Origin: a virus
Direction: 5' to 3' (one strand)
DNA: 64,000 nt
IMG/VR virus record: IMGVR_UViG_3300032334_000315
Location: 90,690-154,689 of that record
Below the pieces are notes generated by a model. That model ran no database searches and had not been told where the DNA came from. It was given only the letters and a program-made list of their open reading frames with translations. A program made the translations under genes and the position numbers. Position 1 is the stretch's first letter; the number at the start of each line of letters is the position of its first letter. Below, piece after piece: positions 1 through 64,000 of this stretch.

Positions 1-299
1 TTCCAACGCTTACGAGCCATCGTAAACGTGATGGAGTCATTGATCTGGAGATTGAACTTGGATAGAAAATCACCTTCGCCCTCAAAGCCTTGAACATTTT
101 TAATATAGACTTCAATATCAACCGCATCATCAAATGTGGATGTTGGATCTTCACCAAGAAGTGGATCCACATTTTGAAGTGTGCGCGGCAAATACTTTAC
201 GTCCAGACCATAAATCTTAATCGCTTGCACGATAAGATCCTCAGCAAGATCCTGCTGGCGCCCGTATGTGAATGGTCGGAAGTATTTGTTTGTTGTCAT
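1..299 (-). CDS. gp14: Neck protein gp14 (partial, runs off the left edge of the window)
   Basis: Not in the ORF track. Manual translation from the ATG at 299 gives MTTNKYFRPFTYGRQQDLAEDLIVQAIKIYGLDVKYLPRT...GEDPTSTFDDAVDIEVYIKNVQGFEGEGDFLSKF, typical of gp14; it lies directly downstream of gp13. Confidence 0.9.
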   Translation of the reverse strand, partial: MTTNKYFRPFTYGRQQDLAEDLIVQAIKIYGLDVKYLPRTLQNVDPLLGEDPTSTFDDAVDIEVYIKNVQGFEGEGDFLSKFNLQINDSITFTMARKRW

Positions 300-301
300 T
301 C

Positions 302-1045
302 TTAGCCGATCATATCCGTAACAGGCAAGCTATAGTCATTAATGAGCGATGCTTCCATCGTTGTTATCATATCGTTTGCTTCTTCCCAAATCTTCTGTCC
401 ATTAAATGCAATACCACCAGGAAGCTGCATGCCTTCATATAGCTTTAGATTCTCGCCCCACTGGCGCTTCACGAGCGCGGTCGCGTACTGTTTTAACCAT
501 GAATCGTTCCATACATCCGTATATGTGTTCGGATCCAAACTTGCATATCCATCCACGATAATACTATATCCTGGCTGTACGTCGGTGGACCATGCCATGT
601 CAATGTGTAGGGTATTAGTGTGGCGATTGAAACGGATAGGTTTTTTACCGACAAAGATTTCTTCCAGCGTCTCGATGTGGCGCATAGCCATAACATATGG
701 TGCCACAGAAACGCTGGTAATATTGAATAGCTCGTTTAGATGAAGCTGATAGCGAACATTGAACATACTGGTCGTGCTATAGCTATCGCCGAGATCAAAG
801 ATACGGGTAACGCCAATGATGCTTTCCGGAAGAGTAATGTAACGATTGGTAATGTCGGTAGGAGTAACCACATGCCTATAGAGAACATGTTCGGTGCCAT
901 CATAGTGGTAATCGCGGTACTTTGCAATAGCGTCGTCGATACGATCTTCGACCTGCTCGTCATCCACATTGATATCAATAACTGGCGCTCCGAGGCGGCG
1001 CAGGATATAGTCTTTGAATTCCTGTCTTGATGCTGGAATAGCCAT
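302..1045 (-). CDS. gp13: Neck protein gp13
   Basis: Motifs YILRRLGAPVIDINVDDEQVEDRIDDA and WLKQYATALVKRQWGENLK...LPGG are characteristic of T4-like gp13. Confidence 0.93.
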   Translation of the reverse strand: MAIPASRQEFKDYILRRLGAPVIDINVDDEQVEDRIDDAIAKYRDYHYDGTEHVLYRHVVTPTDITNRYITLPESIIGVTRIFDLGDSYSTTSMFNVRYQLHLNELFNITSVSVAPYVMAMRHIETLEEIFVGKKPIRFNRHTNTLHIDMAWSTDVQPGYSIIVDGYASLDPNTYTDVWNDSWLKQYATALVKRQWGENLKLYEGMQLPGGIAFNGQKIWEEANDMITTMEASLINDYSLPVTDMIG

Positions 1046-1068
1046 TTATCACTCCGAGTTAGTTCTGC

Positions 1069-1076
1069 TATTTATG
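1069..1076 (-). promoter_or_regulatory. T4-type late promoter variant (CATAAATA) for gp13
   Basis: One mismatch to TATAAATA, about 25 nt upstream of the gp13 start. Confidence 0.6.
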
Positions 1077-1104
1077 TTCTTGACTATTTAGTCTATATAG
1101 TGCT

Positions 1105-2067
1105 ATGATTCGTTTGATCGTAATGCTCTTTATTGGCTTCATCTCGCTTGCGGCTGCGGCGGCTGAGCTAAAAATAATCACTCCATCCAATGACGATAGC
1201 TATAATATCAACGCCAGGATTCTATCCAGGCATCTCGGTAAATACTTACCAGACAATCCTACTATAACTATCCAATCCATGCCAGGCGCTGCGAGCTTAG
1301 TTGCAGCCAATTACATATACAATATTGCGCCGAGAGATGGTAGCGTTATCGGCATTGTCTATAAAGAGATTCCGTTTGTCGGGCTATTAGGCGGTGACGG
1401 AGTCCAGTTTGATCCTAATCATTTCAACTGGATTGGGTCGGTAGCAGACGGCCGCAAGGATGCTGTTATTCTATGGGCCAATGAACCGAAGTTTCGGTCA
1501 GACTTCGTTGTAGGTGCTGAGGGTGCCACATCAGGCAACATGGCTTTGTTTGTCAACAAAATGCTTGGCACCAATTTCAAGATTGTCGGTGGTTATCCAA
1601 CGACCGGTGCTAACCGTCTCGCGCTTGAGCGCAAGGAAGTGGATGCGGTTATCTATAGTTTGATTGGTATCAAAACGCAAAAGCCCAACTGGTTACAGTC
1701 AGGCAGCGGCATCTATCCAACGCTTCAGTTTGGCAACGGTACGGCCCGTCTACCAGAATATAAAGAAGTTCCAGCACTGGCTGAATATGTAACAGACGAC
1801 AAAGACAGAAAGCTCCTTCATGCTTTTGAATCCCAGTTCATAATGTTGCGCCCATTCGTAGCACCGCCTGGCGTGCCAAAAGCTCGCATAGATGAACTAC
1901 GCAATGCGTTCTCAAAAGCAATGGTGGATGCTGAGTATGTTGAAGATGCGCGCCGTGCAAACATAGATATTAATGCTATCAGCGGTGCTGATATGGAAAC
2001 CATGATAAAGACTCCAGTAAATATCGAAACGCTCGATAGTCTCAAACAGATTTATAAGGTAAAGTGA
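1105..2067 (+). CDS. Tripartite tricarboxylate transporter substrate-binding protein (TctC/Bug family)
   Basis: Signal peptide; ARILSRHLGKYLPDNPTITIQSMPGAASLVAANYIYNIAPRDGSVIG; RPFVAPPGVPKARIDELRNAF. Confidence 0.85.
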   Translation: MIRLIVMLFIGFISLAAAAAELKIITPSNDDSYNINARILSRHLGKYLPDNPTITIQSMPGAASLVAANYIYNIAPRDGSVIGIVYKEIPFVGLLGGDGVQFDPNHFNWIGSVADGRKDAVILWANEPKFRSDFVVGAEGATSGNMALFVNKMLGTNFKIVGGYPTTGANRLALERKEVDAVIYSLIGIKTQKPNWLQSGSGIYPTLQFGNGTARLPEYKEVPALAEYVTDDKDRKLLHAFESQFIMLRPFVAPPGVPKARIDELRNAFSKAMVDAEYVEDARRANIDINAISGADMETMIKTPVNIETLDSLKQIYKVK

Positions 2068-2068
2068 A

Positions 2069-2749
2069 ATGTTCGAACATGCTCTATTTCCTACACTGTT
2101 AACCGAATTTGAATATCCAGAAAAAGATGCGTTCAAAAATGCTTTTTACCAGGGCATCTTCAAGTATATGTCACCCGAAGGATACTCAAGCGAGTTCACT
2201 GGCCATGTGAATATCCACCATGAACCATCGTTTGAGCCATTCTTCAAGTTTGCTTCAGATTGCGTCAAGCAATATATCGCAAGACTTCACTTGGATCCAA
2301 ACCTGTTTGAGTACAATGTGGTCAAAACATGGATGAACATTACTAAAAATCGTATGACACCTATGCACAATCATGCGGACGCGCACATGTCATTTACCTA
2401 CTACATTAACATTCCAAAAGAGTTCTCAAAGCCTATTCGTTTCTTCAACTACAATATGAGACATGAACCGTTCCCAGGTTGTATCAAGTTTAATGATCCA
2501 TCAAAATGGGACGACTTCAATGCATACACATGGCAGATTGAACCACAAGAAGGCAGACTGTTTGTTTTCCCAGCAAATTTGACGCATGACACCGTAGGCC
2601 ATGAAGAAGAGAAAGAACCAGGATGCTTCACTCCAGACGATCTGGATCAGATGCGCGTCTGTCTTGCGTGTGATATTCTTCTAACATATAAAAATAAAGC
2701 AGCGAAACCATTGGGTGTCCAACCTGTGAGTAACTGGAGAATTTTCTGA
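2069..2749 (+). CDS. Putative 2OG-Fe(II) oxygenase (TIGR02466-like)
   Basis: WMN...HNH...SFTYYI and EPQEGRLFVFPANLTHDT...R, a double-stranded beta-helix motif set. Confidence 0.75.
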   Translation: MFEHALFPTLLTEFEYPEKDAFKNAFYQGIFKYMSPEGYSSEFTGHVNIHHEPSFEPFFKFASDCVKQYIARLHLDPNLFEYNVVKTWMNITKNRMTPMHNHADAHMSFTYYINIPKEFSKPIRFFNYNMRHEPFPGCIKFNDPSKWDDFNAYTWQIEPQEGRLFVFPANLTHDTVGHEEEKEPGCFTPDDLDQMRVCLACDILLTYKNKAAKPLGVQPVSNWRIF

Positions 2750-3369
2750 TGGCAAAGTATACAACAATTTATAATGATCCATACCGTCGCGCTAAGATTA
2801 CTTTGCCGTTTGCATTTTGGGATGGAGCATTCTCAGACGAAGAACTAAAAGCGGTTATTGAGTATTGCGATTCATTCGGTGTCGAACAGAGTACGCTTAC
2901 TGGCACCACAGACATTGAAGAAATTAAAAAGTACCGCGAATCAAAGATTAAGTTTCATGAGCGTAATCAGGACAACGGCTGGATCTTTGACAAACTAAAC
3001 TTCATCATTCAGTCTATCAACGAGATGTATTATGGCTTTGATTTGAATGGATATAATGTGTTCCAGTATACCACATATGACGCTGAAGACGAAGGCCGAT
3101 ATGATTGGCACATGGATATGGCAATGGGCCATGAGCAACCTGGTGTGGCTGAAATTCGCAAGCTATCACTCACTCTCCTATTGGACGATGAGTTTGAGGG
3201 TGGTGAGTTCCAGATCAATGGTAGCAATGCACATGAACCTATCATTGCAGAATTGAAAAAAGGACGGGCTATTTTGTTCCCGTCCTTTATGATTCACCGT
3301 GTTACGCCAGTCACAAAAGGCAAGAGGCGATCAATCGTTGTCTGGGTAGTAGGACCAAAGTTCCAGTAA
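2749..3369 (+). CDS. 2OG-Fe(II) oxygenase, prolyl-4-hydroxylase/PKHD-like
   Basis: YDWHMD, RKLSLTLLL, EFEGGEF, LFPSFMIHRVTPVTKGKRRSIVVWVVGP. Confidence 0.88.
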   Translation: MAKYTTIYNDPYRRAKITLPFAFWDGAFSDEELKAVIEYCDSFGVEQSTLTGTTDIEEIKKYRESKIKFHERNQDNGWIFDKLNFIIQSINEMYYGFDLNGYNVFQYTTYDAEDEGRYDWHMDMAMGHEQPGVAEIRKLSLTLLLDDEFEGGEFQINGSNAHEPIIAELKKGRAILFPSFMIHRVTPVTKGKRRSIVVWVVGPKFQ

Positions 3370-4281
3370 CTACTTCAACACAATGTCTTTTTCATACTTA
3401 TCGACAATTTTATTTATTTTATCAATTTCTTGTTGAATTTTTTCTCGTTCAAAACATCTGAGTTCATGACCAATCTTCTCAAGTAGTTTTATAAAATCAG
3501 TCGATCCACATATTTTTGGCAAAAAAATATCAAACGTCTTTACAAATTCAACTCTTTCTTTCGGTACAGAAAATCCGACAGTTGATACAAAATTAAAATC
3601 TGGAACACCAACATGTTTTCCATTAGGAATATTTGATGCTTCTAAACTAGATGATAAGATTGGTCTCAAGCCTATGATGTCTTGTGGCGAAAATATTGTA
3701 TAGTCAGCTTCGTTTACCAATATGCTTTTTGTTATTTCATATGGTGATGTGTAATTTAAATCTTTAGATTTAAAGCCAATCGACTTTAATAAAACAACAT
3801 TAAGATACGGTGTTATTGCATTTGTTGTTGTATTCCCAAAGTATACAGTTTTTCCTGAGCTAAAAAGATTTTTTAAATCATTAAACGATTTGATATTTGA
3901 TTTCGGGTTAACGGCAAGATGAAAAGGTGTTCCAGAAAAAGATTGTACTTGAACAACATCACTATTTCGATTATAGGCATTTATATTTGGGCTGGTATAT
4001 CTACCTAAAGTGACACCGGATATACCAGACCAAATCAGAACGTCTTCGCCGGCTCTGGCCGCAGATATAGCTCTAAGGGTAGCATTATCTCCACCAGCTC
4101 CTGGTATTGAAGTAAGCCGAAATTGAACATCATTCTGAATAATATTGAGTTGAGATATTACTTCTGTCCCTACAAGCATTCCAACACTGCCTGGGGTAAA
4201 CATCGAGTAAACATTTACTTCTTTTGCCATAGCACAATTTGACAATAGTAAAAAAAATAATGCAAACATTTTATTAAACAT
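3370..4281 (-). CDS. Divergent TctC/Bug-like periplasmic binding protein
   Basis: Signal peptide, about 300 aa, SIPGAGG motif, PFHLAVNPKSNIKSFNDL segment; paralogous to 7170-8102. Confidence 0.6.
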   Translation of the reverse strand: MFNKMFALFFLLLSNCAMAKEVNVYSMFTPGSVGMLVGTEVISQLNIIQNDVQFRLTSIPGAGGDNATLRAISAARAGEDVLIWSGISGVTLGRYTSPNINAYNRNSDVVQVQSFSGTPFHLAVNPKSNIKSFNDLKNLFSSGKTVYFGNTTTNAITPYLNVVLLKSIGFKSKDLNYTSPYEITKSILVNEADYTIFSPQDIIGLRPILSSSLEASNIPNGKHVGVPDFNFVSTVGFSVPKERVEFVKTFDIFLPKICGSTDFIKLLEKIGHELRCFEREKIQQEIDKINKIVDKYEKDIVLK

Positions 4282-4293
4282 AATAAAATTTCC

Positions 4294-5496
4294 TTAAAAT
4301 TCTGGCTTAAATTGTCCGAGATAATAAAGTCTAGAAAATAGAGTCTTATTCAAGTTTGATTTGTTTGCTATTTTATCATATTTTTTCCATTTGTGCGATT
4401 GATAATCAGCATAAAAATCATGCGCCGTATGAGATATACCAATAGTTTCTACCAACTTTATATCGGGACTTATTTTTGTTGGTTTAGAGCCAACAAAAAT
4501 ATTTGGATCCCAATCCGGATAAATGATTGTATTATACCATCTATCTAAAATAAAACCTGGTGGACATTTTATTTTTGGATCAGACAATGCGTTTTTTACC
4601 ACATTTCGTATGTACATCCACTCATTATATAATTTTTTACTTTTTGCCAATTTATCAATAATTACTTGACACTGTTTTACCGGTATCATTGGAAAATCTG
4701 GTGACCAGTAAAAATCTTCGACTGTATATGGAGCACCTTCTTTTTGAAGAGATACTCCGATATTTGCGAGAGTGATATCGGAAAACAAAAAGAAAATTTT
4801 ACCATCGTCGGTAATGTCAATAATGGGTTTTTCGAGGCCTCTGATAACAGCTACATTTTCTTTTGTTATAGACTGTCTTTCGTGTTTAATTAAAAGTGGT
4901 GACCAATTTTTTCCTACACCTCCTGTAACCCATCTAAGTGACCTAGGTTCATCGTTATGACCAAGATACTCATATTTTTTTCCACCTATTTGCGTGATTA
5001 AATTTTCCGACGAATCAATCAATGTAATTTTAGTGTTTGGACTATATTTTTTAATTTTATTTAACTGTGGTATAACGGCCATCTCAAATTCCATAAACTC
5101 GGTGAGATCCTCGTCATTAAGCAATATGCTACGATCCAATCTATTAATCGCTCTCTGGTGATGAACAATAACGATCTCATCTAAAAAAATATTATTTTTA
5201 AGAAAAGTTTCCAAAACTTGTGTTGAATCGCTACCTCCGGAATATCTTAAAATTAGATATCGGTATTTATCACGCAACTGTTGGGCGCGATCTCTATACA
5301 GGACCGATATGTCAAGGTGTATGGTTTTTTCCCAGTTGATGTTTGAAAAAATATGGTCGTTGTAATAGAATTGAATCTTACCGCCATAATCTTTCTTTAA
5401 TAGCATAAGATCCAATGCATCTTCTCGCATTACAAAAGTTTGGTTATCATAAACATAATAACCCAGGTGTGGGTACTTTATATCAAAAGTTAACAT
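4294..5496 (-). CDS. PP-loop (adenine nucleotide alpha-hydrolase-like) protein of unknown function
   Basis: LYRDRAQQLRDKYRYLILRYSGGSDSTQVL, RGLEKP, EDFYWSPDFPMIPVKQC. Confidence 0.65.
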   Translation of the reverse strand: MLTFDIKYPHLGYYVYDNQTFVMREDALDLMLLKKDYGGKIQFYYNDHIFSNINWEKTIHLDISVLYRDRAQQLRDKYRYLILRYSGGSDSTQVLETFLKNNIFLDEIVIVHHQRAINRLDRSILLNDEDLTEFMEFEMAVIPQLNKIKKYSPNTKITLIDSSENLITQIGGKKYEYLGHNDEPRSLRWVTGGVGKNWSPLLIKHERQSITKENVAVIRGLEKPIIDITDDGKIFFLFSDITLANIGVSLQKEGAPYTVEDFYWSPDFPMIPVKQCQVIIDKLAKSKKLYNEWMYIRNVVKNALSDPKIKCPPGFILDRWYNTIIYPDWDPNIFVGSKPTKISPDIKLVETIGISHTAHDFYADYQSHKWKKYDKIANKSNLNKTLFSRLYYLGQFKPEF

Positions 5497-5931
5497 TTAT
5501 TTGTTTTCATAAAATGGATACAGCTCGCCTGTCTTTCTATTGCGGTATGAATAGTAAAATTGAAAATTTACGTCTCTTAAATTTGACTTTGGATTCAAAT
5601 CTAGCATTTTCTGTTTGATATCAACAATCGCTGTATTGTAAGCTCTTGCTAGAGCGATATTTGAAAAGTAATATTCAATAATCAATGTGGTGTCATCTTC
5701 TGTATATCTGCGCGTCCAACCTTCAAATCCTTCAAATAGTTCTGGAGCCATTTGATCTCTAAGATTCTTCGTTGCTCTAAAATGAGCGGTATTTTTTATA
5801 GTGACGTTATCTCTAACATCAAACAAAACATCGACAGCCTTTGGTGAATTGATAGGAACATAGATGTCCGCCCAATTACCGCCCTCAGATTTGACAGTGA
5901 TTATACTGAATATGATTGGTGCGTCGGTCAT
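5497..5931 (-). CDS. Hypothetical protein
   Basis: ORF track 5497..5967; the ATG at 5931 is preferred because GAGGAG lies just upstream. Confidence 0.6.
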   Translation of the reverse strand: MTDAPIIFSIITVKSEGGNWADIYVPINSPKAVDVLFDVRDNVTIKNTAHFRATKNLRDQMAPELFEGFEGWTRRYTEDDTTLIIEYYFSNIALARAYNTAIVDIKQKMLDLNPKSNLRDVNFQFYYSYRNRKTGELYPFYENK

Positions 5932-5957
5932 AAAATTCTCCTCGTTTGATTCTGGTC

Positions 5958-5976
5958 TATTTAGCATATATAAACA
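5958..5976. promoter_or_regulatory. Back-to-back late-promoter-like boxes (CTAAATA on -, TATAAACA on +)
   Basis: Imperfect TATAAATA variants in the 46-nt gap between divergent genes. Confidence 0.35.
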
Positions 5977-5977
5977 T

Positions 5978-7168
5978 ATGAAATTGCATAATGGATATTA
6001 CACCTATAACGGAAAAATGTTTTTTGCTCGTGAGGACGCATTTGATGCGATGCTATTGAATAATGATCTCAGCGGTCAAATTTTATTCAATTACAATGAT
6101 CCTATCTTCGCGAACATCAATTGGACTAAAGATCCAAAGATAAACATTTCTAGTCTATATCGTATGCGCGCTCAACAAATCCGAGATAAGTATAAGTATG
6201 TCATACTTTCGTTTTCTGGTGGTAGCGATTCAACTCAAGTTCTTCAAACTTTTTTGAATAATGACATATTCATAGACGAAATCCAAGTATCAACTTTGGA
6301 CAAAATGACGCACCGATTTAATAAACAAGAATTGGCTAAAGATCGAGATTTGGGATATATCATGGAATACGAGTATGCTGTAAAACCTATGTTAAAGATC
6401 GTCAAAGAAAAATCACCAGATACCAAAATTACGATTCATGATGCTTCTGATTATCTACACGATCAGTTGTCTGAGAAGAAATTTTTTCCATTAGGAAATG
6501 ATGCACGAACGAGAGTCGGTTCTCCTAGAATGTCACCTGGTGTAGGTCCATCATTCATATGGTGGTATATGTACAATACAATTAATTCAGATAAGTCAAC
6601 AGACAGAGATGGTGTATGTATTGTTAGAGGCTTTGAAAAACCGTCAATTATGATTGACGATGACAACAAGATGTATTTTCATTTCTATGACCATACTATG
6701 ATTTCAACGGCCGCAATCAATAAAGGTGAAGTTGTTGAAAATTATACCACTGAAGATTTTTTTTGGTCTCCAGATATGCCTTTTATTCCGGTCAAACAGT
6801 GTCATATGATTCTGAATAAGTTCAGAAGTGACAAAAAATTTCTAAACAAATATAAAGATGGATTGAAAGCTATCGACGAATTTGCTAAATTAAATTACAA
6901 ACCTGTGTATTCGCCAGCAATTCATATCGAACGAATGTTGTGTGAGATTATATATCCAAATTGGAATCCTAATACGTTTGTGGCACCTAAGCCAACAAAC
7001 ATAAGTCCAGAGTTCAAGATATATGAGCTGGCTGTTGGAAAACACTTCGGTAATGATTTCAAAAAAGAAATCCAAAACTATAAAGAATCCAAATATGACG
7101 CAATATTAGACAAAAGACAATTTTATAGAATGATTCCATCGAAAAAATATTATGTAGGAGACATATAG
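5978..7168 (+). CDS. PP-loop protein, paralogue of 4294-5496
   Basis: LYRMRAQQIRDKYKYVILSFSGGSDSTQVL, RGFEKP, EDFFWSPDMPFIPVKQC; start moved to MKLHNGYY to match the paralogue. Confidence 0.65.
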   Translation: MKLHNGYYTYNGKMFFAREDAFDAMLLNNDLSGQILFNYNDPIFANINWTKDPKINISSLYRMRAQQIRDKYKYVILSFSGGSDSTQVLQTFLNNDIFIDEIQVSTLDKMTHRFNKQELAKDRDLGYIMEYEYAVKPMLKIVKEKSPDTKITIHDASDYLHDQLSEKKFFPLGNDARTRVGSPRMSPGVGPSFIWWYMYNTINSDKSTDRDGVCIVRGFEKPSIMIDDDNKMYFHFYDHTMISTAAINKGEVVENYTTEDFFWSPDMPFIPVKQCHMILNKFRSDKKFLNKYKDGLKAIDEFAKLNYKPVYSPAIHIERMLCEIIYPNWNPNTFVAPKPTNISPEFKIYELAVGKHFGNDFKKEIQNYKESKYDAILDKRQFYRMIPSKKYYVGDI

Positions 7169-7169
7169 A

Positions 7170-8102
7170 ATGTGGATGCGAATTTTATCTTTCTTGCTCG
7201 GCACGTCATTTATGATAACCAGTGCGTTTGCTTTGGAAGAGCGAGTCAATATTTACACCAGATTTGCAGCTGGTGACAACACTATCATTATGGTTAACAT
7301 GATGATTAAGCAGTTGAATAAGAAATATGAAGGTGTTTACGATTTTAGGGTCAACATTATTCCTGGATCAGGTGGAGAATCTGCCGACCAGAGAGCTATA
7401 TTGGATGCCAATGCAGGAATAAACACACTTGTCGTAGGCAGCATTTCAAATTTTGCTATCAATCCAATTGTCTACGATTCAAAAATCAATCGCGATATCG
7501 AATTTATTCCAGTTGAGTTGGCCCATAGATTACCAAACGCAATCATGGTAAATCCAGACTTAAATATCAATACGGTCGACGATCTGGTAAAGCATATTAG
7601 AAACAAGAATAAAGCTTACAGCGGAAACACTCTGCAAGCAACTTCTCCGATTCTGTTAGACTCAATATTCAGAACTCATTATGGATTGAATAATGTTGAG
7701 AGTGTAAAATATAAAGCACCACCTGAAGTTGCGAAGAGCGTTCTTATTAATGAAGTCGATTATTCAATTTTAAATCCCATCGACACCACAGGGTTAAAGC
7801 TTTTAGCAATTTCGTTTCCTCAAAGAGATGCTTATTTTCCAAATATTCCTACGGGAATTGAATCTGGCATGCCAGATTTTAATTATGCTTCAAGCATGAT
7901 GTTCTATGTGCCAAAAGCAAGTCTGAAATTTGTCGCTACTATCAGACAGGAACTCCATCAAGCATGCCTTGATAGCTATGGTATTGATATGGTAAAAACT
8001 CTTAAAATTACACCAATATGCAATAACGATGAGACATTTCTTTGGAAAGAAATTACTAGAGAAAGATTGCTAGCCCTAAAACATAAAGACTCACTCAAAT
8101 AA
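7170..8102 (+). CDS. Divergent TctC/Bug-like periplasmic binding protein
   Basis: Signal peptide, NIIPGSGG, AIMVNPDLNINTVDDLV, FPNIPTGIESGMPDF. Confidence 0.65.
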   Translation: MWMRILSFLLGTSFMITSAFALEERVNIYTRFAAGDNTIIMVNMMIKQLNKKYEGVYDFRVNIIPGSGGESADQRAILDANAGINTLVVGSISNFAINPIVYDSKINRDIEFIPVELAHRLPNAIMVNPDLNINTVDDLVKHIRNKNKAYSGNTLQATSPILLDSIFRTHYGLNNVESVKYKAPPEVAKSVLINEVDYSILNPIDTTGLKLLAISFPQRDAYFPNIPTGIESGMPDFNYASSMMFYVPKASLKFVATIRQELHQACLDSYGIDMVKTLKITPICNNDETFLWKEITRERLLALKHKDSLK

Positions 8103-8891
8103 TGCTAAAAACTGTTCTTTGGTACCAAAAGTGTGATTAGGATCAGGCGTATGTACTCTATGCTGCCTGATACGGACAAATACTAGATCATATCCTGATC
8201 CATAATCATACGAGAATTTTGGTCTCCATGGAATGTTATAGATCCTTGATTTGAAATCTTGAACCGTTTCATTACCCATTTCTTTTACCATAGCACAACA
8301 CAGTTCTGGCGTGTATGTGAAAAAGTAATGGGTATTATCATTGTGAATTAAAACGTCATTGTAGAAATCCCACTCATTAGCACCAACATACATTTGTCCA
8401 TCATTGTCGTCAATGATGTGTTCGCTCATAATCATAATCCCGCCATGATCTTCTGCGTATCTACCGACTATAAGGCCTGGTACAGAATTGTGACCATATC
8501 CACTTAATTTTTTAAATATGTCATCAACAAAGATCGTCAATAGTTCAGACGGTGTTTTGTCGATAACTATAGGATCTATTCCGTACTCCTTGCAAGTACG
8601 AAAAGCATAAGCCGATTCATATTTGTTTATTGGCGTATTGACAATAACGGGAATTACGTTATGATCGCGTTCGACCATACGTCTAAACACGAACTCTGAA
8701 TCCATACCGCCACTAAAACCAATAAACAACTTTTCTGATTTATCAGCAATTAAATCGGCAGTGTAATCTGTAGCTGCATCAAAAGACATTATATTGTATG
8801 GCTTTGTATTCAGATGCACAGAAAAATTTGTCGAATTGTTTATTAATCTTTTGGATAGATTACTTCGAAGCCAATTGTTTTCCGTTGCCAT
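8091..8891 (-). CDS. Short PP-loop protein of unknown function
   Basis: LFIGFSGGMDSEFV motif. Confidence 0.55.
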   Translation of the reverse strand: MATENNWLRSNLSKRLINNSTNFSVHLNTKPYNIMSFDAATDYTADLIADKSEKLFIGFSGGMDSEFVFRRMVERDHNVIPVIVNTPINKYESAYAFRTCKEYGIDPIVIDKTPSELLTIFVDDIFKKLSGYGHNSVPGLIVGRYAEDHGGIMIMSEHIIDDNDGQMYVGANEWDFYNDVLIHNDNTHYFFTYTPELCCAMVKEMGNETVQDFKSRIYNIPWRPKFSYDYGSGYDLVFVRIRQHRVHTPDPNHTFGTKEQFLALFE

Positions 8892-9327
8892 CTAAGCCTT
8901 TCCATGTACCAAATATCAAGTCCCAAATGGGAATGAACACGCCATAATTTTTGGTGGCATAATCATGGTGAATGAGATGCCACTTGCCACTGGTTAGGAA
9001 TGGATAGAGATTGATGCGCTTGTTATGTTCGACCGCCTCTTGGATAAAGCCAGCCCAAATGTAGTACGCAACTAAAAGCCACCAATGACCAGTGATTGCA
9101 GATATTATAATCGTTGGAATCACTTCTGTCAACCACTGATCTATGGTGCTATTCCAGGTATCGAAAAAAAGAAATGCGTTTTTCCAGTTTAGACCTTGGA
9201 TTGTTTGGTCTGTTACCTGCGCGTGATGATCCATGTGAAATTTACGGACAATCGGAATCACATGGGCCGCACGATGCGCCCAATAGACGACAAAAGTCCA
9301 TAAAAGAAACACAAGGAAGTAGCTCAT
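8860..9327 (-). CDS. Fatty acid hydroxylase / sterol desaturase family membrane protein
   Basis: His boxes HRAAH, HMDHH, HLIHH and NYGVFIPIWDLIFGT; the ATG at 9327 overlaps the upstream stop (ATGA). Confidence 0.82.
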   Translation of the reverse strand: MSYFLVFLLWTFVVYWAHRAAHVIPIVRKFHMDHHAQVTDQTIQGLNWKNAFLFFDTWNSTIDQWLTEVIPTIIISAITGHWWLLVAYYIWAGFIQEAVEHNKRINLYPFLTSGKWHLIHHDYATKNYGVFIPIWDLIFGTWKGLDGNGKQLASK

Positions 9328-10379
9328 TTTAGATAGTATGGTTGCGAAAAGAAGCAATGCTTTCTATTTATCGCTGTATGCTTTGATATAGTTCTCATGC
9401 CTTCCAGCGTCATTCTATACATAGCACTATCGGTTTTTGATAGCATGAACATATCTCTGGCGCTGAGCGAGCTATACATGGATTTGGTCGATTCAAATTG
9501 AAGTGGTGTTCTGAGGTTATATATGATGCTATTCATCCGTTTCATGCGGTCCATATATGCGACTTCTCTTTGCCAACCATGAGGTAATGTTTTACCCTGC
9601 ATTATCATATCAACAAAAAGCGTTTCAAACCTCATGACAACGTGGGCCTGCTTTACCATGATCTTTATTACGATGTCATCTGTACCGTTGTAGAAATTGA
9701 TGCGCTTGAAGTTTTCATCTTCATAGTTTGCACCATAGTCATTGACGGATAGATCATTAAATCGGACGCAGTTATCGAGGGCTTCATATCCTGGCTTGTC
9801 GGAACCCATAATATAGCATGTCTTTTTGTTATTGTCTTTGCCAATAAACTTCTTCAGGTCATACCAGAATAGATTATGAACGCTTTTAAATGCACCGATA
9901 TGATCGGTCCATTCATTACCATATTTTTTAATGAGTGTGAAATTGTTTGGATCGGTAAAGTGTTCGGTATAGTCAGATACCGTAATCTTTGTGTTCGGTA
10001 GATGCATACCGTTTAGAGTCGGAAACGCATTGAGATATATGTCGCCGTTATGATTTTCGTCGGTGCCTTTTTGTTTATCTTGAGAGAATGCGCCGACTAA
10101 AAGTATCTCGTCTATCAAAATATTATTGTAGTAGAATGTTTCCAATATGTTGGTAGAGTCGTAGCCTCCAGAATAGCATAGGATCACGTGGTCATATTGA
10201 TCGCGAATCTGCTGTGCGCGTTCGCGATACAATACATCTAGAGTTTCAGTTGGCTCTGTTTTCCAATCGACTTTTTTAAAAACGTCATCGTAAAAATAAA
10301 AAGAACAATGTCTGTTTGAAGCAACAGCCGCAGCGTGTGTTGGATAGACATTTCTATCCTCATCATAATAAAACATCAT
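9324..10379 (-). CDS. PP-loop protein, third long paralogue
   Basis: LYRERAQQIRDQYDHVILCYSGGYDSTNIL, MGSDKP, VKQAH. Confidence 0.65.
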   Translation of the reverse strand: MMFYYDEDRNVYPTHAAAVASNRHCSFYFYDDVFKKVDWKTEPTETLDVLYRERAQQIRDQYDHVILCYSGGYDSTNILETFYYNNILIDEILLVGAFSQDKQKGTDENHNGDIYLNAFPTLNGMHLPNTKITVSDYTEHFTDPNNFTLIKKYGNEWTDHIGAFKSVHNLFWYDLKKFIGKDNNKKTCYIMGSDKPGYEALDNCVRFNDLSVNDYGANYEDENFKRINFYNGTDDIVIKIMVKQAHVVMRFETLFVDMIMQGKTLPHGWQREVAYMDRMKRMNSIIYNLRTPLQFESTKSMYSSLSARDMFMLSKTDSAMYRMTLEGMRTISKHTAINRKHCFFSQPYYLK

Positions 10380-10388
10380 TGAATGTGT

Positions 10389-10820
10389 TTACCCTGCTGT
10401 TTTGTTGGTAAAATTATCCTTTGATAGCGAATCAATCAAACTCTTAATATCATCATCTGTTAGAACATCGGCCTTCTTAGCAAGAAGTTCATCAGTATTT
10501 TTAATAACGGTTTTACCAAGCATTGCTTTTACATTTGTTAAAGATGTATCTATATCTGGATTATTTACAGCTTCCATTTTACGAAGCCATGCCATTGGTG
10601 CGTTCATAAGGATAAAATCTTCAAGCACTTGCCCTTCTAGTGGTGGAATTGGCATGTCTAAAGATACATCCGTGCGGCAGCGCATAGGAGTACTGTCTGG
10701 GCGACGATTAACATCGTTTGCCACTTTTAGCATTTCTTCGGTTATTTTATCAGTTGTATATCTGACAACAAACAAATGGTCATCAGGCCATACTTCAATG
10801 ATTCTGTAATGAATGTTCAT
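10389..10820 (-). CDS. Hypothetical protein, possibly a fibre/adhesin assembly factor
   Basis: Translationally coupled to the Gly-rich adhesin gene; function inferred from position only. Confidence 0.5.
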   Translation of the reverse strand: MNIHYRIIEVWPDDHLFVVRYTTDKITEEMLKVANDVNRRPDSTPMRCRTDVSLDMPIPPLEGQVLEDFILMNAPMAWLRKMEAVNNPDIDTSLTNVKAMLGKTVIKNTDELLAKKADVLTDDDIKSLIDSLSKDNFTNKTAG

Positions 10821-12181
10821 CCTACTGGTCCCGTTCTAGTTCCTGTGTTAATCCAACTTGTCACATATGCATTACCAGTTACGGCATTTCCTTGCGAACC
10901 TGTAGCACCAGTCGCACCTGTGGCTCCTGTGTCTCCAACTGCGCCTGTGGCTCCTGTGTTTCCTGGTGTTCCTGTTCCTCCAACATTTCCTACAGCACCA
11001 GCATTACCTGCAGGCCCATAACCACCTGCACCGCCGCCACCTTGAACGACACCCCAACCGCCTGGTGAACCATAAGGAGGATTATAACTTGCAGCACCAC
11101 CAGCTCCTATATTACCGCCGGGTCCGCCTGATGCGTAACCAGACCAACCAATAGTACCACCACCGCCACCACCATTAGCACCACCACCACCGCCAGCGTT
11201 TCCTGAAGTCACGCCAGGATAATAGCCTCCGCCACCTCCTCCACCATAACTACCACCACCGCCGCCGCCTCCACCGGCACCGTCCGGATCGGCCTTAGCG
11301 TTATAAGCATAACCACCTCCGCCTCCTCCACCACCGCCTCCGGTAGCTGCTCCACCACCATTGCCCGGTGAACCTCCAGCGCCCCCAGGTGCACCAGCGC
11401 CACCGGGCCCACCTGGGCCTCCTGGTCCGCCAGGGCCACCGACTCCGCCGGGCCCTCCTGTTCCACCGGCACCGCCGATAAATGATGTTGTGTTTTCAAT
11501 AACCGTTATTAGACCAGTAACGGAGTCAACCTGAAATGCGATACCGCCGGTACCACCAGCGTTACCAGTCACACCAGTGCCGCCTGTATTTCCTTTGCCG
11601 CCTGCGTTGCCTTGCCCACCACCATTACCGGGTGAGCCGTTATTTCCCGGTGCACCGTTATTACCTGGATTAGCAGGTGAACCGCCGCCGCCTCCATTAC
11701 CAGATACTTGCCAATAAGCAGGCGAGTTATAACCAGCGGGCACACCCTTAGATGCAGGATAATAACCTGTAGCAGGAAAATAAATTGGTGATCCTGCACC
11801 GCCACCACCACCGACACCATTTGAACCTGGATTACCTGGTGTCCCAGTATTACCTGGTGTGCCTGGGTTTCCCGCAAGGCCTGTAGTGCCGGAGTTTCCT
11901 GTAGTGCCTGGATTACCTGTAGCACCTTGATTACCAGAAGTGCCTGTGCCGCCTGTGATGGTAGAAGTATTCTTCACATACACAAACGAACCAGCTTTCC
12001 AACCAGTTCCAGTCTTAAATGCTGGTGTGTTAGGTGATGATGATCCGATGTTATTATTGATAAAGCATAGCAAGTTCAACGGATATGTAGGTGCAGCCGA
12101 TGTGTTATATAGGTCTACGTTATTCGTAGAGCTATCAATACTAACAACCTTAGTTGGTCTTGCCATTAAAAATGTGAACAT
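10817..12181 (-). CDS. Gly-rich receptor-binding adhesin (T-even gp38-like) with G-X-Y repeat blocks
   Basis: Poly-Gly motifs separated by aromatic variable loops; C-terminus GNAVTGNAYVTSWINTGTRTGPV resembles gp38 ends; several G-X-Y runs. Confidence 0.65.
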   Translation of the reverse strand: MFTFLMARPTKVVSIDSSTNNVDLYNTSAAPTYPLNLLCFINNNIGSSSPNTPAFKTGTGWKAGSFVYVKNTSTITGGTGTSGNQGATGNPGTTGNSGTTGLAGNPGTPGNTGTPGNPGSNGVGGGGGAGSPIYFPATGYYPASKGVPAGYNSPAYWQVSGNGGGGGSPANPGNNGAPGNNGSPGNGGGQGNAGGKGNTGGTGVTGNAGGTGGIAFQVDSVTGLITVIENTTSFIGGAGGTGGPGGVGGPGGPGGPGGPGGAGAPGGAGGSPGNGGGAATGGGGGGGGGGYAYNAKADPDGAGGGGGGGGSYGGGGGGGYYPGVTSGNAGGGGGANGGGGGGTIGWSGYASGGPGGNIGAGGAASYNPPYGSPGGWGVVQGGGGAGGYGPAGNAGAVGNVGGTGTPGNTGATGAVGDTGATGATGATGSQGNAVTGNAYVTSWINTGTRTGPVG

Positions 12182-12184
12182 GTG

Positions 12185-13213
12185 TTATCTTACATCCGGC
12201 ATGAATGAACCATAGAGATATGTACCATCAGAAACGAACGAAAATACGTCATGCGCGCCCGCAGCAGTAGATAGAGGAGGTGCAACACCAGCAGTCCACT
12301 TAAAGATTGCATTCCATGTTGCTGTACGACCACCGGTACCGTCTTGATAAATGTGGAGAATATATGTACCGACTTTTAGATTTGATGGTGCACCGATTGT
12401 GCGATTACCACCAATCGTCACAGTAGCAATCTGACCTAATGCTGTGTTCCACGCTACTGTGGCCGCATCTGAAAGTGTTTGCTGTAGAATGTTTGCGGTT
12501 GCGGTGCTTACTGTTCCATTGAATGTGGAGTTACCAGAAACTGTGAGATTCTGAGTGACATTTAGTGATCTATTTACAGTAACAAGACCAGAAGATGCAA
12601 TGGTAAATCTATCAGCCAGACCGAGCTGAACACCCCAACCCGAAGTGTTAGCTGTAATCTTTGCGACTTCAACACCATTGATGGTATAGAAGTCATATGT
12701 GTTATAACCCGTCGGCGCTTTTCTTTGGAATGCTGCCGTTGCACCTGTCGATTCGGCCAGAACCGCTTGACTGGCTGCTCTAGAAACCGTAAGAACACCA
12801 CCAATATTAGTATTACCACCAACAAAAAGATTTGTGGAAACAGTCGCACGACCAACAACATTTGCTGTGCCTGTAATAAAAGTTGTTTTGTTTGCTCCAC
12901 CTAAAAACGTATTACCAGATACGTTTAGATTCGTGCCGACTGTAAGGCGACCAGACGCGGTTGTTAGGCCTGTAAATGTGGAGTTGCCTGTAACGCCTAG
13001 ATTGGTACCAACTACGGCTCTACCTGATGCAGTGAATAGACCCGTGACAGTTGCAGTACCTTTTGCAGTGAACGCTACGTTAGATGTCAGAGTGTTAGCA
13101 TAAAGAGAAGAGTTGTTGATAGCAAACTGGCTCATACGATCCAACACAGTGTTGGTTCGCGTTCTCCACGTATTAAATGTATCCGTAAGGGCGACGTTAG
13201 CTATCTTAGCCAT
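12185..13213 (-). CDS. Tail fibre / virion structural protein
   Basis: N-terminal VALTDTFNTWRTRTN anchor, beta-repeat shaft, and a C-terminal QDGTGGRTATW...KWTAGVAPPLST...DVFSF fibre-tip domain. Confidence 0.7.
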   Translation of the reverse strand: MAKIANVALTDTFNTWRTRTNTVLDRMSQFAINNSSLYANTLTSNVAFTAKGTATVTGLFTASGRAVVGTNLGVTGNSTFTGLTTASGRLTVGTNLNVSGNTFLGGANKTTFITGTANVVGRATVSTNLFVGGNTNIGGVLTVSRAASQAVLAESTGATAAFQRKAPTGYNTYDFYTINGVEVAKITANTSGWGVQLGLADRFTIASSGLVTVNRSLNVTQNLTVSGNSTFNGTVSTATANILQQTLSDAATVAWNTALGQIATVTIGGNRTIGAPSNLKVGTYILHIYQDGTGGRTATWNAIFKWTAGVAPPLSTAAGAHDVFSFVSDGTYLYGSFMPDVR

Positions 13214-13216
13214 CTA

Positions 13217-13432
13217 TTATCCTATCTTGTCTAAAAGTCGCTGCATCAGCGATTTTATTTGATCTATATCAGACTTCATATTATTTATATCTGAAAGAGC
13301 AGCGTCCAATTCCTGTTGCTTATTTCTCTTACGTCTATAAGCTTCAAGGCCATCAATATCGGTACTCAGAACAGCCTGGTTAGTAACATCTCTGACTAAC
13401 CCAGGCGCGTCTTTTACTTTTGCTACTTGCAT
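13217..13432 (-). CDS. Small coiled-coil protein of the type found after VrlC-like genes
   Basis: VKDAPGLVRD...AVL...YRRKR...INNMKSDIDQIKSLM; synteny. Confidence 0.65.
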   Translation of the reverse strand: MQVAKVKDAPGLVRDVTNQAVLSTDIDGLEAYRRKRNKQQELDAALSDINNMKSDIDQIKSLMQRLLDKIG

Positions 13433-13435
13433 TTC

Positions 13436-16400
13436 TTACCTCTGTAGTGCAATTGCTCTAAGTTCATGGACTGTTGGTGGATTCGTGCTGGTATCAGCAG
13501 TCAATACGACTTTAACAGCAAAGAACTTGAATCGCACATAACGAGCTTTTGTTGAGTTGCGATATTCAACATAACCAGTTGTGTTATTTGCACCATACTG
13601 ATTGATAGCACGACCAGATGTGTCGGTAATAGCAGTTGTTGGGAAGTTTGGCATATTGTATGTTAGCTCAATATAATCTTCCTTATTGATGCTGCTTGAA
13701 TATCTAGTTGTTCCAGTGTAACCCTGAGATGTGTCACGACTCATAGGAATCCAACGTGCATCTTCAAACAAATCATTGTCGTCCGCATTTAGGATCTTAG
13801 CATATACCTTAACATCGGATCCCGGTGGAATGTATGCTGCTAGATACACACGAAGGTCTTCTGCATCTTGACCATCTGCGAGTGTCACGCGACGAGTGAC
13901 ATAACGAGTTTTAGAATTGCCACCGGACTTTACCCAATCTTCTGATGATCCAATTTCTGTGTTAGAACTAATCAGATTGCGAGTTGCGACCAATGAAATT
14001 CTGCGAAGATCAATAGCTGGTGAAGCAACAGCATTTCGGCCATTAAGAATGTACTGTATTTCAGCGGACTTATTTCTAGCCATTGTTGAGCTTGAAGCTG
14101 AAGTGTTTGCTTCAATGCTGCGACTCAAAATATAATGAGGAGATGAGAGTTCAGCCACATCATTAATTATAATTTCTCCGAATGATGAATCGCGTGTGCT
14201 TGTGCTTGAAGCAAACTTAGCATATGCTCCTACAGATGTATTTGATGGTTGAATCAAATTGGTAATCAAGCTGACATTGTCCATTGATACGCTATCAATT
14301 GTTACGATACAAGCTGTGTACGCATTTGTTTGACCTGTGATGTACATACCGGGGAAGAACATACGGTTTGCACTGTTTGCTGGTCCACTGTTTGCATATG
14401 CTGTGTTGGCAATATGTAGTTTGGTGTTTGCGTAATTCACAACATCATAATAAACTGTTCTACCAACTGGATATGTTGCAGACTTTAGCGCAGTACATGT
14501 ACCAATTTGTACGCCCGTTGTTGGATTAGTGTTACGAATCGTAATTGTTTCACCACCCTTGAATGCTGCACCAATTGAATTACCTTTAATGCGAATTGCA
14601 CTAGTGCTCCAAGATGTGATTGTGCCGGTTGCTCCTGATGTTTGGCCCTGTGCATAGCAAAGGATTGAGCCAGCCGTATTAACTGATTTCGTATTAGAGA
14701 ACGTACCTACTAGAAGCTGTTCGCCATAAACAAGTTCACCAATCTTATTGAATGCACCTGTTGTGTTAGCGATAGTGAAGTAGTCGCGATTCTCATTCTT
14801 TAGAACCAAAGTGCCTGTAGAGCTAGAAGCAAATTTTGCGTAGTACGCAGTAAACTTCAAATCTTCATTTTCTACCGGCACCCATGTGCGCTGATTTGCT
14901 GAAGTGAATAGGAATCCTGCAGCTGGCTGCTCAGAAACACGAGACTTTGTTATAATATCTTTTTCACCAAGAACGGCTGTAAATGCATTGTAGTTTGGAT
15001 TTGTACCTGCTGGAATGAGAACAATCGCATATTCTTTGCCGTCACCCACATAAACTGGTGATGGGAAATATACCGGTGTTACCGCAGATCCGTCATCGCT
15101 GATATTGATATCGGCCGACGGAACAACAACACGAGAGAATGGCACAACGCGAGTTGTAATGTACGCTGTAGCTGGATCCACTTCACGCAATTCAATAATA
15201 ATTGGAAGTGTTGCATCTTTAGTTGCAAAATATAAATCCAACTTAGTTAGATACATTCCACTTGTTTGAATTCGGTTTGACAATAGTGCTGTAATAAGCA
15301 TGGTCTGTGCGATAGGATCATCTGATCCTCCACAACCACCATCGCCTCCACCACCACCGTCTCCACCGCCTCCACCGTCGCCGGGAGCTGGGCCAGCATC
15401 ACCTGCATCACCAGGAATAACACCAACGAGACGTTGCCCACCAACTTCATTTGTCGTTGTTTGATTGACGTTTTTAATTTCAGTCAACAATTGTTGTGAA
15501 ATTGTTGCTCTTTTTGTTGAAAGAGTTAAGTCTGAAATGCCTGCCATCAAACCTTCAGATGAATAATCCGTTTCGGCTGATGTTGTAAACTGACCAAAAA
15601 CAAGACTATTTGTTGAATTATCAACAAAACGTAGACGCTTAGTTCCTGTACGGAAACGAAGTGATGAATCGCTAGGTAGACGGAATATACCATATGCAGA
15701 CCCATCAGCGCCAGTATTTAAAGATGCTCCTTCAACAGCGGTTGGTTTTGTCGGAACACCGTTTACCTTAAGACCAGAGTTATATTCATCGGCTGTTAGT
15801 GGTGTGATGTATCTATTAACATCTACTCCGTCAAAAAAACCATAGATACGGCTACTAGACTTCATTCCAACAATTTTGAAGATAATCATGCGCGAGCGCA
15901 TGAATGGTTGAATATTTACGTCTTTAACAAAATTACCTAAAGTCTGTTTATTATTTGTTACTGTAGCTATAGTTTGACTACCAGTTCTTCCTTCAATTGT
16001 AGGTGTTGTAAAGATATTTTGCGTGATGAAATTCTGCATCACGTTTGTGGAACCGTCAGCTTGAGGTACAAGAGTTTGATCCGTATCTCTATTATTTGAC
16101 GAGCTTAAAACTGGTGTACCAACAAATGTTTGTTGCCATCCATTCCATGATGTTGGCCATGCATTAGCTAACCAAATCCAGTTATCTGTGTTCAAATCAA
16201 TATTGATATCAACATCTGGTCGCTGCGTTGTGTCCATCCAATAATCACTATCAGGTGTGATTGTGATTGTGCCTCTCCACAAGAACGCTGTACCAACACA
16301 ATTACGAGTTGTCGTTGCATAAGGTTGTGTTACCAAAACATCGTGACTATATGGTAAAGTTACAAGATCGCCAGGAACAGCATTAGATACCGAAACGATA

Positions 16401-19400
16401 GAAACTGACGCGCCACTTAATGTCGAGTCTGATATTGATACAGAGCCACCAGCAGTAAAATTACCAGTAGCATTTTCAACATATAGTTTAATACCATAGC
16501 CACGGCCACCAGTAATTTGTTGGTATGCCATATTTCTAATTGTTGCTGTAACAGAACCTGAAGTTATTGTTGCGCCTGCTAGATTACCAGAAACGCCGTT
16601 TTCTGGGCGAGTTGATACATATTCACTCGGAAGCAAATCTATGATAACTGTCTGGTCTTTAGATATACCGGCTGGTGTTACGTTGGTACGTACAACACCA
16701 GATGAGTTTGCAGTATAAGTCAGAGCAACATTGTCCAGCGTCATCAATGGACGCATTTTGCCCTTTTCGGAGTCAACAGTCCACTTCGTATCATTATCAA
16801 ATGGATTGGCTACTCCATATCCTTTAAACGAATCTACAAGAATGCCATTTTTAAATCTGTCTAATCCACTTGCATCTGGAATCAATAGATCCGTGGTATT
16901 CTTTTCCAATAGATTCAAGGATGTATAATACTCTAGACGATCTATACGATCACGAATGTTACCAATATCGCGCATCGTATAACGCTCATTGCGGATCTTA
17001 CGAACATTGTTAGACAAGTCCGCACGATTTACACGGCGCGCAATTTCAACTGGAAGAGAAGGATACGGAGCAAGAGATATTGTGGCTAGTGCCATCATAT
17101 CTTCCGGCACTGCTGGTGCAGCAGGTCTGCTATCAGGAACACCTCTTACAATGTTAAAAATACCGGCCTTAGTGACAGCAACAGTGTCTATACGCTTTAG
17201 ATAATAATCAGCATCTGTTGTGAAATCTTGACCTGTCGGTGGAAATTTTAAGCAACCAGTTGGATTATAAAATGTCGTAGAGGTAAGCGGATTAATTGAA
17301 ATATTTGTCAATGCCGTCACGCTATTTGCGGTATCGGCAATACGAGGACGAACATCAACACAGTCGCGAAGATCAAATGCTATACCTGATGTCGGAGAAA
17401 CATACACAGGAATGTCATATGTGTACATTTTTGATGTGTCAGTTCCAGCAGTTGAGTCATTTACTGGATAAGAATCGACTGAAAAATATCCTACACCAGA
17501 CGAATGGCTGTGTGTAAAATGGTCAAATGTTACAAGCAATCTATCTCCAGAAGAGATAGACAAACTGCTTGATGATTTCTTCTTCAAGCGAGCATGATCG
17601 TAATAGTTGTCTCCCATACCGGTGTCAAGAATGAAATCGTTTGTTACATCTGTACCTTCAGTGGTAGTACTAAAATTTGAACTTGACTTCTTACGAACGG
17701 ATACAAGTTTGAATCCATCAGACATACCAAGAGGCCATGGACCTGTGGTATTGGCTGTATATGAAGTGCCGCCTCCGGCGCCGATACGAATTTGAACCAG
17801 ACGGTTACGAGCAATTACCTTAGCCGCTTCTTGTCCATCAATTTGATTGACATGTGCTACAATATTAAGTGGAACACCTGTCGTGTTAAATGTCTCGTTT
17901 AGATTGATTGTTGCTCCGCGCGCAGGTGAAGAAGAAATCTGAACTGTACGAGCGCCATTACCACCATATCCACCTAGATCAACAACTTGACCTGAGATAA
18001 ATTTCTTGTAGTACTTACCACTTGTTACTGTAGCTGCTGCTGTACCCAGTACATTCAATGATGTATCGCTGTTTACTGCACTAACAATAAGATCACCAGC
18101 AAGACCGATATGGAGAACATCGCCCACATTGATCTTAGTTGTGAAACCAGAACCGCCAGCACCGGTTACAGTATTAGCACCAGAAGTTATGCTTACGGAA
18201 CCAACCGCAACAGTGTTAGCTGCGCTTGTCACTACAGCATGAAAATCTGTACGGCGTGCTGACTGACTTAGATATGATCCGCCACCATCAAATGTCTGAT
18301 TGTCGTCACCTGTGTTTAGTGTAGCAACACCAGATGTATCGGTTGTCTGAGTAAATGTTTTGTAGAATTCAAAATCATTATTGACTACACCTGTTGCATC
18401 ACGAAGCTTTTTAGTAGCGATTGTTGGCAATCTAAAAATTGCACGATCTGTAGCAGAGTCTACAGTATTGGCTGATAGATAACGAACATCGGCTTTACCT
18501 GGTGTATTTGCCGAATATGCAACACCCTGAACTTGGGTAAAAGATTTACCAGCAGCCATTTTAATGTCGGTTAGATACATTTTATAAAGAGCATTTGGAG
18601 CTCCTGGTGTACCACTAAGATATTCAAGACCTCTCACACGCGCGGTACCGATCGTAGCACCTTTAGCGCCTCCTGATGGCCATGTTGTTGAGTATTCAAG
18701 TCTAGTTACAGAATTCGACTGGTTGTCTTTTAGATTTACTAATGACAATCCATTGAGATCCCATTTGCCGGCTACGCAGTCAACAATTAAATAATTACCG
18801 TAATCAATAAGTGCTTTTGCAGACTGAACAGAACTATAGTCAGTGGCTTTATTGAAAGAGATGCGTGTGGATACAATATTTTCATTATCATATCCTTTGA
18901 CATACGCTTTGCCAGGTTCAACAATAGCAACAAGTTTTGTAGAAAGGCCACCTTCAGAAGATGTGTATACTCCTTGATTATTACCAACTTTCAAATGCTC
19001 TTTAATCGTTACGCCCATACCAGAAACAACATAATCGCCAGACTCATCGACTGTACGCTGAGCAAGATAATCGCGGATCTTTGAATACTGAGTGCGATTT
19101 GAAATTGACTGAACGATACCATTTTTTACCTGCATCAACTCAATGAAAGTATTTGACACGGTTGCATCAATATCCACTTTCTTCAAATCAACAACAAGCT
19201 TTAAGCGGTTGGCGCCAGGCGCAGCGTAGTTATAAGATCCAGATGCTGGATCCAATAGCGTTGAGTCATCTACTTCTGAGATAATTGATTCAACGATGTC
19301 AAAACCAACGCGAACGCTAGGTGTCTTATCATATTTACTTAAAACCAAAGTCTGAGCAGGAACACGAATGAAGTGGTCTTTAGCATAAACAATACCAGCA

Positions 19401-19957
19401 TTAAAATTGGCTGCAATACCATATCCTTCAGCTGGATATTGTGCAGTTCCTACAATCGTATTTGCGACAAGGCCGCTGCCGTCTGTAGCGATAAGAATTT
19501 CGTTGTTGGTAAAATACTTTCTACCGCTGCTATTAGCTGATTGATATTTCAAAAATAATGTTTTTGTGTGTGGTGTGTTAGCTTCGGAACCATCATTACT
19601 ATTTACAACCAACGCGGTAACACCGGATGTGGAACCACGGAGTGTTTTACCAATAAATAAAGATGGTGTAATTGAAACACCTGTGCTAGTTTTATCACGA
19701 AGGCGGACATAAGTATACATTACGTCAAAGTTCATTTCGAACCCACGCACCGTAGAACCTTCTCTAAAAATATGTTCAGCAAAACGATCAATCTGATTTT
19801 GTAGGATCGTTTGCATTTGAGTCAGTTCACGGGCCTGAACTGCTAGTCCTGGACGAAAAAGGATTCTATGATAGTTCTTTGCCTCATCAAAATCATCGTA
19901 GAATGGATCTACGTTAAAGTTTGTTGAGAGCGTGACGGAATTTGCTTCTCCAGCCAT
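13436..19957 (-). CDS. Large virion structural protein, VrlC-like (DUF4815)
   Basis: NFNVDPFYDDFDEAKNYHRILFRPGLAVQARELTQMQTILQNQI, RYTMRDIG...RLEYYTSLNLLE, DRFKNGILVDSF, DPIAQT, C-terminal LRAIALQ. Confidence 0.88.
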   Translation of the reverse strand: MAGEANSVTLSTNFNVDPFYDDFDEAKNYHRILFRPGLAVQARELTQMQTILQNQIDRFAEHIFREGSTVRGFEMNFDVMYTYVRLRDKTSTGVSITPSLFIGKTLRGSTSGVTALVVNSNDGSEANTPHTKTLFLKYQSANSSGRKYFTNNEILIATDGSGLVANTIVGTAQYPAEGYGIAANFNAGIVYAKDHFIRVPAQTLVLSKYDKTPSVRVGFDIVESIISEVDDSTLLDPASGSYNYAAPGANRLKLVVDLKKVDIDATVSNTFIELMQVKNGIVQSISNRTQYSKIRDYLAQRTVDESGDYVVSGMGVTIKEHLKVGNNQGVYTSSEGGLSTKLVAIVEPGKAYVKGYDNENIVSTRISFNKATDYSSVQSAKALIDYGNYLIVDCVAGKWDLNGLSLVNLKDNQSNSVTRLEYSTTWPSGGAKGATIGTARVRGLEYLSGTPGAPNALYKMYLTDIKMAAGKSFTQVQGVAYSANTPGKADVRYLSANTVDSATDRAIFRLPTIATKKLRDATGVVNNDFEFYKTFTQTTDTSGVATLNTGDDNQTFDGGGSYLSQSARRTDFHAVVTSAANTVAVGSVSITSGANTVTGAGGSGFTTKINVGDVLHIGLAGDLIVSAVNSDTSLNVLGTAAATVTSGKYYKKFISGQVVDLGGYGGNGARTVQISSSPARGATINLNETFNTTGVPLNIVAHVNQIDGQEAAKVIARNRLVQIRIGAGGGTSYTANTTGPWPLGMSDGFKLVSVRKKSSSNFSTTTEGTDVTNDFILDTGMGDNYYDHARLKKKSSSSLSISSGDRLLVTFDHFTHSHSSGVGYFSVDSYPVNDSTAGTDTSKMYTYDIPVYVSPTSGIAFDLRDCVDVRPRIADTANSVTALTNISINPLTSTTFYNPTGCLKFPPTGQDFTTDADYYLKRIDTVAVTKAGIFNIVRGVPDSRPAAPAVPEDMMALATISLAPYPSLPVEIARRVNRADLSNNVRKIRNERYTMRDIGNIRDRIDRLEYYTSLNLLEKNTTDLLIPDASGLDRFKNGILVDSFKGYGVANPFDNDTKWTVDSEKGKMRPLMTLDNVALTYTANSSGVVRTNVTPAGISKDQTVIIDLLPSEYVSTRPENGVSGNLAGATITSGSVTATIRNMAYQQITGGRGYGIKLYVENATGNFTAGGSVSISDSTLSGASVSIVSVSNAVPGDLVTLPYSHDVLVTQPYATTTRNCVGTAFLWRGTITITPDSDYWMDTTQRPDVDINIDLNTDNWIWLANAWPTSWNGWQQTFVGTPVLSSSNNRDTDQTLVPQADGSTNVMQNFITQNIFTTPTIEGRTGSQTIATVTNNKQTLGNFVKDVNIQPFMRSRMIIFKIVGMKSSSRIYGFFDGVDVNRYITPLTADEYNSGLKVNGVPTKPTAVEGASLNTGADGSAYGIFRLPSDSSLRFRTGTKRLRFVDNSTNSLVFGQFTTSAETDYSSEGLMAGISDLTLSTKRATISQQLLTEIKNVNQTTTNEVGGQRLVGVIPGDAGDAGPAPGDGGGGGDGGGGGDGGCGGSDDPIAQTMLITALLSNRIQTSGMYLTKLDLYFATKDATLPIIIELREVDPATAYITTRVVPFSRVVVPSADINISDDGSAVTPVYFPSPVYVGDGKEYAIVLIPAGTNPNYNAFTAVLGEKDIITKSRVSEQPAAGFLFTSANQRTWVPVENEDLKFTAYYAKFASSSTGTLVLKNENRDYFTIANTTGAFNKIGELVYGEQLLVGTFSNTKSVNTAGSILCYAQGQTSGATGTITSWSTSAIRIKGNSIGAAFKGGETITIRNTNPTTGVQIGTCTALKSATYPVGRTVYYDVVNYANTKLHIANTAYANSGPANSANRMFFPGMYITGQTNAYTACIVTIDSVSMDNVSLITNLIQPSNTSVGAYAKFASSTSTRDSSFGEIIINDVAELSSPHYILSRSIEANTSASSSTMARNKSAEIQYILNGRNAVASPAIDLRRISLVATRNLISSNTEIGSSEDWVKSGGNSKTRYVTRRVTLADGQDAEDLRVYLAAYIPPGSDVKVYAKILNADDNDLFEDARWIPMSRDTSQGYTGTTRYSSSINKEDYIELTYNMPNFPTTAITDTSGRAINQYGANNTTGYVEYRNSTKARYVRFKFFAVKVVLTADTSTNPPTVHELRAIALQR

Positions 19958-19969
19958 GATACCTTCCGA

Positions 19970-21562
19970 TTAAAATTTGAGTACTAGCTTAATGTTTTCT
20001 GTTTGGTCACCAGCGCGTTCAACTTTTTCTCTATACTCAGTATATAGTATAAAGCCAGTGTTGCGCTGTAGAGCTGGTCCGATACGCGAGACTACGGTAG
20101 CAGTGACACCGGTGGTACCACCTGTAACAGTTTCGCCTGCTAAGAATGTACCACCTGTACCATTTGTCGTCTCGCGGATCACGCGCACGATGCCTTTAGT
20201 TCTTGATGCGTTTGTATTTGCAAAATACACATTTCTAGCTTTAGCACCTGTCGATAGGCCCGTAATAATCTCGTCTGCTTGAAAATCGCCATTGACGCCA
20301 GAGACAACAATTCGTGTGCATTGGTCAATGACAGATGCGTTAGCAGTTCTACCATCAGCAAGCAATGGATCACGCATTAGTCCGATGATACGGAAATCAT
20401 TGTTTGATGCAAACGTGTTAGCTTCCGATCCAATTAGATTCACGTTAATCATTACATTATAACCGCGCAACTCATCAACGGGATCTGATCCGTGACCACC
20501 GATTGGAGGAATAATCGCATACGCACTTGCGCCTGAGCCATACAATGGATTACTACCGAATGATACGTTAGCTTGCGAGTAGTCTTCACCATTTTGAATT
20601 ACCGTGATTTTATTGATAAACCCACCAGCACAATTTGACACATAGGCCGATACTCTGGTTCCAACTGATCTACCACTATCACCGCGAACAATCACACGAG
20701 GAGAAATATAGTATTCGCTTGTAGTGTCTGGTATTGTGGTAAACGCATTATTTACAGTCAGAATTCTAGTTGCGCCTCTGTAATTCGTAATCGTTCTAAT
20801 TTGACCAGAACCAGTTCCAGCTCTAATGAATAAAGAAGAACCTGCATATGCGCCATCAAGATTTGTAGCACTATCTTTCAACACAAACGATGTTGCATTA
20901 GTCACAGTGAGAAAAGTATTTGAATTGCATAGATAATTGCTGCCGGTATTACTCACAAGGATGGTATGAATCGCACCATTAGCCGCATTATCCTGAACTG
21001 TCCACTGTGCGCTGCTATCTTGACTCTGTAACGTCTTAACTGGCATCCACGCAGGAGTCAAAAACTTTAGTGCTTCGCCAGCTGAAATGGTATACAGATA
21101 TTTCCAACGATAACCATCGGCCGTTGATATAATTGTAGTACCAGTTCCAGTTGGCTTAACTGTTGACGGACCATACTTATTATTGTCGATGACTTTATAT
21201 ACGTTATTTTCATTTGTTAACACATAGTAATTGTGTTCTTGGATCGTATGATTTATATAAAGTTGTAAATTCTCTTGGTCATCCCACTCATCATAAACTG
21301 TACCTGATGTCCAATCGTAGCGCGGCACCACATGCGAAACATCCGATGGTTGAATACGCTTGACCGACATAATGTCGCGCCACTGATTATAGTATGTTTC
21401 TTGATATGTATCCGTTGGATTTGGTGGATCAACTTCATTATTCCATGCAAAACTTTTTCCGATAAAGAAAAAGTAATGCGTAGGAGATGCTTCACCAAAC
21501 GATTCAAAAAATTGAATCGCGTTGTGAATCCTGAAATGTGAAGTAATTAATCCACCAGCCAT
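19970..21562 (-). CDS. gp8: Baseplate wedge subunit gp8
   Basis: ITSHFRIHNA..F, VPRYDWTSGTVY, VYKVIDN, DGYRWKYLY, GGHGSDPVDEL, C-terminal QTENIKLVLKF. Confidence 0.88.
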   Translation of the reverse strand: MAGGLITSHFRIHNAIQFFESFGEASPTHYFFFIGKSFAWNNEVDPPNPTDTYQETYYNQWRDIMSVKRIQPSDVSHVVPRYDWTSGTVYDEWDDQENLQLYINHTIQEHNYYVLTNENNVYKVIDNNKYGPSTVKPTGTGTTIISTADGYRWKYLYTISAGEALKFLTPAWMPVKTLQSQDSSAQWTVQDNAANGAIHTILVSNTGSNYLCNSNTFLTVTNATSFVLKDSATNLDGAYAGSSLFIRAGTGSGQIRTITNYRGATRILTVNNAFTTIPDTTSEYYISPRVIVRGDSGRSVGTRVSAYVSNCAGGFINKITVIQNGEDYSQANVSFGSNPLYGSGASAYAIIPPIGGHGSDPVDELRGYNVMINVNLIGSEANTFASNNDFRIIGLMRDPLLADGRTANASVIDQCTRIVVSGVNGDFQADEIITGLSTGAKARNVYFANTNASRTKGIVRVIRETTNGTGGTFLAGETVTGGTTGVTATVVSRIGPALQRNTGFILYTEYREKVERAGDQTENIKLVLKF

Positions 21563-21563
21563 A

Positions 21564-22130
21564 TTAGGCGCTTGCTGTATAAGTTACGTTTACAGTGTCG
21601 CCGCTTGAAACGACCTTATCGCCACCAGTGAATAGACCTACTGAGTAAAGAACGCCAGTTGTGCCATCCTTGGTTGATACCGAGTTCAAGAATGCGCCCT
21701 TGACAGTACCAGAAGAAGTGATAGAGAAAGAAACCGCAGCCGATGTGGCCTTAGATCCAGACGATGCGGCTGACCATGATGGAGTTGGGCGCGCAGCCTG
21801 TGAATATGTTGGGTTATAGGTAGCGCCAGCTTCCAACCAACCTGTGTGTGATGACATTGTGTCACCAGCAGCCACGGCTGTGTAAGATGTGGAGCTGATT
21901 AGGCCCATGTACCAAGCAGCGGTATAAGCGGAACCAGCTAGATACTTGTCTAGGAGGTCATTCTTACCAACTGTGGTTACGAGATTTGAAAACTCATCTG
22001 ACCACTTTACATTACCATCTTCGTCAACGCATGAGACCATGTAGAAACCGGTTACGTTTACGTCTTCGTTCATACCGCCGCCACGAATAACGGAAGCGTC
22101 TGTCATAATATTTGCATCAATCTTTTCCAT
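21564..22130 (-). CDS. Putative virion structural protein
   Basis: Ser/Thr-rich beta-type protein with its own late promoter and GGAG RBS, between gp7 and gp8. Confidence 0.6.
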
Positions 22131-22178
22131 CTTTTTCTCCTCTGATTAATGGAATTTGTCTAAGCTATTTAGCTTACC

Positions 22179-22186
22179 TATTTATA
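22179..22186 (-). promoter_or_regulatory. T4-type late promoter TATAAATA
   Basis: Exact consensus upstream of 21564-22130. Confidence 0.75.
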
Positions 22187-22188
22187 TA

Positions 22189-25100
22189 TTATCCCACGCT
22201 GTAAGCAAATGTCGCGTTGGATGTGACTGGAACATAATTTGTGCGAAGCGTCAAGAAGGTATTTGAGAATATCGCATTGACTTGATATGTAGTCGTGCTG
22301 CCGCTGCCTATGGCCGCTGCTATTACTGTTGTTCCTACGCCACCAACTTGAATGTTTCCTGTGTTTGCTCTAAGCGCATTGTTCGCAAACCACGGAATAC
22401 CTTTTGCGATACGTACCAGGCGTGGTGTACCATTGAGTGCGTCGATAACAAATGGGTCGTAAGCTGATATTGTAGCTGAGTCGTAGAAGGATGCGATATT
22501 GTTGGCCATAGTAACCTGAACATAAGTTCCGTTGACCAAAATAATTTTGATGGCCGATGGTGCGTCTGAAACTGCGGTATTTGCTGTGCCGTCTGCTGGA
22601 TATGTGCCGATCGCAGTCTGTATATGTGTGGTCGTAACAGGTTCGGTTGTTGATCCTGGATATGTGCCGATAGCAGACTGCTCATCACTGGTTGCAATGC
22701 TTTCATCAGACGTGCCTGGATAGATACCGGTACCACCAAACGAATCAGTTGTGGCAACATTAGCTGTACCGAGACCAAGGAATCTGACAGTGACAGACGG
22801 ATTACCATTTGCTGTAGCCACTTCTGGACCAACAGCAACGTCCTTAGACACGAATGCGGCAAGAATTTCATTAGGATTAATCTCATTACCCAATGATGAA
22901 TCGGTCGTAATCTTAGTGCCAGAAACAATTTCAGTTGCATATACTGGTTCAAGATTTCTGACATTGTGGATGTTAGAACTGGACTGTGCGAGCGTGAATG
23001 GCAATGAAGCACCAGAACGAATGGTATAAGTACCAAACATTTTTGTGCCAGCTGGATGCACCAAGTTTTTGATAATCTCACGGTACTTATTAACAAGCTC
23101 ATTTATCTGTACAACGTATGAGAATTCTTGATAATAATAGTTGTCTTGGATCTTATTGTTCCAAGACAAAAATCCTTTGGTATCTGTGTAGCGACCAGGC
23201 AGATTCTTAACACCAGATACTAGTGGTGCACCAGCGCCATTGAATGTTGTCTTTAATTTACGGTATGTGGTACCACGATTGCCTGGTGTGGCCTGAATGA
23301 TGACACTATTGCCTTGCGTTACGTTTTGAATTGTAGCAAGTTCGTTTCTATTGAAGTTGGCGCCAGTAGATGTGAGAGCAATACTCACAATTGAACCAGG
23401 AGCATAGTCGGTACTTACGGTAGCATTTCTACCAATAAATCCGCCAAAACCGTCGTCGATGTTTAGAATTGATGTGGTATCATCAACAATACGAATCGTT
23501 GGTAATGTCTCATAGTTATATCCAGGATTGATAATAGAGATAGAGTTGACTGAATATGTTCCTGTTGTAGAGAATGCAAATGCTGTCTGTAGCGTTGAAT
23601 CTACATTAGCCGCAGCAAGACGAATATATGCATCAGCGCCAGGAGCAACAAAACTACCACCAGGTCTAAACACAGACACAAAACTCGTATCACTTATAAC
23701 CGTATGAACACGAAGCGTATTTGCTTGCCCAGGAATACGCACCAACAATCCTGGCTGTAGTTGTGTGCTAAACGATGTACCTATACCAAAAACTGTATTT
23801 GATGTGGACGAAAATGTCAATCTACCAGTTAATTTAGATGAGACGGTAGCTGTGTTTGATCCCATCGACACAAAATAGTTTGGTGCACCAATCATAACTT
23901 CGGCCATAGGACCGATAGGATCACTATTAACCGCAGTGCTTACGGGTGTGAGTGTCCATGAAGCAATACGAACATCTAGACCTTCACCAGATCCACCTTC
24001 AACGATAATTTCAGTATGTTCTTTGGTATATCCAGAACCACCGTCTGTCAATACGACTTCAACGGCACTCTTATTGCTTACTTGCTCGATGATACCATAT
24101 GCTGGCTCAGTTGACGCGGCACCGTTGATTTCAACAAGGTCACCTTTTTCGTGATACGAACCACCGGAAGAGTGATAAGCACCACCCTGTAGAACATTAA
24201 TACCTGTCAACGAACCGAGCTGATTATTAATCGTAGCTGTATTGCCGTATTGATCCGCAACAACCTCACCATCGACAAATAATCCTGATATGGCTTGAAT
24301 TGTTAGGTCGTACACCAAAATACCAGATGCTTCAATGACTTGAATATTTTCTACGCGAGCGACTGCGCGAGATGTTAAACCTGTTATTGTAGTGCCAGTC
24401 ATAACTGTTGGTACGTTATTATATGGCGTACCAACACGAACAACAGTTTCTCTTACCCAACGGCCATCAGATGCGCGAAGGACGTCTTGACCAGGATAAT
24501 AAAACTCAATTTCTTTGTTGAACATTGCACGGAAAATTGTACGAAAAGAATCGTCAGAACCGCGTGTTCTATAAAACTCTCTGATATATTTTGTCATCAA
24601 ACGTTGGTCAGCCATAACATATTTTGGTATGTTTGGCATAAATTCGCGTCTAAAATATGCGATGAACGTATCAAGCGAACGATCTACGTCTTGATTATCA
24701 GGCAATCCACGAATAGCATCAATTGCCATTCCTTGCTGCTCAGCAAACTGGTAGTAACCCTTTAGAAATGAAACAAACTGTGGACCATCTTCACGAATGA
24801 ACCCAGGGAATTGCATTTCAATCTTAGGTGAAATTTTACGATATACGTTTTCAGCACCAGATATTACATGGTTTTCATATACAGGATAATCAACCAGATT
24901 GACAGATTCAAATATGTCAACAGGAATAACACGAACGAATAAGTCTGTGGCAGTTACGCTTTCGGATATGTTTGCTGGGTATATACCTGCACCAACTTGC
25001 GTTACCGCAGCCGTCATCGTTTCAACAATGTTGGTTATAACCCTAGGTGTATCGGTGAGAGAGACGTTTGCCGTACCAGCAGCAAGTGCAGTTACTAGAA

Positions 25101-25275
25101 CAGACTGAACACTGTTGGCAACCGCACGTTCTGAAACGCTTAGATTCCAAACAGGTCCGCCCTGTACGGCCGAAAGCGCGACATTTGCTGTGATTTGAAC
25201 GCCAGCAGTCCATGTTGCAAATGGATCTGCTGAAAGTGTTAAAAATTCTCCGACACTTACTGTATATGTTGCCAT
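22189..25275 (-). CDS. gp7: Baseplate wedge initiator gp7-like protein with repeat extensions
   Basis: QFPGFIRED.PQFVSFLKGYY, IREFYRTRGS, LRASDGRW, IQDNYYYQEFSYV...LVHPAGTKMFG; lies between gp6 and gp8. Confidence 0.8.
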   Translation of the reverse strand: MATYTVSVGEFLTLSADPFATWTAGVQITANVALSAVQGGPVWNLSVSERAVANSVQSVLVTALAAGTANVSLTDTPRVITNIVETMTAAVTQVGAGIYPANISESVTATDLFVRVIPVDIFESVNLVDYPVYENHVISGAENVYRKISPKIEMQFPGFIREDGPQFVSFLKGYYQFAEQQGMAIDAIRGLPDNQDVDRSLDTFIAYFRREFMPNIPKYVMADQRLMTKYIREFYRTRGSDDSFRTIFRAMFNKEIEFYYPGQDVLRASDGRWVRETVVRVGTPYNNVPTVMTGTTITGLTSRAVARVENIQVIEASGILVYDLTIQAISGLFVDGEVVADQYGNTATINNQLGSLTGINVLQGGAYHSSGGSYHEKGDLVEINGAASTEPAYGIIEQVSNKSAVEVVLTDGGSGYTKEHTEIIVEGGSGEGLDVRIASWTLTPVSTAVNSDPIGPMAEVMIGAPNYFVSMGSNTATVSSKLTGRLTFSSTSNTVFGIGTSFSTQLQPGLLVRIPGQANTLRVHTVISDTSFVSVFRPGGSFVAPGADAYIRLAAANVDSTLQTAFAFSTTGTYSVNSISIINPGYNYETLPTIRIVDDTTSILNIDDGFGGFIGRNATVSTDYAPGSIVSIALTSTGANFNRNELATIQNVTQGNSVIIQATPGNRGTTYRKLKTTFNGAGAPLVSGVKNLPGRYTDTKGFLSWNNKIQDNYYYQEFSYVVQINELVNKYREIIKNLVHPAGTKMFGTYTIRSGASLPFTLAQSSSNIHNVRNLEPVYATEIVSGTKITTDSSLGNEINPNEILAAFVSKDVAVGPEVATANGNPSVTVRFLGLGTANVATTDSFGGTGIYPGTSDESIATSDEQSAIGTYPGSTTEPVTTTHIQTAIGTYPADGTANTAVSDAPSAIKIILVNGTYVQVTMANNIASFYDSATISAYDPFVIDALNGTPRLVRIAKGIPWFANNALRANTGNIQVGGVGTTVIAAAIGSGSTTTYQVNAIFSNTFLTLRTNYVPVTSNATFAYSVG
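22596..22735. repeat. 60-nt-period (20 aa) tandem repeat in the gp7 C-terminal extension
   Basis: ctggatatgtgccgat at 22596 and 22656, and a degenerate ctggatagataccgg at 22716 (protein AIGTYP/GIYPG). Confidence 0.7.
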
Positions 25276-25276
25276 C

Positions 25277-27178
25277 TTAGAAGTTATTTAACCTTCCGCC
25301 TGGAATTACAGATGATTGTGTTTGACCAATCGTTTCGATGCTCGTCACGTTAGCTACTACATTTCCAGAAAGATCATCAATAACTTGCACTTTTGATTGT
25401 GCCATTAGCAGAATTTGATTTCGAATAGGAACAATGTTTGTTGTTGTTGGCGCAGCAACAATTGAAATTGTATCACCAATAAAATCTTGTGGTAAAAACG
25501 ATATTAGAGTTACTATACCTTTTTCATAATTAACTGTTCCAGCATTATACGATAGATAATTTCGCGACAAAACTTCAGCGGTTGTGTTTTCAGCAATCGG
25601 ATAATAAATTTGAAGTGTGCCATATCCATTATCGTCAAAATAGCAATTTGGATATCCTTTGAAGGTAAATGGTGATGATGTGATGGTGCCCAAACTTATG
25701 TTATTTGGAATACCGTCAATATAACCACCAAGGCCTTGAATGGGATGATTGAATCTTAGTGTGTATGTGCTTGGTGTTGTCAATGATGGTATGAACATTT
25801 TTTTGGTACGGATTGTGGCATCTGATGTTGTTATGGCGTCATCTGCACTGTCAATCATTTCCAAAAATTTAGAGAAACGAAAACGCTTACCGAACGTATT
25901 TAATTGTGTAGTTTCATAGCTTTTAATTTTTCTCGCAATTTTATCAGCAAGTTCGCCTGGTGTGAGTGTGGTTCCGCGCAGGTCCACGCGAGAGATCACG
26001 CTCGGTATCACATAGAGATATGTTGGGTCTACCATTTCAACGTCGATTGATTGTACGTTATATTTTTTAAGATTCAATCTAATCGTATCTTTGCGATTTG
26101 TTGAAAAAATATTACCAATTTTTGGTTTCGCGCACACAAAAACTTTACCATATATTGGTGGACTATTGTCTTCACCACCCCATGTGCTAATAGCTTGAAT
26201 GTCTGGATTATCGCGCAAAAGGATACGCTCATAATCGTTATTGATAACGGCACGATTTTGTGTTTCATATGCTAGTGGCGCATTACGACGCACCGACTCA
26301 ATATTTTCTAATGCTGCTCCACCAGACGCACGGCCTATCGGTGAAATATAGATGCTTGATTGACCAGCAATCGTTGAATCAATCAAACTAAAATTCTTAA
26401 CACCATTGCACGTTTCACCATTACAGACTCGGTATGATATTTGCACAACGCTTGATGTATCTGGATAATAACCAAACACGCCGTCACCAAATGCTACCTT
26501 ATATTTGTATCCGCGATCCGCTTCGACATAATAAATTTTTGAACTTGAATTAACTGTTAGAATGTCGTCTGCGCGTGTGTACGTTTGCGTATTGCCTGAC
26601 ATAGTTACAGATACGGTTATGCTTGATGTATCAACATTTTCGTTTGGCAAAACAAATGAGGTATTTGATGCGCGATTGAAAAGGAATCTATGCGTCAGTG
26701 GTTCACCTTCTGTGATATTAATATATCCAGAAAAACCACCAACAGAGTTGGCAGTGATTGTGTACGTCTGTGGTGTCACGAATTTAAATGCTGTGCCATT
26801 GACGGATGTAGTGAATCTGGTATTCTTAGGAATTGTTATTGAGCGGAATGTCGCATTGGAAAAACTGTTGGTAAAAATAATTTGCAGATTGGCTGTAGCA
26901 CCACGCGCAGACGACGGAACATATCCTATTGCTTTAGCTCGTGATACCACGCTATCGTAAATTTGTGCGCTATCAAGAAAACCTTCAGTTGTGGCCATAT
27001 TCGCATAGAAAGCCTGATAATATGTGTTGTACGCAAGAAGATCAATCAGTGTACCAATAGCCGAATCTTGGAAATCGTAGTCGGTAAATTCTGGCTTTGC
27101 GGCCATAAAATTGCGTAGATTAGCGCGAATTGACGCGAAGTCTAATCCTGTTACAATGAGATCAGTATTAGCAGCCAT
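25277..27178 (-). CDS. gp6: Baseplate wedge subunit gp6
   Basis: LDFASIRANL...FTDYDF, LLAYNTYYQAFYANM, FGDGVFG, QNRAVINNDYE, WGGEDNSPPIYGKVF. Confidence 0.92.
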   Translation of the reverse strand: MAANTDLIVTGLDFASIRANLRNFMAAKPEFTDYDFQDSAIGTLIDLLAYNTYYQAFYANMATTEGFLDSAQIYDSVVSRAKAIGYVPSSARGATANLQIIFTNSFSNATFRSITIPKNTRFTTSVNGTAFKFVTPQTYTITANSVGGFSGYINITEGEPLTHRFLFNRASNTSFVLPNENVDTSSITVSVTMSGNTQTYTRADDILTVNSSSKIYYVEADRGYKYKVAFGDGVFGYYPDTSSVVQISYRVCNGETCNGVKNFSLIDSTIAGQSSIYISPIGRASGGAALENIESVRRNAPLAYETQNRAVINNDYERILLRDNPDIQAISTWGGEDNSPPIYGKVFVCAKPKIGNIFSTNRKDTIRLNLKKYNVQSIDVEMVDPTYLYVIPSVISRVDLRGTTLTPGELADKIARKIKSYETTQLNTFGKRFRFSKFLEMIDSADDAITTSDATIRTKKMFIPSLTTPSTYTLRFNHPIQGLGGYIDGIPNNISLGTITSSPFTFKGYPNCYFDDNGYGTLQIYYPIAENTTAEVLSRNYLSYNAGTVNYEKGIVTLISFLPQDFIGDTISIVAAPTTTNIVPIRNQILLMAQSKVQVIDDLSGNVVANVTSIETIGQTQSSVIPGGRLNNF

Positions 27179-27606
27179 TAGCGAACCCTATTTAAATTGA
27201 TATCTAGCGAAATGTCGCTTAATGAAGCAATTACTTTGAACCGAATCGTAACATTCATGCCGTTGAGGTCTGGGTATGGTAAAACGCTAACAGTATCAAC
27301 GCCAATATCATCCATAATTTTTACACGAGGCTCAAAGTTTTTGAGTGTGGTATTGATTCTGTTTTCCATGTTGGATTGAATAAACGGCGAAAAATTTTCA
27401 AACAGTTGTGATCTAACATCTCCACCAAATTCTGGTTGAAATGGTCTCTCATACTTGTTTGTTAGAACTAAATTTCTAACAGCCTGCTTTACCGCCTCAT
27501 CATCCTTCTTCATCAAGAGCTTTCCTGTGACTGGATGCTTTCTAAAAGACAGGTCAAAGTCTCTGTAAGATGTTTTATTGAGCGACGATGGTAACTTTTT
27601 AGCCAT
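27178..27606 (-). CDS. gp25: Baseplate wedge subunit gp25
   Basis: YRDFDLSFRKHPVTG, AVKQAVRNLVLTNKYERPFQPEFG, NFEPRV. Confidence 0.92.
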   Translation of the reverse strand: MAKKLPSSLNKTSYRDFDLSFRKHPVTGKLLMKKDDEAVKQAVRNLVLTNKYERPFQPEFGGDVRSQLFENFSPFIQSNMENRINTTLKNFEPRVKIMDDIGVDTVSVLPYPDLNGMNVTIRFKVIASLSDISLDINLNRVR

Positions 27607-27627
27607 TGAGTTTTTCCTTTTATCTGT

Positions 27628-27635
27628 TATTTATT
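27628..27635 (-). promoter_or_regulatory. Late promoter variant (AATAAATA) for gp25/gp6
   Basis: One mismatch to consensus, about 22 nt upstream of the gp25 start. Confidence 0.55.
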
Positions 27636-27647
27636 ACAAAAAAACTC

Positions 27648-27676
27648 TTGACATCCAGTTATTTTTGCGGTATAAT
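27648..27676 (+). promoter_or_regulatory. Perfect sigma70-type promoter facing antisense into the late baseplate operon
   Basis: TTGACA-17 nt-TATAAT with an upstream A-tract. Confidence 0.75.
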
Positions 27677-27703
27677 AAGGATGTTATAACCGGTCAGATA
27701 CTA

Positions 27704-29572
27704 TTACCCATAATCACTACCCACATCAAGACTACCCTGTTGGTCGTAATCGTATCCACCTTCAGATCCTGTATAACTATCATACCCGTCAACAGCAGAC
27801 ATTGGTTCTCTAGTAACTTGCTCTGTTAGTTTTTGTTCAAGCTGACTATTCCAATCTTGTGGGTCATTAAAGTTATCACCTAATTGATACGGATCAGATC
27901 CTCTATCAATAGTTTTGTTTATTGATGCATAATTTGATTCGTTACCAAATTCACCATCAAGATATTTGTATGCTGACGCGCTAGAATCAAACGGTACCTT
28001 AGTGTCAGCCATTACTGCGCCGCCTCTATCTGGTCTAGTTGGTTGTGGTATATTTCCAGCAGCATCGGTTGGTGTTCTTAGCTCTTTATATGCATCGTCA
28101 AGCAAAACAGTGGTGCTTGTCGAAGATGTGGCCGCACCACTATCTATGATACCACCAGACTCAAAGTTTCGATTTGAAAATATATTTGAGACTGAATCGG
28201 CTAATGCTAAACCAGCACTAACGCCAGCAATAATCTGTAGAGCGTTGGCTACCGGTGTATTTGGTCTTATTGCAGGATATCTTCGAACTAACTCAGAATA
28301 AGGCATAGAATAAAGTATATCATATGGAGTAGCACACATCAAGTCTAATTCTTTGGTGTGTCTTTCAATCTGTGTGCTTAGCATCATACGACGAAGTTCA
28401 GCCAATTTTGCAGTATTTGGTCGACTGCTATTACTGCCCCAATTAATAGTGTTGGCATTTCTTGTCAATTTTTGAGTGCCGTATGAAGTCGCAGCTGGAC
28501 TTGATGTGACCATCTTTGCGATACTGGCAGCACTAGCTATTGTTGAAGCTATATTCATGGCTTGCGATAACGGCTTCATAAGATCGGACACGCTGCCAGC
28601 GGCTGCACCTTCAGCAAATAAATTTTTCAGTTCAACAGGTTTAACTGGTTTTGGCGGCGCCGCAGTTTTAATTGGCGGTTTTGCGTCTTTGGTAGGCAGT
28701 TTGCCAGGAATTGGCATCATCTTCATAATGCCATCAGGCGATAGACTTAGGTTTGGAAGCTTAGAAGCGATATCAAATCCAGCGCCTGTTAAAGCACCAG
28801 CCACCATTTGAGTAGCGATTGCATTTGGATTAATCATAGGAAATTTTGATGCCATACCAGCGGCCGCGGCCGCGATAGCAACAGGATTACCAGAACTCAT
28901 AGCTTTAGCCATACCAGCAGCTTGCCCAGCTAAGCTAACTGCACCACCAACAGCACCGGCTGCGGCACCGGCTGCACCGGCTACAGCTCCGAGAGCGCCT
29001 GATGCTGCACCTAGTGCAGCTTTTGCTGCATCTGCGGCTTTAGCAACATCGGCTAATAACCCACCTTTCATTGCCATTGCTATGGCCGATGTTGGTCCTT
29101 TTAGTGCTGCATCCATAGCAGCTTTGACGGCTGTAATTTGCCCTGGAATAGCAATGCTACCTGGACCTAACATCTTTATTGGAAGTTTATCTGTAATTCC
29201 ACTGGCAAGACCTTTCAATCCTTCCATAGCCGCACTTAGGCCTGGCGCAAGCTTACTTACAGCATCGCCCATGCCAGCAAGATCAGCCAATTTACCAGCT
29301 GCGGCTGCGGCTGCAACGCCAGCAACAACAGTAGGAGATAACTGGAATAGAGGCGGTCTATATCCAAGAGGATCACGCATCATAGCTAATGCTATCTGCG
29401 GATTAAACAATTCAGGATGGTCGCGCTGCAAAAGCATAGATTGCTTATGAATTAAGTCTGTACCCATATACTTATATTTTTGTCCGTATAGGGTGTATTC
29501 AACACCAGCAACGATATCCTGCACATCAGCAAGAACCGCTCTAAGTTGGTAATCTATCTGTAACTGATCCAT
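27704..29572 (-). CDS. Ala-rich hypothetical protein at the gp5-gp25 (spike tip) position
   Basis: 622-aa ORF with long Ala/Gly/Met low-complexity helices and an acidic C-terminus. Confidence 0.65.
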   Translation of the reverse strand: MDQLQIDYQLRAVLADVQDIVAGVEYTLYGQKYKYMGTDLIHKQSMLLQRDHPELFNPQIALAMMRDPLGYRPPLFQLSPTVVAGVAAAAAAGKLADLAGMGDAVSKLAPGLSAAMEGLKGLASGITDKLPIKMLGPGSIAIPGQITAVKAAMDAALKGPTSAIAMAMKGGLLADVAKAADAAKAALGAASGALGAVAGAAGAAAGAVGGAVSLAGQAAGMAKAMSSGNPVAIAAAAAGMASKFPMINPNAIATQMVAGALTGAGFDIASKLPNLSLSPDGIMKMMPIPGKLPTKDAKPPIKTAAPPKPVKPVELKNLFAEGAAAGSVSDLMKPLSQAMNIASTIASAASIAKMVTSSPAATSYGTQKLTRNANTINWGSNSSRPNTAKLAELRRMMLSTQIERHTKELDLMCATPYDILYSMPYSELVRRYPAIRPNTPVANALQIIAGVSAGLALADSVSNIFSNRNFESGGIIDSGAATSSTSTTVLLDDAYKELRTPTDAAGNIPQPTRPDRGGAVMADTKVPFDSSASAYKYLDGEFGNESNYASINKTIDRGSDPYQLGDNFNDPQDWNSQLEQKLTEQVTREPMSAVDGYDSYTGSEGGYDYDQQGSLDVGSDYG

Positions 29573-29587
29573 GGATATGAAAACCTA

Positions 29588-30394
29588 TTATGGTGAATGG
29601 AATGGTGGAGATGCAGGACCAGTGCGGCCGTCAAGTGATGGTTGTCCGATATATGTCGTCTTTGTTGTTGTGACAGTTGACGAATCAATCTTAATGCCTG
29701 TAGATCCAACTTTGCTTGTGATATTTGTTCCTGCCAAAACTGTTGTTGCAGCTTCACTATTAATTGTAAGATTGCCAACCGAACTCATACCAAGAGCATC
29801 ACCAGATGCTATGTCCATACCACCGCCGTACAGATAGAACAATCCGCCTACCATTTCATATTTGTCTCCTGCCACGCTGTTGGTATAGTTACCGACAGTT
29901 GTTGACATGTGGTTACCCATTGTGCTGACAGTATTATCACCACCTGTAATAAGATCACGGTTCTTTGATGTTCGGTGTGATGTGTGGCCATTGACTTGAA
30001 CTCTCTGGTCACCACCGTGTTCCTGAAGCGTATTACCATCAGATTTCAAATTAATGTCCTTATGGCTCACTAGTTCAAAATCACCAGCTTCAATCTTCAT
30101 TTTACCAGTGACATTGATTTCGTAGTCACCATCAATCGTAAGACTAAAACGGCCATGCACCACAGTTTCTTTTATGCCATCGACGTACTCTTGGTCATAT
30201 TTTTGAATCTTTGTGATACGCGCACCATCATCTTGGATTTCAATGAATGTTCCGCTCGCGTGATACACGTGGATGCGTCTGTCACCCGGTGAGTTATCAA
30301 TTTCAATCTTGTGCCCAGCCTCTGTTGTCCAGACGTGGTTGCCAAGATACTTTGATTTTTTGCCACCAGGTGGTATTTCTTTGGCTACTGCCAT
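29588..30394 (-). CDS. gp5: Baseplate spike gp5, C-terminal part (beta-helix)
   Basis: NHVWTTEAGHKIEIDNSPGDRRIHVYHASGTFIEI followed by 8-residue VxG-type repeats. Confidence 0.85.
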   Translation of the reverse strand: MAVAKEIPPGGKKSKYLGNHVWTTEAGHKIEIDNSPGDRRIHVYHASGTFIEIQDDGARITKIQKYDQEYVDGIKETVVHGRFSLTIDGDYEINVTGKMKIEAGDFELVSHKDINLKSDGNTLQEHGGDQRVQVNGHTSHRTSKNRDLITGGDNTVSTMGNHMSTTVGNYTNSVAGDKYEMVGGLFYLYGGGMDIASGDALGMSSVGNLTINSEAATTVLAGTNITSKVGSTGIKIDSSTVTTTKTTYIGQPSLDGRTGPASPPFHSP

Positions 30395-30405
30395 AAATCA
30401 TTTCC

Positions 30406-31449
30406 TTAAGATTGAAATGCAAGGTCGATGCCTATATTAGGATTATATACCGTTGCATTTGGATTTACTGGTTGTTCAGTTTGGAAGCTGGATTCCAAAC
30501 CTATGTTTGGATCAAATGATCCTGCTTTAATTGAACCAGAAAGCATCGACAAATTATCAGAACTTTTAGCTGCTTCTGTTGCGGCGGTAGATGCCGCTTC
30601 GCCGAGTTTACCTGTTGCTTCATCCATACTAGGAAAAGTAGAACCGCCGGTCGCTGCACTAGCTAAATCTGCAAGCGAACTTGGTGCACCAGAAGTGAGA
30701 GACGATAGCACACCACCTAAAGCGCCACCTGCTAATGCGCCACCGAGCGCGCCTAGAACACCACCTTTTGCAGCACCAAGCGCAGCACCGATTAGACCAC
30801 CTAAAGCACCTAATCCATCACCACCAGCACCTACTACGCCAAACGGATGCTTGATAGGTGGTCTTGGTATACTATTTGCTTTTTGTCTAGCATCTTTACT
30901 AGTTACTCGCGGATCTGTATCTCTTTCTTTATCAGCACGACCAGGTAAACCGGTTGAACCATCATCATCTTCTGTTGGATGTACAGATGGATTGCCACCA
31001 ACACCAGAATTGCCACCTCCACCTGGTATTTTTGATACTGCATCCAATAGGCCTGCAACAAGCGCAACCTTCTGTGGTATCGTCATGCTTTTTTGTTTAT
31101 ATTGCATTGACGCTGTTGTCGGTCTTTTGATTACCAACTCACCATATACGTTATCCGAAACTATAATGATATTATTGGTCACATCAATTACACTGGCTTC
31201 AACATCATATTGCCCAGGATATAAAGGCGATGAAAAGTGAAGTTTCCAAACATTTGGTATGACCGATTCATCAATACCAAGATTACCATCAAACAGTTTA
31301 TATGTGATATAATTTACTGTTATGTGGATTGTTTGGTTTTTCTGACGTTCAAAATTGACCTTTCCTGTGAGAATAGGCGTAGGTGTAGTCGTTGACAGTG
31401 GGTTTACGTTGATAAAGTAATCCGCATATGGTGACTGTGTTATTGCCAT
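30406..31449 (-). CDS. Hypothetical protein with an N-terminal Ig-like domain and a Gly/Ala-rich tail
   Basis: TTPTPILTGKV...VWKL...LYPGQYDVEASVID resembles bacterial Ig-like domains. Confidence 0.5.
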   Translation of the reverse strand: MAITQSPYADYFINVNPLSTTTPTPILTGKVNFERQKNQTIHITVNYITYKLFDGNLGIDESVIPNVWKLHFSSPLYPGQYDVEASVIDVTNNIIIVSDNVYGELVIKRPTTASMQYKQKSMTIPQKVALVAGLLDAVSKIPGGGGNSGVGGNPSVHPTEDDDGSTGLPGRADKERDTDPRVTSKDARQKANSIPRPPIKHPFGVVGAGGDGLGALGGLIGAALGAAKGGVLGALGGALAGGALGGVLSSLTSGAPSSLADLASAATGGSTFPSMDEATGKLGEAASTAATEAAKSSDNLSMLSGSIKAGSFDPNIGLESSFQTEQPVNPNATVYNPNIGIDLAFQS

Positions 31450-31835
31450 TATTTTTTAGGTCCTGATCCTGGCGATTGTTTACCTGAACCGCCTTTCTGC
31501 TGAACATGTGGGAATGAACCGACTGCTACAGGATACTGTGCGCCTTCACTGTCCCAAAAAAATCCATATACCTTTGATCCTTCTGTAATGCCTGTCGGCG
31601 AACGACCAACGCCACTGATGGATGCGGATGTCATCGGTGTTGCAACATCACACCATGGCAATTCTTTAGTTGGTAAAACACTTTTGTCTTCCGTGTGATG
31701 CCCATGGATTCTAACTTTCAAACGGCCGAGCTTCAACTCATCTTTTTTACCAGAGAATTGCCCAGTACCACGATCTTCAACAGTGCCAACCCACCACAAA
31801 AGATTTTTACCAAACATGCTTGCTTGTTCTGCCAT
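31449..31835 (-). CDS. gp5: Baseplate spike gp5, stand-alone N-terminal OB-fold
   Basis: WWVGTVEDR, LGRLKVRIHGHHT, LPTKELPW, SASISGVGRSPTG..EGSKVYGFFWD..AQYPVAVGS. Confidence 0.88.
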   Translation of the reverse strand: MAEQASMFGKNLLWWVGTVEDRGTGQFSGKKDELKLGRLKVRIHGHHTEDKSVLPTKELPWCDVATPMTSASISGVGRSPTGITEGSKVYGFFWDSEGAQYPVAVGSFPHVQQKGGSGKQSPGSGPKK

Positions 31836-31847
31836 GACTAAACTCCT

Positions 31848-33110
31848 TTATTTACTATGCGAATCAGATTTGCATTCCAAAACACAGTTGTATTTGAAAT
31901 CTTTGTCATCTTTATATATGATATGGCGAACACTTGTCACTAAAAATACACCAGAGCGATTGTCAAGTTCATTGTTTTCTTGGTTAGATGGAATTTGAAG
32001 CTTCACTTTTATGCCGGGTTTAATTGTTGTGTTGCCTGGAACAAGGACGTTCATCACTAAATTTTCTAGTTGGTTTGCAATTGCAGATTGTGCACCATGC
32101 TCACCAATTGTTCTTTTGTTTTCCGCATCTTTTGGTGAGCGAGAATCAATATATTTGCTTTTTTCACCAGCACCTTTACCAACACCGCCATGTGCAATGT
32201 TGAAGCGGATAACTTTTGTGCCAATAGATCCTTCTGTACCTTTAGATTCGTCTTTTTCTACGATTGCGTTTTTATTCAGTGTTTTTGAATCTTGGCCCTG
32301 TCGTTTGCCACCTGGTACAGAATCCACTTTTCCTGTTAATGGATCATAGATATACTGGTGGTCCGATTCTGCGCCACTATCACTAGCATCTAGGCCATGA
32401 AAATCTTGTTTCTGTTCAAACGAAATTATACGTTTTGATGCGTCACCACCAGAGCCAGTGTTTTGCAAAGCATATGAGAATGTCATAGCTTCAGAACCTT
32501 CAAGCATAGATGCTATCGTTTTGAAGTGGTATCCATCTCTGTCTTGGTAGTAAACATAATTTGAAGCTTTAGCTTTTGCTGATTTAGCTTCTTTGCCAGC
32601 CCAACGAAATACTGTTGTGGGATTACGACCAGTGCCAACGTAGTTCTGTTTACCTTCGCTCTCTTCATTAGTAATCAAGTCTTTTTTGATTGTCTTTGAA
32701 TCTTTGGTGTATATCTCATGGACTTGCTTGACCATGTCAGATAGCTTCATGTCTTTATATGGCTTATCAATTGCCTTTGCGTTGTCGGATGCCATCTCTG
32801 ACGACACGGCTGTGAGCGTGTACATGTCCTGTTTGTCTTTCACGCGCATACGATCACCAACAATAGCCACTTCAAATTTCATTTTGATTTGAGCGCCTGA
32901 TCTGCCACCAAATCCAATCTCAACGTCTTCGCCATTCTTTAAATTGGCGTTTTGACTGAATCCGCTTCCGTCGTTGATAACGATATTACAAGACGCGCTG
33001 GTTGTGTATATGCTTTCAAAATAATCAAGTTGATTTACAATAGCACGAACATCGGTGCCTTTAATTGTGCATGTTGAAAGTAAACCAGCACCAGTTGTTT
33101 GGTCGCTCAT
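31848..33110 (-). CDS. Baseplate hub protein (gp27-like)
   Basis: YFESIY, YVYYQDRDGYHFKTIASM, VPGNTTIKPG...SGVFLVTSVRH; lies between gp53 and gp5. Confidence 0.7.
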   Translation of the reverse strand: MSDQTTGAGLLSTCTIKGTDVRAIVNQLDYFESIYTTSASCNIVINDGSGFSQNANLKNGEDVEIGFGGRSGAQIKMKFEVAIVGDRMRVKDKQDMYTLTAVSSEMASDNAKAIDKPYKDMKLSDMVKQVHEIYTKDSKTIKKDLITNEESEGKQNYVGTGRNPTTVFRWAGKEAKSAKAKASNYVYYQDRDGYHFKTIASMLEGSEAMTFSYALQNTGSGGDASKRIISFEQKQDFHGLDASDSGAESDHQYIYDPLTGKVDSVPGGKRQGQDSKTLNKNAIVEKDESKGTEGSIGTKVIRFNIAHGGVGKGAGEKSKYIDSRSPKDAENKRTIGEHGAQSAIANQLENLVMNVLVPGNTTIKPGIKVKLQIPSNQENNELDNRSGVFLVTSVRHIIYKDDKDFKYNCVLECKSDSHSK

Positions 33111-33694
33111 CGAACGGTAACTCCATCAAAAATATTTGGATGTTGATCTTTAATGAGCAACAAATAGTTCAAATCAAGTAGAAATATCTTTCTACGGTCT
33201 TCATTTAATTCTACTTCGTATTCATATATTGTTTTTGTTTTTCTTTCAAATGCAGCAAGAGATAGATATGTGGTTTCGTCAACAATTAATATTTTTTCTG
33301 GAACAATCCGCTGTGTGCCATTGTCATTCTGAATATACTGCTGCTGGATAATTTTTTCATAGTGGTGGATTGTTATCTGTGTGTATTCAACCGAACCATA
33401 TTTGTCTCTTAGATATGAATCCATTTCTTCATATGATAGAGGCCATTGGAAATATGGATCATGGATTTCATTGACAAGTAAGATTAACCAATCCATAGTC
33501 ACATCACCATAATAATCATATGCAACAGAATCCGCTCGTTCACCATCTTGAACAAAATATGTATCAAATGCAACGCTGCTATTTTTTAAAAAATCAGCAG
33601 CAGAAAACCTACGAGTGATATCCGTAACAGGAATCGACTTCGTGCTATTTGGTATTTTGTACTGAATCGTAGGAAATGGTGTGAAATAAAGCAT
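33107..33694 (-). CDS. gp53: Baseplate wedge protein gp53
   Basis: YFTPFPTIQY, VQDGERADSVAYDYYG...WLILLVNEIHDPYFQWPLS, IHHYE, YEYEVELNEDRRKI. Confidence 0.9.
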   Translation of the reverse strand: MLYFTPFPTIQYKIPNSTKSIPVTDITRRFSAADFLKNSSVAFDTYFVQDGERADSVAYDYYGDVTMDWLILLVNEIHDPYFQWPLSYEEMDSYLRDKYGSVEYTQITIHHYEKIIQQQYIQNDNGTQRIVPEKILIVDETTYLSLAAFERKTKTIYEYEVELNEDRRKIFLLDLNYLLLIKDQHPNIFDGVTVR

Positions 33695-33697
33695 TGA

Positions 33698-34828
33698 TTA
33701 CCTTGGTGGTTGATTTAACATCTGTTCTCTTAGTCTGTTTATACGATCAGAATTAATTGACCCCGGTACATCTCCAAAAACAGCATCTCTCTCGGTTCGA
33801 ACTCTAACCGCTTCTGGATCATTATCAGACCTAAGGTCCGGCTCTCTTATAGCGGAAACTGGACTGCCAGGATTTAAGAATTGCTTTGAGATGATCTCGG
33901 TTTCTTTAAATGTTAGAGACAAAGATACTTCGGCTGGTGCCGGTTCACCACTGCCATCCGCATTTCTGATATAGGCTGCATAAGCTTGTGGATGGTAATC
34001 CACTTTGATGTCAGTGCAAACAGAAGGCCTCATTTTGAAAAGATATGCATCTCTTGCAAATTTAATTTCAAAAAATTCAGGATATTTAAAAAACAAACCA
34101 CCAGCAACGAATTCTGGATGAGAATAATAAGTAAACATGGCTATGATACGGCGGATAATGTCGGACTCTCTTCTATTGCGTGGAGATAGTTTCCAGCTAA
34201 ATGAATGGTCACGAAAATCAACACCGGTAAATAGCACAATCTTATGTGGGTTTTGAGCAATACCACCACCAACTTTTAGTGCAGCACCTAAAGCGTCGCC
34301 CGTTACACCCATGCCGGCTAATCCTGCTTGTGCAATTTTAGCAGCTCCAGTTGTTGCTGCTAAAGCGCCTATACCAGCTAAACCAGCACCAGCAAGTCCT
34401 GCGCCAACCGCAGCTTGCCCAGGTATATCGTTATTGCCATATATTGCTCTATCAAAAGGTTTAAGCGCAGATCCGGCGGCCATATGTAAATCTGGTGTGC
34501 TATATGTTGGATTATAATCAGTTGAAAGATTTGCTGGAAGAGGCAAACGAACTACTCCGCCTGCACCTTCTACGGCACTGCCAAACCCTGTTAGTCCTAA
34601 CGCCGAAAGAGTAGCACCTTCCAATACACCTTTTGTAGGCTTAGCAACAAATTCCATCCAGTTATTATTCATTGCAAGATCACTAGGAAATGAGTTATCA
34701 TCTCCTTTAAAAGGATCACCACCTGTACCACCAATTAAAGACGGATTGGAAACATTATTAGTATTGATTCCTGGCGGTGGACCTGCATTTGCTCTTGATG
34801 CTGCCAAGTCTCTTGCTGTATCTGCCAT
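33698..34828 (-). CDS. gp48: Baseplate tail-tube cap gp48
   Basis: NPHKIVLFTGVDFRDHSFSWKLSPRNRRES..I..II, FKYPEFFEI, LSLTFKETEI. Confidence 0.82.
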   Translation of the reverse strand: MADTARDLAASRANAGPPPGINTNNVSNPSLIGGTGGDPFKGDDNSFPSDLAMNNNWMEFVAKPTKGVLEGATLSALGLTGFGSAVEGAGGVVRLPLPANLSTDYNPTYSTPDLHMAAGSALKPFDRAIYGNNDIPGQAAVGAGLAGAGLAGIGALAATTGAAKIAQAGLAGMGVTGDALGAALKVGGGIAQNPHKIVLFTGVDFRDHSFSWKLSPRNRRESDIIRRIIAMFTYYSHPEFVAGGLFFKYPEFFEIKFARDAYLFKMRPSVCTDIKVDYHPQAYAAYIRNADGSGEPAPAEVSLSLTFKETEIISKQFLNPGSPVSAIREPDLRSDNDPEAVRVRTERDAVFGDVPGSINSDRINRLREQMLNQPPR

Positions 34829-34852
34829 ATTTTGGTATCTCCCTAACCAATC

Positions 34853-34860
34853 TATTTATA
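34853..34860 (-). promoter_or_regulatory. T4-type late promoter TATAAATA
   Basis: Exact consensus 25 nt upstream of the gp48 start. Confidence 0.8.
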
Positions 34861-34877
34861 CGCAATACATAGAGTGC

Positions 34878-35324
34878 ATGAAAGCATATACTGGTCGGTT
34901 TGTACCGAAAAATCCACAGAAATATAAAGGTGATCCTACGAAGATTGTTTACCGATCGTCGTGGGAACTGCGCGTCATGGGATATCTGGACAACAATATC
35001 AACGTCATTCAATGGGCCTCGGAAGAGCTTGCGATTCCGTACAAGTCACCGATAGATGGCAAATGGCACCGATACTTTCCAGACTTCGTGGTTAAGATGC
35101 GTGACAGAGATGGCAAAGTCACAGTGAAGATGCTGGAAGTTAAACCAAAAGCGCAGTCTGTACCGCCTACCATCAAGAAAGGTGTATCAAAGCCAAGTAA
35201 GAAATACTTGAAAGAAGTGATGACTTGGGGCATAAATAGTAGTAAATGGGAAGCTGCAAAGGAATATTGTGCTGACCGCAACTGGCAATTCGTAGTGCTT
35301 ACGGAAAAGGAACTCGGTCTTTAA
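34878..35324 (+). CDS. gp4: Head completion nuclease gp4
   Basis: AYTGRFVPKNPQKYKGDPTKIVYRSSWE, WASEE, HRYFPDF, EVKP; start moved to the ATG at 34878. Confidence 0.92.
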   Translation: MKAYTGRFVPKNPQKYKGDPTKIVYRSSWELRVMGYLDNNINVIQWASEELAIPYKSPIDGKWHRYFPDFVVKMRDRDGKVTVKMLEVKPKAQSVPPTIKKGVSKPSKKYLKEVMTWGINSSKWEAAKEYCADRNWQFVVLTEKELGL

Positions 35325-35926
35325 TGGTCGCATACATCTTCGATAGTCTGATCCATAAGGCTGAGAGTGCTGGTATTAAACGCGACTCCCGCGCATGGTT
35401 TCGTAAGCAAGCGCAGGCCGTCAATGCTAATCCAGCTTTGATGCTTCGCAGTCAAGCAAACAGGTTAACTAATATACCAATGATTGGTCGCATGTACCTG
35501 TTCCGCTATGATCCAAAAACTAAAAACAAACTGCCGTATTATGATAGGTATCCGCTTGTTATTCCAATTGGTACTGGTGGCAAGACTGGTGGTACTGCAT
35601 CATCTGGTGGTTCGTTTCTTGGTTTGAATCTTCACTATCTACCACCGGTGCTGCGAGCAAAGCTGATGGATGCTCTGTACAATGTAGCATCTTCAAAAAC
35701 ATTTGACGACAAGACAAAGCTAAAGATATCTTACGACATCCTTAGCCAAGCATCGCGTTACCGTTTCTTCAAGCCGTGCGTCAAGCGTTACCTGATCTCG
35801 CATGTGCAATCTAAATTTTTCTATATTGAACCCACAGAGTGGGACATGGCTTTGTTTCTTCCGCTTGATAGATTTGTTGGAGCTAGTAGAAATGTTGTCT
35901 ACAAAGACAGCCGAAATAGGATTTAA
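35324..35926 (+). CDS. gp2: DNA end protector protein gp2
   Basis: GRMYLFRYDPKTKNKLPYYDRYPLV, FLGLNLHYLPP..RAKL, KPCVKRYL. Confidence 0.92.
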   Translation: MVAYIFDSLIHKAESAGIKRDSRAWFRKQAQAVNANPALMLRSQANRLTNIPMIGRMYLFRYDPKTKNKLPYYDRYPLVIPIGTGGKTGGTASSGGSFLGLNLHYLPPVLRAKLMDALYNVASSKTFDDKTKLKISYDILSQASRYRFFKPCVKRYLISHVQSKFFYIEPTEWDMALFLPLDRFVGASRNVVYKDSRNRI

Positions 35927-35928
35927 CG

Positions 35929-36666
35929 ATGCCTTTTAATATAGCAGATTTTAACTCTGAGATTGCCAAAACTGGTATTGCAGCAACATCGCACTTTGAA
36001 GCTGTGATAACAAGAGGTCCAGGTGGCAGATCACTAGCACCATATGGCCTTGACCAGGGAATGCGCTTTCGTATTGAGAGCGTCAATTTACCAGGCCGTA
36101 CGCTTACAACATTGGATCAACAATATCATGGTCCTGTTCGCGCAATGCCGTATCGTTTCCAACACCAACCAGTAACATTCACAGTTATTCTCTCGCGTGA
36201 CATGCGCGAGCGCGAAGTGTTTATGAAGTGGCAAGATTTCTTTGTTGGGCATCATCGTACCAATTATAATACCGCTGTAGTTCCAGGTATGTTCGACTCA
36301 AAATATTATGACGATGGCATCGGCGAGATTGAAATTTGGCAATACTCTCAGCCAACACCACAACGATTTCCATCCAATGCACCTAAATCAAATTCATATC
36401 AACAAAGCAATCTATCGCCCGGTGCACAAACTGGTAATCCTTATCTTTCTATGCAAGAACAACCAGATGCTGTTGTGCAAAATCAAATTAGATTTCTGGA
36501 AGCATATCCAAGTTCCGTAAATGATATTGCTATGTCATGGGGCGATGAAGGATATGCAAAACTTCAGGTTGAAATGAGATATAGGACTGTTATTGAAACC
36601 AACAAATCGTTTAGAAATAACACTGCATTTAATCAAGACGCACGTTCAGGATACGGATTCTTTTAA
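35929..36666 (+). CDS. gp54: Baseplate tail-tube initiator gp54 (tube-like fold)
   Basis: ESVNLPGRTLTT, F..WQD, YYDD..GEIEIWQ, EAYPSSV..I.MSW; synteny gp2-gp54-gp26. Confidence 0.7.
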   Translation: MPFNIADFNSEIAKTGIAATSHFEAVITRGPGGRSLAPYGLDQGMRFRIESVNLPGRTLTTLDQQYHGPVRAMPYRFQHQPVTFTVILSRDMREREVFMKWQDFFVGHHRTNYNTAVVPGMFDSKYYDDGIGEIEIWQYSQPTPQRFPSNAPKSNSYQQSNLSPGAQTGNPYLSMQEQPDAVVQNQIRFLEAYPSSVNDIAMSWGDEGYAKLQVEMRYRTVIETNKSFRNNTAFNQDARSGYGFF

Positions 36667-36683
36667 TATAAGTGAGGTAAATT

Positions 36684-37391
36684 ATGGCACTACCGAAATT
36701 GGCTACACCAAAATTTGGATTAGACTTACCATCAAGTGGGCAAAGAATTAATTTTAGGCCGTTTGTTGTGAAAGAGGAAAAGATGTTGCTTATGGCTGCA
36801 TCCGCTGAAGACCAAAACTCTATGATTGACGCTGTGAAAGATGTTATCGCAGCCTGTGTGACGAGCGATATCAATGTGGATAAGCTACCATATTTTGACC
36901 TTGAATATATCTTCCTCAACATTAGAGCGAAGTCAATTGGTGAAATCGTCAAGATGGAATATCGCCACACTGGCGGTGTAAACTATGCAGGCATCGCATG
37001 TGAAGCTGTTACACCAGTTGATATCAATCTTGAAGAAGTGAAGGTCCAAAAAAGTGATAGCCACTCAAGCAGAATTGATCTTGATGGTATTCTTGGTATG
37101 GAAATGAGATATCCTACCATCAGTGATATCAAACAAATTACACAAGGCGACGATGAAATTGAGATGCTGGCTAAATGTATTATGTCGGTATATGACGCAG
37201 AAGAAGTTTACGAACCGGATAATTTGGCTGATTCAATTCAGTTTATTGAAGGCCTCAATAGCGTCCAGTTTGCTAAAGTAATGCAGTTCATTCAGACGAT
37301 TCCAAAGCTAAAGCATTCGTTTAGTTATAAGTGTCGTGGTTGTGGGCAAGAAGATACCGTGACGTTGGAGGGCCTGTCTGATTTTTTTTAA
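36684..37391 (+). CDS. gp26: Baseplate hub assembly protein gp26
   Basis: MALPKL.TP, RPFVVKEEKMLL, FDLEYIFLNIRAKSIGE, MRYPT, C-terminal TLEGLSDFF. Confidence 0.9.
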   Translation: MALPKLATPKFGLDLPSSGQRINFRPFVVKEEKMLLMAASAEDQNSMIDAVKDVIAACVTSDINVDKLPYFDLEYIFLNIRAKSIGEIVKMEYRHTGGVNYAGIACEAVTPVDINLEEVKVQKSDSHSSRIDLDGILGMEMRYPTISDIKQITQGDDEIEMLAKCIMSVYDAEEVYEPDNLADSIQFIEGLNSVQFAKVMQFIQTIPKLKHSFSYKCRGCGQEDTVTLEGLSDFF

Positions 37392-37567
37392 TGGTCCTCT
37401 CTCATAACACACTAATGAACTATTATCAAACCAATTTTTCGCTTATGCAACACCACAAATATTCTCTGAGTGACATTGAAGGAATGATACCCTGGGAGAG
37501 GGATATTTACGTTAAGATGCTACTAGAATACCTTGAGAAACTAAAAGAAGAACGCGAACGAGGATAA
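37391..37567 (+). CDS. gp51: Baseplate hub assembly catalyst gp51 (58 aa, absent from the ORF track)
   Basis: Manual translation: MVLSHNTLMNYYQTNFSLMQHHKYSLSDIEGMIPWERDIYVKMLLEYLEKLKEERERG. Confidence 0.88.
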   Translation: MVLSHNTLMNYYQTNFSLMQHHKYSLSDIEGMIPWERDIYVKMLLEYLEKLKEERERG

Positions 37568-37570
37568 TAA

Positions 37571-39880
37571 ATGGCTAAAAAGCCAGGACCAGTAGCAGGC
37601 AGTTTAGGAAACACCGATTACTATTACAAGAGTGATGGTACGGTTGTGGACGAGAACGGCATTCCCGCGTCTGCGCGAATTTCCGCGATGTTTGCTGCGC
37701 CTGCTCCAGTTGAAGAAGCTGCGGCTGTAGTAGCACCCAAAAGAAAGAAGAAGAATAACGCTCAAATTGCTGGCGTATTGAAGAACACCAAATATTACTA
37801 TGCGCCAGATGGTTCTATCATTGATGACCAAGGCAAACCAGCACCTGATAAGATTGCTGTATATTTTCCACCGCAAGAAAAACGCGAAGCAATTGCAGCA
37901 GCAATGCCAAAAGCACCAGGCATAAAGGCTGCAACTAAAGCAACAGGTGTACCTAGCAAGGTAATCAAACAATTCAACAAAAACATATCCATCGCTACCA
38001 ATCTGATTACCACAAATCAGAAGATAATGGAGTCATATCCAAAACTATTTGAACAGATGAGTGGTGTTGTTCAAAAGATGACAGAGCAAAACGAAACTGT
38101 CATTCGTACCATGATTCAAAATAACCAAGAGTTTCAAGATAAAGTTATTGAGACGCTGACAGGCGCAAAAGCACCAACACAAGCTGGTGGTTCTGTAGCA
38201 CCAAAGCCTGGACGTAAAGGTGCTGGTCGAAAATCACTAAAAGCTTCACGAAGCACCGCGGTTCTTGCGCGGGCGCAGAGAATGAAGCAATCCCGATCTG
38301 CTAGTAACACGAGACTTGGTATAGGTCTTGCCGTTGCTGGTACGGCTGTGGCCGTTGGTGCAGCTTTGATTGCAACTAGTCCAAGCGGTGGTGGCGGTGG
38401 CGCTGGTCCTAGTGGTGAAGCGCCACCAGGTGGAATGTGGCCCAATACGCCAGCATCTGGTAGCAATAAACAAATCCTTGAAACGATAAAAAAACGCGAA
38501 TCTGGTGGTAACTATAACATCCGTTCAAATTCATCTAGTGCATCTGGTGCTTATCAGTTTATTGATAGTACATGGCGTTCACGCGCACAGGCAGCTGGCG
38601 TAGATATACAAAAATATCCACGAGCATTTATGGCTCCACCAGATGTACAAGATAAAGTAGCAGATGTTTATATTTCTGAAGTTCTTCGTCAAAATAATAA
38701 TGACGTATCAAAAATTCCACTTGTTTGGTATACTGGTAATGCTCAAGGTCGCATGTCTGCGAACGCACTGGCTGTCAATAGAGGTTTAACACCACAAGCA
38801 TATCAAGCGTCATGGATGAAAACATACCAGCAAATGGGCGGTAATGTTCAAACTGCGGCGGCACAACAAACAACTCCTACTGCACCAGCTGCACCATCTG
38901 GTGGTCCAACCACCGCATCAACACCAGCATCCGCAACGACAGGTGCACCAGAACGTAGGCCTTCTGCAACGCCAGAAGAAGCTGCAACGCATCAAGCCAA
39001 CGTAACGATGCTAAAAAATATAAACGATCTTGCAGCAAGAAAAGGTCCTGGTGCTAGACTCGGTGAAGCTAATGAAGCAAAGAAAAAAGAGCTAGAAGGG
39101 AAAGTAGCAGCATACAATCAGAAATTTAGTCTTGCACCTATTCAACAAGCTGGTACTGTCCGCCCATTAGATACAACAGGATTGCCGTCTCAGCAACAGG
39201 TACAGACTTCGCTTGCGAGTTTGGGAAATACCGATCTTCAAAAATATAATACCAAAGATCAATCGCACATAGCTGGTCTACAACCAGACTTTGCTGGTAG
39301 ACTTGGGCAGTTTCTCGCAGCGGCTGAGCAAGCTGGTGCACCAATTAAGATTATGTCTGGTTATCGTAGCCCAGAGCGCCAAGCGCAATTGTTTCAAGCG
39401 GCCGTTGCTAAGTATGGTAGCCCAGAAGCTGCGAGAAAGTGGGTAGCACCACCAGGCAAATCAAATCATGGTAGAGGTATTGCGGTAGACTTGCAATATT
39501 CATCTGGGCAAGCGCGAGGATGGGCTCATCAAAATGCAGCTAAGTTTGGTTTGCATTTTAGAATGTCGCATGAGCCATGGCATATTGAGCCACAGGGTGG
39601 TGCAAGTGATGGAGAGTTTACGCCTGGTGCACCTGCTCCAGACTATTATGCTGGTGGTGGTGCAGGTAATAGAATGGCTGGGGCTTCGCAAGACTATGCT
39701 GTGAATCGTGCGTGTGCGTGTCCACCTATGAATACGGCTATCATCAATAGGACTGTCACGAATGATATTAGAACCAATATATTTCAACAGATGGCAGGAC
39801 CAACATATCGCCCACAATCAATGGTCTCACCATTTATGATCGGTGCGGAAATCGGATCTGCTCTTAGAAGGTTATTTTAA
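37571..39880 (+). CDS. Tape-measure-region tail protein with lysozyme-like transglycosylase and M15 (VanY-like) peptidase domains
   Basis: RESGGNYN...ASGAYQFIDSTW; SGYRSPERQ...APPGKSNHGRGIAVDL...HEPWHIE. Confidence 0.8.
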   Translation: MAKKPGPVAGSLGNTDYYYKSDGTVVDENGIPASARISAMFAAPAPVEEAAAVVAPKRKKKNNAQIAGVLKNTKYYYAPDGSIIDDQGKPAPDKIAVYFPPQEKREAIAAAMPKAPGIKAATKATGVPSKVIKQFNKNISIATNLITTNQKIMESYPKLFEQMSGVVQKMTEQNETVIRTMIQNNQEFQDKVIETLTGAKAPTQAGGSVAPKPGRKGAGRKSLKASRSTAVLARAQRMKQSRSASNTRLGIGLAVAGTAVAVGAALIATSPSGGGGGAGPSGEAPPGGMWPNTPASGSNKQILETIKKRESGGNYNIRSNSSSASGAYQFIDSTWRSRAQAAGVDIQKYPRAFMAPPDVQDKVADVYISEVLRQNNNDVSKIPLVWYTGNAQGRMSANALAVNRGLTPQAYQASWMKTYQQMGGNVQTAAAQQTTPTAPAAPSGGPTTASTPASATTGAPERRPSATPEEAATHQANVTMLKNINDLAARKGPGARLGEANEAKKKELEGKVAAYNQKFSLAPIQQAGTVRPLDTTGLPSQQQVQTSLASLGNTDLQKYNTKDQSHIAGLQPDFAGRLGQFLAAAEQAGAPIKIMSGYRSPERQAQLFQAAVAKYGSPEAARKWVAPPGKSNHGRGIAVDLQYSSGQARGWAHQNAAKFGLHFRMSHEPWHIEPQGGASDGEFTPGAPAPDYYAGGGAGNRMAGASQDYAVNRACACPPMNTAIINRTVTNDIRTNIFQQMAGPTYRPQSMVSPFMIGAEIGSALRRLF

Positions 39881-41844
39881 TGGCTATTTCAAAACTCGTA
39901 ACTGGTACACCATTTGATAGACCAGCAATAACATTTAGTACCAAGTCTGCGGATAGTAATATGCAGAAAGCATCATCGTCGCTATTGACTAACAAGAGTT
40001 CAATGGGAGACCTTGCGGACTCTATGTCACGTTTGAATATTCAACTAACACAATTGCAAAAAGTATCTAATGAAATTATGAAAAGTATTGCAAGCGTTCT
40101 AAAGACGATTGCTAGAGTTGACCATGATATGACAGGCCGCTTTAGAACATTGAACAAAGAACTGGCTGCGTCTCGTACAGAGTTTACCAGAAGTCTTGCT
40201 TACATAACACCATCTTTGACAGGTGGTGCTGGTGCTGCTATCAGTGGTGCTGCATTAGGCGCTGCGGCACCAGCTGCGGCAGCGGACGCTATTCCTTCAA
40301 GTGGCAATTCCACATGGGACGCATTTATTGCATTCTTAAAAGTTACTGCACCATTATTTTTAGGCAAGATAGGTAAAAAAATAGCAACTATGGCTATTTT
40401 GGCTGCTACTGGTATTGGATGGATTGGCGTTGCTATTGGTCTTGCATTATCAATTGGTGATGCGATTGAAATGTATAATCTCTGGAAACAATTTAAAAAC
40501 GAAAAGCCAGATCAAGCTGAAATTGATGGTGCTATGGCATCATATAATAAGTCACAACCACCAATCGGTGCACCACAGGGCGCACAATTAACCGATATGT
40601 CAATGTCTGGTGAAACTGGTGCATTTGCCGAAGCTGCTGGTTCGAAAGCAAAAAGTGGATCTGGTGCACCTCAAGGCGGCGCTTCAGCCACCACAACGGC
40701 TGCAACTCAAATGTCAATGATGGAACCACAAGACAAAGCTGGTGCAACACCACCAGCAGCCGCAGCCGCACCAACTGATATGTCAATAAGTGGTGAGACT
40801 GGTGCATTTGGTGCTGCTAGACAATCAGCCGCAGCACCACAACCAATGAGAAGACCTGCGGATACTGCACCTGCCGCAGCTACAGGTGCACCTGTAATGG
40901 CACCACCTGATCCACACGCTAAGTCTAAAGCTATGTTTCAACAACAACAGGATATGGAAAGAAACGGTGATTCTGGTGCTACTGCAATGTTCTTTGCTGC
41001 GGATCAACAGAGACAAAAAGAACTTGCTGGTTTAAAAGCTGTTGCTGCTGCACCTGGTGCACCAGTAGAAGCAAAAAAAGCGGCTGCGAAATCGCTACGC
41101 GATGCCACAAATCCAGCTACGTTTGGTCGTGGTGGTGGGCACACTACAGGTGAAACAACCGGTGCTATCGGACGTGGTGGCGGTGACCATACTGATCCTC
41201 GTAAGTTAGGGCGCGGTGCTGGTAGTCACACATTACCAACAGACGGATTACCTGGCGGTGATACTGGTCTTAGTGATAGAGATGTTCGCTCGGCTAATAT
41301 GCAAAATGCATCCAACATCATGCAAAAAGAATATGATGCAAAAGATCGTCTTGCTCCTATCCAAGATCCTATGGCAGAAATGGCCAGAAAAATGGAAGAA
41401 GCAAAACGAATCGGTGCATTACAGGACCGACAAGCCATAGACGATAAAGATATGGCTGATGCTGCTAAGTATAAACCACTAGAGCAACAGCGCGCTGCTA
41501 TAGATTCTGGTGCAGCTAAACCAACAACACCTACGCAAGCATTTAAAGCTAATATAAGAAACATGACTGGTCCTGAAGGTAACGCTGAGAATCCGCCACC
41601 AGTACCAGGTGCACCCGCTGCGTCTGCGCCCGCGCAAGGCCCACCACCTGCACCAGAGGGCGACGAGTCTGCTGGTTATAAAGGCAAGTTAGGTCAAATC
41701 TTACAGACTAATATGAATGATTATAATGTCGTCAATAAAAGTGCGGGTGGAGATCAAAATGTCACACCAAACTTACCGTTATCAGCAGATAATCCATTAC
41801 TAACGAGTAAATTTCGTAAACAGTATTTGCAGAACCACCAATAA
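39880..41844 (+). CDS. Second tape-measure-like (gp29-position) protein
   Basis: N-terminal coiled coil, hydrophobic ILAATGIGWIGVAIGLAL segment, long low-complexity region; synteny. Confidence 0.55.
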   Translation: MAISKLVTGTPFDRPAITFSTKSADSNMQKASSSLLTNKSSMGDLADSMSRLNIQLTQLQKVSNEIMKSIASVLKTIARVDHDMTGRFRTLNKELAASRTEFTRSLAYITPSLTGGAGAAISGAALGAAAPAAAADAIPSSGNSTWDAFIAFLKVTAPLFLGKIGKKIATMAILAATGIGWIGVAIGLALSIGDAIEMYNLWKQFKNEKPDQAEIDGAMASYNKSQPPIGAPQGAQLTDMSMSGETGAFAEAAGSKAKSGSGAPQGGASATTTAATQMSMMEPQDKAGATPPAAAAAPTDMSISGETGAFGAARQSAAAPQPMRRPADTAPAAATGAPVMAPPDPHAKSKAMFQQQQDMERNGDSGATAMFFAADQQRQKELAGLKAVAAAPGAPVEAKKAAAKSLRDATNPATFGRGGGHTTGETTGAIGRGGGDHTDPRKLGRGAGSHTLPTDGLPGGDTGLSDRDVRSANMQNASNIMQKEYDAKDRLAPIQDPMAEMARKMEEAKRIGALQDRQAIDDKDMADAAKYKPLEQQRAAIDSGAAKPTTPTQAFKANIRNMTGPEGNAENPPPVPGAPAASAPAQGPPPAPEGDESAGYKGKLGQILQTNMNDYNVVNKSAGGDQNVTPNLPLSADNPLLTSKFRKQYLQNHQ

Positions 41845-41868
41845 AAAAGGGAGAGCCGAAGCTCTCCC
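41843..41868 (-). terminator. Rho-independent terminator after gp32
   Basis: Minus strand reads GGGAGAGC-TTCG-GCTCTCCC-TTTTTT (UUCG tetraloop). Confidence 0.85.
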
Positions 41869-41905
41869 AGGTTGCCGTAGGGTAAAAGGAATAAACTCCC
41901 TACGA

Positions 41906-42847
41906 TTAATCATCATCCTCAGCAAGCTTTTCAAAAAACGACAAATCGTCATCATCTACAGCCTTAGCCTTAGGAGCTGGTGCCGACTTCCCTACTGCTG
42001 GTGCAGCCATTGAACGGGCAGTCGGACGGTCAAAAGGGATATCATCCTCATTGCGATAAGATGCGCCAGCTGGCTCAGCAAGAACCTTCTCCAGCTTTGT
42101 CTTCAACTCATCGTAAGACTTGAAGTTAGACGGCGCAAGAAAAGCCTGAAGCGAATGAGCGCCCTGCCAAATTGCAGCCATATCCTCATCACTAGCAAGA
42201 GCAGCTGGTGCATCAAACTCAGATTTATCGTAATTGCGATAGCCTTCGACCTTACGAATCTTTAGCTTGAAATTAGCACCATCCCACAATTCAAAAGGAT
42301 TGAATGCGTTTACTGGATCGTACTTAGGATTTTCTGGGCTGCGACCCTGTTCATCGAAAGGAGGATGCATGACTTCATCCAGCTTATCCCAAATCTTCTT
42401 ACCGAACTTGAAAAGAAAGACTTTACCTTCATTCTCAGGATGTGCAGGATCCTTGAGTACGACGATATTTGAGATGTAGTTGAGACGACGCTTACGCTGA
42501 CGGACAATTTCCTTGTCCTTTTCGTTGCCAGAATTCCAAAGCTTGGAGTTCATCTCAGATACAGGATCTTGCTGACCGATAGTGGTCAAAGAGTTCTCAA
42601 TATACCAACCACCTGGGCCCTGAAAGCCATGATTCCAAACACGGACCCACGGAACTTCTTCACCAGCAGGAGCAGGAAGAAAGCGAATAACAGCAAAGCC
42701 ATTACCCATCTTATCTACTTCAGGCTGCCAGAAACGCTCGTCCTTAGACGAACCAGTTTCCTTAGTTGATAGCTTATTGATTTCTTTGGTAAGACGCTCA
42801 AGTGAGGATTCGCGATTGCGCTTGAGGTTCATAAATGCTTCATTCAT
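41906..42847 (-). CDS. gp32: Single-stranded DNA-binding protein gp32
   Basis: DERFWQPEVDKMGNGFAVIRFLP, WYIENSLTT, EGKVFLFKFGKKI, GANFKLKIRKVEGYRNYDKSEF, acidic tail. Confidence 0.95.
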   Translation of the reverse strand: MNEAFMNLKRNRESSLERLTKEINKLSTKETGSSKDERFWQPEVDKMGNGFAVIRFLPAPAGEEVPWVRVWNHGFQGPGGWYIENSLTTIGQQDPVSEMNSKLWNSGNEKDKEIVRQRKRRLNYISNIVVLKDPAHPENEGKVFLFKFGKKIWDKLDEVMHPPFDEQGRSPENPKYDPVNAFNPFELWDGANFKLKIRKVEGYRNYDKSEFDAPAALASDEDMAAIWQGAHSLQAFLAPSNFKSYDELKTKLEKVLAEPAGASYRNEDDIPFDRPTARSMAAPAVGKSAPAPKAKAVDDDDLSFFEKLAEDDD

Positions 42848-42908
42848 TTGTATATCTCCGTTGTATGTTGTTGTATAGATTTTTATTCACTCAATCATAA
42901 TAACATGT

Positions 42909-42939
42909 TATTTATACACTATTCTGGTGCAAATGTCAA
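42909..42939 (-). promoter_or_regulatory. Overlapping sigma70-type and late promoters for gp32
   Basis: TTGACA-17 nt-TATAAA, where the -10 box is also an exact TATAAATA. Confidence 0.75.
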
Positions 42940-43538
42940 GACAAAAACACCTGACGCATAATCTTTTTAATGTTATCAGGATCAACTCTCACAAATGGCC
43001 TGTACTTCTTTAGTTGACGATACACCTCAGGCCATATGATAGTATCGCTAATTACCTTGTTCCATGCATCAAGCACATTGAAGGCAATATCAAAAGCAAT
43101 CACGGTTTCCGCAGAGACCTTATTGCCCATATAAAGTTTGATTAGTTGTGGATGTTCACCAGTTGTCTTCAATAGAGACTTCGGATCATCCACATCATCA
43201 ACGATTTTATTTAGTTCTTCCTTGAGCTGGTACGAGAAAGTTTCCATGCGCTTCAACCAAGCTACATAAACTTTCTCGGACTCAGGACCAGACATATCAC
43301 CGACCCATCGTACACCAGCAGACGAGACAAAGTTAGCGACAAAGAAATTGGTTAGTTCGTCATCGCTATATTTGCGCTCTATCTTCCGAAAGAGATATTG
43401 ATCCTTGCGTTTTAGAAATGACGCTTCGGATATCTTTTTGATTTTGCCAGAGTATTTGATGAAGTCATAGTCGGATGTGAAGTGAAGCTTGAGGGCTTGA
43501 TAGCGTTGGTATGCTGTCATGCCTTCCATATTTTCCAA
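42936..43538 (-). CDS. gp59: Helicase loader gp59
   Basis: AYQRYQALKLHFTSDYDFIKYSGK, FLKRKDQYLF, FFVANF, KKYRPF. Confidence 0.9.
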   Translation of the reverse strand: MENMEGMTAYQRYQALKLHFTSDYDFIKYSGKIKKISEASFLKRKDQYLFRKIERKYSDDELTNFFVANFVSSAGVRWVGDMSGPESEKVYVAWLKRMETFSYQLKEELNKIVDDVDDPKSLLKTTGEHPQLIKLYMGNKVSAETVIAFDIAFNVLDAWNKVISDTIIWPEVYRQLKKYRPFVRVDPDNIKKIMRQVFLS

Positions 43539-44605
43539 CCACGCTCTTCCATCTTACTGATACGCCACGGTGCAACCAGTTCCATAATGCCGCACTGATT
43601 AGACCGAATCTGTGTGTTCTTAATCGTATCAAACACCTCGCGTGTGATATAGAGTTTATCATTGTACGGTGTATATGATATGCAACAATGCACCATATCA
43701 AAATGAGCAATGAGTTCCGCGCGTGTGGTGTATGATGTAGTAACGAACTGGTTCTTATGGTTCATATCAAATGCGGTAAATTCAATCTTGTCATTGTTCA
43801 TATAGTCGGTACTACCGATCTTGAACAAACCAGGTTTAGATATATTCATATCATCAACATATTCTTTGACGTACTGTTTTGTCTTAGCATCATCAAGAAT
43901 GAACACATCAATATCATGCGGCAGTTCTTTATTGAGAAACGACGCGAAGCAACCACCAGCAACAACTACCTTTTCATTGTACTTGAGTTTTTCTGGCAAA
44001 AACTTGAGATAGTTATTCTTTAGAACATACTTCATATTACGAATCTCGGCCTGTTCTGCATCGGTAAACAATGCATTACGCGCCATCTGTTCGTGCTTAT
44101 AGTCAATGCCAAGCACATCATCAACGAACCCTTGCCTTGTGATAGAGCCGTTTGGATTTGCCATCCATTGACCCAACGTAGGCAAACTAGATCCTACAGC
44201 ACTAGGATGACCAATACCACCAGAACCACCAGCACCTGTCGTTATTACCACGGTGCTATCAGATACCCATTGAGTGCTACCGATAACAGAACCATCGGTT
44301 GCATAATCACAGATGCCATCAGAATGTGATATTGAACGATTAGGCAATTGATTGGCCTTTGCGTTGAGAATTTCACGGAGTTTATCATACGGAACTGCCA
44401 TAACTTGACCTATAGCTTCTAAGATAATTTGATAAGGATCTCTCGCATCTTCAAGTTCATAGCGAGTGATTTGTTTTGACCTGTTCGTTACCGAGTAGTT
44501 GATAGTAAAGGTATCAAGACCAAAATCTTGATAGATGTGAATGTGGTCAAGATTTAGATTGCGTATCCACATTTGGATATCGCTCATAGGCGTGGTTGAT
44601 ATCAT
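43517..44605 (-). CDS. Protein with a C-terminal nucleotidyltransferase-like domain
   Basis: VVAGGCFAS...PHDIDVF...FDMVHC matches the GG/DxD Pol-beta-type NTase signature. Confidence 0.55.
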   Translation of the reverse strand: MISTTPMSDIQMWIRNLNLDHIHIYQDFGLDTFTINYSVTNRSKQITRYELEDARDPYQIILEAIGQVMAVPYDKLREILNAKANQLPNRSISHSDGICDYATDGSVIGSTQWVSDSTVVITTGAGGSGGIGHPSAVGSSLPTLGQWMANPNGSITRQGFVDDVLGIDYKHEQMARNALFTDAEQAEIRNMKYVLKNNYLKFLPEKLKYNEKVVVAGGCFASFLNKELPHDIDVFILDDAKTKQYVKEYVDDMNISKPGLFKIGSTDYMNNDKIEFTAFDMNHKNQFVTTSYTTRAELIAHFDMVHCCISYTPYNDKLYITREVFDTIKNTQIRSNQCGIMELVAPWRISKMEERGWKIWKA

Positions 44606-44850
44606 ATCGGAAGCTTTGCTCCAGTGCGTTTGATTAGATTAGAACCTAGCGCCTCTGATTGAATAAGTTTCTTGATCTTTGGTCCGATGAGACGAGGCAC
44701 GCTCTCGGGTTCAAGCCCGGACGCGGTACACACGTCCAAGCAAGCGTCAATATATGTCATACCTTTATTGAAGACACGATCTTCCACCATGCGAGCAAAT
44801 GTTTCGCTTGTCATAATGCTCGCTGGTGTATCGTTCATGCTTGCAATCAT
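44602..44850 (-). CDS. gp33: Late transcription co-activator gp33
   Basis: FARMVED...MTYIDA.LDVC...LEPESV.RLI...IK..IQSEA...NLIK...KLPI; AAGGA RBS before the ATG at 44850. Confidence 0.82.
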   Translation of the reverse strand: MIASMNDTPASIMTSETFARMVEDRVFNKGMTYIDACLDVCTASGLEPESVPRLIGPKIKKLIQSEALGSNLIKRTGAKLPI

Positions 44851-45515
44851 TCCTTCTTTTTCTTGGCCTTCCCTGCTGCTAGACCCGCCATCTCTATCTC
44901 CTCCAAAGAACGACCACATCCCGTGCATCTTCCATCATCTCCAAGTTTGCAAATATCAACACATGCCGAAATATCTTTCGGCACACTAGGCAAATCATTT
45001 AGTTTACGAAGCGATTCAGCTAGACCAGAGTTAGGAGCAACGGTTGTCGTCACAGAACCAAACATCATAGAATCAAATGATGCGGCCGTTGCATAACCGG
45101 TTCTCGGATCACTTGTAAGCTGCAGGCCTACGCGATGAGTAGGATACTCATGTTCTTTAACATGTGCCATCGGACCGCCAGTATTCTTGCGCTTGATATC
45201 TTCGCTAAGAAGTTCAGGCCAATAAAGCTCTAGTGCGCTGCAAGCCTCAGTGCAAACAAAGAAGTGATATTCACCAGGCCGAACGCTAGTAAAGTCACCT
45301 GCTCGGAGAACAGTAACATCGGTAAGCTCGTAGTTATTCTTTCGTACATGGATTTCCAGTACTCCTGATTCAACGTAGAATCCATTCCATTTATGTTCAT
45401 GTAGGTGCTCCGAGCAGCGAAAGCCTGCCTTTACGTTGATCTTATGTAGTTCGACCAATGCGTTCTGAATAATAACGCTGGTGTCACCCCAAACCTTACC
45501 TGTCACGTTAGCCAT
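44847..45515 (-). CDS. Cupin domain protein fused to a C-terminal DUF1289-like Cys4 domain
   Basis: GKVWG...CSEHLHEHKWNGFYVESG...PGEYHFF; C-terminal SACVDICK...RCTGCGRSLEEI. Confidence 0.7.
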   Translation of the reverse strand: MANVTGKVWGDTSVIIQNALVELHKINVKAGFRCSEHLHEHKWNGFYVESGVLEIHVRKNNYELTDVTVLRAGDFTSVRPGEYHFFVCTEACSALELYWPELLSEDIKRKNTGGPMAHVKEHEYPTHRVGLQLTSDPRTGYATAASFDSMMFGSVTTTVAPNSGLAESLRKLNDLPSVPKDISACVDICKLGDDGRCTGCGRSLEEIEMAGLAAGKAKKKKE

Positions 45516-45945
45516 GAGTAGTGCCGTCCTCTTCTTCCTTTGTCAAATCAAATGGGCCATGAAATACGACTTCTCTATCGGTAGCTTCCCAACCATCGTT
45601 TTCCATACCTTCGTGCCACTCTTCATCAAACAACTCTTGGATACGCTCTTGCTCTTCTTCGTCCATGTCATCAGGAAAAGTCCACGAACACGCGACGCCA
45701 TCATCAAAGCTATGATCCATCAAATCATAGTCAAGCGAATAGATATCAATACCATTATCATCATCAAGGTCAATATCCTCAACGGCTTTGAGATAATCCT
45801 TGAAATCTACATCGTCAGGAACATCGAACTTGGCATAACCCCAACGCCACCAAGTCTCGTATTCAATAACTTGCCCATCCTTATTGAAGTATTCAGTTTC
45901 CTGAATGTTTTTCTTATAGCGAGTTTCCAGCTTCCAAATTGCCAT
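45508..45945 (-). CDS. Acidic hypothetical protein
   Basis: ORF overlapping its neighbours in an operon-like arrangement. Confidence 0.6.
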   Translation of the reverse strand: MAIWKLETRYKKNIQETEYFNKDGQVIEYETWWRWGYAKFDVPDDVDFKDYLKAVEDIDLDDDNGIDIYSLDYDLMDHSFDDGVACSWTFPDDMDEEEQERIQELFDEEWHEGMENDGWEATDREVVFHGPFDLTKEEEDGTTHG

Positions 45946-46774
45946 TGTCTAACCTTTCACTTCTTTTCACTACATCATCAATCTCAAGTAAACTATACAA
46001 CAATGCGTCGAACTTGTCAAGTGCAATCATGTTCGGTCCATCGCATGGTGCATTATTTGGATTCTCGTGGACTTCCATAAACAAGCCAGCAATACCTACA
46101 GCCGTGGCTGCGCGAGCGATGAGTGGTACAAACTCACTCTGCCCACCAGAACTTGATCCATTACCACCTGGTAGCTGTACAGCATGAGTGCAATCCATGA
46201 AGACTGGGTAACCCCAATGCTTCATAATATCAAGTGAGCGCATATCGACCACGAGATTCTTATAGCCAAATGTTGTACCACGCTCAGTCAATATGATTTT
46301 CTTGCAGCCGAAATGCTCAAGCTTCTTGACTACGTTACCCATTTCTTCAGGAGCCATAAACTGGCCTTTCTTCACATTGACTGGCTTATGTGTTTCAGCC
46401 GCTGATTGAAGAAGATCAGTCTGTCGGCAAAGGAATGCAGGGATCTGAATAACATCAGCATTTGTTGCACCACATTGCCAGTTTTCATGTACGTCCGTGA
46501 GGACTTCAATGCCTCTACCACGGACGGCATCCATTCCATAATATGCCTCATCGAAGCCTGCACCTCTATAAGCAGTAGCGGATGTTCGATTAGCCTTATC
46601 GAAGGACGTCTTATAAATGAAATTGATTTCTTGACCGAAGCGTTTGCCAACGCTTTCTACGATATCACGCAGCGACTCTGCCATAAAGATAGCATGTTTC
46701 TGTGTTTCAAACGCACAAGGACCTGCAATGATGCTGAGAGGCTTAGAATTACCACACTTATCATAAAATGTCAT
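45914..46774 (-). CDS. kdsA: KDO-8-phosphate synthase (2-dehydro-3-deoxyphosphooctonate aldolase)
   Basis: IAGPC, KTSFDKANRTS, QIPAFLCRQTDL, NVKKGQF, TERGTTFGY.NLVVDMR, DCTHAVQLPG, APCDGP. Confidence 0.95.
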   Translation of the reverse strand: MTFYDKCGNSKPLSIIAGPCAFETQKHAIFMAESLRDIVESVGKRFGQEINFIYKTSFDKANRTSATAYRGAGFDEAYYGMDAVRGRGIEVLTDVHENWQCGATNADVIQIPAFLCRQTDLLQSAAETHKPVNVKKGQFMAPEEMGNVVKKLEHFGCKKIILTERGTTFGYKNLVVDMRSLDIMKHWGYPVFMDCTHAVQLPGGNGSSSGGQSEFVPLIARAATAVGIAGLFMEVHENPNNAPCDGPNMIALDKFDALLYSLLEIDDVVKRSERLDNGNLEAGNSL

Positions 46775-46944
46775 TACCGATCCTTATACCTAGTGTCAAT
46801 TTCTTTTAGTCTTGCTTTTATATATTCTACCACCCACACCTTTTGTGGATCACTATCATCCATAAAAATTAGCACATTATTCAATTCATCTACGAAGGCT
46901 GCTTTTCTTAGAGTGTCTATCGAATAATTGTACCTATTTTTCAT
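46774..46944 (-). CDS. Small hypothetical protein (56 aa)
   Basis: Manually read ORF MKNRYNYSIDTLRKAAF... filling the gap, with a TAATG overlap into kdsA. Confidence 0.5.
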   Translation of the reverse strand: MKNRYNYSIDTLRKAAFVDELNNVLIFMDDSDPQKVWVVEYIKARLKEIDTRYKDR

Positions 46945-46947
46945 GGC

Positions 46948-47610
46948 TTAGTCCCACAGTGAGCGATAGTATTTTCCGAAAAGCTTTAATGCGTTCTGCT
47001 TACGTTGTTCAAACACAAGAGAATCGGCACGATACTTTTCCCAATTACCTTGTTCGTCATCTGGCGGAACAAGCATGTCGGTAAAGCCTTCCTGATCCAT
47101 CTTTTTGATAATGGGCGCACGATTTTCAGGGAATGCGGGCGCATCGGGATCATCGTTTGCTTCCTGGTAGAAAGCCCAGATCATTTCATCAAGGATCCAG
47201 TTCCACCGATCAAAGAAAAGATTATCAGTGTCCCATTCTTCCTTCTTCGGCTCAGCATTAGTTGAGCGCAGATTCTCAGGCACATCCTCGTCATCTGTGA
47301 AAGGAGCACCATGCTTGGTATTTCTCAACTGTACAAGCATAGGATGAATGATAAGGGAAAGAGTGTGATCCATTGACCAAGTGTCGTAGGGTTCAATCTT
47401 TACGCTGATAGTGCGTTCGCGCTTTTCTTGAATCCAGTTGCAAGCAGTCGTAACCCAAGTGTCTGCAAGCCAATCACCAAACTTATCCTTGAGACGATAA
47501 TCCCACCGATCAATCTCGTCGCGGTGGTGGCGCTTAGTCCAGAAGAAAATGTAATCTGTAATCTGATACGGTCCGTACCAATTCAGATATGGTCCAATCT
47601 TGACTTTCAC
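46948..47610 (-). CDS. Hypothetical phage protein
   Basis: YDTWSMDHTLSLIIHPMLVQL...HGAP...WILDEMIWAF...LFGKYYRSLWD resembles a recurrent myovirus family. Confidence 0.7.
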   Translation of the reverse strand: MKVKIGPYLNWYGPYQITDYIFFWTKRHHRDEIDRWDYRLKDKFGDWLADTWVTTACNWIQEKRERTISVKIEPYDTWSMDHTLSLIIHPMLVQLRNTKHGAPFTDDEDVPENLRSTNAEPKKEEWDTDNLFFDRWNWILDEMIWAFYQEANDDPDAPAFPENRAPIIKKMDQEGFTDMLVPPDDEQGNWEKYRADSLVFEQRKQNALKLFGKYYRSLWD

Positions 47611-47819
47611 TTTATATCCTTCAAAATCTCTGATAGTTTATAGCCAAGAGTTGCCAATTCATTAGACCACTTTTCCATGATATCGTAGTCTTCAGGATTA
47701 GGATTATCACGCGACCCATACGGATCGCCGATGTTATTGGATGCTTCAAAAACAACATCAATCGCATTACGAAGACCACTTAGCATGGCATTGTACTCTT
47801 CAAAAAAATCTAATGGCAT
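47607..47819 (-). CDS. Hypothetical protein
   Basis: Tightly packed ORF. Confidence 0.5.
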   Translation of the reverse strand: MPLDFFEEYNAMLSGLRNAIDVVFEASNNIGDPYGSRDNPNPEDYDIMEKWSNELATLGYKLSEILKDIK

Positions 47820-48013
47820 TACCAGTTCTCATAATCCGTGATATCTTTCCAGAGACCTTCACCTTCACCGATCTCAATTTCTGCGCGAAGACAGAAACCA
47901 ATACCAGTGCTACCACCGATAAGAGTAATCTTGTGAGGCTGAGGATCCATATCCTTGATCCATTCAGTTAGAGATTCTAGCTCTTTAGGGCTAATCATTA
48001 GTTTCTGGCTCAT
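47819..48013 (-). CDS. Hypothetical protein
   Basis: Probable start MSQKLMISP at 48013; contains STGIG and ends KDITDYENW. Confidence 0.55.
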   Translation of the reverse strand: MSQKLMISPKELESLTEWIKDMDPQPHKITLIGGSTGIGFCLRAEIEIGEGEGLWKDITDYENW

Positions 48014-48014
48014 A

Positions 48015-48233
48015 TCATACTCCAAAATTTTGTTTGATATAATCGCCGACAGGACAGAAGCCTTTATTGAAGTTGTCATCAGCAACCTTGGCACATTCTT
48101 GGATGATTGACTTAGCAAAAATTTCCATAAAGTCAGAGAAATTTTCCAAGATCCTTTGTCTATCATTGTATGGCTGAGGCCAATATTCTGCGATAGACTG
48201 TTCAGCAAGTTCTTTAATACGCTCGTTCATCAC
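48015..48233 (-). CDS. Hypothetical protein
   Basis: MNERIKELAEQ...FAKSIIQECA...IKQNFGV; same pattern as the C-terminus of 63487-63864. Confidence 0.6.
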   Translation of the reverse strand: MMNERIKELAEQSIAEYWPQPYNDRQRILENFSDFMEIFAKSIIQECAKVADDNFNKGFCPVGDYIKQNFGV

Positions 48234-48329
48234 ATCCTCGCCAATTTAGCACAAAACCAAAGAACAGCACAACAGATCACACAAAGTCCGGCAATTCCTG
48301 CTAATACTTCCATCATATATCTCCAAAGT

Positions 48330-48405
48330 TGGCTCGGGGTGATGGGCTCGAACCACCAACACACGGATTCAAAGTCCGTAGTTCTACCAATTGAACTAAC
48401 CCCGA
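48330..48405 (-). tRNA. tRNA-Gln (anticodon UUG) with encoded CCA
   Basis: Full 76-nt cloverleaf: acceptor TCGGGGT/ACCCCGA, anticodon arm ACGGA-CTTTGAA-TCCGT, T-loop TTCGAGC. Confidence 0.93.
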
Positions 48406-48412
48406 ATAAAAA

Positions 48413-48637
48413 TCAAGCCTCGTTTAGAAGCTCAGCCGAACCACGAACCTGCTCACCTATGGTGCCAGGTGCATTGACGAAGCCCATGAGAACTTCGGCC
48501 TTCTTGATAACATCATTGACTGTGGGATATTTTACTGTAGCATCACGCTTGACTTCCTGACCTAGAAGATATTCTTGGTCGCACATGGTCTGTGCCATCT
48601 GGAGAACATTGAAGCGGAGCATCTTATCATCGTTCAT
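48413..48637 (-). CDS. Hypothetical protein
   Basis: MNDDKMLRFNVLQMAQ...YPTVNDVIKKAEVLMGFV; AGGTG RBS. Confidence 0.6.
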   Translation of the reverse strand: MNDDKMLRFNVLQMAQTMCDQEYLLGQEVKRDATVKYPTVNDVIKKAEVLMGFVNAPGTIGEQVRGSAELLNEA

Positions 48638-48664
48638 AATTATCACCTTTCTAATAAAGTTAGT

Positions 48665-48977
48665 GGGGGGATTCTGTTTCCACGTTCCCCCCGAACGCAT
48701 ACTTACGCTGCTAGAGCGTAAGAGATAGGTGCATTATCGTTAGCATCTAAAACGCGCCTCGGTCTACTCGTGCCTTTACTACTATCTGTCGAACCTATAT
48801 CGCCCCCATCAAAGATACACGGCCTGTATGCCTACAGTATGCAACACTACCAAGACCGCATGTTGCATTGACAACCACTAGAGTATCTTGCGTCACTCCG
48901 TGTATCCATGGTGGAGGCGTCGGGTACTGCCCCCGAGTCCAAATGGTTTATTCCGAACGTCTCAACAACCTTAGCGT
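48665..48977 (-). ncRNA. ssrA: Two-piece (circularly permuted) tmRNA, tag ANDNAPISYALAA
   Basis: Acceptor piece ends GGACTCGGGGGCAGTACCCGACGCCTCCACCA (3' end at 48909); 101-nt intervening segment; coding piece starts GGGGGCGATATAGGTTCGAC (48807); acceptor stem GGGGGCG/CGCCUCC with G3.U; tag ORF 48744-48703. Outer ends approximate. Confidence 0.9.
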
Positions 48978-48979
48978 AT

Positions 48980-49013
48980 TATTTATAATACATGGAAAGA
49001 GGGTGTTTGTCAA
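48980..49013 (-). promoter_or_regulatory. Sigma70-type promoter plus overlapping late box upstream of the tmRNA
   Basis: TTGACA-17 nt-TATTAT, overlapping an exact TATAAATA at 48987-48980. Confidence 0.75.
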
Positions 49014-49109
49014 GCAGATAATTTCTGGCTGATGCTTCTGACCAATTGTTGATGCAGATATATCGTGGGCAATCCCAGTACATAAACATGAACGAGGTAA
49101 AATGTTCAC

Positions 49110-49802
49110 TCATGCGAACTCCGACAAACTGGCTTTAAGCCTACGCTCGTAGCCATCGCGCACACGAACCAAATCAGCCACATAATCATTTCGCTTGCCT
49201 TCAAACACATCAAAATCACCTTCGTCTGATACAATCAGAATTGCAAAGTCCAGTGTACGGATGCTAGTGTGCTCCTCGAACATGATAGAGTAAGCGGTGG
49301 CCTGTAAGAAATAATCGTGGATTTGGTCGCGTGTTTTCTGGCGTATGGATGTTTTGAAATCAACCACAGTTGGCTTGCCATTCCATTCGCAGATAAGATC
49401 GGCTGTGCCAGCAATGCGAAGAATGTCGGAATACATTGCTGATTCTGTAGCATACACCAACTGGAGATTGGTGTCAACGCATTTCTGCACCTTGCGGAAT
49501 CTTTCAACAGTGGCTGGCATTTCTTTAGCCAAATTCAAATCATCACCAAGAATATATTTCTCCATGATAGAATGAAGGGCTGTACCACGCCTAGCAGCTC
49601 CCTGGCTGATCTTATTAGCCTCGTCCGCACCCACGCGAGCGCGCCACTCCGCGATGGACTTTTTCTTTTCTGGCTGAGAAGAAAGGACAGTTGTGATTGA
49701 TGGGTAGACGTTTGCCTCAGGCGTCGAATACCGACGCCCAAGGTCTGTGTTGATCTGCTTTGCTTTTGGCAAATCTATGTGCATATCAAAGTCAAATTTC
49801 AA
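49110..49802 (-). CDS. PD-(D/E)xK exonuclease
   Basis: YPSITTVL, WRARVG..EA, RGTALH, IAGTADLI...VVDFKTS, YFLQATAY. Confidence 0.85.
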   Translation of the reverse strand: MKFDFDMHIDLPKAKQINTDLGRRYSTPEANVYPSITTVLSSQPEKKKSIAEWRARVGADEANKISQGAARRGTALHSIMEKYILGDDLNLAKEMPATVERFRKVQKCVDTNLQLVYATESAMYSDILRIAGTADLICEWNGKPTVVDFKTSIRQKTRDQIHDYFLQATAYSIMFEEHTSIRTLDFAILIVSDEGDFDVFEGKRNDYVADLVRVRDGYERRLKASLSEFA

Positions 49803-50587
49803 TTTATGATGCCTCGCTCTTCCAGATTGATTCGTGTAATTATATAGTCTTTCACGAAGCCCGAGCGGACGATATCACCTTTCTCAAACTTTACAATTTC
49901 AAAGGACTTCATATGGTCTGCAATCTTCAAAAGATTTGGCATGCCAGATCCTTCGCGCATGTAGTCCTTCTGGTTGAAGTCGCCACATAGAATGATACGA
50001 CAACCTTCACCAACACGGGTCATAATGGTATTCAATTCAGCATCGCTCATGTTCTGGCATTCATCCACGATGATGATGCTATTCTTGTATGTGATACCGC
50101 GAAGGAATGAAGTGGTGCAAAATTCAATGTAGTGATTTGTTTTGAACCACTCATATGGATTTGGCTTGTCAACTAACTCAGCACATATTGCGGAGTAAGG
50201 TGCTTCATAGACTGCGGCCTTTTCCTTCGCGCTACCTGGAAGAAATCCAATGTCACGCGATGGTACTACGCTGCGAATGATAACGATAGGCTTTGGAGCT
50301 TCACCAGATAATACCGAATGGAGTGCGAGATATAGAGAAAGGAATGTCTTACCAGAACCAGCGACACCATGCAGAATCATATTCTTGCCTGCATCATATG
50401 CCTCGAACACTTTACGCTGTGCTTCTGTCTTTGGTATAATCGACTTCAATCGTGGTGGTGGTACAAACGACGGTTGGCCGTATGATTTTGTCTTTCGCTT
50501 TTTTTCTTTTCTACCTCGTCTTGTAATGTACTTATCTGCCTCTTGCTCTAGGAACTTCTCGTTAACCACCTCAGCGACTAGGGACAT
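49799..50587 (-). CDS. phoH: PhoH-family ATPase
   Basis: GVAGSGKT, RDIGFLPG, FLRGIT, IIVDECQN, TRVG, CGDFNQ.D, DIVRSG. Confidence 0.93.
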   Translation of the reverse strand: MSLVAEVVNEKFLEQEADKYITRRGRKEKKRKTKSYGQPSFVPPPRLKSIIPKTEAQRKVFEAYDAGKNMILHGVAGSGKTFLSLYLALHSVLSGEAPKPIVIIRSVVPSRDIGFLPGSAKEKAAVYEAPYSAICAELVDKPNPYEWFKTNHYIEFCTTSFLRGITYKNSIIIVDECQNMSDAELNTIMTRVGEGCRIILCGDFNQKDYMREGSGMPNLLKIADHMKSFEIVKFEKGDIVRSGFVKDYIITRINLEERGIIN

Positions 50588-50627
50588 ATAATTCTCCGTT
50601 GGATGTTACAGGAACATAACGAACGTG

Positions 50628-50861
50628 CTACCAAACATTTACCGTACTTCTAGGGTGCTTCTTTTTGATTGTCTTGAGGATATCATTGAAGCCCGAGTCG
50701 GGTTTATTGCGGGATGAGATTACGCCTGACACGATTGGAGGCGCGGAAAGACTTTGACGTAGGTGGGGATTTTCTGCGAGATACTTTTCCAGCTCTGAGT
50801 ATGACATGAACTCGCTGGTAATCTCGTTGGTCTGAATATTCTCAATACTGTACATGGGCAT
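50628..50861 (-). CDS. Small conserved protein (FmdB-like, no Cys)
   Basis: MPMY...MSYSELEKYLAENPH...PDSGFNDILKTIK; a type usually found upstream of phoH. Confidence 0.55.
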   Translation of the reverse strand: MPMYSIENIQTNEITSEFMSYSELEKYLAENPHLRQSLSAPPIVSGVISSRNKPDSGFNDILKTIKKKHPRSTVNVW

Positions 50862-50891
50862 AGTGAAAAGTTCTCTCTGTGGTTCTAATTC

Positions 50892-50903
50892 TATTTATAA
50901 ATA
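50892..50903. promoter_or_regulatory. Bidirectional late promoter palindrome TATTTATAAATA
   Basis: Exact TATAAATA on both strands between divergent genes. Confidence 0.75.
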
Positions 50904-50921
50904 ACTGTAAAGGAGAAAATC

Positions 50922-51203
50922 ATGGATCAATGGTTCAAATTAGTTGCTGAAGTTGGCTTCCCTATCGCGGCTGCGTGTGCGGGTGGCTATTTCGTATTCC
51001 TCACAATGAAGTTCATTCTAGCAGGTGTTATGTCCAGTGTCAAGGGACTATCTGGCATCATCACCGCGCTGGACAATCGAGTAAAGACAATGAACCACGA
51101 TGTTATTCGTATTGACACGCTGGTTTCTAATGCTCTTGGTGTGAAGCCAGATGTGGATCGTATCGCAAGAGCTGATGGTAAGAATGATGCAAGGAGAGAC
51201 TGA
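50922..51203 (+). CDS. Small membrane protein (YvrJ-like GFPI motif)
   Basis: VGFPIAAACAGGYFVF TM helix followed by a coiled coil; AAGGAG RBS. Confidence 0.65.
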   Translation: MDQWFKLVAEVGFPIAAACAGGYFVFLTMKFILAGVMSSVKGLSGIITALDNRVKTMNHDVIRIDTLVSNALGVKPDVDRIARADGKNDARRD

Positions 51204-51643
51204 TGGACGGTATTGCTGATCTGATAAACAAATATGGCTTTCCTATTGTCGCAGCTGGTGGCATGGGCTACATGATTTATTATGTGTGGACATGGGCCAC
51301 AAAAGAAATCAAACCTGTTACAAGCGAAGCGTCTACCGTTCTCATTGCTTTGATTGACCGCATTCGTATGCTCGACAACGACCTTATTCGTTTGAACCAG
51401 AAAATCAATATTGTTCTTCAGTTGCGTGGTAAAGAGATTGAATCCGAGCGCCACTTGCATGACGTTGAGACGGCAGCTAAAGCACAAGCTCGTGAACTAG
51501 AAGCTGCGGACAAACAGGTCAAAGCTGCTGAAGAACTAGCAGCCAAGCATCATAACAATGCTGTCGAAGTAAATGGTAGGCCCGTAGCGAACCCAGAGCA
51601 AAATACCAAGCAAGAGCCAAACCAGAAAAATAAGAAAGTATAA
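51203..51643 (+). CDS. Small membrane protein, paralogue of 50922-51203
   Basis: YGFPIVAAGGMGYMIY...ALIDRIRMLDNDLIRL aligns with ALDNRVKTMNHDVIRI. Confidence 0.65.
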   Translation: MDGIADLINKYGFPIVAAGGMGYMIYYVWTWATKEIKPVTSEASTVLIALIDRIRMLDNDLIRLNQKINIVLQLRGKEIESERHLHDVETAAKAQARELEAADKQVKAAEELAAKHHNNAVEVNGRPVANPEQNTKQEPNQKNKKV

Positions 51644-51647
51644 TATC

Positions 51648-53705
51648 TTACTTGCTGTTGGTACGGAATACGCCATCCCAATCCTTAGGTAGAGGATTCT
51701 TTTTATAGTCCTCCACGCGCTCTTTCATCATTTCATAATACTCTCTTAGATCACCACCAAATGCCGATTCGAGTACGTGGAAATAATTTTCAAGTCTGTC
51801 CCATTCCTGTGCGCGATAGTATTTGATGAAGTCTGCGTGTGTGCGAGCATACGCCTTATTGATACCAATCTTTTCAACGATGGTGTATATCTTCACACCT
51901 TCGCTCTTACCCTTCACAGCAAGGCAATCAAGTTCCACACATAGATATTCATCCTTCACATATTCATAAGTCTTAGGACCAATGACCATCTTCACATGAT
52001 ATGGCTTGCTCTGCCCTTCCAGGCGCGAGGCTAGATTGACAGTATCACCGAGGCAAGTATAATCAAAACGTTGGTTACTACCCATATTGCCAACCACAAC
52101 GGAGCCTGTGTTAATCCCAAGACCCATACCAAAGGGTGGAACACCCTCAGTGGCGATCTCTTTGTTAAATCGTTCCAAATCACCTAACATCTCCAGTGCT
52201 GTTTTAACTGCATGTAATGCATGGTCTGCGTCATCAAGTGGCGCATTCCAGAATGCCATCTGCGCGTCACCGATATACTTATCTAGTGTGCCATCGTTCT
52301 GAATTATCTTAGCTGTCATCGCTGTCATGTAGCGATTCATTATTTTCGTAAGGCCCTGTACGTCATTACCGTAATGTTCAGAGATAGTCGTAAAGCCCCT
52401 AACGTCAGTAAACATGATAGATAGCTCACGGGTCTCTCCTCCCAAGCACAATAGTTCTGGATTCTTTTGTAGTTTCTCGACTAGTGCAGGTGAAAGGTAA
52501 GTACCGAACTGCTTTTTGATTTGTTGCTTTAGTCTAAACTCGCGAGCGAAATTGTTGAATACCAAGTGCCCATATACAACAGTTATAGCCAATACGATAT
52601 AGCTTGCATCCCATAGCTGTAACTCTGTTTTGAATAAATAATAACTCGCTGCTGATACTCCAACCACAATGAAAGCGTAGAATGGAACCGTTAACGCTAC
52701 CGTCAGTCTTGGAACTATATGGAGCAATAGTAGTAGCATGGTGGTTAGTAGTGCTCCTTCTATTAGCCTTCCTACGTTGGGGCGAGAAATAGAAGTTCCG
52801 TCTACCAGTGTTTGGAGTGTCTGCGCCTGAATCTCATGGGCCCACTTCTCACCGATTGGTGTTGCTATGATACCACCAACACCTTCAATCGTTAGACCAA
52901 GAATAACAATCTTGTCCTTCACGCGAGCATCTATCTCGGTTGCTTCTAGCGTATCAAACTTGGTATTCCAAGTCAACCAGATACGACCTCTTTCATCGGT
53001 TGAGATTGGTGGAAAAGCTGGGACTCTTACAGCCTCTATTCCACCTTCGTTCGTCTTAACTTGAAAGCTAGGGTCTCCAGCAGCGACACGAATGGTCTCC
53101 AAAGGAATGCTAGGATAAAGACCAGATGCAATATTGACAAGTAGAGGCATACGGCGAACCACACCGTCCAATTCAGAGATTGTTGCGACCACACCAACGC
53201 CTGAGGCAACTTCGGCATACTGGTCAAGAGGGCGTAATCCACCAGGCCAACGATAGACAACCCTAGCAGGATCAACAGGACCGATAGCAGCGAACCCACG
53301 ACGAACCGAGTCAGGCTTACTGTTTTGAGTAGTAGGGGTTTGAGCGAGGACAACACCTTCAAGAGTTTTTGCCAGTTCATCATCGCCTCCTGCTCTATCT
53401 TTCTCAGAGAATAGAATAGGCGCAACGATTACCGAAGCGCCGTTCTCTTTTAGTTTATTGATTGTCTTTGCGATATCTCTGCGGTCAAATGGCCACTGAC
53501 CAAACTTCTCGACCGACTTCTCACCAAAGTTAACAATTACAATCTCTTCTGATTGTTTCTTCTCCAGAGAAGTTATGAAGAGGTCGAACGTATTCAATTG
53601 TAGCTTTTGTATTGGACTGGGATTGACCACATACAATGTCAACAGGAGACAGGCGCTGATGGCAACCATCCATGTGCTTGTAAGAAACTTGACTAGCTTT
53701 TCCAT
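51648..53705 (-). CDS. CHASE2-domain class III adenylate cyclase
   Basis: N-terminal TM; CHASE2 motifs GQWPFDR, DGVVRRMPL, KDKIVILG; TM helices; cyclase motifs MFTDVRGFT, LDKYIGDA, GINTG..VVGNMGS, DYTCLGDTVNLASRLEG. Confidence 0.93.
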   Translation of the reverse strand: MEKLVKFLTSTWMVAISACLLLTLYVVNPSPIQKLQLNTFDLFITSLEKKQSEEIVIVNFGEKSVEKFGQWPFDRRDIAKTINKLKENGASVIVAPILFSEKDRAGGDDELAKTLEGVVLAQTPTTQNSKPDSVRRGFAAIGPVDPARVVYRWPGGLRPLDQYAEVASGVGVVATISELDGVVRRMPLLVNIASGLYPSIPLETIRVAAGDPSFQVKTNEGGIEAVRVPAFPPISTDERGRIWLTWNTKFDTLEATEIDARVKDKIVILGLTIEGVGGIIATPIGEKWAHEIQAQTLQTLVDGTSISRPNVGRLIEGALLTTMLLLLLHIVPRLTVALTVPFYAFIVVGVSAASYYLFKTELQLWDASYIVLAITVVYGHLVFNNFAREFRLKQQIKKQFGTYLSPALVEKLQKNPELLCLGGETRELSIMFTDVRGFTTISEHYGNDVQGLTKIMNRYMTAMTAKIIQNDGTLDKYIGDAQMAFWNAPLDDADHALHAVKTALEMLGDLERFNKEIATEGVPPFGMGLGINTGSVVVGNMGSNQRFDYTCLGDTVNLASRLEGQSKPYHVKMVIGPKTYEYVKDEYLCVELDCLAVKGKSEGVKIYTIVEKIGINKAYARTHADFIKYYRAQEWDRLENYFHVLESAFGGDLREYYEMMKERVEDYKKNPLPKDWDGVFRTNSK

Positions 53706-53968
53706 CAGTATTGGCTAACGATATAAGGGCTATTGGGACAATTGAGACCACAAGTAACACTAAGACTAAAAGACTGAGGCGTGTTTCCAGATTGAGATAC
53801 AATAGCCGAGATATTATTGCCAGTGAAATTAAGGGTAGCACTATGATTAGCACCAGACTGAGTAATACTAACATTCTGTAAGGATCCTATGATGTTCACG
53901 GTTGCATTGTTCACTGTCTGCGATAGCGCAGGCGTTGTCATTAGAAGGAGCGCGATTAAAGTTTTCAT
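53705..53968 (-). CDS. Small secreted curlin-like protein
   Basis: Signal peptide then NVSITQSG / AIVSQSG beta-repeats and a C-terminal CGLNC. Confidence 0.6.
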   Translation of the reverse strand: MKTLIALLLMTTPALSQTVNNATVNIIGSLQNVSITQSGANHSATLNFTGNNISAIVSQSGNTPQSFSLSVTCGLNCPNSPYIVSQY

Positions 53969-55077
53969 CAGTTGCCCTGCTTTATAGTTATCGTTGTGGT
54001 TCCAGCACTGTTTACCATCTGCGTCACTGAACCACCATCCTGAGTCAGATTCAATGTCATGTTATGCGTAGTTGCTACCGTTAGTTCCATATATGAGTTA
54101 TACGATTCGCGGTAGAGTACGACGTTATCCTGTTCAACAAAATACTTTAGGCCTGTTGAAGCATTATATTTAGGTAGTAACGCATTGAACTCCGCAAGCT
54201 CGTTAGTTAACATCTGTGAACTGGATAGGTCTAGAAAGTTCATTAAAAAATCACTATCAAGAAAGTTCTTATCTAGTTTGTTATACTCTGTAAGGTAGTT
54301 CTTTTCAAGTTCGCTGTATTTGAGAAAATCAATGCCAAGTAAATCTGCGTCTAGTACGTTTGCGATACGCTCAACTGGTTGCTCACGCACAACAGGTTTT
54401 GCTGGTGCTACGATAAGCATATTATTTATCTGATCCAAATTCAAGTTCATAATGCTGGATTTTGGTGTACTGATACTGGTCTGCACATTGACAGTCTCAA
54501 ATGGTTTGGTTAACCAGATAGTGCCCATATCCGTAGTAACAGATATGGAACCAACCACGCAGTCGCGTTCAATATTTCGCCAACCAGTAGGGCAAGAAGG
54601 AAGCAAAATAATAGTAGAACGACCAATCTCATCGACGGTACCTGAGAAATCAGTTCCGCGGACACCGATTGTTGCTGTTGGTGTTTCCACCATGACTTGT
54701 TGCGGATCTGATTTAGCAATTTGCCCGGATGCATATTTGATAGTGCCGAGCGCCATCTTGATGCCAAGCTTGCCAGTTTTCTTTTCACCGTCGTAAACAA
54801 AATTGTCAATGACAAGGCGGCTGTGCTCCGTTATCTGAACTTTCGTATCATCTTGGAATGTGATACCAGTTTTGCCATTCGCAGTCGTGATGGTATCTTT
54901 CATCTCAACGCCACTAGCTAGTGTGCTGGAAATCAAGTTAGCATCACGCTTTATTTCTGCTGGGCCTGTTTGCTCTGTGACCTTACCAACTTCACCTTTA
55001 CTGGTGGTTGGACTTAATAAGAAGAGTATTGCCAGAACCAGTGATTGTAGAAATGACCTTAGAGTCAACACCGCCAC
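53968..55077 (-). CDS. FecR-domain exported protein
   Basis: DTITT...ITFQDDT.V.I.EHS.L.ID, VETPTATIGVRGTDF; C-terminal TITIKQGN. Confidence 0.85.
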   Translation of the reverse strand: MAVLTLRSFLQSLVLAILFLLSPTTSKGEVGKVTEQTGPAEIKRDANLISSTLASGVEMKDTITTANGKTGITFQDDTKVQITEHSRLVIDNFVYDGEKKTGKLGIKMALGTIKYASGQIAKSDPQQVMVETPTATIGVRGTDFSGTVDEIGRSTIILLPSCPTGWRNIERDCVVGSISVTTDMGTIWLTKPFETVNVQTSISTPKSSIMNLNLDQINNMLIVAPAKPVVREQPVERIANVLDADLLGIDFLKYSELEKNYLTEYNKLDKNFLDSDFLMNFLDLSSSQMLTNELAEFNALLPKYNASTGLKYFVEQDNVVLYRESYNSYMELTVATTHNMTLNLTQDGGSVTQMVNSAGTTTITIKQGN

Positions 55078-55675
55078 CTTGCTTTATATCTACAGTGTTT
55101 GTTGCACCTAAGATATTCACATCGGCTTCATGACCATTCGTAGATGCTACGCCTGTCTGAATGATGTTGACACTATTGCCACCACCACCGTCAATTAGAA
55201 CCGTACTCTTCGCACCCGCGACTGCGCTGGAATCATTCTCTATGTTTACGGTGTTGTTGTCTGTGTTTACCGTCACGTTGGATATCGTGAACCCCTCGGC
55301 CTTCTGCGTGATGGTATTGTTATCGCCTGTGATGGTGTTATTTAATGTTGAGCCAGTACATGTGCCACTGACACCGCATTGCATGTTGATGGTGTTGTTA
55401 TCACCAGTAACGAGTGAAGACGCGGTTACGCCATCGCCCTGAACATTGATGCTCATAAGGTTGGTGTTACCGATCTGGTCGATAGTGACAGTATTATTCT
55501 GCCCGTTGAATATTGCTTTGTCGGTAGAATTTCCAATCACGTTCGAATTGCCAGTCTGAGTCATAGAAATTGTAGAACCACTACCGATTTGGTCTACATA
55601 CACACTATTGCTCGCGGCGTTTGCATATTGAAGCATAACCAAGAATGACAAAAATGCCAGTCTTGTACGTTTCAT
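54998..55675 (-). CDS. Curlin-like (CsgA/CsgB-type) repeat protein
   Basis: Signal peptide; roughly 11-residue N-x-h-x-h-x-Q-x-G units (NSVYVDQIG, NTVTIDQIG, NSVNIIQTG, NTVDIKQGG). Confidence 0.75.
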   Translation of the reverse strand: MKRTRLAFLSFLVMLQYANAASNSVYVDQIGSGSTISMTQTGNSNVIGNSTDKAIFNGQNNTVTIDQIGNTNLMSINVQGDGVTASSLVTGDNNTINMQCGVSGTCTGSTLNNTITGDNNTITQKAEGFTISNVTVNTDNNTVNIENDSSAVAGAKSTVLIDGGGGNSVNIIQTGVASTNGHEADVNILGATNTVDIKQGGGVDSKVISTITGSGNTLLIKSNHQ

Positions 55676-55680
55676 TTTGT

Positions 55681-56484
55681 TTACCTCTTCTTGATACTCC
55701 AGAGCTTCTTTTTGGCTCCCTCTTTTATCATATCGACCACTGCGGCTTCTATTGCTATTCTAACTGCATATGTTGTAGGTTCATTCGCTGCTGTCCCAGC
55801 TTCAAACTCGACAGACCTCGTACCTGCATCAACAAACTTAAACACATTCGCACCTGCGCTGGTGCTTAGAATAGTCTTAGATGATCCAGTGGACAACAGG
55901 ACTTCACCTGTGTTTATGGATATCAAACGCAGAACCACCGTGACTTCATCCTTACGGTACTCTTGGTTGGCTCCAACGCCAAGGAATCGTGCGCCAATAC
56001 CACCAGTGCCAATGTTTGAATCAAAGCCAACAATACCACCATCAATCATAATGCCTGCGACGGTTAGTGGTGTAAGCGGCTTTGCCTGATCCTTTTCGTA
56101 TAGCTCACGTTGGCTACGAATGAGCTGGCGTTCCTTCACCAGGTTCTCAAGCGAGGCCCGCTCTACCACTTGAAACCACCGACCTCTACCGGCGTCCTGG
56201 AGAGCTTTTATGAGGAATACCTCTGCACCCTGCGTGACTGCGGAACTCAAGCTGGCAAAGTTGGTAGCCGGCTTGCGTTGACCAGTCATATCCGGGAAGC
56301 GGTAGACGGCAATCGGAATTACCGGACCATCCACACCTCTCATATTAGCCAACTCATTGAACCGCTTGTTCATAATAATCTCTGGTGCGTCCGCTACCTC
56401 TTCAATCACATCCTTTGACATAAGCGTTGGCTGGCAACCAGCTACCAACAAACACGCAAGAACCATACCAAAAATCTTTACCAT
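55681..56484 (-). CDS. csgG: Curli secretion channel lipoprotein CsgG
   Basis: Lipobox VAGC; IAVYRFPDMTGQRKP, SSAVTQGA..FLIKAL, WFQVVER..LENLVKERQLIRS, NEPT..AVR.AIEAAV. Confidence 0.93.
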   Translation of the reverse strand: MVKIFGMVLACLLVAGCQPTLMSKDVIEEVADAPEIIMNKRFNELANMRGVDGPVIPIAVYRFPDMTGQRKPATNFASLSSAVTQGAEVFLIKALQDAGRGRWFQVVERASLENLVKERQLIRSQRELYEKDQAKPLTPLTVAGIMIDGGIVGFDSNIGTGGIGARFLGVGANQEYRKDEVTVVLRLISINTGEVLLSTGSSKTILSTSAGANVFKFVDAGTRSVEFEAGTAANEPTTYAVRIAIEAAVVDMIKEGAKKKLWSIKKR

Positions 56485-56918
56485 GCTAAACTCCCGTAGG
56501 GAACCACAACCTCTGTGACGCTACCAGCTGCGTCGGTTATTCGTAATGTAATCTGAGAACCATCCGATGACCATTGGACATTGTTGGTTGCTATGCTAAA
56601 TGTGCCAGATGTGGCGCCGTTGTCGGAGAACAGTTGCTCGGCTATCTTCTGCGAGAGTGTAGCATATACGCGGCTCTCGAGGTTATTGATAAACTTCGCA
56701 AGGTTCGTATTCTTAGCATCCGATGCAGCCTTAGCTGCGGCTGCTACCTTGTCGTCCATGATCTTTTGGCGTCGTGTCTGTTCCAGATTCTCAATGGTTA
56801 GCACATGCGAAGAAAAGCCCACACCTGAGAAGGCGGGGCTTTTAAAATTGAACTGAAGTTCAGTCGCATATAGTGGCATTGCTACCACACATAACAAAGC
56901 TACTAGAAGCTTTCTCAT
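56478..56918 (-). CDS. csgF: Curli assembly protein CsgF
   Basis: Signal peptide then ELQFNFKSPAFSG...HVLTIEN, FINNLESRVYA.LS, ITD..G..TEVVVP; adjacent to csgG. Confidence 0.85.
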   Translation of the reverse strand: MRKLLVALLCVVAMPLYATELQFNFKSPAFSGVGFSSHVLTIENLEQTRRQKIMDDKVAAAAKAASDAKNTNLAKFINNLESRVYATLSQKIAEQLFSDNGATSGTFSIATNNVQWSSDGSQITLRITDAAGSVTEVVVPYGSLAW

Positions 56919-56923
56919 GCACC

Positions 56924-56931
56924 TATTTATA
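56924..56931 (-). promoter_or_regulatory. T4-type late promoter for the csgF operon
   Basis: Exact TATAAATA ending 5 nt before the csgF ATG. Confidence 0.75.
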
Positions 56932-57616
56932 TGTCAACAGATGCAAGAACACCTCTGAGCGAAGGAAATGCATTCGCAATCTCTTCCCAAGCCTGCATAG
57001 CAATCTGACGGTGTTCCTTCTGAGTGCCCGCTTCTGTTCTCACTTCGCAATAATGGATCCAACTGCGAAGGCTACCAGCCATATACATCCGACTAAGAAT
57101 AAGTCCCTCAGGCAGTACAGCACGAGCTTGCTCCTTGGCAATTCCGTTATTGATAGCCCACTTGTAGACTTGCTCTGAGTGTTGCAACAAAAATTCTTGA
57201 TACTCTTTCCAATCACTGGCAAGTTTTTCGTCGTCCGTCTCAACCGAGTTCTGTCGATTTTTTGTGTCTTGTAGACGGGCTTCACGGGTAACGAACCCCA
57301 TGTCTTTTGTGGGATCGGCATAGCGTTGACTAAACTCCTGAAAACGGAATGAACGGTGACGCAGGATCTGTCTACCAATATCACGGGTGGTATTGATTTC
57401 CATCACCACATCAACCATCTCAAACGGCGACCAATGCTTATGCTTCGCAAGGTACTTCAAAAGCTTTGAAGCTGTCAGTGAGTTATTCTGGTTAGATGGA
57501 TTACTCACGCGGGCCACGTATGCGATAAACTCATCAACCGAAAGCTTCTGAGGATCACCAGGTGCATCCGTCCAAATCTTCGGTTCTGTCATAGCAATAA
57601 TTTTAGCAGTGTTCAC
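56927..57616 (-). CDS. thyX: Flavin-dependent thymidylate synthase
   Basis: ARVS, HWSPFEM, QILRHRSFRFQEFSQRY, AKEQARAVLP, TQKEHR. Confidence 0.95.
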   Translation of the reverse strand: MNTAKIIAMTEPKIWTDAPGDPQKLSVDEFIAYVARVSNPSNQNNSLTASKLLKYLAKHKHWSPFEMVDVVMEINTTRDIGRQILRHRSFRFQEFSQRYADPTKDMGFVTREARLQDTKNRQNSVETDDEKLASDWKEYQEFLLQHSEQVYKWAINNGIAKEQARAVLPEGLILSRMYMAGSLRSWIHYCEVRTEAGTQKEHRQIAMQAWEEIANAFPSLRGVLASVDI

Positions 57617-57825
57617 AGCTTAGCTTCCTCAATTAGATACATAACTTGCTTAGCGGACTCTTCGACTTCCCATGTGATTGGTGTGCCCATTGACGAGTGG
57701 ACAAATGTAGTCAAGCTACCATCTTTCATCTTAGCATGGTCATACACCGCAGTGATATGATGGATATTAACGTATAGAGGCTCGTCTTGAAATCCTTCGG
57801 AACAATTTTTTAACTTGATGAACAT
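57613..57825 (-). CDS. Small hypothetical protein (FlbD-like pattern)
   Basis: MFIKL...PLYVNIHHITAV...WEVEES; start moved to MFIKL. Confidence 0.5.
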   Translation of the reverse strand: MFIKLKNCSEGFQDEPLYVNIHHITAVYDHAKMKDGSLTTFVHSSMGTPITWEVEESAKQVMYLIEEAKL

Positions 57826-58349
57826 GTGAACCACTCTGGTGTAGGCCGATTCGTCCATTTTGCGAACCGCGCTTTATGATTTATATAGTATGTGCGATAG
57901 CCGTCAATAGGATCAGGGCGCTTGCAGTCGTCGGGCATAGCTTGTGGAAATTCATAGACTGGGCCATTCTTCATACCGTTAGGCTTATGGTGCAAAGTCT
58001 TCCACAACATTTCGCATTTGTGAACCTTGTTATACCGATAGCGGTACTCATTGAGCAATGCACGGAACAACATAACAGCCCACACATAGTTATCAGAGGA
58101 CTGCATAGCCCACTGCGTACATGGATGACCAACATGGGTAGCTTTGTATAGTGAAATCTCGCGGTCATCGTTCAAACGCCACCGCTTGATCTTACGACCA
58201 GACGATGCGTCAACATATTCGTCGCCGTCAATGATCCGATGGACCGTAGAAAGCATCTGTGCTTCCTCGAGAATCATCTTGACCACATGCTTGTCGCAAT
58301 GATACTCAGCCGCCTTGACTGGATTCTGGTCTAGGATAAACCGATTCAT
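57810..58349 (-). CDS. Pyrimidine dimer DNA glycosylase / endonuclease V-like protein
   Basis: MNRFILD..P..AA..HCDKHVVKMILEEAQMLST, YKATH.GHPCT.W, EYRYRY.KVH, PQAMPD. Confidence 0.8.
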   Translation of the reverse strand: MNRFILDQNPVKAAEYHCDKHVVKMILEEAQMLSTVHRIIDGDEYVDASSGRKIKRWRLNDDREISLYKATHVGHPCTQWAMQSSDNYVWAVMLFRALLNEYRYRYNKVHKCEMLWKTLHHKPNGMKNGPVYEFPQAMPDDCKRPDPIDGYRTYYINHKARFAKWTNRPTPEWFTCSSS

Positions 58350-58571
58350 TCACTTTCCAATCTTGCTCATTGTTTTTCTGCCGATGGTTTCGTTCACTCT
58401 CGCCCTGACATAGGCATTTTCCCAAGTCCAGGATTCGCCTGTATCATCTTGGAAACACACCCACATCAGGTCATTCTCTACGCCATAGTCAATGATTAAA
58501 TGTGCCATAGCTCTACCCTTTGGTGTCATCAAAGGGATAGGTGGGTTAAGTTGTGTTATGGTATTGCTCAT
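58350..58571 (-). CDS. Hypothetical protein
   Basis: QLNPPIPLMTPKG.AMAH.IIDYG.E.DL.WV. Confidence 0.6.
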   Translation of the reverse strand: MSNTITQLNPPIPLMTPKGRAMAHLIIDYGVENDLMWVCFQDDTGESWTWENAYVRARVNETIGRKTMSKIGK

Positions 58572-58768
58572 ACCTTTGTCGCCTTTAATTTAATACCATT
58601 TTCTGAGCGTTCTTCGTTGATTCTATACCAATTGCCATTGACCTTCTCATACCATTGCATGGCACAAGGGCAATCTGGATCACCATCTCTTGGACCAAGA
58701 CATCCACAGGCAGAAATATATGGTCTTGGCTTACTTAAATGTTGTTTAATTGCAATTTCCTCGTTCAT
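58568..58768 (-). CDS. Small Cys-rich hypothetical protein
   Basis: ACGCLGP...CPCAM. Confidence 0.55.
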   Translation of the reverse strand: MNEEIAIKQHLSKPRPYISACGCLGPRDGDPDCPCAMQWYEKVNGNWYRINEERSENGIKLKATKV

Positions 58769-58945
58769 CCTTTAATTCCCATCATATAAGTTTCCTACTG
58801 GGTATAATTAACAACCAAGGTCTTGGCTTTCTCTTAATATCTTCTAGTGTAACTTTTAAGCAGCCTCTACGATAATAGTTACGATATCTATTCGTAATTG
58901 ATATTACTGGTTGAAATGTATCTTGATTGATTCCAGCTTGCTGTT

Positions 58946-59392
58946 TCATACCTTCACTCCTAGATATTCTGCAATGCGGTGTGTCAATGAAGTCTGATTG
59001 GCTTCAGCTTGCCGAGCAGCACGCCGTTCAAAGTACATACGCATTTTAGCCACTTCTGTGATTGATTTCATGTTGCGAATATCGGGATCAATATCATTGA
59101 ACCTGACACCTGAAAATCCCATACGCCAATCTTTCATTTCATCCGTAACTCTCTGAGCTATCCACTTAGCCGGATCGCTAGTGATTGAGGATAGCTGTTC
59201 CTGCATTTCTTTGACATACCCACTGGTATCTTTTACCATAGGAGTAGCATCTACATATGATTTATTGTCAATCCAATAGCTATCTTGAGTAGAAGGAACA
59301 GGATTATCAAAGCCACGACTACCAACGGCTGTACCAGCAACAGCACCAATACCGAGAAAGGATAGCATACTACGTCTGTTCATCGTTGTCAA
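58946..59392 (-). CDS. Hypothetical protein with a twin-arginine-like N-terminus
   Basis: MNRRSMLSFLGIGAVAG. Confidence 0.55.
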   Translation of the reverse strand: MTTMNRRSMLSFLGIGAVAGTAVGSRGFDNPVPSTQDSYWIDNKSYVDATPMVKDTSGYVKEMQEQLSSITSDPAKWIAQRVTDEMKDWRMGFSGVRFNDIDPDIRNMKSITEVAKMRMYFERRAARQAEANQTSLTHRIAEYLGVKV

Positions 59393-59512
59393 CCTCTAAT
59401 ATAGCATAGACGATAGGCACAATCTTGCGATATGTCCAACGCTCTGGTTCTTCGAAACGAATAATTGGCAACAGATCGTCTTCATCGTGAAGATAACATA
59501 ACCAAGCAAGTT

Positions 59513-60214
59513 TCACTTTCTATCTCCCAACAACTGAAGCAGGTTCACAAAGATATTGATGAAGTCTAGGTAAAGATTGAGAGCGCCAAAGATACCAGCC
59601 TTGCGGATTTCTTCATCATCATTTAGTTCATAGTACTTCTCTTTGATATCCTGCATGTCATATGCGGTGAAGCCAACAAAGATAAGCACACCGATGACAC
59701 TGATGGCAAAGGCCATAACGCTACTCTGTAGAAACAGATTGACAACGCCAGCAATCATCAAACCAATAGCGCCCATCATGAGGAATGATCCCATGCTACT
59801 AAGGTCACGTTTGGTAGTGTAGCCGTACAATGCAGTAGCACCAAATGTTGCAGCACTAATGAAGAACACATTAGCAATGCTGCCCAACTTGAATATCATA
59901 AAGATGCTACTAAGGCTCAAGCCCATCAAAGCAGAGAAACAATAGAGCATCGTCCTTGCTGTGCTTGATGACATACTATCTGCCATGTACGAGAACAGGA
60001 ACACGAATGCAAGAGGCGCAAAGATAGCGACCCACTTGAACGGTGTCCCCCAAATAGCTGCACCAATCTCAGGTGACAGACCAATGTATGCGCTAACGAC
60101 AGCACTGATTAGCAATGCGATTCCCATGTGATTGAACACACCAACAAGATATGTTCTCAGACCCCAATCAACGACTGGTGCTGGATATGCGTGTGATTCG
60201 TTTTGATAAGACAT
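59513..60214 (-). CDS. Bax inhibitor-1 / YccA family membrane protein
   Basis: About seven TM helices; YGYTTKRDLS.MGSFL, TAYDMQ.IK, GALNLYLDFINIF. Confidence 0.9.
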   Translation of the reverse strand: MSYQNESHAYPAPVVDWGLRTYLVGVFNHMGIALLISAVVSAYIGLSPEIGAAIWGTPFKWVAIFAPLAFVFLFSYMADSMSSSTARTMLYCFSALMGLSLSSIFMIFKLGSIANVFFISAATFGATALYGYTTKRDLSSMGSFLMMGAIGLMIAGVVNLFLQSSVMAFAISVIGVLIFVGFTAYDMQDIKEKYYELNDDEEIRKAGIFGALNLYLDFINIFVNLLQLLGDRK

Positions 60215-60217
60215 GCC

Positions 60218-60478
60218 TTACTCCTTTTCTAGCTCATTTATGCGAGCAGCGGCTTTATTGAAAGCATGGAAATATAACTTAAATTGGCTTTCCAGCTTCT
60301 CGATGCGCTTCTCTTTGTCTGCGATGGTCTGCTTCATTTCCATGATGCCGCCAGGACCAGATTCGAGTCGCTCGTTTTTTTCATTGAGATTTTTGATTGC
60401 TTCTCTGAGAGTACCCAGAGCAAGAATCAAATCGTTGAATCGGTCATCGCTCAGATGTGGTGCGTCTTCTCTGTTCAT
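60218..60478 (-). CDS. Coiled-coil hypothetical protein
   Basis: Packed ORF. Confidence 0.55.
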   Translation of the reverse strand: MNREDAPHLSDDRFNDLILALGTLREAIKNLNEKNERLESGPGGIMEMKQTIADKEKRIEKLESQFKLYFHAFNKAAARINELEKE

Positions 60479-60696
60479 TTCTCATCATCTCCTGGATGAA
60501 TGGTAAGTGTAGCTTCTCTTAGTCTGTAACCTCTGTCATGCCATCTCTGTATACGGGTAGGGCGTTCGATATCATGTACCTCGTGCCCAAGCTTTCTATA
60601 CCACGCTTCACCAGCAGTAGGTGCAAATGTCCAGTACCCAAGTTTCCAATCTGGATCACCGGGCGGAACAATCACGAAACCTTTGATTTCCTTCAT
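60475..60696 (-). CDS. Hypothetical protein
   Basis: ORF track 60475..60759; probable start MKEIKGF just after the phosphoesterase stop. Confidence 0.5.
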   Translation of the reverse strand: MKEIKGFVIVPPGDPDWKLGYWTFAPTAGEAWYRKLGHEVHDIERPTRIQRWHDRGYRLREATLTIHPGDDEK

Positions 60697-60697
60697 A

Positions 60698-61378
60698 TCA
60701 AATCTCCACAATCTTCGGAGCATAACGCCAGTAATCGTCACGCTCATTCTTGTAGCCACGCGGGTGACAGATCACGCGAGTATCACCAATCATATAGTCA
60801 AAATCATCGTGCGTGTGCCCGTGAATCCAAAGCTTAGGTGGCTTTTTCATATTGAGAATCTGTTTCTCAAGATTATTGGCAAAGCACACATTATGTGGAT
60901 CACTCATATATCTTTCATGCACCGACCGCATCGTGGGTGCGTGATGGCTCACAATGATATCTGCATCCATACCAAACAGAAAATGCTTGTGCATCTCGTG
61001 GGCCTCAATCATAGCCTCGTGTGTGAGGTCTGAGATATAGTAGCAATCAATCAGGCCTTTCTTGTAGGTGTACCACGCCAGATTGTCCTGTAGGTCTGTC
61101 CATAGAGTAGCACCAGCAATGCGAACACCATTGACCTCGCGCAGGATCGTGTGGTACTTGGCATCCGAGAATGTGTTGCCATAGTAATCATGGTTGCCAT
61201 GGATAGACAACATGTGGTCATAATGCTTTTGGTTAAATCGTGCGCGGGCATCATTGTCCTCACAGATATCACCAGCGCAGATATAGAACACATCGGCTTC
61301 AGGCGCAAAGTCCCAAGGTGTCTCTTCGGTCAGTACCGTCTTGTACATATGCAAATCGGACATGATGCCAATCTTCAT
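60698..61378 (-). CDS. Calcineurin-like metallophosphoesterase
   Basis: SDLH, AGD, GNHD, SHHAP, WIHGHTH. Confidence 0.9.
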   Translation of the reverse strand: MKIGIMSDLHMYKTVLTEETPWDFAPEADVFYICAGDICEDNDARARFNQKHYDHMLSIHGNHDYYGNTFSDAKYHTILREVNGVRIAGATLWTDLQDNLAWYTYKKGLIDCYYISDLTHEAMIEAHEMHKHFLFGMDADIIVSHHAPTMRSVHERYMSDPHNVCFANNLEKQILNMKKPPKLWIHGHTHDDFDYMIGDTRVICHPRGYKNERDDYWRYAPKIVEI

Positions 61379-61404
61379 AGCTGCTCTCCTCTCATCATAG
61401 GTGT

Positions 61405-61433
61405 ATTATATAAGCTTAATGGTCAAATGTCAA
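61405..61433 (-). promoter_or_regulatory. Perfect sigma70-type early promoter
   Basis: TTGACA-17 nt-TATAAT upstream of the phosphoesterase, followed by an AGGAG RBS. Confidence 0.85.
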
Positions 61434-61436
61434 CCA

Positions 61437-61595
61437 CTACCAATGTCGGATCACGCCAGCCACGATGAAACAGTTGGTCATAATGTATGAGATAATAATA
61501 AGAGAGCGGATCAGAGCTACCCGATCCGCTTCCTTATCATCGCTACCAGCTTTCTCACCGAGGGCTTTGGCCCAGATGCGCCATAGCTTAGCCAA
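61437..61595 (-). CDS. Small membrane protein
   Basis: Manual translation LWRIWAKALGEKAG.DDKEADRVALIRSLIIISYIMTNCFIVAGVIRHW; TTG start uncertain. Confidence 0.55.
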   Translation of the reverse strand: MAKLWRIWAKALGEKAGSDDKEADRVALIRSLIIISYIMTNCFIVAGVIRHW

Positions 61596-61684
61596 GACGC
61601 TCGTTCCAATACTCTACAACATCAGCCCAGGTATCCGGATCATAGCCATTCTGGTGCATGTCCACACGTACCAACATTTCAAGG

Positions 61685-62317
61685 TCACTTCGCATTATAG
61701 AATTCCTTTGCATAGTCCGAATCATTAACATCACGTTGCAGCTTCATTGCGACAACGTATCTTGGTTGCCAGCATCGTCTATCAACAGGCATACCTCTGT
61801 GTGGTATGTGAGCTGGAAAAATGATTAGACGATTTGGCTTATATGACACATATCTAATCGCATCCATTTTTCCATTCTCATCCTTTTCGTAGAAGCATGT
61901 GCCGCCTTCCCACTCAGGATCCCATTCTGTGCATGGATAATATATCGCGGTATAATCACCATCGTCTACATGGATATATGCATTCGTTCCATATGGATTG
62001 CAGTTAGCATATAAGCGCAAAATATCAAACTTACCTAGATGCTCAGCAAAAAGGTCAGATGCTTTGGCCCACAGAGAAATGATACTTGGATGCCTACTGT
62101 TTAGGTCGGACAACTGCTCTACCGTCATTGCAGGCATATTTTGTTGTGCTTGGAAAAAAGTAAAGTTCCAATGCCAAACATCGGACATATCTGGTCGCCT
62201 ATTAGTAGACGACCAGCGATTTGTCCACGACAAATTTTTCATATGTGCGAATAGATCCTCATGCTCTTTGATTGAAAGAACATCATCGAACACAAAAAAT
62301 TTGTCGTTAGCCATCAA
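61685..62317 (-). CDS. 2OG-Fe(II) oxygenase
   Basis: HVDD, WEGGTCF, PNRLIIFPAHIPHRG, RYVVAMK. Confidence 0.8.
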   Translation of the reverse strand: MMANDKFFVFDDVLSIKEHEDLFAHMKNLSWTNRWSSTNRRPDMSDVWHWNFTFFQAQQNMPAMTVEQLSDLNSRHPSIISLWAKASDLFAEHLGKFDILRLYANCNPYGTNAYIHVDDGDYTAIYYPCTEWDPEWEGGTCFYEKDENGKMDAIRYVSYKPNRLIIFPAHIPHRGMPVDRRCWQPRYVVAMKLQRDVNDSDYAKEFYNAK

Positions 62318-62523
62318 AAATCATTCTCCGTCTTGAACTCGACCGTATCAACGTATGTATATCCAGCAGCACGAAGGAATTGCGCGAATTGGGCACACAT
62401 TGTCGTTACGGTAGCATCGGTACCATCAAACGAAAGCGTGGTAATGTTATCAGGATACTGCTCGTCCGAAGAACCAACAGTCTCGGTGGTAAAGGTAACA
62501 GTCGTCTTCACGGTATCAGTCAT
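62314..62523 (-). CDS. Hypothetical protein
   Basis: Packed ORF containing FAQFLRAAGY. Confidence 0.55.
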   Translation of the reverse strand: MTDTVKTTVTFTTETVGSSDEQYPDNITTLSFDGTDATVTTMCAQFAQFLRAAGYTYVDTVEFKTENDF

Positions 62524-62524
62524 T

Positions 62525-62995
62525 TTACTTATCCTTCATATGGGTATAACAGGTATGACGGTATCCGCCGTCTTCGGTAGGCCAGCCACAGCTGGTAACT
62601 TCATAGCATCCTGGCTCGTCACAACAATTCAGGACTTCTTTCAACTCGTGGAAATGATATTCGCGCATATCTTCGCGACCCTTTTCGAATGCGCCTTTGA
62701 GCATACGCCTAGCATTTGGCAAAGCCTCAGCATCAAACTCATTGCTGATGAATAGCCCATCACTACACAATGGCGCATAAGCATCAGGTCCAAAGCCAAG
62801 ACGATCATAAATCAGATGGCGATAAGAACCGCCTTCTGCGCCATGAGCCGCAATGTGTTTGAACACCCACTTAGTCACCGCGAGCTTCATATCATAGTCG
62901 CAGGTTTCTGCGAGTTTGTCAAGATCATTTTCACGTTCAGCCATTGCTTCACCTATCTTTGCGAAAGCTTCCCACATATCATCTTTATCGTTCAT
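62525..62995 (-). CDS. Hypothetical protein with a C-terminal Cys/His motif
   Basis: GGSYRHLIYDRLGF; CCDEPGC...CGW...TCYTH. Confidence 0.6.
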   Translation of the reverse strand: MNDKDDMWEAFAKIGEAMAERENDLDKLAETCDYDMKLAVTKWVFKHIAAHGAEGGSYRHLIYDRLGFGPDAYAPLCSDGLFISNEFDAEALPNARRMLKGAFEKGREDMREYHFHELKEVLNCCDEPGCYEVTSCGWPTEDGGYRHTCYTHMKDK

Positions 62996-63201
62996 TGTAT
63001 GATATCCACTATTCTGCTGGTCTGTTCATCCACTATACGGATGCGAGCGGCTCTGTTTGGTCGCGAGAACCTCGATTTAGCGGCATATCCACGAGGCACA
63101 TATGTCTGAGGATCATTCTGAACAGAACCTTCACATGTTGCCCAATTTACAACAACAGAACCAGCAAGATCCACCAACATATATTCAATGCGGACTGTCA
63201 T
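62992..63201 (-). CDS. Hypothetical protein
   Basis: Packed ORF. Confidence 0.5.
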   Translation of the reverse strand: MTVRIEYMLVDLAGSVVVNWATCEGSVQNDPQTYVPRGYAAKSRFSRPNRAARIRIVDEQTSRIVDIIQ

Positions 63202-63202
63202 A

Positions 63203-63487
63203 TCAAAACTCCTTCCATATGTAGCTTGAGTTTTTGGTCTTGAACTTTACGGTCCAGAAACCTTCATCATTTACCGACTCTTCAGTGATCTCGGTAATCG
63301 GTGTGGTCTGCCAATAGTCTTGCGCTGCATATGTACGCCCATACGGTGAGCCGACGCGGACACCAAAGCCAACCATAGGATAGTCGGCATTCTTTACAGC
63401 CGTGCCGCTTTCGGCATCGAGGATTTCACACATAGGCCCGGAGTCACCAGCACCATCTTTGTCACGCACCAACGAATATCTAGGCAT
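63203..63487 (-). CDS. Hypothetical protein
   Basis: Probable start MPRYSLVRDKD at the TGATG overlap; YWQTTPITEI...FKTKNSSY. Confidence 0.6.
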   Translation of the reverse strand: MPRYSLVRDKDGAGDSGPMCEILDAESGTAVKNADYPMVGFGVRVGSPYGRTYAAQDYWQTTPITEITEESVNDEGFWTVKFKTKNSSYIWKEF

Positions 63488-63864
63488 CAGTCTAATCCAA
63501 AATGATCTTTGATTGCTACCGACACAGGAAATGTCCTGCACTTATATTGCGAGTCATCAGCGAGTGTGATACACTCCTCAGCGACCAACTTGATAAGCTT
63601 CATAACATCATCGGAAATATCCACGCCTTCGCGCCAGCGAGAAAGCACTTCATCTCCATCAACGCTAAACCCTGCTTGGGTAATGATCTCGTGTAAACGC
63701 TCTTCGGTAATCAACGGTTCTCTCCTTGGACCCCATGGTGAAAAATCTTCATACTCACCATCATCAAGTGGATTATATCCTCCGAATGGCATCACTTTTC
63801 CTTCTTGAACATACTGAGGATCATCAGCCACATCCACAGAATGGCTGCAACTGCCATGGAACAT
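63487..63864 (-). CDS. Hypothetical protein
   Basis: Packed ORF; start uncertain. Confidence 0.5.
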   Translation of the reverse strand: MFHGSCSHSVDVADDPQYVQEGKVMPFGGYNPLDDGEYEDFSPWGPRREPLITEERLHEIITQAGFSVDGDEVLSRWREGVDISDDVMKLIKLVAEECITLADDSQYKCRTFPVSVAIKDHFGLD

Positions 63865-64000
63865 AGTAGCACGCCAACGAGGATACCGAGAATAGCCATC
63901 ATTTGCATTCCCTTATATGCTTGCAGTCTTTACGGAAACCAAAACCAACACAGGTGCAGCTCCAGTGCGAACCATCACAGGTAACAGTGTATGACGAGCC

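Follow-up and report, generated by a model that had tools for sequence, protein, structure and literature searches.

Orphan Bug genes are often located beside genes for enzymes which act on the ligand of the encoded binding protein. Phages themselves can supply exported binding proteins, as exemplified by the PstS protein of cyanophages, a phosphate binder of an ABC system. In a study of pelagimyophages and cyanomyophages, a TctA-family transporter and asnB are the only genes of this kind listed as auxiliary, and a term search of the text and the 10 supplementary files showed that PP-loop, TctC, DctP and TRAP are unmentioned (PMC7029224).

The island described here belongs to a T4-like phage from freshwater, which is uncultured and probably infects an alphaproteobacterium. 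Comparisons with other phages indicate that a mobile two-gene cassette, coding for a long PP-loop enzyme and a TctC/Bug-type binding protein, occurs twice in the window, i.e., the whole stretch of 64,000 nucleotides analyzed, in copies which diverged long ago. Two divergent units of this composition had already been described in an earlier note, and this description was confirmed: the enzymes P0001 and P0003 (43% identity over 392 aa, E 1e-103) as well as the binders P0002 and P0004 (34% over 276 aa, E 1e-37) are paralogous, and an independent contig has the same layout.

Gene content and layout of the island

The island is positioned between the tail-fibre genes and gp13, and all four ORFs of the two cassettes are present where they had been placed before (Table 1). 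The near-identical IMG/VR contig L013 features the same gene order, and a freshwater metagenome published separately in 2017 contributed one contig which is colinear from 2800 to 8600 with 95 mismatches and no joints. The divergent layout is therefore not an assembly artefact, and this explanation was rejected. Since homology begins at 5978, the start of P0003 at this position is supported; an alternative ORF from 5864 overlaps the small gene P0005.

Table 1. Features of the island, with positions counted from the first nucleotide of the window.
Feature	Position	Strand	Basis
TctC/Bug-type exported binding protein P0002 (303 aa), partner of P0001 (predicted export)	3370..4281	-	paralogy to P0004, signal-peptide-like N-terminus
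Long PP-loop enzyme P0001 (400 aa)	4294..5496	-	SGGSDS motif, AsnB as best solved match of the model
Small accessory protein P0005 (156 aa; start possibly 5931)	5497..5967	-	homology to c18/c97
Long PP-loop enzyme P0003 from residue 39 (396 aa)	5978..7168	+	paralogue of P0001, motif FSGGSDST
TctC/Bug-type exported binding protein P0004 (310 aa; predicted export)	7170..8102	+	Pfam TctC, fold model
Short PP-loop protein P0274 (266 aa), predicted long-enzyme partner	8091..8891	-	motif FSGGMDSE, fusions
Fatty-acid-hydroxylase-family membrane oxygenase (165 aa)	8860..9357	-	Pfam FA_hydroxylase E 4e-16
PP350 = P0273 (351 aa), third long-family PP-loop paralogue	9324..10379	-	motif YSGGYDST
Conserved 143-aa protein preceding PP350 (cluster c9)	10389..10820	-	recurrent position
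Third exported TctC-like gene (predicted export)	1105-2067	+	weak Pfam TctC, E 0.006
Two 2OG-Fe(II) oxygenase genes	2069-2749, 2749-3369	+	Pfam E 1e-11 and 2e-14

The two arms had been regarded as mirror images around a small gene. This gene, P0005, is real and conserved. Its homologues of ~140 aa (c18/c97; phmmer 4e-42 to 1e-6, hhalign probability 97%) recur next to enzyme-binder cassettes, and it has no match in Pfam or PHROG. P0005 opens the minus-strand arm, however, and abuts the P0001 gene without a gap, so that the mirror is asymmetric. Similarly, the late-promoter-like boxes proposed between the arms were recovered as approximate matches only: the exact box TATAAATA is absent there, and sigma-70 and terminator scans gave no excess.

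Synteny and a gene fusion further show that the module exceeds the two genes to which it had originally been limited. In many loci, the gene immediately upstream of an enzyme-binder cassette is the short PP-loop gene, and P0274 shows 40% identity (E 1e-69) to the N-terminal half of fused proteins of 677–689 aa, which occur in some phages and whose C-terminal half is the long enzyme; a TctC gene follows the fusion. PP350 is 44% identical to P0001 over residues 42–167 and forms its own clade, which is linked to the hydroxylase instead of a binder. The FA_hydroxylase gene keeps its position after PP350 in 15 loci, and in 14 loci the c9 gene is found upstream of PP350 on the same strand, coding for a protein without a Pfam match and unrelated to the P0005 family. 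The trio of a TctC-like gene and two 2OG oxygenase genes is syntenic in at least 16 loci. A hydrophobic N-terminus is present in all c11 proteins (16/16).

The long PP-loop enzymes and their TctC/Bug-type partners

The superfamily motif of PP-loop proteins is present in P0001 and P0003 (SGGSDS), P0273 (SGGYDS) and P0274 (SGGMDS). An alignment of 40 sequences revealed conservation of SGGxDS and 18 invariant residues, with S86, G87, G88, D90 and S91 being invariant, whereas cysteines are neither invariant nor nearly so at any position. Membership in the sulfur-transfer, QueC and PAPS-reductase branches, which requires conserved cysteines, was therefore rejected, leaving the branch of carboxylate/carbonyl adenylation and amide formation. 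The best solved match of the AF2 model of P0001 (pLDDT 89) was AsnB (1ct9; Z 11.2, 291 residues aligned, rmsd 5.4 Å, identity 8%), with human ASNS and beta-lactam synthetase among the further top matches; the top fold matches are all PP-loop enzymes, at Foldseek TM values of only 0.2–0.3 to the solved matches. P0001 and P0003 probably adenylate a carboxylate and form an amide.

At the level of sequence, P0001 and P0003 matched no Pfam family at E<=1 and gave no significant match to the asparagine synthetase profile PF00733, for which the fused relatives scored 12.8–13.1 bits (cut-off 21). A profile search of PDB sequences returned no solved relative, the family is without a match in 50,697 phage records, and no homologue was found in cultured phages. 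In agreement with the earlier view of an uncharacterized system, the long enzymes constitute a large, uncharacterized family, which is viral as far as sampled.

P0002 and P0004 are true TctC/Bug proteins. For Pfam TctC (PF03401; cut-off 27), P0004 reached 44.4 bits (E 2e-11) and P0002 alone 12 bits, which is under the cut-off; a joint profile of P0002 and its homologues, which took in three cellular TctC sequences, matched 11 solved TTT binders (E 6e-51 to 2e-30). The model of P0004 (pLDDT 93) features the two-lobe type II binding-protein fold of Bug proteins, with TM values of 0.78–0.83 to 2dvz, 5oei and 8hka (BugE, AdpC and the terephthalate-binding TphC), and its structural neighbours are binders solved with oxoadipate, malate or terephthalate. 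Two cysteines, C266 and C284, are invariant. The previously claimed export of the TctC-like partner is in line with the N-termini of both proteins, which consist of K/R, a hydrophobic stretch and AxA, that of P0002 being signal-peptide-like (MFNKMFALFFLLLSNCAMA|KE). According to a hydropathy heuristic, a hydrophobic N-terminus occurs in 31/37, 33/33 and 16/16 members of three TctC-like clusters (80/86) and in only 5/134 enzymes. Hence, P0002 and P0004 are predicted to reside in the periplasm and the enzymes in the cytoplasm.

The adjacency of PP-loop and TctC genes was found to recur. Across 88 loci, a binding-protein-fold gene adjoins 77/134 enzyme genes, a count which is inflated because many sampled loci represent related phages with synteny shared by descent; these neighbours are either of the TctC type with a signal peptide or of the DctP type without one. 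The TctC clade comprises 36 adjacent same-strand pairs, in 27 of which TctC is directly downstream of the enzyme, and when the search was started from the binder, an enzyme was adjacent at 3/3 places. Intergenic gaps of 12 nt (P0001/P0002) and 1 nt (P0003/P0004), with values between -1 and +10 nt at numerous further loci, point to translational coupling. Moreover, enzyme and binder trees are congruent, as the earlier idea of a coupled pair would have it (Mantel r 0.71, reached in 0/2000 permutations); the true pairing was the best of 16 within-genome swaps, and enzyme clades track the partner class with 32 label changes vs 62 on average in shuffles. Co-inheritance of neighbouring genes alone does not prove functional coupling.

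Motifs previously reported as common to the two copies (RAQQ.RDKY, SGGSDSTQVL, RG.EKP, EDF.WSPD.P.IPVKQC and PDFN) are visible in the alignments. A duplication of the pair as a unit had been deduced from this likeness, and enzyme and binder indeed behave as a unit, but a local inverted duplication was rejected. The window's own pairs share only the enzyme and binder identities given above, and each is closer to the orthologous pair of another phage: P0001 is 63% identical to the enzyme of the L005p10 pair, to whose binder P0002 is 48% identical, and P0003 is nearest to the enzyme of L014-L016 (48%), the identities of the plus pair to its other-phage counterpart being 48%/50% (enzyme/binder). 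DNA similarity between the arms is limited to one 98-nt stretch with 70% complementarity, so that their paralogy must be old. Together with the congruent trees, the closeness of each pair to that of another phage suggests old two-gene cassettes, which were shuffled as units.

Proposed role of the cassettes

We tentatively propose that the cassettes, as part of the larger enzyme island, combine a cytoplasmic PP-loop ligase with an exported carboxylate binder for the capture and tailoring of an acid. In the host periplasm, the binder would capture a small organic acid, which would then be handed to the host's own TctAB permease, if the host has one; no TctA gene (PF01970) is present in the 154.7-kb phage record, and a host permease would consequently be needed. 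In the cytoplasm, the PP-loop enzyme would adenylate the captured carboxylate with ATP, and attack of an amine or ammonia on the adenylate would yield an amide. The short PP-loop protein and PP350 may carry out related ligation steps, and the oxygenases of the island may hydroxylate the compound. DctP-type partners of other phages have no signal peptide and are therefore unable to serve uptake, and the combination of several ligase-like enzymes with oxygenases looks more like biosynthesis than assimilation. It is conceivable, if somewhat doubtful, that PP-loop ligases, so far sampled from viruses only, and dedicated binders, either exported and of the TctC type or cytoplasmic and of the DctP type, form a phage-specific small-molecule system, which makes, or captures and tailors, an acid-derived compound during infection. 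The phage could produce such a compound as a metabolite for which it also encodes the receptor, or use it to decorate the envelope or the host-recognition apparatus chemically.

The island is located among late structural genes, a placement more readily reconciled with modification of the virion or envelope than with the uptake of nutrients. Ligases and oxygenases could thus modify the adjacent tail-fibre/adhesin protein or a carboxylate-bearing envelope component, e.g., a cell-wall precursor, aminolipid or LPS sugar acid, with the exported binders acting on envelope-derived acids. Some bacteria use AsnB-like enzymes to amidate cell-wall precursors, and the FA_hydroxylase family acts on lipids. 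Further hints are that the host-recognition cluster, between fibre genes and gp13, is invariably the site of the island, that the c9, PP350, hydroxylase and short PP-loop genes follow the fibre genes in a same-strand run with overlaps or gaps <=9 nt, and that envelope-related genes were described in this region of pelagimyophages (PMC7029224). Still, we regard such decoration as unlikely, as virions assemble in the cytoplasm, which leaves the part of a periplasmic solute binder unexplained, and as enzyme-binder pairs are also found far from fibre genes, beside PhoH or radical SAM genes.

The earlier note favoured a synthase making the ligand of its receptor. Here, ligases and oxygenases would build an acid- or peptide-like metabolite, which is released and then bound by the exported TctC-like protein, just as siderophores and opines are bound by their receptors. 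With its four PP-loop genes, membrane hydroxylase and two 2OG oxygenases, the island is indeed reminiscent of a biosynthetic cluster, to which relatives add an Amidoligase_2 gene after TctC (one case) or nearby radical SAM/SPASM and tryptophan halogenase genes, and every enzyme lineage retains its own binder lineage. We nevertheless consider this rather improbable: ORFs >=50 aa of the window and the loci maps revealed neither an exporter nor a scaffold synthase, nor the precursor peptide and the leader protease or recognition element of a lasso-peptide or other RiPP system, a lytic phage profits little from a secreted product in one short cycle, and there is no sign of which way the compound flows. 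With the enzyme predicted to be cytoplasmic and the binder exported, Bug-type import and subsequent processing fits at least as well.

It is equally improbable that enzyme and binder have no direct functional link, i.e., are independent auxiliary genes which travel together only as neighbours in a hypervariable island inherited by descent. Most TctC-linked loci stem from related T4-like phages with common synteny, linked genes yield congruent trees even without functional coupling, and for 46/134 enzyme genes a binder is missing from the two nearest gene positions; viral DctP-like loci lack a PP-loop gene within 5 kb in 49/80 cases, and the link is therefore not obligate from the binder side. 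On the other hand, the pair, with its tight stop-start coupling, survives inversion, duplication, order swap and relocation, and adjacency is seen with three different binder families in different genome contexts, unrelated families occupying the same position beside distant enzyme clades. Finally, modification of tRNA or another nucleic acid by the PP-loop proteins, unrelated to the binders, is highly improbable. TilS/MesJ, NcsA and ThiI do occur among the fold matches (Z 7.6–9.1) and the long enzymes are mildly basic (pI ~8.4), but these matches span only the shared core of 150–190 residues, compared with 291 aligned for AsnB, conserved cysteines are missing and Pfam detects no RNA-binding domain.

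Comparison with known systems

For the proposed capture and tailoring of an acid, the closest counterparts of the long enzyme are the AsnB synthetase domain and its relatives with a dead glutaminase, namely beta-lactam synthetase, carbapenam synthetase and TsnB9, which share with it the SGGxDS PP-loop, the Rossmann-like core and a helical C-terminal region. They are its best global structural matches (Z 11.2, 10.8, 9.9, 9.2 and 8.5; 279–300 residues aligned), and by analogy their chemistry, carboxylate adenylation followed by amide formation, would be expected for the long enzyme as well. Unlike these enzymes, the long enzyme has no detectable sequence similarity to the group, superposes on it with a high rmsd (5.4–6.7 Å), belongs to a family sampled from viruses only and carries, before the helix leading into the PP-loop, a small domain of ~60 residues instead of the Ntn glutaminase.

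The position of the island is that of the hypervariable host recognition cluster of pelagimyophages and cyanomyophages, which is located between VrlC and gp14 (PMC7029224), and in both cases fibre genes are mixed with seemingly unrelated enzymes. The CsgF/CsgG/curlin genes, a typical feature of pelagimyophages, occur in one relative; the phage described here, in contrast, is from freshwater, and its baseplate protein is only 32–39% identical to those of cultured phages.

Orphan Bug/TctC proteins such as BugD, BugE, AdpC/Rpa4515, MatC and TphC are exported members of the family to which P0002 and P0004 belong by Pfam and fold. Like their genes, those of the phage binders lie beside enzyme genes and come without TctA or TctB; in contrast to the cellular proteins, the phage binders are encoded by a lytic-type T4-like phage and share only 24–27% identity with cellular TctC members. 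Cyanophage PstS lacks a dedicated enzyme partner in the cytoplasm, but resembles the phage binders in that an exported binder supplied by the phage would serve the host's own permease.

Pairing of PP-loop enzymes and binding proteins

The two divergent pairs match their earlier description as PP-loop enzyme and TctC/Bug-type binding protein, with 43% identity over 392 residues between the enzymes P0001 and P0003 and 34% over 276 residues between the binders P0002 and P0004. The enzyme-binder gaps are 12 nt on the minus arm and 1 nt on the plus arm, and the similarity of P0001 and P0003 starts at the position of the start codon at 5978, not at the longer ORF from 5864. The small gene P0005, which belongs to a recurring family of ~140 aa, abuts the minus-strand enzyme and is part of the minus arm; the 143-aa protein preceding PP350, a third long-family PP-loop paralogue, was considered as a member of this family and rejected, as no relationship was found. 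This layout is real, since the same gene order occurs in an IMG/VR contig of another data set and a 2017 freshwater run from a different study yielded a contig that spans 2800-8600 colinearly. As for the late-promoter-like boxes claimed between the arms, loose matches are present, but no exact T4 late-promoter box occurs in the divergent region, and promoter and terminator scans of this region gave no excess.

For the neighbourhood survey, ORFs were called in 88 loci and the window, and 1,291 proteins were clustered. The adjacency recurs: a gene of binding-protein fold is the immediate neighbour of 77 of 134 enzyme genes and lies at most two genes away from 88 of them, and look-ups of P0004 homologues found the enzyme directly upstream at all three places. 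Four clusters account for these neighbours: the window's own TctC clade with 38 genes, another TctC-like clade of 37 genes that has signal peptides (Pfam TctC, E 6e-6), a TctC3 clade and, with 33 genes, a DctP/TRAP clade (Pfam DctP, E 3e-46). Along the enzyme tree we count 32 changes of partner class against a shuffle mean of 62 (minimum 52), a purely descriptive comparison because related sequences share labels. The PP350 clade is flanked by the 143-aa gene and a fatty-acid hydroxylase in place of a binder, and a reciprocal survey with a narrower TctC-like seed returned known relatives only. Among 80 viral DctP-like loci, 31 also hold a PP-loop enzyme and 49 are without one within 5 kb; the two are often linked, though not always.

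The DctP-like partners retain the TRAP arginine motif, whose role is carboxylate binding (PMC4646407), and a signal peptide was found in none of 29. As this signal is absent, the viral DctP-like proteins are expected in the cytoplasm, an unusual place for TRAP binders; such proteins occur in at least 438 IMG/VR contigs (L095-L174). Complex prediction for a distant enzyme and its adjacent DctP-like protein without signal peptide scored 0.01 and 0.00 and says nothing either way. Further genes near the enzymes include, in some phages, a tryptophan-halogenase-family flavoenzyme between two PP-loop genes and, in one relative, an Amidoligase_2 gene directly after TctC.

The earlier note took each pair to have been duplicated as a unit, and enzyme and binder do co-diverge. 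Among 30 adjacent pairs, well-supported clades are common to both trees, patristic distances correlate (r 0.71; 0 of 2000 permutations as high), and the true pairing is the best among 16 possible within-genome swaps. A local inverted duplication did not hold up, each pair being closer to that of another phage: P0001/P0002 share 63%/48% identity with one pair of locus L005 and P0003/P0004 48%/50% with that of L014, whereas the window's two pairs share only 43%/34% with each other. The sole DNA-level trace between the arms is a 98-nt stretch of 70% complementarity. Because these outside pairs are closer, L005 carries both pairs in tandem and L014-L016 hold only the plus-strand pair with the small gene, the mirror image is two old cassette lineages juxtaposed rather than a local inverted duplication.

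A larger module and its genomic setting

What had been proposed as a module of two genes is larger and includes a short PP-loop partner, fused to the long enzyme in some phages. The fused proteins of 677-689 aa carry the long enzyme as their C-terminal half, and the short protein, P0274, shares 40% identity (E 1e-69) with their N-terminal half. The extra half, which gave weak PP-loop Pfam matches in three of four proteins and matches P0274, was unlike P0004 in the two tested, and a reading of these proteins as enzyme-TctC fusions was rejected. In the fusion-bearing phages PP350 comes first, then the hydroxylase, the fused short-long enzyme and TctC. The fusion suggests that short and long PP-loop proteins may work together and, with the binder always next, is the strongest evidence for coupling in our analysis.

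Features of the phage and of related loci (window positions unless a locus is named)
Feature	Position	Strand	Remarks
gp13-type neck protein	302-1045		near island
Binder P0002	3370-4281	-	pairs with P0001
Enzyme P0001	4294-5496	-	long PP-loop
Small gene P0005	5497-5967	-	
Enzyme P0003	5978-7168	+	long PP-loop
Binder P0004	7170-8102	+	pairs with P0003
Short PP-loop gene P0274	8091-8891	-	266 aa; own SGGMDS loop
PP350	9324-10379		long-family PP-loop
Exact TATAAATA	13282-13289		within same-strand run holding tail-fibre-like genes
2173-aa ORF	13436-19957	-	adjoins fibre genes
tRNA-Gln	48333-48405	-	adjoins tmRNA
Permuted tmRNA, alphaproteobacterial type	48662-49017	-	Rfam alpha_tmRNA, 107 bits; tag ANDNAPISYALAA
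Fourth long PP-loop paralogue	genome 8756-9898		380 aa; beside radical SAM/SPASM gene
Same fourth paralogue together with the radical SAM/SPASM gene (484 aa) that follows it	G000:C1:7166-9898		outside window
Fused short-long PP-loop genes	L181 1727-3793; L182 2365-4398		
CsgF, CsgG and curlin-repeat genes	L181 7333-8793		beside island; pelagimyophage hallmark
DctP/TRAP-type proteins, e.g.	L007 9237-10202; L082 7315-8277		without signal peptide
Tryptophan-halogenase-family flavoenzyme	L084/L087/L090, 4370-5980		537 aa

The window covers bases 90690-154689 of an IMG/VR virus record that spans 154.7 kb, with an estimated completeness of 93%. Around the island lie T4-like genes for the neck protein, baseplate wedge proteins and tail-fibre-like proteins as well as the 2173-aa ORF, and in a relative the gp13, gp14, gp15, terminase and sheath genes follow directly past the island. 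On the minus strand, 8091-13432 is a single run of tail-fibre-like genes, the 143-aa gene, PP350, the hydroxylase and the short PP-loop gene, in which neighbours overlap or lie no more than 9 nt apart; late co-transcription with the fibre genes is probable. The 2173-aa ORF is possibly a VrlC-like giant structural protein; in pelagimyophages, such a protein bounds the hypervariable host recognition cluster, which sits at the island's position (PMC7029224).

A cyanophage identity was considered and is probably to be rejected, as psbA is absent from the phage. The tmRNA type is itself a clue to the host. The baseplate protein shares only 32-39% identity with its nearest cultured phages, whose hosts are Ochrobactrum and Pelagibacter, and freshwater metagenomes from several studies hold DNA near-identical to the phage. 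Taken together, tmRNA type, cultured hosts and freshwater matches indicate that the host is probably a freshwater alphaproteobacterium.

Nature of the enzyme and of the exported binder

P0001 and P0003 matched no Pfam or PHROG family. Neither the SGGxDS loop nor any of 18 further positions varies across 40 diverse homologues, and no cysteine is among them. The enzyme's AF2 model is confident (pLDDT 89); Foldseek returned weak PP-loop matches only, and a profile search of solved structures gave nothing significant. An exhaustive structural aligner placed asparagine synthetase B at the top (Z 11.2 over 291 aligned residues), ahead of human ASNS, beta-lactam synthetase, TsnB9 and carbapenam synthetase, while the match to GMP synthase, TilS and PAPS reductase was confined to a core of 150-190 residues. 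We read the enzyme as AsnB-like, carboxylate-adenylating and amide-forming.

A word-indexed search gave 147 matches, all unnamed metagenomic proteins. The family comprises 1,785 representative clusters (50% identity; E<=0.001), occurs in at least 519 IMG/VR contigs and has no Pfam model, solved structure or cultured representative; neither the region's DNA nor the proteins P0001, P0004 and P0076 matched any of 50,697 phage records, a set from which near-identical genomes may be missing. With ESM Atlas neighbours 85-100% viral, it appears confined to viruses. The phage itself carries four long-family copies, one of them outside the window; the radical SAM family found beside that copy reappears near the enzyme in other phages.

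For the binders, P0004 lies above the Pfam TctC cut-off, the family profile matches solved TTT binders (E 6e-51) and the model superposes at TM ~0.8 on BugE, AdpC and terephthalate binders. Both P0002 and P0004 begin with a classical signal-peptide-like segment and contain two invariant cysteines; no TctA was found in the phage.

Possible roles and relation to known systems

What the analysis establishes are the families with their folds and motifs, the export signals, the linkage and co-divergence of the genes, and the fusion; chemistry and ligand are our inference. We tentatively favour a scheme in which the exported binder would capture an acid that the PP-loop enzyme would adenylate and turn into an amide, because of the common Bug-gene pattern and the separate compartments of enzyme and binder. 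Three rivals stay in play, given that the island lies among late structural genes, that ligase-like and oxygenase genes are numerous in it and that the DctP-like partners would be cytoplasmic. Decoration of an adhesin or of the envelope is unlikely; the reverse direction, with the enzyme's product re-bound by its partner, is rather less probable; and equally doubtful is an enzyme and binder without functional link.

Either capture and tailoring or synthesis and re-binding of a small acid would add a new class to phage auxiliary metabolism, and adhesin or envelope decoration would be relevant to host range and to superinfection exclusion. The enzyme family is large and found where abundant aquatic T4-like phages carry their host-recognition genes, and its consistent pairing with acid-binding proteins offers a concrete experimental route to the enzyme's substrate via binder ligands.

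The auxiliary genes listed for pelagimyophages include a TctA-family transporter and asnB (PMC7029224); in a term search, the text and supplements of that study make no mention of the module. Likewise, the system is not described in the literature searched for phage modules with TctC, DctP or PP-loop proteins, which agrees with the earlier view of it as uncharacterised. The module is real, recurrent, previously undescribed and built from known folds. Its enzymes, unlike asparagine synthetase B, lack the glutaminase domain and are not PF00733 members by sequence, its exported binders share only 24-27% identity with cellular TctC/Bug relatives, and the DctP-like proteins without signal peptide, present in hundreds of viral contigs, represent a departure from normal TRAP binding-protein behaviour.

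Follow-up and report, generated by a model that had tools for sequence, protein, structure and literature searches.

The 64,000-nucleotide stretch of viral DNA analysed here, referred to as the window, derives from a T4-like phage of ~43% G+C, and its origin is freshwater, since every listed DNA holder of the sequence is a freshwater or lake metagenome; the listed holders include no RNA run. Inspection of the open reading frames (ORFs) and Pfam matches reveals six abutting minus-strand genes at 51648-56918 encoding, in order, CsgF, CsgG, a curlin (Cur1), a FecR-domain protein, a mini-curlin (Cur2) and a CHASE2 class III cyclase, in agreement with the six-gene operon and the gene identities given by the first-pass annotation. 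The junctions, read in gene order from csgF to the cyclase, consist of a 7-nt overlap, a 5-nt gap, an 80-nt overlap and two successive 1-nt overlaps, and the phage genes around the cassette encode baseplate, gp32-like SSB, PhoH and ThyX proteins. The earlier claim that all six products bear an export signal or a TM helix likewise holds, with signal peptides in CsgF, Cur1, FecR and Cur2, a lipobox in CsgG and TM helices in the cyclase.

Two small plus-strand genes adjoin this cassette. The first, mp1 (50922-51203), encodes a 93-aa small membrane protein (phrog_18771) and is inherited together with the cassette, and the second, mp2 (51203-51643), encodes a 146-aa paralogue of mp1 whose matches in the protein atlas are viral hypothetical proteins only. 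The mp2 and cyclase genes are convergent, and mp2 ends 4 nt from the stop codon of the cyclase. Wittmers 2022 (PMC9599517) describes an 'HK, sometimes two' in front of csgF, a place held here by mp1 and mp2, and a domain scan finds no kinase domain in either protein. Homologues of the pair occur as Melnitz 97 and 98 and as HTVC008M gp011 and gp012. When IMG/VR loci are collected through mp1 alone, the gene adjoins the cassette in 74 of 80, and the other 6 end at a contig edge. Because mp1 and mp2 (50922-51643) always travel with the cassette, the real unit is one of eight genes, with this pair added to the six.

The T4-type late-promoter motif TATAAATA, located by motif search at 56924-56931 on the minus strand, heads the csgF operon, and a further copy at 50896-50903 on the plus strand precedes the mp1 start by 19 nt. 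The window contains 8 copies of TATAAATA versus 3.9 expected, all of which lie just upstream of gene starts by our own reading of their coordinates against the ORF list. The late promoter proposed at the head of the operon is borne out as a motif, and its position is conserved in relatives: TATAAATA also stands before csgF in L004, L020 and L022, and relatives with mp1 in first place have an [AT]ATAAATAG motif before mp1. The csgF ATG lies 5 nt downstream of the box, so near that a T4-type start would yield a leaderless mRNA, and the box itself overlaps the thyX stop codon. This overlap, with no leader left, was counted against the coupled mechanism considered below.

The curli secretion parts

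The csgF homologue (56478-56918, minus strand; 146 aa, signal peptide) matches Pfam CsgF over profile positions 6-132 of 132 (E 1e-18). The csgG homologue (55681-56484, minus strand) encodes a predicted outer-membrane lipoprotein pore subunit of 267 aa, which matches Pfam CsgG (PF03783; E 1.7e-52, 178 bits) and aligns through residues 7-265 with E. coli CsgG (3x2r; E 7e-48). Its lipobox reads LVAGC, with Cys17, and our own reading of the 3x2r alignment sets the phage PATNF against PASNF of the E. coli constriction loop. The family profile, lipoprotein signal and constriction-loop motif together predict a secretion pore.

Pfam Curlin_rpt scores above the cut-off in both Cur1 and Cur2. Cur1 (54998-55675, minus strand; E 3e-5) is a secreted, CsgA/B-like curlin-repeat subunit of 225 aa, for which the AF2 model (pLDDT 84) displays regular strand-turn-strand repeats. 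In a VIA structural comparison Pontibacter CsgA (8c50) ranks first, at Z 19.4 over 198 aligned residues (rmsd 8.6), followed by an unrelated solenoid at Z 16.9. Cur2 (53705-53968, minus strand; E 1e-4) is a secreted mini-curlin that is kept in relatives at very variable size, up to 453 aa in L024. Repeats, secretion signal and the modelled CsgA-like beta-solenoid fold point to a putative amyloid subunit.

Comparison with E. coli curli (CsgA/B/E/F/G) reveals agreement in the CsgG match and lipobox, the full-length CsgF profile match and the best structural match of Cur1 to CsgA. In contrast, the phage curlins are very divergent with a conserved Cys pair, Cur2 has only 87 aa, the cassette carries a phage late-promoter motif in a host lineage that may lack curli, and no CsgE was found. 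The CsgE gate (PF10627) has no match in the whole 154.7-kb record, which is estimated to be 93% complete, and CsgC, CsgH and CsgD are matched by none of the proteins scanned. This part of the cassette is a minimal curli secretion system that lacks CsgE and comprises CsgF, the CsgG lipoprotein pore and two curlin-repeat subunits.

Buchholz 2022 (PMC9004378) proposed for Melnitz that the CsgG pore, with or without CsgF, is reused as a lysis-timing or permeabilising channel, akin to a pinholin or secretin, with no fibre involved. The late-promoter motif, the lack of a CsgE gate in the phage genome, the adjoining small membrane proteins mp1 and mp2 and the absence of clumping in Melnitz-infected cells (PMC9004378) would all suit such a channel, and the last of these counts against the coupled mechanism as well. 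We nevertheless consider it quite improbable, since the lipobox leads us to expect CsgG in the outer rather than the inner membrane, both secreted curlin-repeat substrates show conservation and purifying selection, and FecR and the cyclase are left without a role. Melnitz is also stated to lack csgA and csgB (PMC9004378), yet its GenBank record annotates two curlin-repeat proteins.

The FecR-domain protein and the CHASE2 cyclase

The gene between the two curlins (53968-55077, minus strand) encodes a secreted FecR-domain protein of 369 aa (Pfam FecR E 1.7e-10); it starts with GTG, and the codons of its signal peptide overlap the end of the Cur1 gene. The AF2 model describes a signal peptide, a FecR fold (~30-210), an acidic linker modelled at low confidence (225-302) and a small beta domain at the C terminus; the fold matches the C-terminal cell-surface signalling domain of PupR (6ovk; Foldseek E 6e-5, TM 0.50 target-normalised) and also BDI_1681. 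All FecR homologues have a signal peptide. The fold of ~30-210 is that of FecR/PupR regulators; unlike these, the phage protein is soluble and exported, and inspection of its signal peptide, TM segments and AF2 model reveals neither a cytoplasmic anti-sigma domain nor an inner-membrane TM anchor. The FecI and FecA families have no match among the ORFs scanned, which are those around the cassette. A FecR-type anti-sigma regulator (FecI/FecR/FecA) was rejected on the grounds of a cleavable signal peptide and periplasmic fold as the only parts present and of the lack of FecI or FecA among the scanned neighbours. The phage protein shares the regulator fold and is not a member of the anti-sigma regulator class.

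These features bear on a device for uptake and iron regulation, raised in Wittmers 2022 (PMC9599517), in which cofactors or siderophores would enter through an ungated CsgG and FecR would regulate in the ferric-citrate manner. Such a device is in keeping with the missing CsgE gate and with the Pfam family name FecR. It is highly improbable given the protein architecture just described and the scanned ORFs near the cassette, and given that bacterial relatives of FecR pair with CHASE2 proteins, not with TonB-dependent transducers.

The last gene (51648-53705, minus strand) encodes a 685-aa fusion of a CHASE2 receptor with a class III adenylate cyclase (Pfam CHASE2 E 3.2e-40, Guanylate_cyc E 7.4e-22). 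Its hydrophobic segments describe one TM helix, a periplasmic CHASE2 domain, three TM helices and a cytoplasmic cyclase, the topology of a sensor-domain receptor. The CHASE2 match spans residues 21-325, and the motifs GQWP, R75 and DR...D are invariant among the homologues aligned. CHASE2 is the sensor of the cassette cyclase and is unnamed in earlier papers on the viral cassette. The cyclase matches P. aeruginosa CyaB (3r5g; E 4.9e-32) and contains a GDTVNLASRLE motif, and D434, K476, D480 and R561, whose roles we presume to be those established for CyaB and CyaC, are invariant in 32 phage and bacterial homologues. Enzymes of this class are expected to have two metal-binding Asp, a substrate Lys (with Thr/Ser) and a transition-state Asn and Arg. 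The catalytic residues of this predicted class III adenylate cyclase are intact, and our own reading of the substrate residues suggests that it is class IIIb-like.

Similar pairs occur in bacteria. A CHASE2 protein is present in 32 of 70 bacterial loci found through the FecR domain only, at a median distance of 1.5 kb; 29 of these 32 also have a cyclase domain, and 48 of the 70 carry a gene for a TPR/Slam-like outer-membrane protein. A secreted FecR protein with a CHASE2 cyclase, usually accompanied by a Slam-like TPR outer-membrane protein, is a widespread bacterial module. The phage FecR gene is likewise beside the CHASE2 gene, with Cur2 alone between them. Along their full length the phage and bacterial cyclases share one architecture, at 27-35% identity, and the FecR partner in both consists of a signal peptide, FecR domain, (disordered) linker and C-terminal domain, although the bacterial partners are longer (517-661 aa). 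The bacterial module lacks CsgG, CsgF and curlins, and where it has a Slam-like TPR/beta-barrel protein the phage cassette carries the T8SS; tblastn with three such Slam-like proteins finds no match in L025-L034, the cassette-bearing loci taken from genome assemblies. The secreted FecR-domain proteins beside bacterial CHASE2 cyclases suggest by analogy that the phage FecR is a signalling partner rather than an iron regulator. In this half of the cassette, a CHASE2 receptor adenylate cyclase and its secreted FecR-fold neighbour make up an envelope signalling pair.

Published systems show related arrangements. The outer-membrane barrel NsrA of S. meliloti signals to CHASE2 cyclases (PMC7529298, PMC13001267) in a pathway that runs from NsrA through CyaK/CyaD1/CyaD2 to Clr (PMC5498481, PMC7529298). 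SMc02177, the FecR-domain neighbour of cyaD1, is dispensable for plant-signal perception (PMC5498481), which counts against coupling. Genes for a CHASE2 cyclase, FecR, TPR and phosphodiesterase are clustered in Campylobacterota (PMC9239204), and the Burkholderia BiofilmReg operon has FecR together with a CHASE2 histidine kinase (PMC5192318).

Distribution, selection and origin of the cassette

As in the viral T8SS region of Wittmers 2022, this phage genome has csgF and csgG next to at least one curlin-repeat gene, and a FecR-domain gene follows the curlin ahead of a second curlin and the adenylate cyclase. The cassette almost certainly belongs to the viral 'T8SS/curli region' already published for aquatic T4-like and podo-type phages. 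The first-pass annotation mentioned csgF/csgG homologues in SAR11 myophages, which underestimates the published extent, as the whole six-gene cassette, FecR and cyclase included, has been described for SAR11 myo- and podophages (Wittmers 2022, PMC9599517). The pelagiphage T8SS region is also reported in Zaragoza-Solas 2020 (PMC7029224), and the cassette is annotated in HTVC008M gp014-gp019 (NC_020484) and Melnitz genes 99-104 (MZ577097). The window shares with the pelagiphage region the order CsgF, CsgG, curlin, FecR, curlin, cyclase, a T4-like myophage setting and a place beside thyX, with identities of 37-49% for CsgF, CsgG, FecR and cyclase and 31-35% for the curlin-repeat proteins. In contrast, the window member is freshwater, and in it mp1 and mp2 lie inverted at the opposite end of the cassette. 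The pelagiphage papers leave the CHASE2 domain unnamed and take FecR as an iron regulator. Wittmers 2022 further reports FecR in all viral cassettes, podophages often without the cyclase and second curlin, metatranscriptome hits for the cassettes of their own phages, and, for their ocean virome data, a share of ~0.1% for viral curli proteins among the assembled viral proteins (PMC9599517).

A synteny survey of the kind proposed in the first-pass annotation reveals that the six genes are linked in relatives. IMG/VR relatives number at least 590 each for CsgG and mp1, and synteny holds in ~120 viral loci, through rearrangements too. The identical six-gene order recurs in 21 IMG/VR loci found via FecR, plus HTVC008M and Melnitz, and FecR is present in 50 of 50 loci found via CsgG alone that extend at least 3 kb downstream. 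The cyclase is inverted or moved in L275, L294, L298 and L301, yet remains in the cluster. All six genes appear to be under purifying selection, with dN/dS of 0.04-0.24 for Cur1, FecR, Cur2, the cyclase and, in one pair, CsgG; for CsgF and the remaining CsgG pairs, dS is saturated and dN low. Divergence between the same phage pair differs gene by gene within the cassette, which suggests recombination between its parts.

Two Caulobacteraceae MAGs hold the whole cassette in chromosomal context, adjoining a SpdA/CpdA-like phosphodiesterase, and the Caulobacteraceae MAG cyclase groups with the phage cyclases (SH-aLRT 100). The cassette is probably a composite of two bacterial units, the curli secretion system and the signalling pair, captured together from an alphaproteobacterium; mp1 and mp2 are phage additions to these units.

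Possible coupling of the curli parts and the cyclase

Trans-envelope sensing, put forward in the first-pass annotation, is a plausible candidate coupling of the curli parts, FecR and the cyclase. The inputs suggested there (contact, superinfection or host density) and the suggested tuning of lysis timing are conjectural. Late promoters would drive transcription of the cassette, and the host Sec and Lol systems would export its products. A CsgG and CsgF outer-membrane channel would then secrete Cur1 and Cur2 as amyloid-like surface fibres, while FecR, with its folded domain, long flexible linker and small C-terminal domain, would serve as a periplasm-spanning adaptor joining the outer-membrane or curli side to the CHASE2 domain. 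The state of the envelope or fibre would set cAMP production by the cytoplasmic cyclase, and host effectors would respond to the cAMP. We infer every one of these steps, and hold the mechanism as a whole tentatively, at somewhat less than an even chance, a doubt that attaches to the mechanism and not to the identity of the cassette. The phage encodes no cAMP receptor or cNMP-binding protein, so that a cAMP target is missing, and this counts against the coupled mechanism.

Curli systems normally come without FecR or a cyclase, and bacterial FecR-CHASE2 pairs exist without CsgG or CsgF, so that the two halves could act separately, which argues against coupling. They may be two independent auxiliary modules that travel together only through acquisition as one block, where curli would form surface fibres (aggregation, 'sibling capture', superinfection shield) and the FecR/CHASE2 cyclase would separately raise cAMP and reprogram host metabolism. 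The podophage cassettes that often lack the cyclase and second curlin (PMC9599517) and the recombination suggested by unequal divergence are consistent with independence. We rate it as somewhat unlikely, however, as FecR and the cyclase are separated by a curlin gene, the cluster remains together despite inversions and insertions across ~120 loci and in a bacterial family, and no viral locus of sufficient reach has the T8SS without FecR.

In favour of the coupled mechanism we count the gene identities, folds and catalytic residues, the synteny, purifying selection, the bacterial FecR-CHASE2 pairs with their published counterparts, the Caulobacteraceae cassettes and the conserved position of the promoter motif. 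A bridging role for FecR would also fit its presence in every viral cassette, those of podophages included, which often lack the cyclase. In a specific form of coupling, which we find distinctly doubtful, FecR would span the periplasm and physically tether the CHASE2 cyclase to the curli pore or fibre, and mp1 and mp2 would assist in the inner membrane. The infected cell would read fibre state (contact, fibre load, secretion stress) as late cAMP, and the Slam-like input of the bacterial CHASE2 pathway would have been swapped for the T8SS.

Beyond the publications, the present analysis adds the CHASE2 sensor, the bacterial FecR-CHASE2 module, the Caulobacteraceae cassettes, mp1/mp2, purifying selection and a freshwater member. 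The contribution of the window itself is modest, being one more intact freshwater member that helps define the eight-gene unit and its likely bacterial source. Among aquatic phages the cassette is very common, and its genes predict that hosts without curli gain a new surface structure and a second-messenger enzyme. If the parts are coupled, the cassette would be the first phage-borne surface-to-cytoplasm sensor and would offer a way to probe by experiment how CHASE2 receptors of bacteria engage ligands and partners.

Anatomy and genome setting of the cassette

The cassette consists of six minus-strand genes, namely csgF (56478-56918; CsgF family, E 1e-18), csgG (55681-56484; CsgG family, E 1.7e-52), the curlin-repeat gene Cur1 (54998-55675), a gene for a FecR-domain protein (53968-55077; FecR, E 1.7e-10), a second curlin-repeat gene, Cur2 (53705-53968; 87 aa), and a gene for a 685-aa CHASE2 cyclase (51648-53705; CHASE2, E 3.2e-40; class III cyclase domain, E 7.4e-22). 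These positions and family matches, together with the abutting or overlapping arrangement of the genes, agree with the first-pass annotation, as do the export signals, which comprise signal peptides on CsgF, Cur1, FecR and Cur2 and a lipobox on CsgG. The cyclase places one transmembrane segment ahead of its CHASE2 domain and three after it. Cur1 (C100/C106), Cur2 (C73/C77) and FecR (C162/C173) each contain a single pair of neighbouring cysteines; the pair is invariant across aligned phage FecR homologues and nearly invariant in Cur1, and the sequences suggest that all three pairs form periplasmic disulfides.

Comparison with known proteins reveals how closely each component follows its family. 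CsgG can be aligned end to end with its E. coli counterpart (E 7e-48) and, in our own reading of that alignment, retains the N-F of the constriction loop. The CsgF relationship is found by Pfam profile only, and a phmmer search of PDB sequences with CsgF missed the E. coli protein. The Cur1 model (pLDDT 84) contains ~17 short strands with a period of ~11 residues, and a VIA wide search of 48,161 chains ranks the CsgA curli subunit 8c50 first (Z 19.4); a Foldseek search of the same model against the PDB gave no match below E 1e-3. A profile search indicates that CsgE is absent from the phage record. The cyclase is nearest to P. aeruginosa CyaB (3r5g, E 4.9e-32), and D434, K476, D480, R561 and the signature residues of CHASE2 do not vary among 32 phage and bacterial homologues; judged by sequence, its catalytic residues are intact. 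Three Metallophos matches also occur in the phage record.

The window forms the final 64 kb of a 154.7-kb IMG/VR virus record and includes T4-like baseplate, SSB, PhoH and ThyX genes. The closest cultured relatives are HTVC008M, a Pelagibacter phage, and Melnitz, a Methylophilales phage, where gp014-gp019 and genes 99-104, respectively, match the cassette in both gene content and gene order. A csgF/csgG operon was reported by Zaragoza-Solas 2020 (PMC7029224), and in Wittmers 2022 (PMC9599517) the complete series CsgF, CsgG, CsgA/B, FecR, CsgA/B and adenylate cyclase is described for both myo- and podophages, with ocean-wide occurrence, metatranscriptome matches and a likely alphaproteobacterial origin. 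Because the cassette is already published, the window copy represents a further member and no discovery. Every listed DNA run holding the stretch is a freshwater or lake metagenome, and no RNA run is found among the listed sequencing runs.

Conservation of the cassette with mp1 and mp2

The synteny survey called for by the first-pass annotation bears out its expectation of linkage, where the six-gene order is kept in 21 of 21 IMG/VR loci collected with the FecR query, as far as the contigs extend. A query with CsgG alone added 78 loci; 50 of them continue for 3 kb or more downstream, and FecR is encoded in every one of these 50. The cyclase is retained in the cluster even though it is inverted or moved in five loci (L275, L277, L294, L298 and L301), and it is likewise retained despite insertions of up to ~5 kb. 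Estimates of dN/dS against four relatives range from 0.04 to 0.24 wherever dS is unsaturated, that is to say for Cur1, FecR, Cur2, the cyclase and one CsgG pair; for CsgF and the remaining CsgG pairs, dS is saturated and dN is low.

Individual relatives vary in composition. The FecR-cyclase spacer ranges from ~0.3 kb to ~5 kb (L233, L245, L274, L292, L196, L174), which marks the Cur2 position as a hot spot for expansion or insertion. Within-cassette divergence of 51648-56918 from loci L021 and L017 is mosaic, and dN against L021 rises from 0.12 (cyclase) through 0.28 (FecR) to 0.45 (Cur1), a pattern that suggests recombination between cassette parts. Divergent copies with FecR ~43% identical occur in two IMG/VR phage contigs (L024:2031-16550 and L023:83-11518), which also encode heme oxygenase and a ferredoxin-dependent bilin reductase, joined in L023 by a DnaK-like gene that was recognised on visual inspection of its translation; these extra genes look like cyanophage-type auxiliary genes. 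L024 encodes a CsgG of 408 aa and a second curlin of 453 aa; the interval from that curlin to the cyclase is occupied by genes for an LpxH-like metallophosphoesterase, a RimK ATP-grasp protein and a GT4 glycosyltransferase. The Metallophos gene inside this cassette was considered as a cAMP phosphodiesterase and set aside, as it appears LpxH-like instead.

Two small plus-strand membrane protein genes adjoin the cassette, mp1 (50922-51203) and its paralogue mp2 (51203-51643), both assigned to phrog_18771 and both encoding a GFPI membrane helix and, after it, a conserved helix. In the window the pair is convergent to the cyclase gene; in most relatives, including HTVC008M and Melnitz, it lies directly upstream of csgF. 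Among 50,697 phage records, mp1 homologues occur in only six full-genome records, all of which also carry CsgG, and the cassette adjoins mp1 in 74 of 80 IMG/VR loci found via mp1 alone, the other six ending at a contig edge. This co-occurrence indicates that the inherited unit comprises eight genes. Neither mp1 nor mp2 has a Pfam family, and the protein atlas returns viral hypothetical proteins only, with a weak YvrJ lead (0.84). The pair sits where the podophages of Wittmers have 'HK, sometimes two', and may or may not represent the same genes.

An exact T4 late promoter had been assigned to the operon head, and the box TATAAATA is indeed found 5 nt ahead of the csgF ATG. Within 56918-56931, this box shares bases with the stop codon of thyX (ATA TAA), and transcription begun from it in the T4 manner would have the A of the ATG as its first nucleotide, leaving the mRNA without a leader; in view of this overlap and leaderless start, read-through from thyX is an alternative. 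Unlike the window, loci L020 and L022 have a normal csgF leader of ~22 nt with GGAG. The window contains eight copies of TATAAATA versus 3.9 expected, and all eight lie just upstream of gene starts when their coordinates are read against the ORF list. Relatives with mp1 first have an [AT]ATAAATAG motif ahead of mp1 and those with csgF first have TATAAATA ahead of csgF, such that each transcription unit of the eight-gene block starts with a late-promoter-like box.

Bacterial counterparts of the cassette

To identify bacterial counterparts, the FecR alignment was searched against 185,579 species genomes, yielding 80 loci. Eight of these carry the cassette plus mp1 and mp2, in MAGs whose labels are discordant (L025-L031 and L034; Flavobacteriaceae, Pelagibacter, Legionellales, Rhodobacteraceae, Pirellulales and Luteolibacter). 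They are probably mis-binned phage contigs, and the labels are therefore not read as hosts. Two Caulobacteraceae MAG contigs (L032:6052-12109 and L033:4809-12118) encode CsgF, CsgG, two curlins, FecR and a CHASE2 cyclase, with mp1 and mp2 absent from both. Housekeeping genes flank the L033 block (amidohydrolase, acyl-CoA dehydrogenase, DsbA and methylmalonyl-CoA mutase), and a SpdA/CpdA-like phosphodiesterase gene lies just upstream of its csgF. These contigs represent a chromosomal bacterial version of the whole six-gene block, which Wittmers 2022 (PMC9599517) describe in their abstract as absent from bacterial T8SS operons. The L032 cyclase clusters with phage cyclases (SH-aLRT 100), in a clade that is a trichotomy in a quick tree with long branches; the Caulobacteraceae lineage may be the source of the cassette or its recipient. 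FecR-domain matches occur in 122 of 400 sampled genomes of Alphaproteobacteria (class taken from the MAG title), and among the matches listed the full cassette-type FecR protein is found in the source genome only.

The remaining 70 loci match the FecR domain only, and none of them encodes CsgG or CsgF. A CHASE2 protein is present in 32, at a median distance of 1.5 kb, and 29 of these have a cyclase too. A TPR protein with weak Slam-like barrel signatures occurs in 48, and 29 loci combine all three features. The bacterial FecR partners are built like the phage protein, with a signal peptide, FecR domain, disordered linker and C-terminal domain. Published systems present similar pairings: in S. 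meliloti, cyaD1 has SMc02177 as its neighbour (PMC5498481), Campylobacterota have a gene cluster with CHASE2 cyclase, phosphodiesterase, FecR and TPR members (PMC9239204), and a Burkholderia biofilm operon holds a LysM-FecR protein together with a CHASE2 histidine kinase (PMC5192318). The CHASE2 cyclases CyaK, CyaD1 and CyaD2 are fed by the outer-membrane barrel NsrA (PMC7529298, PMC13001267).

Proposed coupling between the curli and cyclase halves

In the FecR protein, residues ~30-210 match the PupR periplasmic domain for cell-surface signalling (6ovk, E 6e-5); in the model, an acidic linker of low confidence comes next, and then a small beta domain at the C-terminus. Given that it has no anti-sigma domain and no membrane anchor, the protein is not a classical FecR-type regulator. 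An iron or uptake function for the cassette is a weaker reading, as the FecR protein lacks any regulator feature except the fold. The C-terminus was also considered as a curlin-like strand and rejected, with an hhalign probability of 0.3 against the curlin profile and no Curlin_rpt by Pfam in residues 300-369. When the CHASE2 periplasmic domain (29-312) and the FecR domain (28-235) were paired in a complex prediction, the ipSAE values were 0.01 and 0.00.

The first-pass annotation proposed a surface filament or pore coupled to cAMP output late in infection. The observation behind this proposal is confirmed and its interpretation is supported in part: the analysis establishes the anatomy, conservation, export signals, intact catalytic residues and bacterial FecR-CHASE2 association, and what extends beyond these we infer. 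In the mechanism that we tentatively favor, a minimal curli secretion system would be joined to a FecR/CHASE2 envelope sensor. The FecR protein would serve as a flexible adaptor in the periplasm, and the cyclase would convert the state of the envelope or fibre into a cAMP signal to host effectors late in infection. A bridging role for FecR would fit its universal presence in viral cassettes, the cyclase sometimes being missing in podophages (PMC9599517), and the FecR-CHASE2 pairing in bacteria. The main rival, in which the curli half and the FecR/cyclase half act independently, is judged somewhat less likely than coupling. Several observations argue against coupling: SMc02177 is dispensable for plant-signal perception in S. 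meliloti (PMC5498481), Melnitz infection gave no clumping (PMC9004378), and no cAMP receptor is found in the phage, whose record gave no match to a cNMP-binding protein (cNMP_binding); the histidine-kinase ATPase domain (HATPase_c) likewise had no match there. Buchholz 2022 proposed a pinholin or secretin role (PMC9004378), and CsgG as a lysis pore is a weaker reading than either, since it is an outer-membrane lipoprotein with conserved secreted substrates.

The window cassette is a new freshwater member of a published kind, to which the present analysis adds the link between CHASE2, FecR and TPR-barrel proteins, a chromosomal Caulobacteraceae version and an obligatory mp1/mp2 pair.
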